A stretch of 32,000 nucleotides of DNA from Corynebacterium glutamicum ATCC 13032. GTDB lineage: Bacteria; Actinomycetota; Actinomycetes; Mycobacteriales; Mycobacteriaceae. This document shows, one piece after another, positions 1 to 32,000 of the stretch (position 1 is its first letter; each line of letters starts with the position of its first letter). The DNA lies in NCBI RefSeq assembly GCF_000011325.1, contig NC_003450.3, forward strand, positions 750,001 through 782,000. Reading direction: 5' to 3'. The translations under genes were made by a program, and so were the position numbers. Below the pieces are notes generated by a model. It ran no database searches and had not been told where the DNA came from. It saw nothing but the letters and a program-made list of their open reading frames with translations.

Positions 1-3000
1 GAGTTGTGATTGTGCGTTTGAAGGCATCTGCCTTTTTGCCTTGTTCACTGCCCAGCGCTCGCCCTTGCATCTTTTTAAGCGTTTGGAAATCTTCGGAGAT
101 CTCCTGACGAGTTGTATCGAAAATTTCAAGGAATTGTTTAACCCAACCTTGATTTTCAATATCCAGATCCTCATGCAGGGACTCAGGGAATACGCGACGG
201 AGGGCTTCAGTGATGTAATTAGGAACAGGGGAGAGAAACTCTTCGAGGATCTCCGTTGCCTCTTGCTCTGCGACAGCAGGCCTAAGGTATGGAGCTGCAT
301 CAGTGCCAAGGAAGAACTCTCCGGCCTTTTTCCAGAACCGATTTTGGGCAGCCTGCTCTCGGAAAAATGCGGCGAGAGCGATTGAATAGGTGTGACGACG
401 GGCGATTCGGGCATTGTTAATGTGCAAAAATGGCACTGTCATTTCGCCATCAATCATCTGGGTTGGGTTCTTAAATACAGCCAAGTCATGAGAAGATCGC
501 TTAGCAAAGGTAAGCACAAAAGCTGCTGAACCTGATCGGCGTCCCGCACGTCCCGCACGTTGCACATAGTTAGCCGTACGTGGCGGTACGTTGCGCATCA
601 TTACTGACTGCAGATCACCAACGTCAACTCCAAGCTCAAACGTAGTAGAACAGCTTAGGACATTGATTTTTCCTTCGATGAATTCTTTCTGAACCTCTGC
701 AGCCTCCGTTGGCGTCCATTGAGCAGTGTGCTCTTTGGCTGAAAGCGGAAGAATTTCAAGCGATGTTGCCAACTTCCGATAATGATTGTTGGCATACTCC
801 GGTAAAGAAGTATCGATTTCTTTTAGCTTGCCTTTACAGAACCCATGTGGACACAGCCCGAGAACATTAAATGGCGTTGTATTTCTACAAGTGTCACATT
901 CATACCAGGAATGTTGTTTTCCAGGGCTTACTTGCAGTGAGTTGTAGTTAAGTGTGTAGCCTTCGGCCTTTTCGCCTGGGACCTTCAAAATTTCGGAATT
1001 AGTGTAGTCATTCCATAGGTGATGGAGAAGCGTCGTAATATTTTCACCTTCGTCACCTGCTTGTCCGATGCGGTTCAAGACTTTTGTAATGAAGTCCTTG
1101 CGATTGTTGGTTCCTCGTTGCGGAATCCATGAGTAGAGGCGTCGTGTTGATTTTCTTCCACCATCTTTGGTGAAAAAGTGCTGCCCACGACGAGGGCCAA
1201 AGCGTTCATCCTCAAGATTGACGTAGTCAGGGCAATTGATTGCGCCCTTGTGACGGAATTCTTGAGCGAAGAGATTAAAAAAGGCGTCGGCGGCATCCGG
1301 ATCCCCAAACATCTCGCCAAGTGGTTTTCTGAAACTGAGTTGCGACAAAGCCTCAGGGGTCAGTTCAATTTTGGCTAGTCCAAGCCCTTCAGTCGAACTA
1401 CGTCGGACTGTCGAAGCAAGATCTGCGAATACCCAGTTACCTGTCTGTTCTAGTGTTTCGCGTGGGTTCAAGTTGTTAGCGAGGACTCGATTGTTTTTCG
1501 CCACTTCACTTGCGCGGGAAATCCATCGTTCAATGGATGCGCCTTCAGTAAATTCTTCATCCCGCAGGGTCTCAATGAGGATTCTTCGCTCTAGCAACCT
1601 GGTGTAACTTGCTTGCAAATATGGTGCTGCGTAAGCGGCAGCCTGGCGGGAGTCAGAAAACGTGAGTAGTTTGCGTCCAGCACCGATCTTGCGTGATGTA
1701 TCTTGATCAGCTGATTCTGGCAACAGTTGGAACAATGATGTGGTGAGGACAGAAGGTGCAGCATTTGAATCGGTTCGGAGTCGTCGAATCAGGTTCTTTT
1801 CTCGGCCACCGCATCGAGTGCATGTTAATTGGCTACCATTCCGGGGTTCCAAGATCTTTACATCAATAAACTGGTCATGATGTGATGAGCATCCGGAGCA
1901 GAGAAGAGAGTTCTTTCCGTTTAGTTTTCCGCAGGCCGTACATAATTTTTGTAGCTCAAGGACTTTGACGTTCTCGTCAGCATCAGTTTCTAGGTCATCT
2001 TCGTCGATGTCTGCTGTTTCGAAATCATCGGTGAGGACTACCCATTTGAGCTGTTGTTCGTCGAAATTTGAGGAATTCTCTGGAGGCACAAGGAAACCAG
2101 AATCATTATGGGCGCTGATATGAACGGTTCCACATTTGATGCAAGCACCCATTTCATACATTGGTCGAGCTGTGTCGCCTAATGTCACTTGCCGGTCCAA
2201 GGACACGATTGGCTTTCCTTGCTCTGTATACCCAAGAAAAGCGCCTTCAACTGCGCGGACAAACATGTGATAACGCGCGGACAGAGCTGGTACTCCATCA
2301 TGGGATAGAACGCCACTGCCTAAATTCACCAGCATATGTGTGCGGTGCATTGATGCTTTATCAGTAACATTTGGCCAAAGACCCTTGCCGATGTCTTCAA
2401 CTCGAGTGCTTGATTGCTGGGATAGTTCGCGGAGTTTTACGATGTGTTCTTCTTTGGAGAGCTCTTCGTATTGATCTCCACCGCGCTCTTGTAGTGCTTG
2501 GAAAAGACCATCACTTTCTAAAGGCTGGTCAAAGAGCTCATCTGGTAGGGACCACGTAAAGGTTTTTGGTAGTTTTCTCCGATGCGCGGATACCAAATCC
2601 TGGCGCGAGGGATCTTCGTTGACAAACTCAAAAGGTTCACCAAAGAGGTCTTGTCCAAAGGTCATGATGGCTTCTTTAGTTCCTTCCAAAGAAGCACTTG
2701 TAGCGATGCACTGGAGGGGATTTCCTCGTTGGACACGATCTTTCAGGCGCCTCATCAGCATGCCGACTTCAGTGCCTTGTGCTCCGGCGTAGACATGAGC
2801 TTCATCAAGAACAAGGAACTTCCAATTATTGGAATATGCATCATCGAAGAATGCGTTGTCTGCAGGACGAAGCAGGAGGTATTCCAACATTGCGTAGTTG
2901 GTGAGCAAGATATGAGGTGGATTTTCCTGCATCTCATCACGGCTAATTAGCTCATTAGGTAGAGGGGTCGCATTTCGCCCATTAATCAGTTTGAAGTATT

Positions 3001-3685
3001 TCTCGGCTTCTTCACGGGTCTGTTTGGTATCTCCGGTGTATCGACCAAAAGTAATTTCCGGGGTGTCTGCCAATAATTCGCGGAGACGTTTCTCCTGATC
3101 ATTTGCAAGAGCATTCATAGGGTAAAGAAGCAATGCTCTGACACCAGGATTTAACTCACCGGCTTGTTGTTGGCGGAGCAGTTGGTCAAAGATCGGGATG
3201 AGGAAAGACTCTGTTTTTCCAGATCCTGTACCGGTTGAAACGATTAAGTTTCGGCCACTAGCGATTTTTCGCAGAGCGTCTTCCTGATGCTGATAAAGCG
3301 GGCGATCTTTGGGTAGTGCGGCATCGAGACGTGAGAAGTTTGGAGAAAGGACTCCCTCATCAATTAATTGAGCAGGGGACTTACCTGGTGCATAAGGCGG
3401 AGTCAGCTGCAAAATTGGTCCGTAGACAAGGTTTTCGGACTCATCAATCTCTCGGTTGAATTCTGCCGCAATTGTCTTATTACTGGGGCTAATAAGTGTT
3501 TTCAGGTAGCGGCGGTAGTCGCGGCTGATTTGTTCTGCTGCTTCGACTGGATCAATATTTCGAGTGACTTCAGTCTTGGCATTGACTTTCTCTACCTCAA
3601 TTGCCGAGAGCGTAATAGTTGTTTCAGTTTCGGTTGCTAGTGGGGAAAAGAAGTCTGAAAAGCTCTTTTTAGGTGCGTTGGACAT
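1..3685 (-). CDS. DEAD/DEAH-box SF2 helicase with inserted zinc ribbons (DruE/DrmA/MrfA-like). The C-terminus is truncated by the left window edge; at least 1228 aa are visible.
   Basis: Absent from the ORF track because the frame has no stop inside the window. My own minus-strand translation, phased on the ATG at 3685-3683, stays open to position 2. An AAGGA Shine-Dalgarno overlaps the stop of the upstream gene (8-nt gap, 3686-3693). Motifs: STGTGSGKTESF (I, ~3210-3245), LLYPMNALANDQ, LVLDEAHVYAGAQG (II), ATSASL (III), FSDSRQAAAY, STTFELGVDVGDL (V), YVQRAGRAGRR (VI, ~540-575). Several CxxC pairs are present (CIKCG, CTACG..CSGC, CTRCGG, CDTC..CPHGFC). The + strand ORFs listed at 41-3640 are antisense shadows. 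Confidence 0.85.
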   Translation of the reverse strand, partial: MSNAPKKSFSDFFSPLATETETTITLSAIEVEKVNAKTEVTRNIDPVEAAEQISRDYRRYLKTLISPSNKTIAAEFNREIDESENLVYGPILQLTPPYAPGKSPAQLIDEGVLSPNFSRLDAALPKDRPLYQHQEDALRKIASGRNLIVSTGTGSGKTESFLIPIFDQLLRQQQAGELNPGVRALLLYPMNALANDQEKRLRELLADTPEITFGRYTGDTKQTREEAEKYFKLINGRNATPLPNELISRDEMQENPPHILLTNYAMLEYLLLRPADNAFFDDAYSNNWKFLVLDEAHVYAGAQGTEVGMLMRRLKDRVQRGNPLQCIATSASLEGTKEAIMTFGQDLFGEPFEFVNEDPSRQDLVSAHRRKLPKTFTWSLPDELFDQPLESDGLFQALQERGGDQYEELSKEEHIVKLRELSQQSSTRVEDIGKGLWPNVTDKASMHRTHMLVNLGSGVLSHDGVPALSARYHMFVRAVEGAFLGYTEQGKPIVSLDRQVTLGDTARPMYEMGACIKCGTVHISAHNDSGFLVPPENSSNFDEQQLKWVVLTDDFETADIDEDDLETDADENVKVLELQKLCTACGKLNGKNSLLCSGCSSHHDQFIDVKILEPRNGSQLTCTRCGGREKNLIRRLRTDSNAAPSVLTTSLFQLLPESADQDTSRKIGAGRKLLTFSDSRQAAAYAAPYLQASYTRLLERRILIETLRDEEFTEGASIERWISRASEVAKNNRVLANNLNPRETLEQTGNWVFADLASTVRRSSTEGLGLAKIELTPEALSQLSFRKPLGEMFGDPDAADAFFNLFAQEFRHKGAINCPDYVNLEDERFGPRRGQHFFTKDGGRKSTRRLYSWIPQRGTNNRKDFITKVLNRIGQAGDEGENITTLLHHLWNDYTNSEILKVPGEKAEGYTLNYNSLQVSPGKQHSWYECDTCRNTTPFNVLGLCPHGFCKGKLKEIDTSLPEYANNHYRKLATSLEILPLSAKEHTAQWTPTEAAEVQKEFIEGKINVLSCSTTFELGVDVGDLQSVMMRNVPPRTANYVQRAGRAGRRSGSAAFVLTFAKRSSHDLAVFKNPTQMIDGEMTVPFLHINNARIARRHTYSIALAAFFREQAAQNRFWKKAGEFFLGTDAAPYLRPAVAEQEATEILEEFLSPVPNYITEALRRVFPESLHEDLDIENQGWVKQFLEIFDTTRQEISEDFQTLKKMQGRALGSEQGKKADAFKRTITT

Positions 3686-3693
3686 AGTGATCC

Positions 3694-6600
3694 TTAAATT
3701 GCAGTTGGGATTATATTGTTGTTGTTTATTGCGCTGAGCACTTTCGCTTCGGCACTCACCAGGTCAAATCCTGTGAGACGAGGAATCAGCCGAGCAGCGT
3801 TTGCCCAATCGTGCCGTGAGTAATTGATCTGAGCGATCGGACGTATTACTTCATGAGCGATCATTCGGTTAAGCAAGCTGTAAATGAATGACACATATGG
3901 TGCATAAAGCCAGTTTTCAGCGTTGCCGCGACGGTGTTCCGACGCAAGAGTAGACAGCTCACGTGCAGTGACCTTGATGCGATCATCACCTAAGTGATCG
4001 ATGAGGTACTCGTATTTCTCGGCGAAATCGAAGAGCGTTGGGAGCTGGCCGAGATCATTGAGCTCTCGGCGGTTTTCCAACCATTCAAGCTGAGCTCGTA
4101 GGCGTGAGTCTGCTGAAATAAACTCGGCGCTGAACTGATCGGCGCCCAGCCCATTGCGCATAGCTTCCAAGCCTGAATTACGAATCACATTAATCTCAGT
4201 GGCTTGTGGTGCGCATTTTTGAGCAAGAGACAATCCCTCTGAATTTCCTTTTAGGATATTCCACAATTCACTGCCTCCTATCTCACGGATGTAGCTCTGC
4301 GAATTTCGGCGTTCGATGGCTCGTTCTTCTGTTTCATAGCCTTGTATCTGCAGAATTCTGAGGTCGTTCATTTCCTGGATCAGGCCGATCCAGGGAACGC
4401 GATGGATATCTCCGGCTGTGTCGTCAACTTCGAAAGAAAGCTCAGCTAATCCGGATCGGATGAATGATTCAAAGTGGGAATTAGACGGAATTGAGCTCTT
4501 ATCCAATTCATCTAATGCCACCCGAGGATCACTGGTGAGATAGGTACTGGTGGCATCGTCAAAATCTTGAATCGATTTCACATGAAGGTTTTCACGCTGC
4601 GCTAAGACATGGCGCATATTGAATCGGGCGTCCCACACTGTGCGGATTTCTTGTGGGAGTAAGACCTTCCCACTTCGTGGAGCGAACATCCATCGGTGTG
4701 TGAGGAAAGGATCAAATTGAGGGTCCAATTCAAATGAGGGATCATTTGCAACCACGGCTTTAACTGAGGGAACTTTTGGCTGCCATTGGGAGAGAAACTC
4801 TTTTTCTCTCACTTCCACGATTAAAGGGCCAACGACGAAGTGGGTGTCTGGAAGTGAGCCTGAGGTTCCTTGGAAATCGACTTTGATTGGTGGATCAAGC
4901 GGGTTGAGCGCAGACCATGCCCAGCCTTCCAGTCTCTTAGAAGTGTGCCGACCAAGTTCCAACTCCACGGTAGAAAGCTTAATTTCAGCCGCAGCTAGTA
5001 GGGGCTTTTTCTCAATTGTTGCAATGTGGGAACTTGCTTGAGGTTGAGGACGAGCACTCTTAAGCGCTGCATTGGAGATTTTTCCAGTTCGCTTAGCTTC
5101 GCTAATGATCTTCTCTCGGTGCTGGTCTTTACTTTCAGCGAACCACTCCGCGATCAAAAGGAATTGGGCATCATCATCCATGAGTTCCTTGATGCGATCC
5201 ATAGGGATAGACCACACTTTGCTTGAACCAATTTTGCTTAAGTATTTAGGCTCACTGGACTCAGGTTTCTTGTATGCCACCATTTTAATGATTTTCAAGT
5301 TTGGATCATAGACTTCATTAGGGAATCTGATCTGGAGGTTTCCATCGGCAAAGTCATTGAAATCTAGTGTCGTCTTTGTGCTTTCCCACTTTGTTTGGCT
5401 GTGTGTGACAGGTACTTGGTAGTGAAGTTGCGGAGGCGTGATGAAAACGTCGAGGTTGTAGTCCTCAGGGAAATCACCGCTTGCGATGTTAAACGCTTTT
5501 TGAGAGGTGAATGCATCAAGCCCGATGATCTCATCTGGGAACCTGATGTGCTTTTCAGAATTGGAACTAAAACGGGCGAAAGTCTTTGTTAAGCCAGTTT
5601 GTCCCTGATTGATGCTGGGGTACCTAAATCGATTTTCAGGTCCGCCTCCGCTGAATGTTAGGGAAAGATCGAGGCCTTCCGCGAGATTGAATTTGCGGGT
5701 TTCATAGACTTTTTCATCCTTGAGCAGAGTTACTAAAAATTGCCCGACCCAAGGGTCGTCGGATTCTTCGAAGAGGTCTAGTTCGTATCCGAAGTTTTCA
5801 GGTTCGACTGGGTAATCTTCCATTTCGATGAGGCTGCCATCTGGAAGAATCTGTGAATACTGAATTACCCAGTTTGATCCAGAGGTGGGGAATTCGATGC
5901 GGGGACTCGTGTGGAAAACGGGCTCATGATCGAGACCTTGAAGATTCTCGATCGTGAGATCCTCAGTAATCCATTGAACATCAACTTTGCGTCGAACTGG
6001 GAGTTCTTTTCTGAAGCCACCGTGGGAGACTGTGATCGATTCAGCTCGTTTGAGTGGGATCGAACGAATGACCCACTTGTTCCATCCGGACAAGGGACCC
6101 AAGTCTTGATAGTTGAAAGTCTTGGAAGCTCGCATACGTGCACGAATGATTGCTGCAGCTGGGACTATAGCTGTGACAGCGTTGCCACTGAGCATTTCTT
6201 GGTTTGCATATGGCTGACCGTTGTTCTTAAAGAACATAATGGGATTCTTGTGGCCAAATCCTTCAATCAGAATTAGGGATTTCTCTGTTGGAGTGATGAC
6301 TCTCAAGCTGGAGAGCGGTTTGTCTAAAGGCAAACGGTATTCGGCGAAACCTCCGTAGGACCAGTCCTGTTCGGGACGAACTTTAATGGAGTTTCCGTCA
6401 TAAATCACTGTCCATTCTGGTGCTGGAATCTGAAGTGCTGCAGTTTTAGAGATCGCTGGGAAAACAAGACTGAGTTCAAAACTCTGTGGATCCAGATAGA
6501 GATGCGGAGGTTCCAGGTTTTCCAGGCTTGCTGGTGCTGCTTTCGTCTTTTCGGCAATTTGTTCAGCTTCGCCGCTCAGACACTCCAGAAGAAATTTGAA

Positions 6601-7395
6601 AGACAATTCCGGCAGCCCATGAGTACCTACGAAGGCTTCTACTTCATTGAGGTCTTTGAGGTCGCGGTACCAATTGGTTAGTTCATAGACTCTGGCGATG
6701 AAGTCGACGGAACGCGCAGGGATGTGGGTGACTAATTGCTTGAGCGACTCCGTGGTTAATAGGTTGTCCCCGGAGGAGAAGACACTCTTCGCATATGATG
6801 CAAAGTCCTCACCAGAATCCCATCCTTGGTTTTCTGCTCGAGTGTGATCGATAAATTTGACCAAGGCGAGCATGTCTTTTGCAGAAAGGCCACTGTGAAG
6901 TTGGATGAGTCCGACATATTCGCGTCGATTGAGGTCAGCGAGAGAAAAAGTTTCTAGGCCATTTTTGCGGATGCTATTAACTAGTTCTTTACGGATCGCG
7001 TCGTATACATGCTCTGGAACTGACACCTGAGTGCGTTTCCAGAACGCAGGCCAGAAACCTTCTTGAGCATCGAGCATGGCGGTTCCAGAAAGCGCTGCCA
7101 GGAAGACGAGTGGATATTCTATAAACAGATCTTTAAGAATCGCTGGCTTGGATTGATTTCCGCCAACTGCTTCCACCAAGATTGCAATGATCGTTTCGTA
7201 TTCTTCAACGGTCAGCTGAAAATCCAGCGCAAGGAGTGGGGTAGGGCGCGTGATTTTCTTTCCATCATTGCCAATACCACTGATGCGAGCTTGCAATTTG
7301 GCGTTTGTAAACCGCAGTTGATCATTGAGAGTTTTGAGATCTTGAAGATCGTCAGCGAAACTGCGCTCTTGTTTGAGTCGGCGAGAGATAGTCAC
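3694..7395 (-). CDS. Large hypothetical protein (1233 aa, GTG start) with no recognisable catalytic motif. Candidate DruH-like partner of the downstream helicase.
   Basis: A 3.7-kb uninterrupted ORF that ends 8 nt before the helicase start, so the two are probably translationally coupled. I found no Walker A, HKD, HNH or methyltransferase motif. It is AT-richer than the core genes. The DruH-like call rests only on size, lack of domains and position upstream of a DruE-like helicase. Confidence 0.8.
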   Translation of the reverse strand: MTISRRLKQERSFADDLQDLKTLNDQLRFTNAKLQARISGIGNDGKKITRPTPLLALDFQLTVEEYETIIAILVEAVGGNQSKPAILKDLFIEYPLVFLAALSGTAMLDAQEGFWPAFWKRTQVSVPEHVYDAIRKELVNSIRKNGLETFSLADLNRREYVGLIQLHSGLSAKDMLALVKFIDHTRAENQGWDSGEDFASYAKSVFSSGDNLLTTESLKQLVTHIPARSVDFIARVYELTNWYRDLKDLNEVEAFVGTHGLPELSFKFLLECLSGEAEQIAEKTKAAPASLENLEPPHLYLDPQSFELSLVFPAISKTAALQIPAPEWTVIYDGNSIKVRPEQDWSYGGFAEYRLPLDKPLSSLRVITPTEKSLILIEGFGHKNPIMFFKNNGQPYANQEMLSGNAVTAIVPAAAIIRARMRASKTFNYQDLGPLSGWNKWVIRSIPLKRAESITVSHGGFRKELPVRRKVDVQWITEDLTIENLQGLDHEPVFHTSPRIEFPTSGSNWVIQYSQILPDGSLIEMEDYPVEPENFGYELDLFEESDDPWVGQFLVTLLKDEKVYETRKFNLAEGLDLSLTFSGGGPENRFRYPSINQGQTGLTKTFARFSSNSEKHIRFPDEIIGLDAFTSQKAFNIASGDFPEDYNLDVFITPPQLHYQVPVTHSQTKWESTKTTLDFNDFADGNLQIRFPNEVYDPNLKIIKMVAYKKPESSEPKYLSKIGSSKVWSIPMDRIKELMDDDAQFLLIAEWFAESKDQHREKIISEAKRTGKISNAALKSARPQPQASSHIATIEKKPLLAAAEIKLSTVELELGRHTSKRLEGWAWSALNPLDPPIKVDFQGTSGSLPDTHFVVGPLIVEVREKEFLSQWQPKVPSVKAVVANDPSFELDPQFDPFLTHRWMFAPRSGKVLLPQEIRTVWDARFNMRHVLAQRENLHVKSIQDFDDATSTYLTSDPRVALDELDKSSIPSNSHFESFIRSGLAELSFEVDDTAGDIHRVPWIGLIQEMNDLRILQIQGYETEERAIERRNSQSYIREIGGSELWNILKGNSEGLSLAQKCAPQATEINVIRNSGLEAMRNGLGADQFSAEFISADSRLRAQLEWLENRRELNDLGQLPTLFDFAEKYEYLIDHLGDDRIKVTARELSTLASEHRRGNAENWLYAPYVSFIYSLLNRMIAHEVIRPIAQINYSRHDWANAARLIPRLTGFDLVSAEAKVLSAINNNNIIPTAI

Positions 7396-7626
7396 GGAAT
7401 GAGGCCTTTGAACGGAAGAATCGGATCAAATAATTAAGTTTCTCGTTACTGTAGCGACTCTGGTGGACACGAGATATGCGAATGGGAACAATTGTGTGAC
7501 ATATCGCTTAGAAATTCTTCATTGCGCCAAGACAGGCGGGCGCATCCATCGCATCCAGGTTCGATTGCTTTTCGACGTTTACCTCCGTCAGGTTGCACAT
7601 CCTAATTAGTAGTAACCGAAATTTGC

Positions 7627-8280
7627 CTAGATACGGTGGGTTGTCTTCTCATTGGTTGCAATCTGGTTTAAACGCTCAATATCAGCCAGTCCGGTCACAA
7701 TTACTGCAGAGCCACCCACTGCGAGTGGTTCTAAAACCTGGTGATTGAAGGACTCGATATCTGACCAACCAGTTGCAAGAACTCTGGCGCCAACCGGAAC
7801 ATCAGAATGCTGGATGATTTCCGGCAATGTGCGGGTAGGCTGGAAGAATTGATCGCCATAAAAACGCACTGTGGGGCCAAAATCGATGGCACCATTAGGC
7901 AGTTCACCGCCACCTTCAACAACTCCACGACCAAAAGGATCCTCGCTGACAATCAGCACATCACTATGGCCCTTGTAGTGGGAAAATCTATCGAGGGAGG
8001 TAAAGATGGCATCTGCCTCGGGATCATCAAAAGAGACCTCAACACTAGTTGCTAAAGCGCCGAGCATAATCATTGCGGCCTGCCAGCTCACCGGCAAATC
8101 AATAGTGATGAGCGAGCCTTCCTCCAGATCCAATTCCTCAAGGAGCATATTGCCAACCTTGGACGCCCAGTTATCAAGAGTGATGGCGGAGAAATCCAAA
8201 CGCGCACCCGTGGACTCGTTATAAACAGTCAAACGAGGGGAGGCAGGATCAAGAGCAAGCAAGTGGGAGAGAAGTTCCAT
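7627..8280 (-). CDS. Small conserved actinobacterial protein, TIGR03089-like (resembles a truncated AMP-binding/acyl-CoA synthetase).
   Basis: 217-aa ORF with an ATG start. Segments such as SLITIDLPVSWQAAMIMLGALATSVEV and VLEPLAVGGSAVIV resemble the substrate-binding strands of adenylate-forming enzymes but lack the full catalytic core. The family name is recalled from memory, not searched. Confidence 0.6.
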   Translation of the reverse strand: MELLSHLLALDPASPRLTVYNESTGARLDFSAITLDNWASKVGNMLLEELDLEEGSLITIDLPVSWQAAMIMLGALATSVEVSFDDPEADAIFTSLDRFSHYKGHSDVLIVSEDPFGRGVVEGGGELPNGAIDFGPTVRFYGDQFFQPTRTLPEIIQHSDVPVGARVLATGWSDIESFNHQVLEPLAVGGSAVIVTGLADIERLNQIATNEKTTHRI

Positions 8281-8327
8281 AACTCCAAGCCTAAATAAAA
8301 GCTAGAGATTGTGCTTAAAGGGGAGTC

Positions 8328-8350
8328 CGGTGGTCAAAGTTTGACCACCG
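8328..8350 (-). terminator. Perfect 11-bp inverted repeat (cggtggtcaaa-g-tttgaccaccg) just downstream of the GmrSD-like gene. Probable intrinsic terminator or insulator ahead of the TIGR03089-like gene.
   Basis: Read directly from the sequence. It lies 11 nt after the stop at 8361. No U-tract follows on the minus strand, so the terminator function is uncertain. Confidence 0.4.
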
Positions 8351-8360
8351 ACTACGGCTA

Positions 8361-10796
8361 TTAGCTATCCAATTCCTCTAAACGCTGCAGTAATTCCCTT
8401 AAGCGGCCTGACCTGAGCTCTTCGAGCAAATAGTCATCACCCATCATGGATGCGATATTAAAGTGTTGAGTGAGTACAGCAAGGATGTGCTCTGCGCTTA
8501 GTTGTTCAATCACATTTTGTTTGAGGAATTCTGGAACAGGTAGGCCCCCTAGGGCTGCTTGAGGATTCTCCGGGCTAAAGGCTGTCAGTTGTTCCTTGAG
8601 CTTTGAGAGGAGAGGAATAACCTCTGTATCCGCCCCCTCGAGATTCTCAGCTTCTTCTAACTGTGGGATGAATTTAGTCAAATCGGAATATTTCTTTTCT
8701 ACCTCTACCTCGAGTTCATCATCTCGGGGTTCTACATCATTTGCCAGTGGTCGAAGGGTGAAAACCAATGCTTCCTGCTCTAGCCCCAGTTGAGTAAAAA
8801 CTCTGCGGAGGAAGCCAATCTTTACACTCGTACTAGAGCCAGTGTCTACAAAAAGCCCGTGGTCAATTTCACGGAGACTGCTGTTACTGTTGTTTGAAGT
8901 TGCCAGGCAGATTTCTTCATTGGTCAAAGCTATGAGTTCCTGGCGGAAGGATTGGTTCAAGACTTTTAGAACGCTCTGGAGCATGTCTGCCCAGGACGTT
9001 ACCGTTTCCTTGTAGTCCTCATATTCAAAGGCGACAATTTCGCGTCCGCGGAAAGAAAGATCACTATCTAAGGATTCTGTAGGAAGCACAGCTTGTGGTG
9101 GCTGGAAGGTTTCTTTTGGAAGGGGCCAGTAGTCCAGCGCTGCTTGAGTGAGCAGCTCGGTTCGCTCAATTAGCTGTTCTTCAGACCAATGCTTCTGCTT
9201 TTTGATGAAATTATTGATGCGATAGGGGGATACCAAAAATCCATTTTCCATCGTCCGCTTGCGCTCATAGGAAGAATTTGAATAGGCGGAGTTGTAGCCG
9301 GTGATGGTGAGGTTACCAATTCTATTAATCCAAGTCTCATGAATTCGAGCATATTCAGGGCCGAGTTCAGCTCTCCACTGATCGTTTAGGCTACGTGGCA
9401 TGATGTGTTCAATGGAGAGAGATCCTTCATCCAGACTTGTTTGGATGTCACGAACATCATTGGAATCGGCATTTTCTAGACAATCAAATAAGTAACGCCT
9501 GTTTTCGTTATGAATATTCCAGAAATTTTTGGTTGCGAAGTTCTCACGGAATTCACTGTCGGAGGGAAAACGCCCGGAACCATCGCGACGTTTCAGAATG
9601 TAGGCCAGCAGTGAGCTATAACTTTGCCCTGGAGTCCAGAATTTCTTGATGTCGCTATAAGCAGTGGAGAAGATCTTGCTTAAGGCGTTACTAGCAACCC
9701 CGACTGCAAAACGGCGGAATAAATAGGATTCCAGAACTTTTAGAACTCCGAGGAAGTCTGATTCGGTGATGATGCCGTCTTTAGCATCTTTGAGAACAGG
9801 CAGCAGAAAAGGCAAAACCACATCGCCCATGACAGGGACAAAACGCTTAAGACACCTATCGGCAGCTATAAACCCAGTAGTGGCACCTAAGAGATCTCGG
9901 TACAGCTTCGCGTACTCGTACATATCGTCGAGGATGAATTCGACCGGGAGCTTGGAGTTACGGATGAATTTCTTGAATTCCTCATAAACATCTTGCTTTC
10001 TTGGGGTGCGCGCGGTTTTGAGAGTTAAGTACCAGCGAATGAAATTGTCGGTATCAAATTTCACGCAGACTTCAATGGGATTCCAACGCTGCTCATAGAG
10101 CTTTTCTTGGGTTTTGAGCTCCTGATCCATAAGAACCAAGTTGCGTACCTTATCAGCTTCACTGAGCTCTAATCCCGTGGAGTTGAGACTTTCAAAGATT
10201 CGCTGCGGATCATCAAATTCCTCAAGGTCAAGATACATGACCCTGAGTTTCTCGATAGCTTCCCATAGTTGAGCTGCGGTGAGATCGGTTGCCTTAAGGA
10301 CATTGCGGAAGTAGCGATAATTAGCAGTGAGGTTTGAGGACTCTATGAATTCAGATTCTGGGCCGAAGAGCTTTTGATAAGCCTCATTATCGTTTTTAAC
10401 TGGCTTGAGCTTGAACTTGAGGTTTCCCTCATTGCCGGATCGGAGGTAGTCATCCTCAATCAATGTGGCTAGATCAATGTTGTAGCCAGCATTAAACTCA
10501 CCTTCTTCAACTTCAGATGCGCGCAAGGAATGTACCAGCGCAAGCATGAACAAGCTGATTGTTGTAAGACGCTGCTGTCCATCGATGACAACCCAGGTCC
10601 AGCTGCCTTGAGGCTTACCAACCACAGCTCCAAAAAAATGTTGACGGTGGTTTTCTTTGACCACTTCGCTGAGGTCATCAAAGAGGCGTGAACATTGCTT
10701 TTCAGTCCAGTCGTAATTGCGTTGATAAACCGGGATTTCCAAGGTTCGGTGCTTGCCGTCATAAACCTTGGTTATTTTTTGAACGTCACCACGCAT
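8361..10796 (-). CDS. GmrSD-family protein: N-terminal DUF262 (ParB-like NTPase), central DUF1524 (His-Me/HNH-like nuclease), and a ~250-aa uncharacterised C-terminal extension. Putative type IV (modification-dependent) restriction enzyme.
   Basis: 811-aa ORF. The ATG at 10796 is preceded by AAGGGTG. Motifs: IPVYQRNYDW and VIDGQQRLTT (10561-10590), the DUF262 signature; SIEHIMPRSLNDQW...IGNLTITGYNSAYSN (~9340-9415), the DUF1524 signature. AT-rich relative to its neighbours. Confidence 0.85.
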   Translation of the reverse strand: MRGDVQKITKVYDGKHRTLEIPVYQRNYDWTEKQCSRLFDDLSEVVKENHRQHFFGAVVGKPQGSWTWVVIDGQQRLTTISLFMLALVHSLRASEVEEGEFNAGYNIDLATLIEDDYLRSGNEGNLKFKLKPVKNDNEAYQKLFGPESEFIESSNLTANYRYFRNVLKATDLTAAQLWEAIEKLRVMYLDLEEFDDPQRIFESLNSTGLELSEADKVRNLVLMDQELKTQEKLYEQRWNPIEVCVKFDTDNFIRWYLTLKTARTPRKQDVYEEFKKFIRNSKLPVEFILDDMYEYAKLYRDLLGATTGFIAADRCLKRFVPVMGDVVLPFLLPVLKDAKDGIITESDFLGVLKVLESYLFRRFAVGVASNALSKIFSTAYSDIKKFWTPGQSYSSLLAYILKRRDGSGRFPSDSEFRENFATKNFWNIHNENRRYLFDCLENADSNDVRDIQTSLDEGSLSIEHIMPRSLNDQWRAELGPEYARIHETWINRIGNLTITGYNSAYSNSSYERKRTMENGFLVSPYRINNFIKKQKHWSEEQLIERTELLTQAALDYWPLPKETFQPPQAVLPTESLDSDLSFRGREIVAFEYEDYKETVTSWADMLQSVLKVLNQSFRQELIALTNEEICLATSNNSNSSLREIDHGLFVDTGSSTSVKIGFLRRVFTQLGLEQEALVFTLRPLANDVEPRDDELEVEVEKKYSDLTKFIPQLEEAENLEGADTEVIPLLSKLKEQLTAFSPENPQAALGGLPVPEFLKQNVIEQLSAEHILAVLTQHFNIASMMGDDYLLEELRSGRLRELLQRLEELDS

Positions 10797-10902
10797 TGGA
10801 TATTCACCCTTAGAATTGAGAAGAATTTTCTTTAAAAATACAGTGTATGCGCAGAGGCCGACACCGTTCGGAAATACTTTCGAACTTTAGTTACTTGGTG
10901 CT

Positions 10903-13203
10903 CTAAACCCGCGGCAGCAACTCCGAAGGCTCAGTATGCGTGGTGAGAACAAGGGCATCACGTGCACGAGAAGCTGCAACGTAGAGCAAGGAGCGTTCGC
11001 GCTGTTGGGCGTCGTTACGCTCGGCCTCGCCTAAACCTTGCATGGTGTATTGCAAAGGAATGAGGTCACGGCCCATTCCGATCAAGATGACATGGGTAAA
11101 CTCCATGCCTTTAGCTCCGTGCATTGTCATTACACTGACAGTTTCGTGGGCTGCAAGTTCGGCATTTTGCGTCTTGACGGCATCGATGCCCTGCTCAGAG
11201 AGCGCATTAACCACGCGGTTGATCAAAGGACGGGTGCGTGCCAAAATGCCGATGCGTACATCGGTGGTCCTGTCCTGCCACACCTTGATGAGCTCAGCGA
11301 TTGCTTCGAACTCGTCGGTCTCAGATTCAAATTGGTAGAGGTGTGGCTTGGGGCCCTTACGCGCTGAGCGATAGTGCTCAATTGTGTCCGTTTCGCCTTC
11401 GGCGTCGGTCCATTCACCGGTGAGCATGCCAAGTGCGTAACTGAGGTTTTCGGCGGTGGTGCGGTAGTTAAGGGTGAGTCGCTTAGACGCCCGACCGCGG
11501 GTGGAAATACCAAAACGGCTTAGCACATGATGTTGGCCGTAGATGCGCTGGTGTGAATCCTCAGCCAAGAAGATGTCATTGGGACCTTCGGCTACCGCAG
11601 CCCTGAGTAAGAGCCAATGTCCGGCGTGGAAGTCCTGGGCCTCGTCGATAAGCACATGGTCAAATAGCCGGCCCTGGCCGGCGGCGGCGCGCTGCTCCAG
11701 GATGTTTGCGGCGATGGAGGAAAGCGCTGGCCAGGACATCTTTCCTTCGCGCGCACAGGAAGTCATGAATTGCTGAATAATCGCCCACACTTTTTTGCGT
11801 TGTACGCGGTTTAGTGGGGTACCACGGCCGGGACGAGGTGCACGCAGATAGTCCTTTTCTTGGGTGATTCCGCGGGCTAGGATTACGGTTTCAAACTCTT
11901 GGGCGAGGAATTCAGTATTGCTGATTTCTTCTGATAGATCGCCGGGATCTGCGGAAATGATCGCGTCGATCCAAAATTCTTGTTCGCCGTTGCCGATGAA
12001 TGGGGTGATTCTGCCGGCTGCACGCCCCAAGATAGCAGTGGTTGCTGCCTCACGTTCGGCGGTGTTTGCTAGCGCAACCACCTTATTTGCCAAGGCATCA
12101 ATTCCGCTGATCCACAAGCCAGGACTACCGGGTTTTTCTGCCTCGGGGAAAGTGGGATTAAGCGCGTTCATGGAGGATTTCAACGCATCGGCCAAACCGC
12201 GGGTATAGGTGGTGAGCAGGACTCGAGGCGTCTTATCGTCGGTCTCAAGGTGTCCATCAGAAGTGACCAGGCGGTTGGCACGGTGGACTACCACCACGGT
12301 TTTGCCGGTGCCAGCTCCACCAAAAACGCGACCCGATCCGCTGAAGTTGCGGGTGACTAAGGAGCGCTGGCTGGGGTCGATATACACGCGCCAGCTATCA
12401 AAACCTTCAGTTTCAATAACGCGGCGCAGGTCATTGCTATTTGGGGTATCCAAATAGGCAAAGTCCATTTGCGCTGCTGGGGTTTTAAGCCCAGCAATGA
12501 GCCTGGTATCTTCGCTGCGGGTATCCGGCTCTGTGGAAGGTGCGGGGATAGCGAGCGATTCGCGGATATCTTCAATGCTCAAACCGGCGACAAGGCCGAT
12601 AAGTGCGTCTTTTTCCCACGTCGGGCTGCTAGGAAGCGCTGCTGCGATGTCATCCTCTGAGGCAAGTTCCAACACAATACGGGTGGCAGCCGGGTCAATG
12701 CCGAGCTCGGCTTCCAGGACTTCTGGGGTGTGCCCTGCATGTGCGAGCGCCTCACCAGGGCTGGGCAGCTCCACTGGGGTGGGTACTTCGACGGCGTCCC
12801 GGAGTTGCTCCTCCGCCCGCTTTGCGGCCTCTTCCGCTTTGCGACGAGATTCCTGATCGTCTTTTTGCGCAGGAACGGTAGTTTCCTCGATGAGTCGAGT
12901 AATGCCGTTAACAGAGTTGACTTCAAGGCGGATTTTTCCTGCCTTGGTGATGGCATCATCATGGGGATAAACACCAACCACTACAAAGTGATGATCAAAT
13001 TCGTCGTGAAGCTCAAAAAGCACTGCGCGGAATTGATCATTGACCCGACCTGTGCGGACGCGGGAGTCGATGCTGTTTTTGATGGGCTCAATATGAAGCC
13101 CCGGGGAAGCTGGATTGGTGGCTAGTTTATTGAGGAAATCGAGGGTGAGTTTTTTGAGGCTGCCGTCGATATCTAGTGCGCCGTGCACGCTATAAGAAAC
13201 CAT
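10903..13203 (-). CDS. UvrD/Rep-like SF1 helicase (766 aa) with a ~100-aa N-terminal RelE/ParE-toxin-like domain and an acidic/proline-rich linker.
   Basis: Walker A RVFGGAGTGKT (~12298-12330), motif II VLIDEAQDF (~11630-11656), and C-terminal MTMHGAKGMEF and LLYVAASRARDALVL (UvrD_C-type). N-terminal residues ~35-85 read HIEPIK..RVRTGRVNDQFRAVLFEL..HHFVVVGVYPHDDA, which matches the RelE/ParE pattern (R-x-G-D-Y-R-hydrophobic run, then a hydrophobic strand, then H/R-x-x-A/Y). It starts 30 nt after the stop of the 2100-aa gene. Confidence 0.8.
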   Translation of the reverse strand: MVSYSVHGALDIDGSLKKLTLDFLNKLATNPASPGLHIEPIKNSIDSRVRTGRVNDQFRAVLFELHDEFDHHFVVVGVYPHDDAITKAGKIRLEVNSVNGITRLIEETTVPAQKDDQESRRKAEEAAKRAEEQLRDAVEVPTPVELPSPGEALAHAGHTPEVLEAELGIDPAATRIVLELASEDDIAAALPSSPTWEKDALIGLVAGLSIEDIRESLAIPAPSTEPDTRSEDTRLIAGLKTPAAQMDFAYLDTPNSNDLRRVIETEGFDSWRVYIDPSQRSLVTRNFSGSGRVFGGAGTGKTVVVVHRANRLVTSDGHLETDDKTPRVLLTTYTRGLADALKSSMNALNPTFPEAEKPGSPGLWISGIDALANKVVALANTAEREAATTAILGRAAGRITPFIGNGEQEFWIDAIISADPGDLSEEISNTEFLAQEFETVILARGITQEKDYLRAPRPGRGTPLNRVQRKKVWAIIQQFMTSCAREGKMSWPALSSIAANILEQRAAAGQGRLFDHVLIDEAQDFHAGHWLLLRAAVAEGPNDIFLAEDSHQRIYGQHHVLSRFGISTRGRASKRLTLNYRTTAENLSYALGMLTGEWTDAEGETDTIEHYRSARKGPKPHLYQFESETDEFEAIAELIKVWQDRTTDVRIGILARTRPLINRVVNALSEQGIDAVKTQNAELAAHETVSVMTMHGAKGMEFTHVILIGMGRDLIPLQYTMQGLGEAERNDAQQRERSLLYVAASRARDALVLTTHTEPSELLPRV

Positions 13204-13233
13204 GATTTTTATCTTTCATAAACTTTGGGTGTA

Positions 13234-16200
13234 CTAGGGACGAAGGGCAGCGGGAATATCGGAGGTCTCGAGGTCATTTGCAAAAAGCAGCGTCCAACCT
13301 TCAGCTTTGAGATCATCCTCCAAAGGCTCATCGGGATCAGATTCATAGAGCAAAGCGATCTTGACACTCGGCCACGTAGCAATCGTAGGAATACTCGAGA
13401 GCTCATCACCGGTGGTCTCTGGAACCAGGGCATGTTCCTTAGCCAAGATCTGCAAAGCGCCTTCGGCTTCTTCATCTTCATCGGCGGTAAAGCCATCCAA
13501 GATGGGAGCCCACAATTCAGGAACTTCAACAGCAAGCGGAGCTGCTGGAGCAGGCACAATATCAATTTTATGCGGTGAACCATTAGTGCTTACGTCTACG
13601 GATTCCGGTGCCAGCCACATGAGGTTGGCCAAATTGAGGAAGGCAGTCCAGGTATCCACTTCCAGCTCTTCTGGAGTGGTGGGAGCAAGCCACAATTGGC
13701 GGGCGCGCAGTTCCCGATTAACCATGGTGGCCCGCAAGGAAATCTTATTGCGGAAGGTACCAACAATTCCGTCGCCATTTTTTTGTGGATTATGCCCAAG
13801 CATGTGAGCAGCAGCGATATGAGCAAACTCCTTCCACGAGGATGCCGCGGGATTATCTAAAAATGCCAAGAGTTGATCCATAGGCGTTGCTGCCAGGAGT
13901 GCAGTTGATTGTGGATCAAGAATCAAATTTGCTTTGCTGAGCTGCCTGCCGATGGGGCTAAACCATGCTGGTTCCTCACCTTGTGCAGCGGGATTACTAA
14001 AGCGGTCGAGGTCTAAGCTAGTGATATTCCACGGCAAAATATTGTCTGGATCGAGCGCTAGTTTCATCCGTTTCTGAATATCGCCATCAAGACGGTAGTT
14101 AGCTGAAGAGATATGGAACGCAGCGCCATCGGTAAAAACAGCCACGGTGGGATAGTTGCCGTTGAGCGGTTCAAACCAGAAATCAGGGCGTGTATATCCA
14201 CGATCAACTTGTTCGCTCATCCGCCAGCGCACACCGGAGCTCATCTCAATATCCACATAAGAGTTTGAGCCGTTGACGCGGTCCACAAGTTTGGCATGGC
14301 GATTTTTTAAGGCGCGTCGCAGCATCACGCGGAAACGCAGTTCCAACTGAGAGCCAAGAGTGTTCTCTGGGCGCTTTTCCAAGAAAGTCCAGTCCGGTAC
14401 TGCAGAAAGGTCAGTGATTTCTTCGGGGCGCGAGCTATTGAGCAAAATTGCGCGCAAGGCTTTTTCTGCAGCTGCGCGGGAAGTCTGGAGGAGCGTGGCA
14501 GTGCGGGTATAAGGCAACAAACATTCTGGGCAGGCCAGCCTTTCATCATACTGGCATTGGCACCTAGACACCCGCTCCCAAGCTCGGGAAATAAGTTCAC
14601 GAACCTTTGTAGGATCGGCAAATTGGTTAAGATAACCCGTGCCTCCTGGAACCTGATCGTGCAGCAAAAGGGCATCAAGTGCACCATCGCCAGAAGTACG
14701 GGGGACCTGCACACTGGTGACATCCAGGTGGTCAGGATCGCCACCCAACACCTCACGAAATCCTAATTTGATAGCAGCAATGAGGCTGGTTACCACCATA
14801 GAATCGGCTTCACTGCCAAAATATTCGGGCAGCAGCATGAGCACGCCTTGGGTTTTAAGAGTACGACCCAAAGCGAAAGATACGGTATCTTCTTTTTGCT
14901 CATAACGGTGTGGGCACCAGGGTCGGTGATCCCAGCGTGAGTTAGCTCCTGCCTCGGAATCTAAATGTCCACAGTGGCGGCACACATTAAATAGTGGGCT
15001 GGTGACTTCAAAGCCACCGAGCCGACGCTTTTGGCCATTGCCAATTCCTAAGTTCAGCCAGCGTAATTCCACCTTGGGCAGATGCTCAATGCCAAAACCA
15101 TCATTCAAATACCAGGATTTTCCATGGCCATCTGGTGGAACGACAAAGCTGACGTGCTGGTTAAAGCGGGTGCTAAAGCGATCTTCACGGTCATCGCTAA
15201 TGGCAGCGCGAGTTTTCTCCACTGCGGAGGAAACCTTACGCATTTGCACTACCTCTAGGATTTGTCCCTTATCGGCAAAGGCGGGGGAGCCACAGGTAGG
15301 ACACGATCCCGGTGTAGAGACACCCGGCTGGAGGATTTCGGAGTGCGAGCACACGGGGCACAACCGCCATTGCTCAATGGCAGAGCCATGTTCACCAATC
15401 TCAATGGAATCAACTTTGGCAGCAATTCCTTGGGCATAAAAGGTCGCACCGGGAGCGAGCTCAAAAAGCGCTGCAGAGATCCCACGCGAGTAGGCATGAT
15501 TCTTGGTATCAAATTCCACTTCCTGGGGGTTGAACGAAGTAACCGCCACATTAAGTTCTACGGAATCATCAACCAGGGTGAAGTTGGGCAGGAGACCATA
15601 ACGCTCCAAAGCAGCGATCCAGAATTCACCAAGTAGATCACGGATTTGAAGTTTGACGGCTTTAAGGGAAGCTGCGGTTTTACGTTTTTCTTCCTTTAGC
15701 TCTTCATCATGTGCATCATTGCGCGCATCTAGTTTGTCAAAGATTTTTTCGAGTTCTCCCCGCCGCGCGGTAAGGCTGCGGCGTTCTTCCATCCACTCTT
15801 TTTGGGAGGTTTCCAGCAGCGCGAGGAGGGAGTCTGTGCTATTTCCAGATGCCCAAGTGCGCAGTTCGAAAATATTATCAATGCTGATTTGCATGTTGAG
15901 GGTGCGTACAAATTCCTCCAGCAAAGGATCTAGGCCTGCGTGAATCTGCGCTTTGAGTAATGCAACCAAAGGTGTTTTTCCGGCGGCATTATCAAAAACA
16001 TCAATTGCTGTTTCGAGTTTTGGCAGTTCGGCGCGAGTATCTAAGCAGTCGATCACATATGCCAAGAATTGGCGGTGCAAGATTTCACTGGCGGAAAGAT
16101 ACGCAACTGGTGGGGTAATAGCTCCCTTGATCATGGAGAGCGGTTGGTTAAGACGAGGCAATGTGACACCGCGGCCACGCACCACGGCGAGTACCAACGA

Positions 16201-19200
16201 GTTTCCGCTGAGGCGCCCGGCACGACCAACACGCTGTACATAACTGGCCACTGATGTTGGCAAAGACGCAAGCATCACGGTGGAGAGATCGCCGATGTCA
16301 ATACCCATTTCCAGCGTTGGCGTAGCTACCAACACATTGGGCGCATCGGGGGATTGTTTGGCCGAGCCTTCTCCACCTCTAAAGGATTGTTCGAGTGCGA
16401 GGCGGTCTTTTTTCTTGAGCATGCTGGTGTGCTCGCGGGCAATGACAGTGCGCGGTTCAATTGCGGAATAAAGCCTGCGGTAGTAGTTGTCTTCTACTTC
16501 CTCGGTATGGAGAACGCCCCCACAACTAGGGCTAAAACACGGAGCGCCATCAAGAAGTTCACGCACATGATCAGTTACACCAGTTTGGGCATGGCACACG
16601 CTGCATTCCAGAACTTCGGGATGGTCTTCGCTAAAAATACGGATGCGTTCGGCCTCGAGGCAGTAGATTTTTCCGCCGCTGTCGGTAGATATTGAGGAGA
16701 GAATGCTGCGGTTGCTTAAAGCGTCGAAAAGCTTTGTGATGGCGGTGGCGGCATCGTGGGTGCTGATGCCAAGCACCTGCGAGGTCCAGGACGCATAACG
16801 TCCGCGCGGGCTACCAAGCGGGGTGGTGCCGGTGCTGGAACGCAGGGATCCGGAAAGTGCGGAACCTACACGTGGGAATTCAGGTGCACCACCGCGGACA
16901 AAACCGGGAATGCCCTCAGCGCGGGCTTGGCGGCGGTTAAGCATATAGGGGTTGCCATCGGTGCGCAGGTAGGCGCCAAACCACTCATGGTTGATGCCCC
17001 CGCGGGCGCGCAAAAGTTCCAGGGCACCTTGCACCCAGCGCAGTCGCAGGTTCTCATCCTCAATATCTAAGGTGGGAACTTCGATGGCATAAAGTGCTTC
17101 GGCAGCCGCGGACAATGCAACACCTTTGGGCAAATCCACAAAAGCACTCAAAGCGCCGGTCAGCGCAAGGGAACGGGGTAGATCAGCGCGTTGTCCAAAC
17201 TCGAGGGCGAGATCAAAACTTAAACGTTTATGCACATTGCGGGAGGCCTCACGGCGCTCAGCCTTGCTGGCATCGGGGTGCCAATAAGGTTTGTAAATAT
17301 CAAGATCGGTCAGGTCAGGGGGTAGGAGCTCATAACGGGTGCGCCCAGAGGTGGCGTTATCCATCAGCGCCCGGGAGATTGATGGCAAGGTGACTTCATT
17401 ATCACCCACTGCGCGCCGGGTATAGGTACGAAGGGCAAAAGCGCGGGAACGTGCTTGGACGTACCCGGCGCGGTGCGCGGCATCTTGCACGGAATCGGCA
17501 AAGACCAGCGTCTTTTTCTCAGCGCTATCCAAATCGGCCATACCAAAAAGATTGGAGAGTGAGACAGAGAGCAGGGTAGAGATTCCCGATCCGATATAAC
17601 GGATGGAATCAACATCACCACAGGAAGGGCAGGTCTGTTTGGCGGAGAGATCGTCTGCCTCAGGGCCAAAGTGGGTGAGCACTGCGATAGAAGAACCTGA
17701 TTGTTCTTCTTCTGGGCTGGGTTGGCGCGTGCTGAGTTCATTGCTGGCGCTATGGAACCACAGCACTGCTGAGGTGCCATCAACTCCTCGCGGCCCAGCA
17801 ACGCTGCGCCCCTGCTCAATGGCTGCGCGCTGCTCAGAGGTGGCGTCGAGAAGCGCTCTTTGTTTATGGGGTTGTTCAAAGGAGTTGAGGCGAATTTTTT
17901 GTTCTTCCAACACCGGGATATTGGTGCCTTGTTCCAGGCTGACCATCCAGCCGGAACGGCCACAACTGCGGCAATAACACGCCGGCAACCATTGTTGGGT
18001 ATTGGCATCTTCTGCCGGGCCATCATCGGACCAGCGAAACATGGATTGTTCATCCCCAACCCCCAGGGCGCGGTCAATGCGGGAGACCTCGCGCACCCAA
18101 AGATGCGTTTCGACGCCAGGTAGGCGCTTGGCACCCCAGGCGGCAACTTTGCCGTATTCCGCGCGCACAAATGCCATGGCAGCCAGTGCATGGCTGATAA
18201 ATTCCGCAGCTTTAACCTCACCTAAGATGCGGGCGGTAGCCCCCAATACCAGCTCCGGAAGGGCAGTGACCTCATCTTGATCACGCCTGCTAAGCGGGGT
18301 GGAATCAGCAGCATGCTGCAAAATCGCAGCAGTTAAATCATGAGCCGCATAAGCACTGATCGCTGCGTGCAGATCAGCCTCACACAGCCACACTTTCTCA
18401 CAAAAAACGCGGAAGCAGAGCTGTGCATAATCGTCCTCATGTTGAGCTGTGGCGATGGTATCTAAAACCACCTCAATATCTTCCACAGTGGGTAGCTCAC
18501 GGGGCTCGCTAACTGCTGGGGCACCAAAATTCTGGGCAATTTCTGCGCGCCATTGATCCAGCTCCAGGCGAGTTTCCCCGACGATGGCATCAGCTGGAAA
18601 ACGCTCACCAAAAATGGTGTAAGCAAAATCCAACATGGGGGAGCCGGAATCACCAGAACCCAAGGTTGCTGAGGTAGCCACTGGCGTAATAATGCCCAAT
18701 GGCCGGTGCATGGCACTATCATCCAAAAAATTAGCAGGCTGCTGGGATTTCAGCATGAGCCCCAAACGCCGCAACAACAACGCCACATCTGTACCTTGAG
18801 CACCGTCATAAGTGTGGAACTCATCAAGTACTAAATACTGCAAAGAGGTGGCGGATTTTTGCCACATTTCGCGGTCGACGCTGCGCAGCAAGAGCTGATC
18901 CAACATTTTGTAGTTGGTGAGCAAAATATCTGGGGGACTAACCCGCATGGCTTGGGGATCATTAATAAGCTCCCTTTCGCCCATCTGCGTGCGATTGCCC
19001 TTGGCTTCACCGGTATAAATACCGGCGGTAACACCTTTAAGTGCTGGGTTATTGTGAATGAGCCGCGCCAAACGATCTGCCTGGTCATTGGCCAAGGCGT
19101 TCATGGGATAAAGCAACAGCGCCTTGATGCCTTGTTGGCCACGTTTCCGCAGGCGCAGGGCATGATCCAGAATCGGGTAGAGGAAAGATTCCGTCTTACC

Positions 19201-19536
19201 GGAACCCGTTCCAGTTACCACCAAGGTGGGATCGGGGCGGCGATCTTTACCTCGGTTATCGAGGGAACTCAGCCGCTGAAACGCCGCTTTTTGATGGTGA
19301 TAGGGCACAAAGTTCTCAGGTAACCAACTCAGCACATTTTCCCATTCCTGTGCCTGAGCATAGGGCAAACGTGCACGCACATAAGGCCCGTGGAACATGC
19401 CGGAATCACCGTGGCCCAAGAACCGCTTGAGCTCGGTGGCCACTTGCTTATCCGCAAGGGAAAAACTGGTGGTCAAATATTCGGTGATGCCTTCTTGAAT
19501 GCTGCCAGCCGCATGGACAGGAATGAGTGAGGACAT
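13234..19536 (-). CDS. 2100-aa DEAD/DEAH helicase fused to a DUF1998/MrfA-type zinc domain (DrmA+DrmB-like or DruE-like), with a C-terminal Vsr/DUF559-like endonuclease-fold segment and an unknown tail.
   Basis: Helicase motifs: VVTGTGSGKTESF (~19195-19230), LLYPMNALANDQ, LVLDEFHTYDGAQG, VATSATLG, VFADSVQDAAHRAGY, VATPTLEMGIDIGDL, YVQRVGRAGR (16211-16234). Zinc ribbons CRSCG and CPSCG are inserted in the core. DUF1998-like part (~14509-15369): CPVCSH..CPTCGS, CRHCGH..WCPH, DQVPGGTGYLNQF (14620-14658), CQCQ..CPEC. Endonuclease-like part (~13990-14355): SQLELRF..RPDFWF (14173-14190)..VAVFTDGAAFH..DIQKR. Confidence 0.85.
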   Translation of the reverse strand: MSSLIPVHAAGSIQEGITEYLTTSFSLADKQVATELKRFLGHGDSGMFHGPYVRARLPYAQAQEWENVLSWLPENFVPYHHQKAAFQRLSSLDNRGKDRRPDPTLVVTGTGSGKTESFLYPILDHALRLRKRGQQGIKALLLYPMNALANDQADRLARLIHNNPALKGVTAGIYTGEAKGNRTQMGERELINDPQAMRVSPPDILLTNYKMLDQLLLRSVDREMWQKSATSLQYLVLDEFHTYDGAQGTDVALLLRRLGLMLKSQQPANFLDDSAMHRPLGIITPVATSATLGSGDSGSPMLDFAYTIFGERFPADAIVGETRLELDQWRAEIAQNFGAPAVSEPRELPTVEDIEVVLDTIATAQHEDDYAQLCFRVFCEKVWLCEADLHAAISAYAAHDLTAAILQHAADSTPLSRRDQDEVTALPELVLGATARILGEVKAAEFISHALAAMAFVRAEYGKVAAWGAKRLPGVETHLWVREVSRIDRALGVGDEQSMFRWSDDGPAEDANTQQWLPACYCRSCGRSGWMVSLEQGTNIPVLEEQKIRLNSFEQPHKQRALLDATSEQRAAIEQGRSVAGPRGVDGTSAVLWFHSASNELSTRQPSPEEEQSGSSIAVLTHFGPEADDLSAKQTCPSCGDVDSIRYIGSGISTLLSVSLSNLFGMADLDSAEKKTLVFADSVQDAAHRAGYVQARSRAFALRTYTRRAVGDNEVTLPSISRALMDNATSGRTRYELLPPDLTDLDIYKPYWHPDASKAERREASRNVHKRLSFDLALEFGQRADLPRSLALTGALSAFVDLPKGVALSAAAEALYAIEVPTLDIEDENLRLRWVQGALELLRARGGINHEWFGAYLRTDGNPYMLNRRQARAEGIPGFVRGGAPEFPRVGSALSGSLRSSTGTTPLGSPRGRYASWTSQVLGISTHDAATAITKLFDALSNRSILSSISTDSGGKIYCLEAERIRIFSEDHPEVLECSVCHAQTGVTDHVRELLDGAPCFSPSCGGVLHTEEVEDNYYRRLYSAIEPRTVIAREHTSMLKKKDRLALEQSFRGGEGSAKQSPDAPNVLVATPTLEMGIDIGDLSTVMLASLPTSVASYVQRVGRAGRLSGNSLVLAVVRGRGVTLPRLNQPLSMIKGAITPPVAYLSASEILHRQFLAYVIDCLDTRAELPKLETAIDVFDNAAGKTPLVALLKAQIHAGLDPLLEEFVRTLNMQISIDNIFELRTWASGNSTDSLLALLETSQKEWMEERRSLTARRGELEKIFDKLDARNDAHDEELKEEKRKTAASLKAVKLQIRDLLGEFWIAALERYGLLPNFTLVDDSVELNVAVTSFNPQEVEFDTKNHAYSRGISAALFELAPGATFYAQGIAAKVDSIEIGEHGSAIEQWRLCPVCSHSEILQPGVSTPGSCPTCGSPAFADKGQILEVVQMRKVSSAVEKTRAAISDDREDRFSTRFNQHVSFVVPPDGHGKSWYLNDGFGIEHLPKVELRWLNLGIGNGQKRRLGGFEVTSPLFNVCRHCGHLDSEAGANSRWDHRPWCPHRYEQKEDTVSFALGRTLKTQGVLMLLPEYFGSEADSMVVTSLIAAIKLGFREVLGGDPDHLDVTSVQVPRTSGDGALDALLLHDQVPGGTGYLNQFADPTKVRELISRAWERVSRCQCQYDERLACPECLLPYTRTATLLQTSRAAAEKALRAILLNSSRPEEITDLSAVPDWTFLEKRPENTLGSQLELRFRVMLRRALKNRHAKLVDRVNGSNSYVDIEMSSGVRWRMSEQVDRGYTRPDFWFEPLNGNYPTVAVFTDGAAFHISSANYRLDGDIQKRMKLALDPDNILPWNITSLDLDRFSNPAAQGEEPAWFSPIGRQLSKANLILDPQSTALLAATPMDQLLAFLDNPAASSWKEFAHIAAAHMLGHNPQKNGDGIVGTFRNKISLRATMVNRELRARQLWLAPTTPEELEVDTWTAFLNLANLMWLAPESVDVSTNGSPHKIDIVPAPAAPLAVEVPELWAPILDGFTADEDEEAEGALQILAKEHALVPETTGDELSSIPTIATWPSVKIALLYESDPDEPLEDDLKAEGWTLLFANDLETSDIPAALRP

Positions 19537-19543
19537 AAGCGCT

Positions 19544-22500
19544 CTATGGCTCCTTTAGCTGGTTTTCAAATTTTGCATATGCAGCACGCAGATCAGCTTC
19601 ACGATCCAACACCCGGAAAGGATATTCAAAGGTATAGGACACTTCTGATTGGGGATGCACCCAGGTGCGCTTTTCCACGCTGAGCTCTTGGCCATCTTTA
19701 AGTTTCTGCTGCAGCTTGATGATCTCTTTAGGAACTTTACGGCCATTGGCATCAAAATGATCTTCTTGATCATATCTACGCATCACTGGGAATTGAGTGC
19801 GATAAATCATGCACAGCTCATCAGCACTAATACCCAAAGACAATGCCACCATGGCATCAATATCGTTTTGCGCTGCTCGACGTTGCTCGGCATTGCGCAA
19901 AGGCACCTGAACATCCCACGGCTCACCGGTGATCTCTTCCCACAATGGGGCATAAGCTGAGGTCAGGCAGTTGAGGCGGAGGTATGTGCGGGCGAACTGC
20001 TTTTCCAAGGATGTGAAATTTGGAAGTGGAATCTTGCGAACAATGTCGTTAAATATGTGGCTTGAACCCGAGGACCGAGCAAAATAGTCACTTAGAATTG
20101 CACCAAGCTGTGCTCCAACGAGAATGGTTTTTAAGTTTGAACGTGATGCAGCGCTATTAACTGTGTGCACATGGTTGGCTCCCGGTGGAATTACTGATGG
20201 GTAGACAGTCCTAAATCCCGTGGTGGCAGCCATCTCCCTCCATGCAATTCGGAAAGTGTCTGCAACTGGTACCTGCTTGTCCCCGAAAGTCCAGGTGCCG
20301 TAGTCAGCATCATAAGTGGGCTTTGTTTGGCGATCGGGCTGGTACGCCGTTGCAGGTATGAAGTTTGCAGGAATGGCCTCGAAATCAATTTCAGACCAAT
20401 CTTGATTATGCTTCATTGTCGGATTGGGCTGCTTGATCATTGGTGTAGCAACACCCAGGTGCGGCCCCTGCAAAATGGCATCAGACCAGGAAGCTGGGTA
20501 GCCCCAACCAACGTCAAAGTATCCCTTTTTCTTATCGGTGGTTTCATTCCAGCCACTGGAGAACTGCAGCCCGAGTTCTTTGATACGAGGTGCAGAAGCC
20601 AACTTTTCCAACACTGCTGCTGCTTCCGTGTTGACGGTATAAACCATGCGGGTATCCAAGTATGGCGTTTGTTCATCCTCCAGGATGGACTTCCACACCG
20701 TCAAAGTATCGGCATTGACCAGTTGGATACGGTCCTTGTGTGGGCGACGGTCCCAGTTGCCATTGTCGTCTTTAAGACCAGGGAGATTACCTGAACCGTC
20801 ATGATCAAGTGAATCAAGCACTGTTTGTGGGTGATAAAGCGACGCAGCACTTAAAAAGTTAATAGATTCCTGCGGAGCGCCATAGACATGTACGCCATAT
20901 TTAACCAAGTCGTGGACGTCAAAAAGAATCAACTCATTAATGAACTGCCAGTGGCGGCGCAGACGCTCATATGCTCCCCGACGTAGCGGGGCAGCTTTTT
21001 TCTCAGTGAAGTGGGATTCGGGGTGGATCAGTGAGATCGCACCTGCCGGGGAGGCATTAGACCAAGTCTTTTCCATAAAGCCCCGGTAGAGGTCCGGGCG
21101 TTGATCTTTAAGATGCGGATAGAGAGTAACCGAACCGAGGATCGCAGAAGTAGCCACGGTTTCACCTGCACCACTGACCACATGTTCGAGGCTCTTAGGA
21201 TTGTTGTGAAAATTCTTCTGGCGTTCTTTTTTGGATGCCTGGGTTGGTTTACTCATTACAGCCCACCACGGATCATGTTCAGCAAGCAGATCCTCAAAGT
21301 TCACATCTGGTCGCACCCATGGTGGATTACCAACCTGCAGATCAAATCCACCCTTGGCAAAAACGTGGGCGAAGTCTAGATCCCAGTGGAAGAAGCTCTG
21401 TTGTTTAGCCACTTGGCGGGCAACATTGATCCACGGGTGATTCGCGCTAACACGCTCAAAGCTCAATGCCCCAGAAAAACCAAGATCAGTAGCCTCGGCA
21501 TCATTAATGGCTAGCCAATTGGTATCTGGACCTAAGACAATCTGATTTTCGTTTTTGGACTTCAGAGGGAGATCAATACCCAGAATCTCCGTCAGGGTGG
21601 CTAGCCACTCATCAAGATCTGGAAGGGCTGGACGCTCCGGATGCTCAGCGGTAGCAACAGCATCCAAAGGCCAGAACCACAGCGCACACCAAGCATCCAT
21701 CACCAAGCGTAGACGGTTATATGCACCATCAATATTGCCAAAGAGGTCTTGTTCAATTTGCTCACGTGTGACAACCTCCGAAACCTCAGCTGGCTCTTGA
21801 CCCCAGAGAGTAGTGCTACGTGAGATCTGGGATTCTGCAATGCGAATACGCATCAGCACAAATCGCCATAGTGTTTCCACGCGTAGGGCAAGGTTATTGA
21901 GCTGCTTAATCTGAGTTTTACTCAAAGACGCACGGATGGAAGTACGCCAAGATTTAAGCTCCTTGATTTCAGTAGCCATAAGATCTTTAAGATCTTTGGC
22001 ATCTGCAGTGGCTCCCCAGCCAGTAGAGGGCAAGAGGAAGTGGTGGATGCCGTGGTTGAAGAGGGGTTCTGCTTTGTTTTCATCAATAGCCTGCGCGATA
22101 TCATCAAGCCGATAGCGGGTTGGAGTAGCAGTTAACCAGGCTTTTTTATTAAGCAGACTAGGTGCATACAGCGAACGGGTGGCACCAACGAGGGAGTTAC
22201 CATTACGCAGGTGCAGGCCATACCAAGGTGCGTCCATTTCTGCATTCATGGTGTCTAGCCACAGCGAGATTTCCGCCAACTCCACAGCAGTGCTGTTAAG
22301 GTCCACACCATAAACCTGGTGCAGCGCAATGTGCGCTTTGACCTTTTGGAGTTCCTTGGCACGGTCTTCCGCTGGAATCTGCTGCTCTAGTTCTTCTTGG
22401 CGCAATTCCAAATAAAGCTCTGCTAATTGGCGTACTGCTTCCACAGCGAAGGCGCCGGAACCCATGGCAGGTTCACAGATGGTGAGGCTGAGAACATCAT

Positions 22501-24142
22501 TGGCTGTGGTGATGCGCTTTGATGCCTGGAGTTCTTCAATAGCCTGGGTGACAGTAAAGCTGGTGAGTACTTGTGGGGTGTAGAAGGACGCTGAGCGTTC
22601 GCGGTCACGAGAGGACTGACGGAACACAAATGATCCGCGCGGGTGGCGTTTACGCACCTTGATTACGCCGCCACCAGGGGCTTCTTGATCAACTTCGATA
22701 AAGCTATCGGCAGGGACTTCATCAGCCTTTGAGACCGGGAGCATCCAGGAACCTTTATCGGCTTTGCCATGTGGTGCAACCTCAAAAAGATCTTCCTGGG
22801 CGATAAAGCCGGTATAGGACATCAGACCCTCATAAACTTGGCCAAGCTCGGTAACACCCAAGGTGGCATAGGAGATAAAGCCGCGGTCTTTACCGGATTG
22901 CACCCGGGAGAGCAGGAGGTTTTCCAAGACCTTGTTTAGGGCTTCATTGGAAAGACCAACTCGATCAATAAGTTCTGTGGCTGCAGGGAGGAAGAGATCC
23001 GCTGAAAGGTTGCGGAAGTGCAGGCCTTCTTCTCCAGCCTCGGCATCAAAAGCTACAGCCTTAGCATCTGTTGGGTGGTGGCCTTTATCCACCAGAGTGA
23101 ACAGCAGCTGCAGGGAATCATAAAGGTGGGTGCCCGTGCGAGCATGCTGGGTAACTGGGGGATTAAGAATAAGCTCGCGCAGGCGTGCCAAGCCATAACC
23201 CTCGTCATATTCCGGGGTGCCGGTTGGCAGGATTTCAAGCTCTGGTGAAGCCTCGGCAAAAAGCAGGAACAAAATGCGGTAGAGATAGCGCAAAGATTGC
23301 TTAGCTAGCTCGCCACCGTCGATCTCAGCGGTGGAGAGCTCTTTAGCTTCATAGCGTGTGAGCACGTCATTGCCCAGGATTTCAATGGATTCACGCACCG
23401 CACTGCGTAGCTCGCCAGAAACCTTGACAGCATGTTCGCGGGATTGCTCAATGGTTTCTTCCCACCAGGTGGTGCCATCGGCGGCACGCTCGGTATTTTC
23501 GCGGGCTAGTGCTACGACCGTCTGCTGCATCTCACCCTGGGCTTTGGTGTCATTACGTTCCACCACCAGGGAAATATCAATAGCTAGGTGGCGGCCTAGA
23601 GGCCAGGTTTCACGCTCGGCTAAAACCACCCATTTACCAGCGGTGATAACAACAAAAGCAGGGGGAGTATCACTAAGGAAAATCTGGCCCACCAATTTGG
23701 CTGCGGTGATATCCTGGGGCTTGTCATTGACCGCTACTGGCTCAAGGGGAAGGGATCGGAAGTTCTCTTCAAAGCTTTCAGCGGGAGTCGCTGCAAGAAA
23801 TTCCACACTGCCGGCATTTCCCACCCAAGAGGAATAGGATATTGTGTCGGAGCCGCGCTGCGCGTGGCGCGCGCTGGGGACACCATACCCCAGTGCAGAG
23901 GCCACTAAACTGGCGGCGGTGGTGGCGTCGTCAAGCTCAGAAAGAGCATGCTGCAACTGCAGGCGGTTGCTGGAAAAACGAGTTAAAGGGCCACTCTGCT
24001 GGGTTGCGTCCTCGGTGGTTTTCCATTCTTTAATGCGCTCGCGCACCCGCTTGGAAAATGAGGCACCTTTGGCATCGTCATTGGTGAGGTAGTGGTCACT
24101 GATCCACTCTTCAACATTTAGGATCGAATCAAATGCACTCAT
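19544..24142 (-). CDS. 1532-aa gamma-class N6-adenine DNA methyltransferase (Eco57I/PglX/DrmMI-like) with no recognisable nuclease domain.
   Basis: FYTPQVL, motif I ICEPAMGSGAF (22448-22480), YGVDLNSTAVELAEISLWL, NGNSLVG, motif IV LQVGNPPW (~21317-21340). The start lies 4 nt after the SNF2 stop and the stop lies 7 nt before the helicase start, with an AAGGAG SD in its 3' end. Confidence 0.85.
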   Translation of the reverse strand: MSAFDSILNVEEWISDHYLTNDDAKGASFSKRVRERIKEWKTTEDATQQSGPLTRFSSNRLQLQHALSELDDATTAASLVASALGYGVPSARHAQRGSDTISYSSWVGNAGSVEFLAATPAESFEENFRSLPLEPVAVNDKPQDITAAKLVGQIFLSDTPPAFVVITAGKWVVLAERETWPLGRHLAIDISLVVERNDTKAQGEMQQTVVALARENTERAADGTTWWEETIEQSREHAVKVSGELRSAVRESIEILGNDVLTRYEAKELSTAEIDGGELAKQSLRYLYRILFLLFAEASPELEILPTGTPEYDEGYGLARLRELILNPPVTQHARTGTHLYDSLQLLFTLVDKGHHPTDAKAVAFDAEAGEEGLHFRNLSADLFLPAATELIDRVGLSNEALNKVLENLLLSRVQSGKDRGFISYATLGVTELGQVYEGLMSYTGFIAQEDLFEVAPHGKADKGSWMLPVSKADEVPADSFIEVDQEAPGGGVIKVRKRHPRGSFVFRQSSRDRERSASFYTPQVLTSFTVTQAIEELQASKRITTANDVLSLTICEPAMGSGAFAVEAVRQLAELYLELRQEELEQQIPAEDRAKELQKVKAHIALHQVYGVDLNSTAVELAEISLWLDTMNAEMDAPWYGLHLRNGNSLVGATRSLYAPSLLNKKAWLTATPTRYRLDDIAQAIDENKAEPLFNHGIHHFLLPSTGWGATADAKDLKDLMATEIKELKSWRTSIRASLSKTQIKQLNNLALRVETLWRFVLMRIRIAESQISRSTTLWGQEPAEVSEVVTREQIEQDLFGNIDGAYNRLRLVMDAWCALWFWPLDAVATAEHPERPALPDLDEWLATLTEILGIDLPLKSKNENQIVLGPDTNWLAINDAEATDLGFSGALSFERVSANHPWINVARQVAKQQSFFHWDLDFAHVFAKGGFDLQVGNPPWVRPDVNFEDLLAEHDPWWAVMSKPTQASKKERQKNFHNNPKSLEHVVSGAGETVATSAILGSVTLYPHLKDQRPDLYRGFMEKTWSNASPAGAISLIHPESHFTEKKAAPLRRGAYERLRRHWQFINELILFDVHDLVKYGVHVYGAPQESINFLSAASLYHPQTVLDSLDHDGSGNLPGLKDDNGNWDRRPHKDRIQLVNADTLTVWKSILEDEQTPYLDTRMVYTVNTEAAAVLEKLASAPRIKELGLQFSSGWNETTDKKKGYFDVGWGYPASWSDAILQGPHLGVATPMIKQPNPTMKHNQDWSEIDFEAIPANFIPATAYQPDRQTKPTYDADYGTWTFGDKQVPVADTFRIAWREMAATTGFRTVYPSVIPPGANHVHTVNSAASRSNLKTILVGAQLGAILSDYFARSSGSSHIFNDIVRKIPLPNFTSLEKQFARTYLRLNCLTSAYAPLWEEITGEPWDVQVPLRNAEQRRAAQNDIDAMVALSLGISADELCMIYRTQFPVMRRYDQEDHFDANGRKVPKEIIKLQQKLKDGQELSVEKRTWVHPQSEVSYTFEYPFRVLDREADLRAAYAKFENQLKEP

Positions 24143-24146
24143 TGTG

Positions 24147-27035
24147 TTAAACCTCGGTGTTCAAAGTTGCGGGCTGCGGAAGAATGACGGCCAAAGGCCT
24201 AATAAGTTCACGGTCTGGCTCGAGAGCATTACTCAATTTCTGCTGCTCCTCAATCAATTTTGCAGTTCGCGCGGTACGGGACGTGGACGCTGCGCCACTT
24301 CGTTTGTTATTCCAGGCTTCGGCTCGCTTAGCCCAATGCTCAACGCGAGTTTGAGCCTGAGCGCGGGCGGCGATCATTAATGGACGGATCTCGCCGCGGG
24401 CGGCCTGAACAGCAAGGGAAATAAGCTGCTCAATATCGTCGGGGAGTGCAGCGGTACCTGGGTTAATGGCGGTTTCATCGAGGCCTATGGAATGTAACCA
24501 TTGGATGGGATCGGACAGCACCTCAGTATCAAAGGGGCCAGAAGAAGCCACAAAAGAACGAGACACAATTTGGCCACGCCGATTGCTCAATGTGGACATA
24601 AGCAGCACCGTTGGCTCTGTGACTTTGCCACTAGCCGCCGGAATTTCCGAACGTGGCATGGTTGCCAGCGCGCGGTCAGCTGCCCACGAAGTGACTGGGT
24701 GCAGGGGGCCTAGATAGTGGGCACTTGGCCAGGTACTGCCATCTTCACCAGTGCGCGCAGCGTTGAGGCGTTCTTGGCCACGCATCAGTGTGGAAGCTAG
24801 TAGGAGATCTTCCTTAACTTTCCGGGCAGCCACATAATCCTGCGGGAGGAAATCTAGACGACGGCGCAGATCATCGGTGGGGGTGAGCTCCACGATGTCA
24901 TTATCGTGTTTTTTGAACCCCACGCCACCGCGGTTGATGGAATCCTCCGGTACGTTATTGAAACCTTCGAGGAGGCAGTCATAGAGGAAAGAGCTTTCCT
25001 GTGCATACAACCGGCGTTGTGCATGCTGCGTGCTATTGGAAGCTGCATCTGGTGCTGTTTGGTTTTCTGTTTCTGCTTCTGCTTCTGTTTCTGCCTTGGC
25101 ATCGGCTTGGGCGATTTGGGCTAGCAACCAATCAATATCATCTAGGCCTGCTGGGTTTTCTAGGACTTCCGCTGGATCAGCCACTGCATCATTAAAGTTT
25201 TGGGCACCGCGCAGGACTTCGCGGATGGTTTCTTCTTCCAAACGCTCAGAGTGCTTGCCCATGAGAGATGCGGCATCACCGAGCAAAGAGTGCGCCTCAT
25301 GTTCGCGCTCCATGAGCCTCTCCAGCACATGGACTTCACCTACTTTGGAATCCTCGGCGGGATCGAGCAAGAAGGTAACGATGGAAGGGTTGTGGGTTTG
25401 ACCATAACGATCAATACGGCCATTGCGCTGCTGAATGCGGATCAGTGACCACGGGATGTCATAGTGCACCAAGTTGTGGCAGAGAGTATGCAGGTTCACA
25501 CCTTCTGAGGCAACATCGCCGGTGATCATGATGCGGATGGGAGAATCCGTCTTTTTAAACTCATCCACCAGGCGCATTTGCTCCTGGTCGGGGAGACCGC
25601 CGTGCATAACAGCAATAGAGTTGGGTGGCATCTTGAGATCACGGATGAGGTTTTCCTGCAGCCAGTGCAAAGTAGCGACACGCTCAGAGAAAATCACCAC
25701 GCGGGTATCGGAGTTCTTCTTCACTCCGATGTCACCGAGGTAGCTCAGTAGAGATTGGTACTTCTGTGAGGTCTGCGGGGTGATCGCAGAATTAAGTTGT
25801 GAAAGGGTTTCTAGGGCGCGTTTTTCTTCTGGTGCAGAGGCCTTTTTGAGGCGATTGGACACTGTTTCGCCCAAGGCTGCAGGGGAGGAGAGAAAAGCCT
25901 TCACCAATGTCCAGGGGAAGAGGCGATCCTTGATCGGATTGCTCGCACCTGGTGAAATCCACACATGGTTGAGTTCTGCAGCAACGCCGTTTTCTTCTTT
26001 TGACGCAGCGACCAGGAAGTTCTGAGGCTCATTGCGTGGAGCCCATTTTTCGCCCACAAAACCTGAAACCTCAGGGCTATTGCGATGGCGACGAATGATC
26101 AGACGCTGTGCAGCTTCGGCATCAATGGTGCCATCAGGCATCACAGCGGTGGGATCAAGCAAACGCAAGATCTCCTTAAAGGATTCTGGATCACCATTGT
26201 GCGGGGTGGCAGAGGCCAAAATAAGAGCCTCGGCAGTAGGCGCAAGTGTGCGGGCTAGCTCATTATTTTGGGTGCCAGCATTGGTTGCATTGTGGATTTC
26301 ATCTATAACCACCGCATCCCAGTGCACCTTTTCTAGTTGCGCGCGGTACTTCGGAGATTTCAAAGTATCCATAGAGACAATCACGCGCGGGAAATAAGTA
26401 AAAGGGTTGCGTGATGCTGGCAATTTTTGGCGCACTTGCTGGATGCCCACGGAATCTAGACGAACGAGCGGGATGGCAAAACGGGTCCACATTTCCTGCT
26501 GGAACTGCTCCATAATGTGGCGCGGGGTGACTACCAAAATGCGCTCACCACGGCCACGGCGGATAAGTTCCGCCAAGATCATGCCCATTTCTAGGGTTTT
26601 GCCAAGTCCCACGGCATCAGCAATAAGCACGCGGGGGCGCAAGTTAGCACTAGAGAGGGTTTTGCGCACGGCTGCTAATTGGTACTCCAGTGGATCGGCG
26701 AGCATTTGATCTGCCACGGAAAGTGACTCTTGATAGAGCGGTACCGGAGTTTTACGCATGGTGGCCTCCAACCACAGGCGGGTGCGACGGTAATTGGAGG
26801 AATCATCAAGACTGACGGTGACCTGGGTAGGGTCAATGACCTTCAAATCTTTATCAAGTGCGGTGAAGAACGTAGCTTCGTGGTCCCGCACATAATCAGA
26901 GAGACCACGAGCTTTAACCCTAAAACCATCTGTGGAGCGAGTAACGTGAGTAACCAGCCAAATTTCATCTCGGACTTCAATGGTGACACCCGGGGATAGA
27001 GAGTCAGTAGAACTTAGCGCACCTGATTCAGACAT
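24147..27035 (-). CDS. SNF2-family ATPase/helicase (962 aa), DrmD-like.
   Basis: LIADAVGLGKTLEMG (~26590-26630), VVIDEIHNATN (26293-26313), LILASATPHNG, VVIFSERVATL, ITGDVASEGVNLH, QQRNGRIDRYGQ (~25399-25434). First gene of the minus-strand block. Confidence 0.85.
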   Translation of the reverse strand: MSESGALSSTDSLSPGVTIEVRDEIWLVTHVTRSTDGFRVKARGLSDYVRDHEATFFTALDKDLKVIDPTQVTVSLDDSSNYRRTRLWLEATMRKTPVPLYQESLSVADQMLADPLEYQLAAVRKTLSSANLRPRVLIADAVGLGKTLEMGMILAELIRRGRGERILVVTPRHIMEQFQQEMWTRFAIPLVRLDSVGIQQVRQKLPASRNPFTYFPRVIVSMDTLKSPKYRAQLEKVHWDAVVIDEIHNATNAGTQNNELARTLAPTAEALILASATPHNGDPESFKEILRLLDPTAVMPDGTIDAEAAQRLIIRRHRNSPEVSGFVGEKWAPRNEPQNFLVAASKEENGVAAELNHVWISPGASNPIKDRLFPWTLVKAFLSSPAALGETVSNRLKKASAPEEKRALETLSQLNSAITPQTSQKYQSLLSYLGDIGVKKNSDTRVVIFSERVATLHWLQENLIRDLKMPPNSIAVMHGGLPDQEQMRLVDEFKKTDSPIRIMITGDVASEGVNLHTLCHNLVHYDIPWSLIRIQQRNGRIDRYGQTHNPSIVTFLLDPAEDSKVGEVHVLERLMEREHEAHSLLGDAASLMGKHSERLEEETIREVLRGAQNFNDAVADPAEVLENPAGLDDIDWLLAQIAQADAKAETEAEAETENQTAPDAASNSTQHAQRRLYAQESSFLYDCLLEGFNNVPEDSINRGGVGFKKHDNDIVELTPTDDLRRRLDFLPQDYVAARKVKEDLLLASTLMRGQERLNAARTGEDGSTWPSAHYLGPLHPVTSWAADRALATMPRSEIPAASGKVTEPTVLLMSTLSNRRGQIVSRSFVASSGPFDTEVLSDPIQWLHSIGLDETAINPGTAALPDDIEQLISLAVQAARGEIRPLMIAARAQAQTRVEHWAKRAEAWNNKRSGAASTSRTARTAKLIEEQQKLSNALEPDRELIRPLAVILPQPATLNTEV
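25065..25094. repeat. Five tandem hexamers (ttctgt/ttctgc) inside the SNF2 gene, encoding an (A/T)E-repeat acidic linker (AETEAEAETE).
   Basis: Read directly from the sequence. The repeat unit is in frame, being a multiple of 3. Confidence 0.7.
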
Positions 27036-27042
27036 AGGTTAA

Positions 27043-27048
27043 AGATTA
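27043..27048 (-). promoter_or_regulatory. Possible -10 hexamer (TAATCT on the minus strand) 7 nt upstream of the SNF2 ATG, which would imply a leaderless or near-leaderless transcript.
   Basis: The minus-strand reading is ...cgcgtTAATCTttaacctATG. No Shine-Dalgarno sits before this ATG, whereas the downstream genes have GAGGT or AAGGAG. TANNNT is the corynebacterial -10 core. This is pure pattern inference and I saw no convincing -35. Confidence 0.2.
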
Positions 27049-27104
27049 ACGCGTCTTAACAAAGTATTTGCGAATACGGTCCACTTTGTGGCAAAAACGC
27101 CACA

Positions 27105-27134
27105 CCCCGCAGCCCACGGTGGTGGGCTGCGGGG
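27105..27134 (-). terminator. Rho-independent terminator of the LCP gene, marking the right border of the defence island.
   Basis: A perfect 12-13-bp GC-rich stem (ccccgcagccca(c) / (g)tgggctgcgggg) with a 4-6-nt loop, 21 nt downstream of the LCP stop (27155). On the minus strand it is followed by tgtggcGTTTTTgccac, which is a T-run plus a second small hairpin. Confidence 0.65.
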
Positions 27135-27154
27135 AGGCGTCGAAAAGCGGGGTT

Positions 27155-28711
27155 TTAGTTAACGCAACGGGGACCGTCGCCACCAGCATCGAACTCGGGG
27201 CTTTCAATCGGTTCACCGACGTCCGCACCGGGCTGGCCGACGGTGCTGGATGTCACGGCGTTTGCTTCCGCGGTAGGGCCAGCGTAATCGCCGGCGGATA
27301 CGACGATGACGGTGTTGTCGTCGAGGGAAGAGTTGGCCACGATGGGGAGGCCGCCGAGGGCTTCGGAAATCGCGAGGGCCTTGGCGCTGTCTTCTTCGGC
27401 GGCGAGGATCTGGGACTCGTAGTAGAGGCCTTCCGCTGCGTTGCCGGTCTCTGCGATGGAGTAACCCAATTCCTGCAGTTGCGCGGCGATACCGTTGGCG
27501 AGGCCTTCGACGTAGGAAGCGTTGAGGACGTGGACCTCGACTTCGCTTAGGTCAGGGGCCTGATCAGCAGATTGATCGTCGGAGCCGTCTTCTGGAGCTG
27601 GCTCTGCTTCGCCGAGTGCTTCTTGGAAGAATGCATGCACCTGGTTGACATCGATGGTGACAACGGACTCGCCGTAATCGCCGGTGCCGTCGATAGAGGT
27701 AACCGGGATGGTGGCAAATGTGACGTTGCCGCCCGCGAGGTTCTGCAGCTGAGTGGCAAAGCTCATGATCTCCCAGCCTTCGTCGATGACGACGGAGCGG
27801 GTGACGGCATCAGCAAGTGCGGAAAGCTTTGCAGGGTTGGTGAGTGTTCCAGAAGACAGCACCTGATTAACAAGCGATGCCATATACGACTGCTGGCGGA
27901 CGATGCGGTCGAGGTCGCCGCGGGGGAGATCGTGGCGCTGGCGCACATAAGACAACGCATCGGAGCCACCGAGGGTTTGACGGCCTGCAGGGAAGTTGGC
28001 GCCGGATAAAGGCTCATCGACGGCGTTGTTGAGGCAGACTTCGACACCACCGACAGCATCGGTGAGCAGGACGAATCCCAAAAGGCCAACTTCGGCGTAG
28101 TGATCGACGGTGATGCCGGTGAGATCTGACACAGCATCGATCAAACCTTCTCGGCCAGCATCCTTCGCCCGGGTTTCCAGCTCTGACTCATTGGTGAAAC
28201 CCTGTTCCATGAGCTCAGCGCGACGGGCATCCTTGTACGCACCGTAAACGCCGTTGATCTTCATGTTGCCGTAATCGTCATCATGAATATAGGTATCGCG
28301 AGGAATCGACACAGCGGTGGCAGAGGAACCATCGTTAGGAACACGAATCACCATGATCGTATCGGTGTTGTCGTTCTCCTCGTCGCCTGCGCGGAGCATC
28401 GCCAGCTCCTCCTCAGTCAGCGTGTTGCCCTGAGCATCGGAACGGGAATCAGAACCCACCAACAAAATATCGGTAGCACCGTCAGCAGCATTGCCGTCCT
28501 GGATGCCGCGACCGCCACCAAGGTTCAAGTTGCCAGAAGCGACACCATCCACTTTTCCGACAGCAAGATACCCCAAACCCGATACCAACAACACCAGCAC
28601 TGAAACAAAAGCGACAACGCTTCGGAACACAGGATGGCCCGCTTGTTTAGTTGATTGCATTGCTGCCGGAGCAGGCTTAATGTCACGGACGGGACGATAC
28701 TTTTCAGTCAC
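27155..28711 (-). CDS. lcpA: LytR-CpsA-Psr (LCP) family cell-wall glycopolymer/arabinogalactan ligase, membrane anchored, with a C-terminal LytR_C-like domain.
   Basis: 518 aa. N-terminal TM helix VVAFVSVLVLLVSGLGYLAVG. LCP motifs DILLVGSDSRSD, TDTIMVIRVP, SIPRDTYI, DRIVRQQ. C-terminal VEVHVLNASYVEGLANGIAAQLQELGY. The symbol is by analogy with the essential C. glutamicum LcpA (Mtb Rv3267-type), from memory and from synteny with wbbL/manC/whiB2. Confidence 0.85.
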   Translation of the reverse strand: MTEKYRPVRDIKPAPAAMQSTKQAGHPVFRSVVAFVSVLVLLVSGLGYLAVGKVDGVASGNLNLGGGRGIQDGNAADGATDILLVGSDSRSDAQGNTLTEEELAMLRAGDEENDNTDTIMVIRVPNDGSSATAVSIPRDTYIHDDDYGNMKINGVYGAYKDARRAELMEQGFTNESELETRAKDAGREGLIDAVSDLTGITVDHYAEVGLLGFVLLTDAVGGVEVCLNNAVDEPLSGANFPAGRQTLGGSDALSYVRQRHDLPRGDLDRIVRQQSYMASLVNQVLSSGTLTNPAKLSALADAVTRSVVIDEGWEIMSFATQLQNLAGGNVTFATIPVTSIDGTGDYGESVVTIDVNQVHAFFQEALGEAEPAPEDGSDDQSADQAPDLSEVEVHVLNASYVEGLANGIAAQLQELGYSIAETGNAAEGLYYESQILAAEEDSAKALAISEALGGLPIVANSSLDDNTVIVVSAGDYAGPTAEANAVTSSTVGQPGADVGEPIESPEFDAGGDGPRCVN

Positions 28712-28750
28712 GTGCTGCTAACCCTTCGCGGTAATTAGATTGTCGGTCAA

Positions 28751-28770
28751 GTTCTGTATGTGTTCTGTAT
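28751..28770. repeat. Tandem direct repeat gttctgtat-gt-gttctgtat (11-bp register) in the divergent lcpA / GT2 intergenic region. Possible regulator binding site.
   Basis: Read directly: 28751-28759 and 28762-28770 are identical 9-mers. Confidence 0.5.
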
Positions 28771-28968
28771 TTATGGAGCGGGGGTTTTCATACGCGGCCA
28801 TTGGCTGCTTGGGGCGGCCTTGGCGACTTTAGGCTGCTGAACTGTGCTCAAAAGCTTGTGTGCCGGTGTCCTCTCGGCAAGCGAGAAGCCCCGATGAAAT
28901 TATGAAAAACCATAGGTTCTGGACAATTCTAAGCCATATGAGGGTGTTTTCCTCATCGGTTATCGGGA

Positions 28969-29913
28969 GTGGCGGATACTTCTTGCAAACTTAAACCACT
29001 ATGCTTTCGCTTCGTGAGTACTTTGAAATCCCCCATCGCTGTGATCACAGTGACCTATTCACCAGGTAAATACTTGGCGTCGTTCCTGGATTCTTTGCCT
29101 GGTGCGACTTCACGAGACACCCACGTTGTGATGGCAGACAATGGTTCTGTGGACGGTGTTCCTGAGCAGGCAGCAGCCTCACGCAGCAACGTGGAGTTCC
29201 TCTCAACTGGCGGCAACTTAGGCTACGGAACGGCTATTAATATTGCCGCCCGATCGTTGCGTGCGCGCCGGGAGGCAGGAGAGATCGATGGGGAGTTCTT
29301 CCTCGTCTCAAACCCTGATGTTGTTTTTGACGAAGACTCTATTGATCAATTGCTTGAATGTGCGAAACGTCACCCTGAAGCAGGAGCGGTTGGCCCGTTG
29401 ATCCGTGAGGCGGACGGTTCGGCGTATCCGTCGGCTCGGGCGGTACCCACTTTGGCGAATGGCATTGGTCACGCTTTGTTGGGTGCTGTGTGGAAATCCA
29501 ATCCGTGGTCGGCGGCTTACCGTGACGATGAAGATATGGACACTGAGCGCACTGCTGGCTGGCTGTCGGGATCGTGCCTGTTATTAAGGTGGGATGCGTT
29601 TGATCGAGTTGGTGGTTTTGATGAGCGCTACTTCATGTACATGGAAGACGTTGACCTGGGAGATCGGCTGGTTCGCGCCGGTTTCACCAACGTCTTTTGC
29701 CCAAGTGCGCAGATCATCCACGCGAAAGGTCATGTTGCGGGTAAAAACCCAGAGAACATGTTGCCCGCACACCACGAGAGCGCGTATCGCTTCCAGGCTG
29801 ATCGCCTCGCGAAGCCGTGGCAAGCCCCAATTCGGTTGGCTCTGCGAATTGGTTTGAAATTACGAGCCGGAGTCGCGGTTGGTGTCTCTAAGATGAGAAC
29901 GAAAGCCTCTTAG
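28969..29913 (+). CDS. wbbL: Family 2 glycosyltransferase, WbbL-like rhamnosyltransferase (arabinogalactan linker-unit synthesis).
   Basis: GT2 hallmarks: IAVITVTYSPGKYL, VVMADNGSVDG, NLGYGTAIN, LVSNPDVVF, GWLSGSCLLLRWDAFDRVGGFDERYFMYMEDVDLGDR. The ORF-track start (GTG 28969) has no usable SD. An in-frame GTG at 29014 (VSTLKSPIAVITV...) is an equally plausible start. The symbol comes from synteny with Mtb Rv3265c, from memory. Confidence 0.8.
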   Translation: MADTSCKLKPLCFRFVSTLKSPIAVITVTYSPGKYLASFLDSLPGATSRDTHVVMADNGSVDGVPEQAAASRSNVEFLSTGGNLGYGTAINIAARSLRARREAGEIDGEFFLVSNPDVVFDEDSIDQLLECAKRHPEAGAVGPLIREADGSAYPSARAVPTLANGIGHALLGAVWKSNPWSAAYRDDEDMDTERTAGWLSGSCLLLRWDAFDRVGGFDERYFMYMEDVDLGDRLVRAGFTNVFCPSAQIIHAKGHVAGKNPENMLPAHHESAYRFQADRLAKPWQAPIRLALRIGLKLRAGVAVGVSKMRTKAS

Positions 29914-30085
29914 ACCGTCGACGACCACCGGACGGTGAATTCAACTCATTTCAGGCAAATGTAAAGTGAATCTACATTAATTTTCTGAAATGGATTTGCT
30001 GCGGCCCCGGAATTACCCTTTTCGCGGCCGTCATCAAATTTGTACCCCCTTAAAGACACCCTAAACACGAGTGAAATAGGAACAC

Positions 30086-31174
30086 ATGACTTTAACTGAC
30101 AACAGCAAAAACGTTGATGCTGTCATCTTGGTCGGTGGCAAAGGTACCCGACTGCGCCCCCTGACCGTCAATACTCCAAAGCCAATGCTGCCAACTGCTG
30201 GCCACCCATTCTTGACCCACCTTTTGGCCCGCATCAAGGCCGCAGGCATCACACACGTCGTGCTGGGAACGTCATTCAAAGCTGAAGTCTTCGAGGAATA
30301 CTTCGGAGATGGCTCCGAAATGGGCTTGGAAATTGAATATGTCGTCGAGGATCAGCCTTTGGGCACTGGTGGTGGCATCCGAAACGTCTACGACAAGCTG
30401 CGTCACGATACTGCGATTGTGTTCAACGGCGATGTGCTCTCCGGTGCGGATCTCAACAGCATTCTGGACACCCACCGCGAAAAGGACGCAGATCTGACCA
30501 TGCATCTCGTGCGCGTAGCTAACCCTCGTGCGTTTGGTTGCGTCCCCACCGATGAGGATGGTCGCGTCAGCGAATTCCTTGAAAAGACCGAAGATCCACC
30601 AACCGATCAGATCAACGCCGGCTGCTACGTGTTCAAGAAGGAACTCATCGAGCAGATCCCGGCAGGCCGAGCAGTTTCCGTCGAGCGCGAAACCTTCCCT
30701 CAGCTGTTGGAAGAAGGCAAGCGAGTCTTCGGCCACGTCGACGCTTCCTACTGGCGCGACATGGGCACCCCAAGCGACTTCGTCCGCGGCTCGGCTGACC
30801 TGGTCCGCGGCATTGCGTACTCCCCATTGCTCGAAGGCAAAACAGGAGAGTCGCTTGTCGACGCCTCCGCCGGCGTTCGCGACGGCGTCCTGCTGCTCGG
30901 CGGAACCGTAGTCGGCCGCGGCACTGAGATCGGTGCCGGCTGCCGCGTTGACAACACTGTTATTTTCGACGGCGTCACCATTGAACCAGGTGCGGTCATT
31001 GAAAATTCCATCATTTCCTCGGGAGCACGCATCGGTGCTAATGCGCACATCTCCGGTTGCATCATTGGCGAGGGCGCACAGGTTGGTGCTCGGTGTGAAC
31101 TCAACGCAGGGATGCGCGTCTTCCCAGGCGTTGTGATCCCAGACAGCGGAATTCGTTTTTCGTCTGATCAGTAG
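30086..31174 (+). CDS. manC: Mannose-1-phosphate guanylyltransferase / NDP-sugar pyrophosphorylase with a C-terminal left-handed beta-helix.
   Basis: 362 aa. AGGAA SD 5 nt upstream of the ATG. N-terminal AVILVGGKGTRLRPLT nucleotidyltransferase signature, and EDQPLGTGGG. The C-terminal hexapeptide-repeat region is GTEIGAGCRVDNTVIFDGVTIEPGAVIENSII. Syntenic with Mtb Rv3264c. Confidence 0.85.
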   Translation: MTLTDNSKNVDAVILVGGKGTRLRPLTVNTPKPMLPTAGHPFLTHLLARIKAAGITHVVLGTSFKAEVFEEYFGDGSEMGLEIEYVVEDQPLGTGGGIRNVYDKLRHDTAIVFNGDVLSGADLNSILDTHREKDADLTMHLVRVANPRAFGCVPTDEDGRVSEFLEKTEDPPTDQINAGCYVFKKELIEQIPAGRAVSVERETFPQLLEEGKRVFGHVDASYWRDMGTPSDFVRGSADLVRGIAYSPLLEGKTGESLVDASAGVRDGVLLLGGTVVGRGTEIGAGCRVDNTVIFDGVTIEPGAVIENSIISSGARIGANAHISGCIIGEGAQVGARCELNAGMRVFPGVVIPDSGIRFSSDQ

Positions 31175-31563
31175 GCATTTTTAGCCCTTTTGGACGGGCG
31201 TTTTCACAGCGACCGTTCGGGGGCGAAAATGTTTTTGGTTGAGCGGTTTTTGGAGATTATGCAGCACTGCTTATACTTGTAGGGAGTGCTGATCTTGTGG
31301 CAGAATCTGTCTAATTAAGATTAATGACACAATATGTAGTACCCCCGGAAAATGCCCCCGCGAGAGGGCTTTTGTGACTGGTGTGAATATTGTGAATTAA
31401 CCGGCGGAAGTTTGGCTGATTTTTTCTGTAACGGTTGACGGCGATGTACCAGCACGTGTGTAATCGCTTGGGAGAAGGAAAAATTTTCCAAACCTGCTCG
31501 GGGACCAACATCCCCGATGAGAACAGACTTAAAGTAGCTTTGAAAGTGAGAGGGGGGCGAGTA

Positions 31564-31878
31564 ATGGAAGATTCAGCTGGGGACGTATCTGCAAAGTTGA
31601 AAGCAGGCCAGACTCGCACCGCACTGGAGATGACTTTGGATGATCTGTTCGGAGCGGTTGAGCAAGAATGGCAGGAGCAGGCGCTGTGTGCGCAAACTGA
31701 TCCTGAAGCATTCTTTCCAGAAAAAGGTGGCTCAACTCGCGAAGCCAAGCGGATCTGCCAGGGCTGCCCGGTTCGGGATGAATGCCTAGAGTTTGCTCTT
31801 GAGCATGATGAACGCTTTGGAATTTGGGGTGGTCTCTCTGAACGTGAGCGCCGCCGCCTGAAACGCGAAATTTCGTAA
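31564..31878 (+). CDS. whiB2: WhiB-family Fe-S transcription factor (WhiB2/WhmD/WhcD type).
   Basis: Four-Cys WhiB signature C-x(21)-C-x2-C-x5-C (CAQTDPEAFFPEKGGSTREAKRICQGCPVRDEC) followed by GIWGG and a basic tail RERRRLKR. I prefer the ATG at 31564 because of the strong GAGAGGGGGG SD 4-13 nt upstream. The ORF-track start at 31435 is an upstream in-frame extension. Confidence 0.85.
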   Translation: MEDSAGDVSAKLKAGQTRTALEMTLDDLFGAVEQEWQEQALCAQTDPEAFFPEKGGSTREAKRICQGCPVRDECLEFALEHDERFGIWGGLSERERRRLKREIS

Positions 31879-31893
31879 AACTTCAAGACCAGT

Positions 31894-31930
31894 AAGCGAA
31901 CCTTTAATTAATTGAGGGTTCGCTTTTGTT
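31894..31930 (+). terminator. Rho-independent terminator of the whiB gene.
   Basis: A 9-bp stem (aagcgaacc / ggttcgctt) around a 14-nt AT-rich loop, followed by ttgtt. It begins 16 nt after the stop codon. Confidence 0.55.
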
Positions 31931-32000
31931 CTTGGCTGCACCGGCTTCTAAAAGACCAAAACCGGCGTGTTTTTAGAGCTACTTTGGTCTCGATCGCTAC

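Follow-up and report, generated by a model that had tools for sequence, protein, structure and literature searches.

The window analyzed in this work, a stretch of 32,000 nucleotides from Corynebacterium glutamicum ATCC 13032 to which all positions below refer, contains four co-directional genes, armA-armB-armC-armD, which together span 10903..27035 of the minus strand and are separated by gaps of 4, 7 and 30 nt. The genes are as follows:

armA, 24147..27035 (-), 962-aa SNF2/RapA (BrxHII/DrmD-like) helicase
armB, 19544..24142 (-), 1532-aa PglX/Eco57I-like N6-adenine DNA methyltransferase
armC, 13234..19536 (-), 2100-aa YprA-like DEAD/DEAH helicase with a DUF1998/MZB zinc-binding domain
armD, 10903..13203 (-), 766-aa UvrD/GajB-like SF1 helicase preceded by a predicted RelE/YoeB-fold domain, a linker and a helical domain

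The armD reading frame opens with an ATG at 13203, and armC, with its stop codon included, ends at 13234, so that the coordinates bear out the initial annotation, in which the gene was placed on the same strand 30 nt behind the stop of the giant helicase gene. The GC content of armD is 0.55-0.56, compared with 0.51-0.56 in armC and 0.46-0.48 downstream of approximately position 11000. The gene that follows armD encodes GmrSD, and a 106-nt gap and a drop in GC content lie between the two. Small ORFs were found neither in this gap nor in the 30-nt gap on the other side of armD, and no conserved small (antitoxin-like) neighbor was detected in the window or across 80 related loci.

Among the first three proteins, ArmA matches the Pfam domains SNF2-rel_dom and Helicase_C and the PADLOC models DrmD (306 bits) and BrxHII (201 bits), and contains the motifs GLGKT143 and DEIH245. 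ArmB matches Eco57I, MmeI_Mtase and N6_Mtase in Pfam and, in PADLOC, a type IIG model over its full length as well as DrmMI (177 bits); it carries NPPW at residue 939, and the GxG SAM-binding motif (G605 in the E. coli protein) was not located in the C. glutamicum sequence. In ArmC, Pfam identifies DEAD, Helicase_C and MZB domains, with MZB/DUF1998 at residues 1587-1673, and the motifs GSGKT111 and DEFH238 are accompanied by seven CxxC motifs; the best PADLOC model for this protein is DruE3 (275 bits), with DrmA scoring 65 bits.

Domain organization of ArmD

Motif scanning, Pfam searches, sequence alignment and structure prediction divide armD into the following features:

12889..13203 (-), RelE/ParE-superfamily (YoeB-like) fold domain, residues 1-105, predicted by AlphaFold2 and Foldseek
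12769..12888 (-), variable, charged, Ala/Pro-rich linker, residues 106-145, from a 29-sequence alignment
12376..12768 (-), conserved helical region, residues 146-276, from the alignment and AlphaFold2
10933..12375 (-), SF1 UvrD-type helicase core, residues 277-757, from Pfam and the motif scan
12298-12312 (-), Walker A motif, GTGKT298-302, from the motif scan
11632-11649 (-), Walker B motif, IDEAQD519-524, from the motif scan

The C-terminal portion agrees with its earlier description as an ordinary SF1 core. The Pfam UvrD-helicase domain covers residues 277-556 (E=1.8e-18) and UvrD_C residues 682-757 (E=4.9e-22), the motifs GGAGTGKT (295-302) and LIDEAQDF (518-525) are both present, and the PADLOC matches comprise GajB models (up to 100 bits) and NERD+UvrD models. 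Judged by its sequence, ArmD is an SF1 UvrD/GajB-type ATPase/helicase, and for its E. coli counterpart an HHpred match to GajB 8IUD (6.1e-32) has been published (Bell et al., PMC12458937).

The N-terminal domain had been proposed to adopt a RelE/ParE fold in its first ~100 residues, and this proposal is supported by structure prediction. The AlphaFold2 model of residues 1-105 (pLDDT 88.3, pTM 0.80) shows helices at the N-terminus that pack against a beta-sheet of antiparallel strands, as in this superfamily. In a Foldseek search against PDB, the top 30 matches are nearly all RelE/ParE-superfamily toxins (YoeB, YafQ, HP0892/4, ParE2, HigB), the best being S. aureus YoeB 7v6w (E=2.9e-4, TM 0.66, 86/89 residues); the best TM-scores, normalised to the target, reach 0.66-0.68. 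The CARF-RelE protein Cami1 (8phj) is also among the matches (E=0.11, probability 0.84). Searches at the sequence level were less productive: Pfam at E<=10 returned no matches for the N-domain and linker region of ArmD and noise, with no toxin family, for 28 N-domain homologs, and hhalign of the N-domain profile with E. coli YoeB gave a probability of 0.3% and no meaningful alignment. The N-domain thus does not belong to the ParE_toxin, YoeB_toxin, YafQ or HigB families by model match or profile similarity. A narrow N-domain profile run against PDB sequences gave a marginal match to S. aureus YoeB (E=0.7), which was lost with a broader, 35-sequence profile that matched nothing, so the assignment of residues 1-105 to the RelE/ParE superfamily is one by fold and derives from the predicted structure. 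An HHpred match of E. coli ArmD to RelE3 (E=0.0085) has been reported (Bell et al., PMC12458937).

Conservation within the N-domain was counted over 152 representatives at 50% identity. An arginine cluster is strongly conserved, comprising R48 (136/152), R50 (150/152), R53 and R59 (151/152 each), as are D46 (150/152), H81 (149/151), D82 (145/151) and E39 (134/152); R53, R59 and H81 are invariant in the 35-sequence alignment, which includes E. coli ArmD. Lysine takes the place of E39 in 17 of the 152 representatives, among them a large Corynebacterium clade. The catalytic residues of the canonical toxins are Glu46, Arg65 and His83 in YoeB and Lys52, Lys54, Arg61, Arg81 and Tyr87 in RelE. Given the marginal alignment (E=0.7), the strand register and these catalytic positions, E39, R59 and H81 of ArmD may correspond to E46, R65 and H83 of YoeB and represent a candidate YoeB-like catalytic set. 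A standalone toxin family related to the N-domain was sought among 1.84 billion proteins and rejected: the short matches spread continuously from 98 to 625 aa and therefore look like gene fragments, not like a family of ~100-aa proteins.

Between the two domains, the initial annotation had assumed an acidic, proline-rich linker of ~180 aa. This description holds for about 40 residues (~106-145), which are of low complexity, vary in length and sequence in the 29-sequence alignment, and lie past residue 105, where pLDDT drops in the N-domain model; the remainder is a conserved helical domain, which is absent from the published description of ArmD. In the same alignment G168, W196, G207, L217, D232, A244, L259, F268 and W271 are invariant within residues ~146-275, and the region 146-276 also aligns in E. 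coli ArmD. AlphaFold2 predicts a bundle of six short helices from residue 146 to about 220 (pLDDT >=94 up to about residue 215-220). Foldseek found no significant match of this domain in PDB, returning a non-significant scatter of XRE/HigA-type HTH proteins (E>=0.39, probability <=0.21), and a profile of the domain matched no PDB sequence.

Identity and genomic linkage of the cluster

The fusion was not initially recognized as part of a named system. It has, however, been explicitly published as ArmD of ARMADA type II by Bell et al. in 2025 (bioRxiv 10.1101/2025.09.15.676423 / PMC12458937), together with the operon, its abundance in Actinomycetota, a main host phylum of the system, and the requirement of the gene for defence. 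The locus is therefore one more, unexceptional actinobacterial copy of a system that already has a name. In E. coli NCTC 12900 all four arm genes are required for defence, the Walker A substitution K266A in ArmD abolishes it, and the defence is non-abortive and proceeds without metabolic shutdown (PMC12458937). No RelE-domain mutants are among the mutants listed in that study. ArmD has also been studied in EHEC in a second preprint (10.1101/2025.09.22.677730); there, deletion of armD in EDL933 had a smaller effect than the other arm mutations, and ArmD may thus be accessory in this strain. Anti-phage protection has been shown only for the systems of E. coli NCTC 12900, ATCC 8739 and EDL933 (PMC12458937; 10.1101/2025.09.22.677730).

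The reference used for comparison by BLASTP was the system of E. coli Sakai (NC_002695), ECs_5261-5264. For each of the four C. glutamicum proteins, its own Sakai counterpart among ArmA-D scores highest, well ahead of the other three, with 430 bits for ArmA, 635 bits for ArmB and 573 bits for ArmC; ArmD aligns with ECs_5264 at 28.7% identity over residues 12-763 against 21-701 (E=4e-76), the N-domain included. The gene order is that of ARMADA type II, namely an SNF2-like ArmA, a PglX-like ArmB, a YprA-like ArmC and ArmD in strict co-direction. The motifs at the sites of the complete-loss mutants of Bell et al. are present as well, these being GLGKT/DEIH in ArmA, NPPW939 in ArmB, GSGKT/DEFH in ArmC and K301 in ArmD, to which the Walker B residue D520 of ArmD can be added; K301 and D520 are the equivalents of K266 and D454 mutated in E. 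coli ArmD (PMC12458937). The gene is thus almost certainly the armD of an ARMADA type II system, in which it comes fourth and last. Druantia membership of the giant helicase, suggested by DruE3 as its best PADLOC model, was rejected, E. coli DruE scoring 121 bits in BLASTP against 573 for E. coli ArmC; by this comparison of scores, ArmC would belong with the ARMADA clade, not with Druantia or DISARM.

Examination of homologs points in the same direction and agrees with the earlier suggestion that the gene belongs to a defence operon. An ArmC homolog lies directly upstream of the ArmD homolog in 68 of 80 related loci across Actinomycetota, often with a 4-bp start/stop overlap, as in many loci of Corynebacterium and also in E. 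coli and Haematobacter, and 1.3-7.7 kb away in three more, so that 71 of the 77 assessable loci keep ArmC upstream. The survey covered 10-kb flanks, which stop short of ArmA; ArmA was confirmed on two annotated plasmids, of Tsukamurella and Haematobacter, where the full A-B-C-D order is annotated, and in E. coli. Two deviations were observed: an orphan armD copy in C. sputi, flanked by genes for a TetR protein and a thioesterase, and Microbacterium loci in which the RelE-UvrD protein follows an SNF2/methyltransferase pair and McrBC, the latter replacing ArmC.

As a practical consequence, the locus can now be annotated correctly: PADLOC v2.0.0 labels its pieces as DrmD, REase_MTase_IIG, DruE and GajB, and in NCBI the homologs are labeled "3'-5' exonuclease".

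Proposed mode of action and alternative explanations

The locus is very probably best explained as an ARMADA type II system in which armD is the last gene and which would work as follows. ArmB would mark host DNA by adenine methylation, while ArmA (SNF2-like) and ArmC (YprA-like and zinc-binding, with C-terminal domains that appear to be degenerate and nuclease-like) would engage unmodified invading DNA. ArmD, presumably coupled to ArmC both translationally and physically, would act on nucleic-acid intermediates arising from ArmA and ArmC. The 29% identical E. coli orthologue needs ATP binding (Walker A) for defence and acts jointly with ArmA, ArmB and ArmC. The N-domain may serve as an RNA-binding and probably RNA-cleaving module. 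Because no antitoxin gene accompanies armD and defence in E. coli is non-abortive, this module would have to be restrained in cis, being held in check by the linker, the helical domain and the helicase, and it would act locally, on phage transcripts or the ribosomes that translate them where the DNA is targeted, and not as a cell-wide toxin.

Two alternatives concern the affiliation of the gene. The initial annotation placed it where DISARM would have drmC, and the cluster could be viewed as a variant of DISARM class 1, with a RelE-UvrD gene in place of the PLD nuclease DrmC. A loose description as "DISARM-related" stands, as this is how ARMADA is defined, and two genes are common to ARMADA and DISARM class 1 (PMC12458937), namely those of the SNF2 protein, which matches DrmD in PADLOC and the NCBIfam model DISARM_DrmD at 337 bits, and of the methyltransferase, which matches DrmMI. 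The NCBIfam score is however below the cutoff of 610, and the score for DISARM_DrmAL, 23.8 bits, is to be compared with a cutoff of 999. No PLD domain was found by Pfam in the ORFs of the cluster and no DrmC model match by PADLOC; separate DrmA and DrmB were not found either, their place being taken by a single fused YprA-like protein of 2100 aa that scores higher with DruE than with DrmA and highest with E. coli ArmC, and in the tree that Bell et al. published for the YprA family, ARMADA groups with Druantia, not with DISARM (PMC12458937). The absence of DrmC and of DrmA/DrmB and the score cutoffs led us to reject DISARM membership, and the variant reading is highly improbable. Even less credible is the idea that the RelE-UvrD gene forms an abortive-infection module in its own right, single-gene or Gabija-like, and just happens to adjoin the cluster. 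Its UvrD core matches many GajB models, an orphan copy exists in C. sputi, and the 106-nt gap and GC drop before the GmrSD gene indicate that islands in this region are modular; yet the prevailing adjacency to ArmC and the 4-bp overlaps with armC described above argue against it, as does the loss of ARMADA defence on deletion of armD in E. coli NCTC 12900 (PMC12458937), and neither a GajA model match nor an OLD/TOPRIM domain, required for a Gabija pairing, was found in the neighboring ORFs scanned.

With the gene taken as armD, the alternatives turn to the function of its N-domain, for which we consider the chances of RNA or ribosome binding to be evenly balanced. That the domain is a catalytically active RNase is conceivable, with somewhat less than an even chance. 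A serious competitor, though one that we do not favor, is a catalytically inert domain that serves for docking or recognition, with ArmC, a further ARMADA subunit, a nucleic-acid structure or a phage protein as conceivable partners; protein binding is also how ParE-type members of the fold exert their effect, and the gene would still be ArmD. Such inertness is consistent with the non-abortive E. coli phenotype free of metabolic shutdown (PMC12458937), with the absence of an antitoxin gene beside armD in the window and 80 related loci, with lysine at the position of the putative general base E39 in some representatives, and with a toxin-family sequence signature undetectable by Pfam, hhalign or profile searches against PDB. 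On the other hand, the (near-)invariant R53, R59, H81 and D82 appear to lie at the strand positions of the catalytic Arg and His of RelE/YoeB, and this pattern resembles an active or phosphate-binding site more than a protein-protein surface. The RelE-type defence effector Cami1, moreover, was solved on the 70S ribosome (8phj), so a RelE-type domain can reach the ribosome within a larger protein. Three roles had initially been suggested for the toxin fold, namely effector, sensor and docking module. For an effector in the form of an mRNA interferase released on infection, the abortive outcome fits poorly with the non-abortive E. coli phenotype, and the action of a ribosome-dependent mRNase sits uneasily with a defence that is non-abortive.

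A further, rather unlikely possibility is that the first ~220 residues of ArmD represent a domesticated toxin-antitoxin pair fused in cis, with a RelE/HigB-like RNase followed, toxin-first as in HigBA, by a masking portion made up of a charged helix and a small domain of helices. The structural hint in this direction is the non-significant scatter of XRE/HigA-type HTH matches of the helical domain. ATP-driven movement of the UvrD part on ArmC-processed phage DNA would then unmask the RNase, whose cleavage would be confined to nascent transcripts of the phage or to ribosomes engaged in their translation. If this were true, a DNA-sensing system would possess an RNA-level and yet non-abortive arm, and the McrBC loci of Microbacterium would make ArmD a portable effector common to different sensors. 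Whichever of these functions applies to the N-domain of ArmD, the assignment to ARMADA type II raises the question of what purpose a RelE-fold domain serves in a non-abortive system without an antitoxin. The residues most worth mutating are R53, R59, H81, D82 and E39, which correspond to R62, R68, H89, D90 and E48 of E. coli ArmD, respectively.

Comparison with known systems

With DISARM class 1 the cluster shares an SNF2-like helicase, a PglX-like methyltransferase and a DUF1998-containing helicase module, but the equivalents of DrmA and DrmB are fused, the helicase is of the Druantia/ARMADA type and a RelE-UvrD gene is added. GajB of Gabija has a UvrD-type SF1 core with similar motifs; unlike GajB, ArmD carries an additional N-terminal extension of ~275 aa and resides in a methyltransferase-containing system.

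The predicted N-domain resembles the ribosome-dependent mRNA interferases of the YoeB/RelE/YafQ/HigB group (TM 0.55-0.68 to YoeB, YafQ, HP0892/4 and HigB); conserved Arg residues lie on its central strands, and the last core strand is directly followed by a His, at the place taken in YoeB by the catalytic His. In contrast to these toxins, the ArmD N-domain has two extra C-terminal strands (residues 91-106), is fused to a helicase portion of ~650 aa and operates in a non-abortive host system; nor does the gene follow the organization of type II toxin-antitoxin systems, as a cognate antitoxin gene was not found beside it. Cami1, a CARF-RelE fusion and type III CRISPR accessory effector, likewise joins a RelE-type domain to a larger sensor or enzyme domain in a defence system. 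Cyclic oligoadenylate activates Cami1, with growth arrest as the outcome, whereas ArmD lacks a CARF domain and belongs to a system reported to be non-abortive.

The closest relative is E. coli ArmD, which occupies the same last position behind SNF2, methyltransferase and YprA-like genes. At 29% identity the C. glutamicum protein is ~60 aa longer, mainly owing to a longer charged linker, and its locus differs from that of E. coli by the GmrSD gene next to it. The two proteins nevertheless share the same architecture, with a RelE-like N-domain, a helical region and a GajB-like UvrD core, can be aligned from end to end and have the same Walker A and Walker B residues.

Identity of the armD locus

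The ORF at 10903..13203 (minus strand) starts with ATG and encodes 766 aa; as the initial annotation had it, the start lies exactly 30 nt past the stop of a 2100-aa ORF (13234..19536) on the same strand, and the two are alike in base composition (GC 0.55-0.56 for armD and 0.51-0.56 for the upstream helicase gene). From ~11000 downwards GC falls to 0.46-0.48. The fusion of a RelE/ParE-like domain with a UvrD-like helicase, initially not recognised as part of any named system and compared in position with drmC of DISARM, is already known as ArmD of ARMADA type II (PMC12458937). The value added by the present analysis is accordingly modest, and comprises confirmation for an ARMADA II copy from an actinobacterium, a set of conserved N-domain residues to target by mutation, recognition of a conserved helical domain inside the presumed linker, and linkage statistics. 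The three genes upstream of armD lie on the same strand, separated by gaps of 4, 7 and 30 nt.

Genes of the armA-armD cluster and downstream
24147..27035, minus strand: SNF2/RapA-type helicase (ArmA), with PADLOC DrmD and BrxHII matches
19544..24142, minus strand: PglX/Eco57I-like N6-adenine methyltransferase (ArmB), 1532 aa
13234..19536, minus strand: DEAD + Helicase_C + DUF1998 helicase (ArmC), 2100 aa
10903..13203, minus strand: ArmD, 766 aa
8361..10796, minus strand: GmrSD (DUF262 + DUF1524) type IV restriction gene, directly after armD, GC 0.46-0.48
7627..8280, minus strand: TIGR03089-family gene (213 bits), between the GmrSD gene and a Druantia-like pair
3694..7395, minus strand: 1233-aa ORF
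2..3685, minus strand: DruE-like ORF of at least 1228 aa, running off the window start; PADLOC DruE3, 471 bits

ARMADA type II has a strict order of ArmA (a BrxHII/RapA-like helicase), ArmB (a PglX-like methyltransferase) and ArmC, a YprA-like helicase closest to Druantia DruE, and HHpred analysis of the E. coli ArmD gave E=0.0085 to RelE3 and 6.1e-32 to GajB (PMC12458937, Table S2). In direct comparison with the proteins of the E. coli Sakai locus (ECs_5259-5264), the window ArmA and ArmB score 430 and 635 bits, respectively, ArmC scores 573 bits to E. coli ArmC versus 121 bits to DruE, and ArmD is 28.7% identical to its E. coli counterpart (12-763 versus 21-701, E=4e-76), N-domain included. 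The motifs at the sites where mutation abolishes defence in E. coli, plus the ArmD Walker B, are all present in the window: GLGKT/DEIH in ArmA, NPPW939 in ArmB, GSGKT/DEFH in ArmC, and K301 and D520 in ArmD. By every feature that can be tested on sequence, the locus is of ARMADA type II. DISARM is rejected, given that no separate DrmA/DrmB and no PLD-containing DrmC are found, the PLD domain being absent from the entire armA-armD cluster; ArmA scores 337 bits against NCBIfam DISARM_DrmD, under the cutoff of 610, and the best PADLOC scores of ArmC are to DruE models (275 bits, versus 65 bits to DrmA).

ArmB scores 3743 bits against the PADLOC model PDLC03611 (REase_MTase_IIG), with a match across 1-1532 of 1532 positions. 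This model appears to have been built from the window ArmB or a near-identical protein, and tools based on PADLOC v2 therefore label ArmB as type IIG restriction-modification and miss the ARMADA context. In the 106-nt gap downstream of armD there is a weak hairpin that lacks a proper T-tract. TIGR03089 denotes a conserved family of proteins of unknown function. The genes flanking the island have housekeeping roles in the cell envelope: a LytR-CpsA-Psr (LCP) protein gene (27155..28711, minus), a family-2 glycosyltransferase gene (28969..29913, plus) and one for a nucleotidyl transferase that carries a hexapeptide-repeat domain (30086..31174, plus). ARMADA shares the strand of the LCP gene and begins 119 nt past it.

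Domain layout of ArmD and conservation of the RelE-fold domain

Pfam identifies UvrD-helicase (residues 277-556) and UvrD_C (682-757) in ArmD, and the ordinary SF1 motifs GGAGTGKT and LIDEAQDF are both present, whereas residues 1-276 yield no Pfam match even at E<=10. In an alignment of 29 full-length homologues, conservation is strong over residues 1-105, gives way to a charged, Ala/Pro-rich linker of variable length at ~106-145, and resumes at ~146-275, with invariant G168, W196, G207, L217, D232, A244, L259, F268 and W271; the SF1 core starts after ~275. A second structure model, spanning residues 146-292, contains six short helices from 146 to ~220, with pLDDT of at least 94. Because of this conserved block and the six-helix model, the linker of 180 aa originally proposed shrinks to ~40 aa, the remainder being a conserved helical domain. 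Its fold is not assigned: structure and profile comparisons of the helical domain with PDB gave no significant match (best E=0.39, probability 0.21), and the weak matches, which include scattered XRE-type HTH proteins, are not counted as evidence.

The model of the N-domain, built on a 28-sequence alignment, is confident (pLDDT 88.3, pTM 0.80) and consists of a short strand, a long helix (14-29), core strands 49-53, 58-66 and 71-80, a helix (81-88) and two extra strands (91-95 and 102-106). Nearly all of the top 30 Foldseek matches in PDB are RelE/ParE-superfamily toxins, among them S. aureus YoeB (7v6w, E=2.9e-4, TM 0.66 over 86/89 residues), an A. tumefaciens YoeB/ParE toxin, HP0892/HP0894, YafQ, E. 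coli YoeB, ParE2 and HigB; the ribosome-bound RelE-type domain of the CRISPR accessory effector Cami1 ranks lower. The initial fold assignment is thus borne out by the model and the near-uniform list of matches. At the sequence level, the kinship with toxins is essentially undetectable: with a narrow N-domain profile, S. aureus YoeB comes up no better than E=0.7, a broader profile loses this match, hhalign against E. coli YoeB finds nothing, and none of the 28 N-domain homologues is matched by Pfam toxin models.

Searching 1.84 billion representative proteins with an N-domain profile gave 1022 matching clusters at E<=1e-3. Among the best 150 of these, the domain starts no more than ~45 residues from the N-terminus in all but six, and complete proteins are ~700-860 aa long. 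A standalone family of ~100 aa is rejected, shorter matches being spread continuously over 98-625 aa, as expected of gene fragments.

Conservation of N-domain residues among 152 sequences (150 best cluster representatives, E. coli ArmD and the window protein)
E39: 134/152 (Lys in 17)
D46: 150/152
R48: 136/152
R50: 150/152
R53: 151/152
R59: 151/152
H81: 149/151
D82: 145/151

R53, R59 and H81 are also invariant in a 35-sequence alignment including E. coli ArmD. The marginal alignment with S. aureus YoeB, together with the register of the strands in the model, suggests E39, R59 and H81 as candidate counterparts of Glu46, Arg65 and His83 of YoeB, and would place R48, R50 and R53 at the basic strand residues of RelE.

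Linkage of ArmD to the cluster in Actinomycetota

A scan of one genome per species produced 80 loci across Actinomycetota, in genera including Corynebacterium, Dietzia, Flaviflexus, Arthrobacter/Pseudarthrobacter, Cutibacterium, Tessaracoccus, Nesterenkonia, Actinobaculum and Nakamurella, most of them with a near-full-length ArmD match that includes the N-domain.

Position of the ArmC homologue in the 80 loci
Immediately upstream (<400 nt; 4-bp overlap frequent): 68
Further upstream, 1.3-7.7 kb away: 3
Absent at a contig edge: 3
Absent; homologue truncated at its N-terminus: 3
Absent; middle module of another kind (Microbacterium): 2
Absent; orphan: 1

An ArmB homologue is seen upstream of ArmC wherever the 10-kb flank extends that far (43 loci), and the complete series of SNF2-like helicase, methylase, giant helicase and UvrD-like protein, in this order, is found on annotated Tsukamurella and Haematobacter plasmids. 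The RelE-UvrD fusion therefore travels with the cluster and is not a gene of unrelated loci, a finding that would have spoken against the initial annotation.

The strict gene order is broken in a Corynebacterium clade (C. meitnerae, C. pilbarense and C. stercoris; loci L001, L002 and L062), where ~3 kb of unrelated small genes, including a GmrSD-like gene in L002, separate the 3' end of ArmB from ArmC; this clade also shows the E39K replacement in the N-domain. Sister loci L004-L008, L011 and L012 have no ArmB within 3.6 kb upstream of ArmC. The orphan gene of Corynebacterium sputi (L026, 9875..12142) has a TetR regulator on one side and an acyl-CoA thioesterase on the other, and none of ArmA, ArmB and ArmC occurs within 10 kb of it. 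As its ArmD match starts only at residue 40, it may be a remnant in decay. On the Tsukamurella plasmid NZ_LR134452.1, where ArmC is annotated as two CDSs, ARMADA II is preceded by a pair of helicase-related and DUF1998 proteins resembling DISARM DrmA/DrmB (1..4997) and followed by a second UvrD-helicase gene (18112..19905) with a 4-bp overlap with armD.

In the two Microbacterium loci (L068, 1646..12178; L075, 2..12175), the ArmD-like gene, matched over 12-763 with the RelE-like N-domain included, is preceded by genes for a PglX/Eco57I-like methyltransferase (1327-1577 aa) and a McrB-like AAA_5 ATPase (~800 aa), along with a helicase gene in L068 and McrC and Mrr_N protein genes in L075; neither locus has a YprA-like ArmC, and L068 continues with a 1896-aa Sacsin-domain protein. 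These loci may represent an ARMADA-like variant with McrBC in place of ArmC, of which no description was found in the literature searched.

Possible role of the RelE-fold domain and comparison with E. coli

In E. coli NCTC 12900, all four arm genes are required, the ArmD Walker A mutation K266A abolishes protection and the Walker B mutation D454N weakens it, and protection is direct and non-abortive, without membrane permeabilisation or metabolic shutdown; the mutant set contains no RelE-domain mutants (PMC12458937). Deletion of armD from EDL933 causes a milder defect than the other arm mutations (10.1101/2025.09.22.677730). In the window, ArmB would most likely mark self DNA, ArmA and ArmC would engage unmodified incoming DNA, and ArmD, probably co-translated with ArmC, would spend ATP on the resulting nucleic-acid intermediates.

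The RelE/YoeB fold, the near-invariant Arg cluster and the His-Asp pair point to a role of the N-domain on RNA: the chances that it is an RNA-binding module appear about even, and catalysis, that is, RNA cleavage, is a tentative proposal of somewhat under even probability. No antitoxin gene is found at the window armD or in the 80 related loci, which, together with the non-abortive defence, implies that ArmD itself would have to hold any such activity in check, in cis, and that it would act only locally, where the system is at work. The main rival reading, that the N-domain is an inert docking or recognition module, has perhaps a little over one-third of the probability; it is favoured by the clade with Lys at position 39 and by the absence of a toxin sequence signature, and has to be weighed against the Arg cluster and His-Asp pair on which the RNA-directed role is based.

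Downstream of ARMADA, the window carries a probable Druantia type III pair. The ORF at 2..3685, with DruE as its best BLASTP match among E. coli Sakai proteins, starts 8 nt past the stop of the 1233-aa ORF; the latter matches no Pfam, PADLOC or NCBIfam model, shows no similarity to E. coli DruH in BLASTP, and is 41% identical to the protein at the DruH position in L003. The same pair directly follows the ArmD homologue in L003, L036, L039, L051 and L061, loci of Corynebacterium sp. A21 and of several Dietzia genomes, as a cluster 5 protein (1230-1547 aa) and a second YprA-like helicase (~1550-1610 aa); in L075 it is on the opposite strand. The arrangement after ArmD is therefore one of ARMADA II and a Druantia III-like pair head to tail. 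Co-location of ARMADA II with Druantia III has been reported for E. coli, and the window resembles E. coli in this respect, here in an actinobacterium.

Follow-up and report, generated by a model that had tools for sequence, protein, structure and literature searches.

Three large ORFs follow one another on the minus strand of a 32,000-nucleotide stretch of the Corynebacterium glutamicum ATCC 13032 genome (positions 750,001 to 782,000 of contig NC_003450.3, hereafter the window), encoding proteins of 962, 1532 and 2100 amino acids. A sequence-only reading had recognized an SNF2 ATPase, an N6-adenine methyltransferase and a helicase fused to a DUF1998 module, and had proposed that the three genes form a variant of class 1 DISARM whose architecture had been neither described nor tested. 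The question raised by this locus is whether it indeed encodes a new kind of defense system, belongs to a family that is already known, or merely brings together genes that have no common function.

A four-gene operon and its counterpart in Escherichia coli

The three genes are separated by only 4 nt (24143-24146, TGTG) and 7 nt (19537-19543), and both the ORF coordinates and the gaps on which the sequence-only reading based its claim of one coupled unit proved exact. Its span of 13234-27035 left out, however, a fourth codirectional gene of the operon, which encodes a 766-aa protein and lies 30 nt past the 2100-aa ORF (Table 1). The ORFs of the four-gene operon are all intact, and the proteins match C. 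glutamicum ATCC 13032/MB001 entries exactly. The operon is chromosomal and set between core cell-wall genes; in the interval from the lcpA stop codon to the start of the first gene, a consensus scan found one minus-strand hairpin followed by a T-run, and no tRNA gene, Rfam family or integrase that would mark a mobile element was found within the window. According to the literature, the genes of the operon are transcribed in C. glutamicum, and our literature searches found no C. glutamicum methylome, phage assay or defense-system census naming the locus.

Table 1. Operon genes, protein domains and upstream edge, in window coordinates
Feature	Position	Strand	Basis
armA; SNF2/RapA/BrxHII-like ATPase, 962 aa, probably cg0845	24147..27035	-	Pfam, E. 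coli EDL933 ArmA alignment
armB; PglX/DrmMI-like N6-adenine DNA methyltransferase, 1532 aa, probably cg0844	19544..24142	-	Pfam, E. coli ArmB alignment
armB methyltransferase core, roughly residues 500-975	21218-22645	-	
armC; YprA-family DExH helicase with fused OB-CON-DUF1998 and C-terminal nuclease-like domains, 2100 aa, probably cg0843	13234..19536	-	
ArmC zinc-binding DUF1998/MZB module, residues 1587-1673	14518..14778	-	Pfam PF09369, E=4.9e-11
ArmC putative Vsr/DUF559-like PD-(D/E)xK nuclease domain, residues about 1721-1860	13957..14376	-	
armD; UvrD-like helicase with RelE-fold N terminus, 766 aa	10903..13203	-	E. coli ArmD alignment, Pfam
ArmD N-terminal RelE/ParE-fold domain, residues 1-106	12886..13203	-	AF2 model and Foldseek
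Terminator-like hairpin after lcpA; upstream edge of the operon	27099..27113	-	Consensus scan, pattern match only

The alignments described below indicate that the locus at 10903-27035 is, with high probability, an ARMADA type II anti-phage system consisting of armA-armB-armC-armD. ARMADA type II is already described, and the C. glutamicum locus is therefore not an undescribed system. Work on E. coli from 2025-26 (Bell et al. 2025, PMC12458937; mBio 2026, PMC13463889) defined and validated it, with deletions and point mutants assayed in strains NCTC 12900, ATCC 8739 and EDL933 (PMC12458937, PMC13463889), and the earlier claim of an architecture that had never been tested falls with this work (PMC12458937). 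In E. coli, protection is broad, direct and non-abortive. It requires all four genes, the fourth gene (armD) included, and depends on the Walker motifs of ArmA and ArmC, the Walker A motif of ArmD and the NPPW motif of ArmB; deletion of armB is tolerated when the remaining genes are present.

As reference we used the ARMADA II operon of E. coli EDL933 (O-island 172), with its ArmC (WP_000937974.1) representing type II. The four C. glutamicum proteins align with E. coli ArmA to ArmD over nearly their full length, although at only 28-34% identity, and the operon matches that of E. coli in its armA-armB-armC-armD order and single direction. Eight residues were mutated in E. coli, with six changes abolishing defense and two reducing it (PMC12458937), and all eight are conserved in the C. 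glutamicum proteins. The A-B-C-D order is also found, with differing neighborhoods, in Flaviflexus huanghaiensis, C. uterequi and one further Corynebacterium genome: the four-gene cassette recurs as a unit in other Actinomycetota, in genomic surroundings that are unrelated. In our search, neither “Corynebacterium” nor WP_0110138xx had an entry in the supplementary tables of Bell et al.

Besides the same four proteins, order and orientation, the two systems share a RelE-fold N terminus on ArmD, an ArmC with fused DUF1998 and a homologous C-terminal nuclease-like domain, and a Druantia III-type pair nearby. They differ in that the host phylum is Actinomycetota in the case of C. glutamicum, that its ArmB is 112 aa shorter and its ArmD 62 aa longer, and that the approximately 240 aa beyond its first Vsr-like domain have no BLAST similarity to the EEP/second Vsr part of E. 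coli ArmC.

ATPase, methyltransferase and UvrD-like helicase

ArmA consists of SNF2-rel_dom and Helicase_C domains according to Pfam and aligns with ArmA of E. coli EDL933 over 806 columns at 34% identity (E=1e-139). Its Walker A residue K146 and Walker B residue D245 correspond to E. coli K136 and D236, mutation of which abolished defense (PMC12458937). ArmB in turn is matched by the Pfam families Eco57I, MmeI_Mtase and N6_Mtase and carries EPAMG at residue 557 and NPPW at residue 939, so that Pfam and motifs agree with the ATPase and methyltransferase assignments of the sequence-only reading. It aligns with E. coli ArmB over 1387 columns at 32% identity (E=0), with G561 of EPAMGSG and N939 of NPPW corresponding to G605 and N971.

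The methyltransferase had also been described as free of a visible nuclease motif, and this was borne out: Pfam found no nuclease domain in ArmB, even when its first 500 and last 551 residues were searched at E values up to 10, and a PDB sequence search found no relatives. A single HxKxxxxD string occurs in any of the proteins, namely HLKDQRPD at residue 1010 of ArmB; we rejected it as a PLD motif and treat it as a chance match because E. coli ArmB has VLRGVQTN at this place. The earlier statement that no such motif exists in the window thus has to be amended by one string, while the absence of a PLD domain itself stands, as Pfam found none in eight proteins.

The label that REBASE and PADLOC attach to ArmB suggests a different interpretation of the locus, namely that the 1532-aa protein is a type IIG restriction-modification enzyme set among unrelated helicase genes; a further alternative is that the operon has decayed to a relic and does not function in defense in this strain. 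The PADLOC model PDLC03611 (“REase_MTase_IIG”) matches the protein end to end with 3743 bits, its names in NCBI and MB001 include “type II restriction enzyme, methylase subunit,” and deletion of NCgl0705 (“probable ATP-dependent helicase”) did not lower biomass or histidine titer. Under closer inspection, however, the PADLOC match extends over all 1532 of the model's 1532 positions and amounts to about 2.4 bits per residue, and the label is circular, since the model was almost certainly built from this very sequence. Neither Pfam, at E values up to 10, nor the PDB sequence search found an endonuclease domain in the protein, and the gaps of 4, 7 and 30 nt together with the cross-genus synteny of the four genes favor a single unit. 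As to the relic, the ORFs of the operon are undamaged and its catalytic residues are all conserved, and dispensability for growth is what one would expect of a defense system. We regard this interpretation, in either form, as very unlikely.

ArmD contains UvrD-helicase and UvrD_C domains (Pfam) and aligns with E. coli ArmD over its full length, N terminus included (29% identity, E=3e-77), with K301 and D520 corresponding to K266 and D454. Low-threshold Pfam scans of the N terminus and the linker gave nothing useful. An AF2 model of residues 1-130 (pLDDT 83) was compared with the PDB by Foldseek, and nearly all of the best 30 matches were YoeB, YafQ, ParE or HigB toxins, with a probability of 1.00 for ranks 1-17 and at least 0.94 down to rank 30, E values down to 3.8e-4 and a target TM-score of about 0.66. 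ArmD, whose N-terminal domain has a RelE fold, is the integral fourth component of ARMADA II and not, as its placement in “the drmC position” had implied, a stand-in for DrmC.

Single modules of the operon also recall BREX and Gabija. ArmB is PglX-like and ArmA is BrxHII-like (201 bits with PADLOC), as in BREX, but BrxA, BrxB, BrxC, PglZ and BrxL are missing from the C. glutamicum locus. Likewise, the helicase core of ArmD is GajB-like (100 bits with PADLOC), but the GajA nuclease of Gabija is missing. These likenesses are a matter of common modules and not of membership.

The ArmC helicase and its relation to DISARM and Druantia

Pfam places the DEAD domain of ArmC at residues 103-263, Helicase_C at 1033-1109 and MZB/DUF1998 at 1587-1673, the last with PGGTGY at 1630 and CPEC at 1669, which confirms the helicase with a fused DUF1998 module, as in DruE, that had been recognized earlier. 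CxxC pairs are located at residues 522, 636, 978, 1393, 1412, 1519 and 1669. The roughly 1000 aa that had been estimated between helicase motifs I and VI fit the approximately 770 residues, with Cys pairs inside, that separate the DEAD and Helicase_C matches. This inter-RecA insert (CxxC 522, 636 and 978) aligns with the insert of E. coli ArmC, and ArmC K114 and D238 correspond to E. coli K110 and D234. Bell et al. use a BrxA-like insert as a synapomorphy (PMC12458937), and an ARMADA II helicase is expected to have such a helical insert following RecA1 and a beta-barrel/MarR-like zinc module within RecA2; a search of residues 296-520 of ArmC, the candidate BrxA-like region, against PDB sequences gave no match.

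Which family of helicases ArmC is closest to bears directly on the two remaining interpretations. One of these sees a Druantia-type locus, in which a DruE helicase is combined with unusual partners. Indeed, the top PADLOC 2023 matches of the 2100-aa protein are DruE3 (275 bits) and DruE1 (250 bits), its nearest solved structures are DruE and MrfA/YprA, and the top structure match is a 2108-aa “DEAD/DEAH box helicase” (9tu7), which we take to be a DruE. ArmC and DruE are also closest relatives among the helicases, both being large YprA-family proteins with zinc modules and a fused DUF1998. However, DruE is only the nearest available family in the 2023 PADLOC library, because that library holds no ARMADA model. 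When E. coli proteins are compared directly, the match to ArmC is collinear over 2009 columns (28% identity, 573 bits, E=2e-173), whereas that to DruE consists of two patches only (121 and 80 bits, E=8e-31); the DruE encoded in the same window reaches 157 bits. In Druantia III (druH-druE), moreover, DruE has PLD-like C-terminal domains and a DruH partner, and it lacks SNF2, methyltransferase and UvrD partners. In C. glutamicum, the 2100-aa helicase is preceded by the methyltransferase gene instead of a DruH-type gene, the C terminus of ArmC appears Vsr-like rather than PLD-like, with no PLD domain by Pfam, and a separate, genuine DruE-type gene is present elsewhere in the window. Taken together, a Druantia-type assignment of the operon is extremely improbable.

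The other interpretation is that of the sequence-only reading, a class 1 DISARM variant with drmD-drmMI, a fused drmA/B and a lost drmC. Gene content and order are similar to drmD-drmMI-drmA-drmB, with an SNF2 ATPase, a large adenine methyltransferase and a YprA-family helicase plus DUF1998 in common. The top PADLOC and NCBIfam matches of ArmA are DrmD, at 306 and 337 bits (compared with 201 bits for BrxHII in PADLOC), ArmB matches DrmMI at 177 bits, and Bell et al. term ARMADA “DISARM-related” (PMC12458937). However, the 337 bits for NCBIfam DISARM_DrmD fall far below its curated cut-off of 610, and ArmC scores 275 bits with DruE models but 65 with the DrmA models of PADLOC 2023, and 24 bits with NCBIfam DISARM_DrmAL against a cut-off of 999. 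The parts corresponding to DrmA and DrmB are fused in one 2100-aa ORF instead of being separate genes; the PLD domain of DrmC is absent from all eight proteins by Pfam, its place being taken by the helicase-fused Vsr-like domain; and the RelE-UvrD gene is extra with respect to DISARM class 1. Bell et al. place the DISARM helicases in a different major YprA branch from that of ARMADA and Druantia (PMC12458937), and our pairwise scores for ArmC already favor the ARMADA/Druantia branch over the DISARM/Dpd branch. For every protein, the full-length ARMADA II match is far better. A DISARM variant is thus a most doubtful reading of the locus; what stands of it is a defense operon of closely coupled genes with kinship to class 1 DISARM, while the locus lacks both a DrmC and a separation of DrmA from DrmB and falls short of the curated score for DrmD. 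The accompanying expectation that rule-based finders could mislabel the locus was correct, as with the PADLOC 2023 models its genes are called separately, as DrmD, a type IIG enzyme and DruE.

Returning to the ARMADA II assignment, we consider the C terminus of ArmC, where the sequence-only reading had recognized no nuclease. The last 400 residues of ArmC carry a conserved Vsr/DUF559-like motif set that is homologous to the nuclease region of E. coli ArmC. Residues 1724-1910 align with E. coli ArmC 1681-1874 (E=2e-9), and E1732, D1785, D1803, H1808, D1819 and R1823 are invariant in 22 homologues, E. coli ArmC among them, resulting in the common motif set E / PD / DG..H / D..KR. In a weak hhalign match (E=0.08), RPDF...FTDGAAFH of ArmC is paired with the Vsr active site RPDF...FTHGCFWH (E. 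coli Vsr), and 3 of the 22 homologues weakly match Pfam MTES_1575 (E about 0.05). The AF2 model of residues 1692-2100 has a pLDDT of 91. Foldseek searches with this model gave no significant match in the PDB (best E=0.1; weak SfsA, TnsA and EcoRV at E≥0.14) or in BFVD (an intron endonuclease at E=5.6e-3; DUF559 and Vsr proteins at E=0.25-0.5), and their sensitivity was probably lowered by the three-domain query. Phmmer and hmmsearch runs with the region and with the 22-sequence profile found nothing among PDB sequences. The lines of evidence for a Vsr-type fold agree, yet each is weak; the ArmC C terminus is likely a nuclease of a Vsr/DUF559-like kind.

Genomic neighbors, a possible mode of action and implications

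The operon has other defense genes next to it. A Druantia III-like pair (3694-7395, together with a truncated gene at 2-3685) lies 3.5 kb downstream, and a gene for a GmrSD type IV enzyme adjoins the operon, whereas Zorya, in contrast to E. coli, is missing. A two-gene cassette, in which a protein the size of DruH (about 1130-1230 aa) is encoded ahead of a DruE, neighbors ARMADA II in three genomes of the Mycobacteriales: C. glutamicum, Corynebacterium sp. A21 and Rhodococcus ruber. The DruH-sized partner is a member of a small family, whose C. glutamicum copy has 1233 aa and with which a word-indexed search returned only 2 relatives. BLASTP of the 1233-aa protein against E. coli DruH gave no match, the PADLOC DruH models matched 0 of 40 scanned relatives, and hhalign of its 40-member profile against E. 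coli DruH was not significant (E=0.059). In the E. coli island, ARMADA II and Druantia III are synergistic. It is tempting to speculate that ARMADA II and Druantia III-type modules form an old functional partnership across phyla and that their co-occurrence is not peculiar to E. coli, although we put the chances of this at somewhat below even.

How might the four proteins act together? In the scheme that we narrowly favor, ArmC would be the effector, its YprA-type motor loading onto the genome of an invading or replicating phage where single-stranded DNA or DNA ends are exposed. The strand would be clamped by the OB-CON-DUF1998 canopy and then cut by the C-terminal Vsr-like domain. ArmA, the SNF2 protein, and ArmB may work together in the manner of BrxHII and PglX in BREX or DrmD and DrmMI in DISARM, reading or writing an adenine-methylation mark and thereby licensing the attack on unmarked DNA; they would then be required partners, and more than an antidote for self-protection. 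ArmD, with its UvrD-like helicase and RelE-fold domain, could aid in unwinding or processing the target.

The C. glutamicum locus is no new kind of system, and its significance lies mainly in a correction: older rule sets break a single ARMADA II system up into “DrmD + type IIG enzyme + DruE + GajB,” and REBASE-style labels name its methyltransferase a restriction enzyme although no nuclease domain was found in it. Phages are known for the workhorse strains C. glutamicum ATCC 13032 and MB001, its prophage-free derivative, and their genetics are good. In these strains, transformation and phage sensitivity could be influenced by a native ARMADA II together with GmrSD and the Druantia III-like pair. 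Should ARMADA II and this pair act in concert, as in E. coli, C. glutamicum would offer a genetically tractable native host in which to study the shared DNA intermediates of two YprA-helicase systems. More generally, it could serve as an actinobacterial model for ARMADA II, in which the mark of ArmB, the target cut by ArmC and the role of the RelE-like part of ArmD may be addressed.

Gene content of the operon and its probable assignment to ARMADA type II

The ORF scan reproduced the three large genes of the sequence-only reading with identical coordinates and gaps (4 nt between armA and armB, 7 nt between armB and armC), and a co-directional fourth gene, armD, follows 30 nt after armC. Pfam and the motif positions also bore out the content proposed for the three genes, a SNF2 ATPase, an adenine methyltransferase and a helicase with DUF1998. 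ArmA carries SNF2-related and Helicase_C domains, ArmB carries Eco57I, MmeI and N6 methyltransferase domains (EPAMG at residue 557, NPPW at residue 939), and ArmC combines DEAD (103-263), Helicase_C (1033-1109) and MrfA zinc-binding/DUF1998 (1587-1673) domains, with PGGTGY at residue 1630 and CxxC pairs spread between both RecA lobes. As that reading had also held, Pfam found no PLD domain in the proteins of the window; the sole HxKxxxxD string among them, at ArmB residue 1010, was rejected as a chance match because the E. coli homologue lacks it. ArmA to ArmD match database entries of C. glutamicum ATCC 13032 and MB001 exactly, and from entry names and papers mentioning the genes the operon is most likely cg0845-cg0842, all four of which show regulated expression in transcriptome papers. 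NCgl0705 ("probable ATP-dependent helicase"), whose deletion did not reduce biomass or histidine titre, probably corresponds to a helicase gene of the window. A terminator-like hairpin lies 3' of lcpA, directly upstream of armA.

Features of the window, with strand and the basis of each call
Feature	Position (nt)	Strand	Size and basis
lcpA (LytR-CpsA-Psr), upstream of operon	27155-28711		Pfam
armA	24147-27035	-	962 aa; ORF scan
armB	19544-24142	-	1532 aa; ORF scan
armC	13234-19536	-	2100 aa; ORF scan
armD	10903-13203	-	766 aa; ORF scan
GmrSD type IV (modification-dependent) restriction gene	8361-10796	-	811 aa; Pfam GmrSD_N and GmrSD_C
TIGR03089-family gene	7627-8280	-	NCBIfam
1233-aa ORF	3694-7395	-	no Pfam, PADLOC or NCBIfam match
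DruE-family helicase ORF, cut by window edge	2-3685	-	N-terminal 1228 aa; 8 nt after 1233-aa ORF

Scanned against the PADLOC 2023 and NCBIfam models, the locus comes out as a patchwork of parts from DISARM, Druantia, BREX and Gabija. ArmA matched DrmD best and then BrxHII, ArmD matched GajB and NERD+UvrD, and ArmC scored 275 bits with DruE3 and 250 bits with DruE1 versus only 65 bits with DrmA, so that the concern that such a locus could be mislabelled by rule-based finders proved justified, with DrmD, IIG, DruE and GajB labels falling on one locus. A class 1 DISARM variant, as the sequence-only reading had it, draws on the DrmD match and on DrmMI as the second match of ArmB (177 bits); this claim did not hold, since the DrmA and DrmB parts are fused rather than separate, DrmC is absent, and none of the curated NCBIfam DISARM thresholds was reached at the locus (DISARM_DrmD 337 bits against a cut-off of 610, DrmA 24 bits against 999). 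The first match of ArmB, "REase_MTase_IIG" (3743 bits, covering 1532 of 1532 positions), would suggest a type IIG restriction enzyme with bystander genes; the model was evidently built from ArmB's own REBASE sequence, which makes the label circular, and the absence of a detected nuclease domain and the conserved synteny speak further against this reading. Druantia, to which the DruE scores of ArmC point, is contradicted by the missing DruH and PLD domains and by how little of the sequence is homologous: ArmC aligns with E. coli DruE in two patches only (121 and 80 bits) and reaches 157 bits with the DruE-type gene of the same window. We consider these three readings, even taken together, quite improbable.

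Instead, the operon is very probably, judging from sequence homology, an actinobacterial member of ARMADA type II. ARMADA, short for "disARM-related Antiviral Defense Array", was defined by Bell et al. 2025 (PMC12458937), and its type II has a strict gene order starting with ArmA, a BrxHII/RapA-like SNF2 ATPase, ArmB, a PglX-like methyltransferase, and ArmC, a YprA-like helicase that has OB-CON-DUF1998 fused to it and a Vsr-type nuclease at its C-terminus. We compared the four proteins with those of the E. coli EDL933 armABCD operon, whose ArmC (WP_000937974.1) is the type II reference of that paper. All four align over most of their length, and each of the eight residues mutated by Bell et al. 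is kept in C. glutamicum. The sequence-only reading thus described a real feature well; its claim of an undescribed DISARM variant falls, ARMADA type II being already published and experimentally validated in E. coli.

BLASTP comparison with E. coli EDL933 and counterparts of the residues mutated by Bell et al.
Protein	Identity	Aligned columns	E value	E. coli residues	C. glutamicum residues
ArmA	34%	806	1e-139	K136, D236	K146, D245
ArmB	32%	1387	0	G605, N971	G561, N939
ArmC	28%	2009	2e-173	K110, D234	K114, D238
ArmD	29%	771 (both nearly end to end)	3e-77	K266, D454	K301, D520

Terminal domains of ArmC and ArmD and a proposed mechanism

The last 409 residues of ArmC were modelled as three alpha/beta domains (pLDDT 91), for which the Foldseek matches, to PD-(D/E)xK, DUF559 and Vsr proteins, were weak and none was significant. 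In sequence, the first domain aligns with E. coli ArmC 1681-1874 (E=2e-9), and the motifs sxLExxF, PDF, (T/L)DGxxxH and DxxKR, with residues E1732, D1785, D1803, H1808, D1819 and R1823, are invariant in 22 homologues. ArmC therefore has a nuclease-like domain, missed in the sequence-only reading, that is homologous to its E. coli counterpart and looks catalytically intact. Weak but concordant evidence favours a Vsr-type fold: hhalign places RPDFWF...VFTDGAAFH over RPDFVV...IFTHGCFWH of E. coli Vsr (E=0.08), and Pfam REase_MTES_1575 weakly matches 3 of the 22 homologues. The RelE-like domain at the ArmD N-terminus was confirmed by modelling residues 1-130 in AlphaFold2 with 60 homologues (pLDDT 83), with YoeB, YafQ, HP0892/0894, ParE and HigB toxins making up nearly all of the top 30 PDB matches in Foldseek (probability 1.00 for ranks 1-17 and at least 0.94 to rank 30, E as low as 3.8e-4, target TM-score ~0.66).

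In E. coli, ARMADA II protection is lost on deletion of any one of the four genes; Walker A/B mutants of ArmA and ArmC, a Walker A mutant of ArmD and an NPPW mutant of ArmB abolish defence, ArmD D454N and ArmB G605A cause partial loss, and infected cells stay intact with normal metabolism, indicating direct, non-abortive defence (PMC12458937). According to the mBio paper on EDL933 island OI-172, each single armA-D deletion, armB alone included, also lost defence, and armB varies more than the other genes between E. coli islands (PMC13463889), which fits a specificity-determining role for armB.

We derived a mechanism from family knowledge of MrfA/YprA, DISARM DrmAB and BREX PglX/BrxHII. MrfA/YprA translocates 3'-5' on ssDNA, and DrmAB recognizes ssDNA overhangs. 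ArmC would load on phage intermediates containing ssDNA and cut them by its Vsr-like domain, an adenine-methylation mark, read or written by ArmA and ArmB, would license the attack, and ArmD would supply a second helicase activity, with a putative further role for its RelE-fold domain. By analogy with these families, we hold the overall scheme to be only somewhat better than an even bet.

Synteny, island structure and a Druantia-like neighbour

The genes for the SNF2 protein, the methyltransferase, the YprA helicase and the UvrD protein stand in the C. glutamicum order in C. uterequi and in Flaviflexus huanghaiensis, whose ArmC is 53% identical, amid unrelated metabolic and transport genes; the unit is the four genes armA-armD. 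The C. uterequi armB (locus L004, 5442-9991) is called as two overlapping ORFs of 828 and 702 aa, a sign of a frameshift or pseudogene there. In another Corynebacterium genome, GCA_000160795.1 (locus L006), armA and armB are separated by an inserted pair of AAA_21 ATPase and RloB genes (1171-3108). Between armB and armC, on the reverse strand, is a copy of the ArmB C-terminus with 62% identity to residues 903-1531 (7776-9674), perhaps a specificity module that can be shuffled, or a remnant.

The GmrSD gene, 106 nt downstream of armD and with ~250 additional C-terminal residues, has no counterpart at the ARMADA loci in Flaviflexus, C. uterequi and Corynebacterium sp. A21, and is therefore a separate system within the same island. 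In C. pacaense lcpA adjoins the TIGR03089-family gene (locus L007, 5577-7814), while in C. glutamicum armABCD and GmrSD lie in the ~18.9 kb between them, so that both form an insertion between two conserved cell-envelope neighbours, and the junction has the look of an insertion hot spot. The window yielded no tRNA, Rfam element or integrase. G+C is 46-49% over 1-11000 (Druantia-like pair, TIGR03089, GmrSD) and 49-56% over 11000-27000 (armABCD), and the two parts may have different histories.

The helicase at the window edge (PADLOC DruE3 471 bits; E. coli DruE E=4e-51) is, by these matches, a second YprA-family helicase of genuine DruE type; the ORF list misses it because its reading frame continues past the window. 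For its 1233-aa partner, a set of 1.84 billion cluster representatives yielded only 91 relatives, the full-length ones mostly of 1100-1250 aa; those looked up belong to Corynebacterium, Rhodococcus, Nocardia, Gordonia, Tsukamurella and Skermania, and in five Corynebacterium genomes and Rhodococcus ruber a DruE-type gene always follows directly. The partner shares its position with Druantia DruH and is close to it in length (DruH has 1119 aa in E. coli and 1132 aa in M. smegmatis, PMC13316683); no significant similarity was found to E. coli DruH (hhalign E=0.059) or, for the family, to the PADLOC DruH models, leaving two options, a strongly diverged DruH or a separate family of partners. Corynebacterium sp. 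A21 (locus L008, 1-15441) has ArmC-ArmD-partner-DruE with nothing in between, and in R. ruber (locus L012, 1-16321) ArmA and ArmB, with 50% and 47% identity, lie divergent to the partner-DruE pair, which brings ARMADA II beside this pair in C. glutamicum and two further genomes. This neighbourhood mirrors the E. coli OI-172 island, where ARMADA II and Druantia III synergise; PMC12458937 and PMC13463889 describe co-location and synergy for E. coli only, and we regard the Druantia III-like arrangement in Mycobacteriales as a modest new observation. The recurring ARMADA II/Druantia III-like neighbourhood and its divergent protein in the DruH position are what remains most interesting about this locus.
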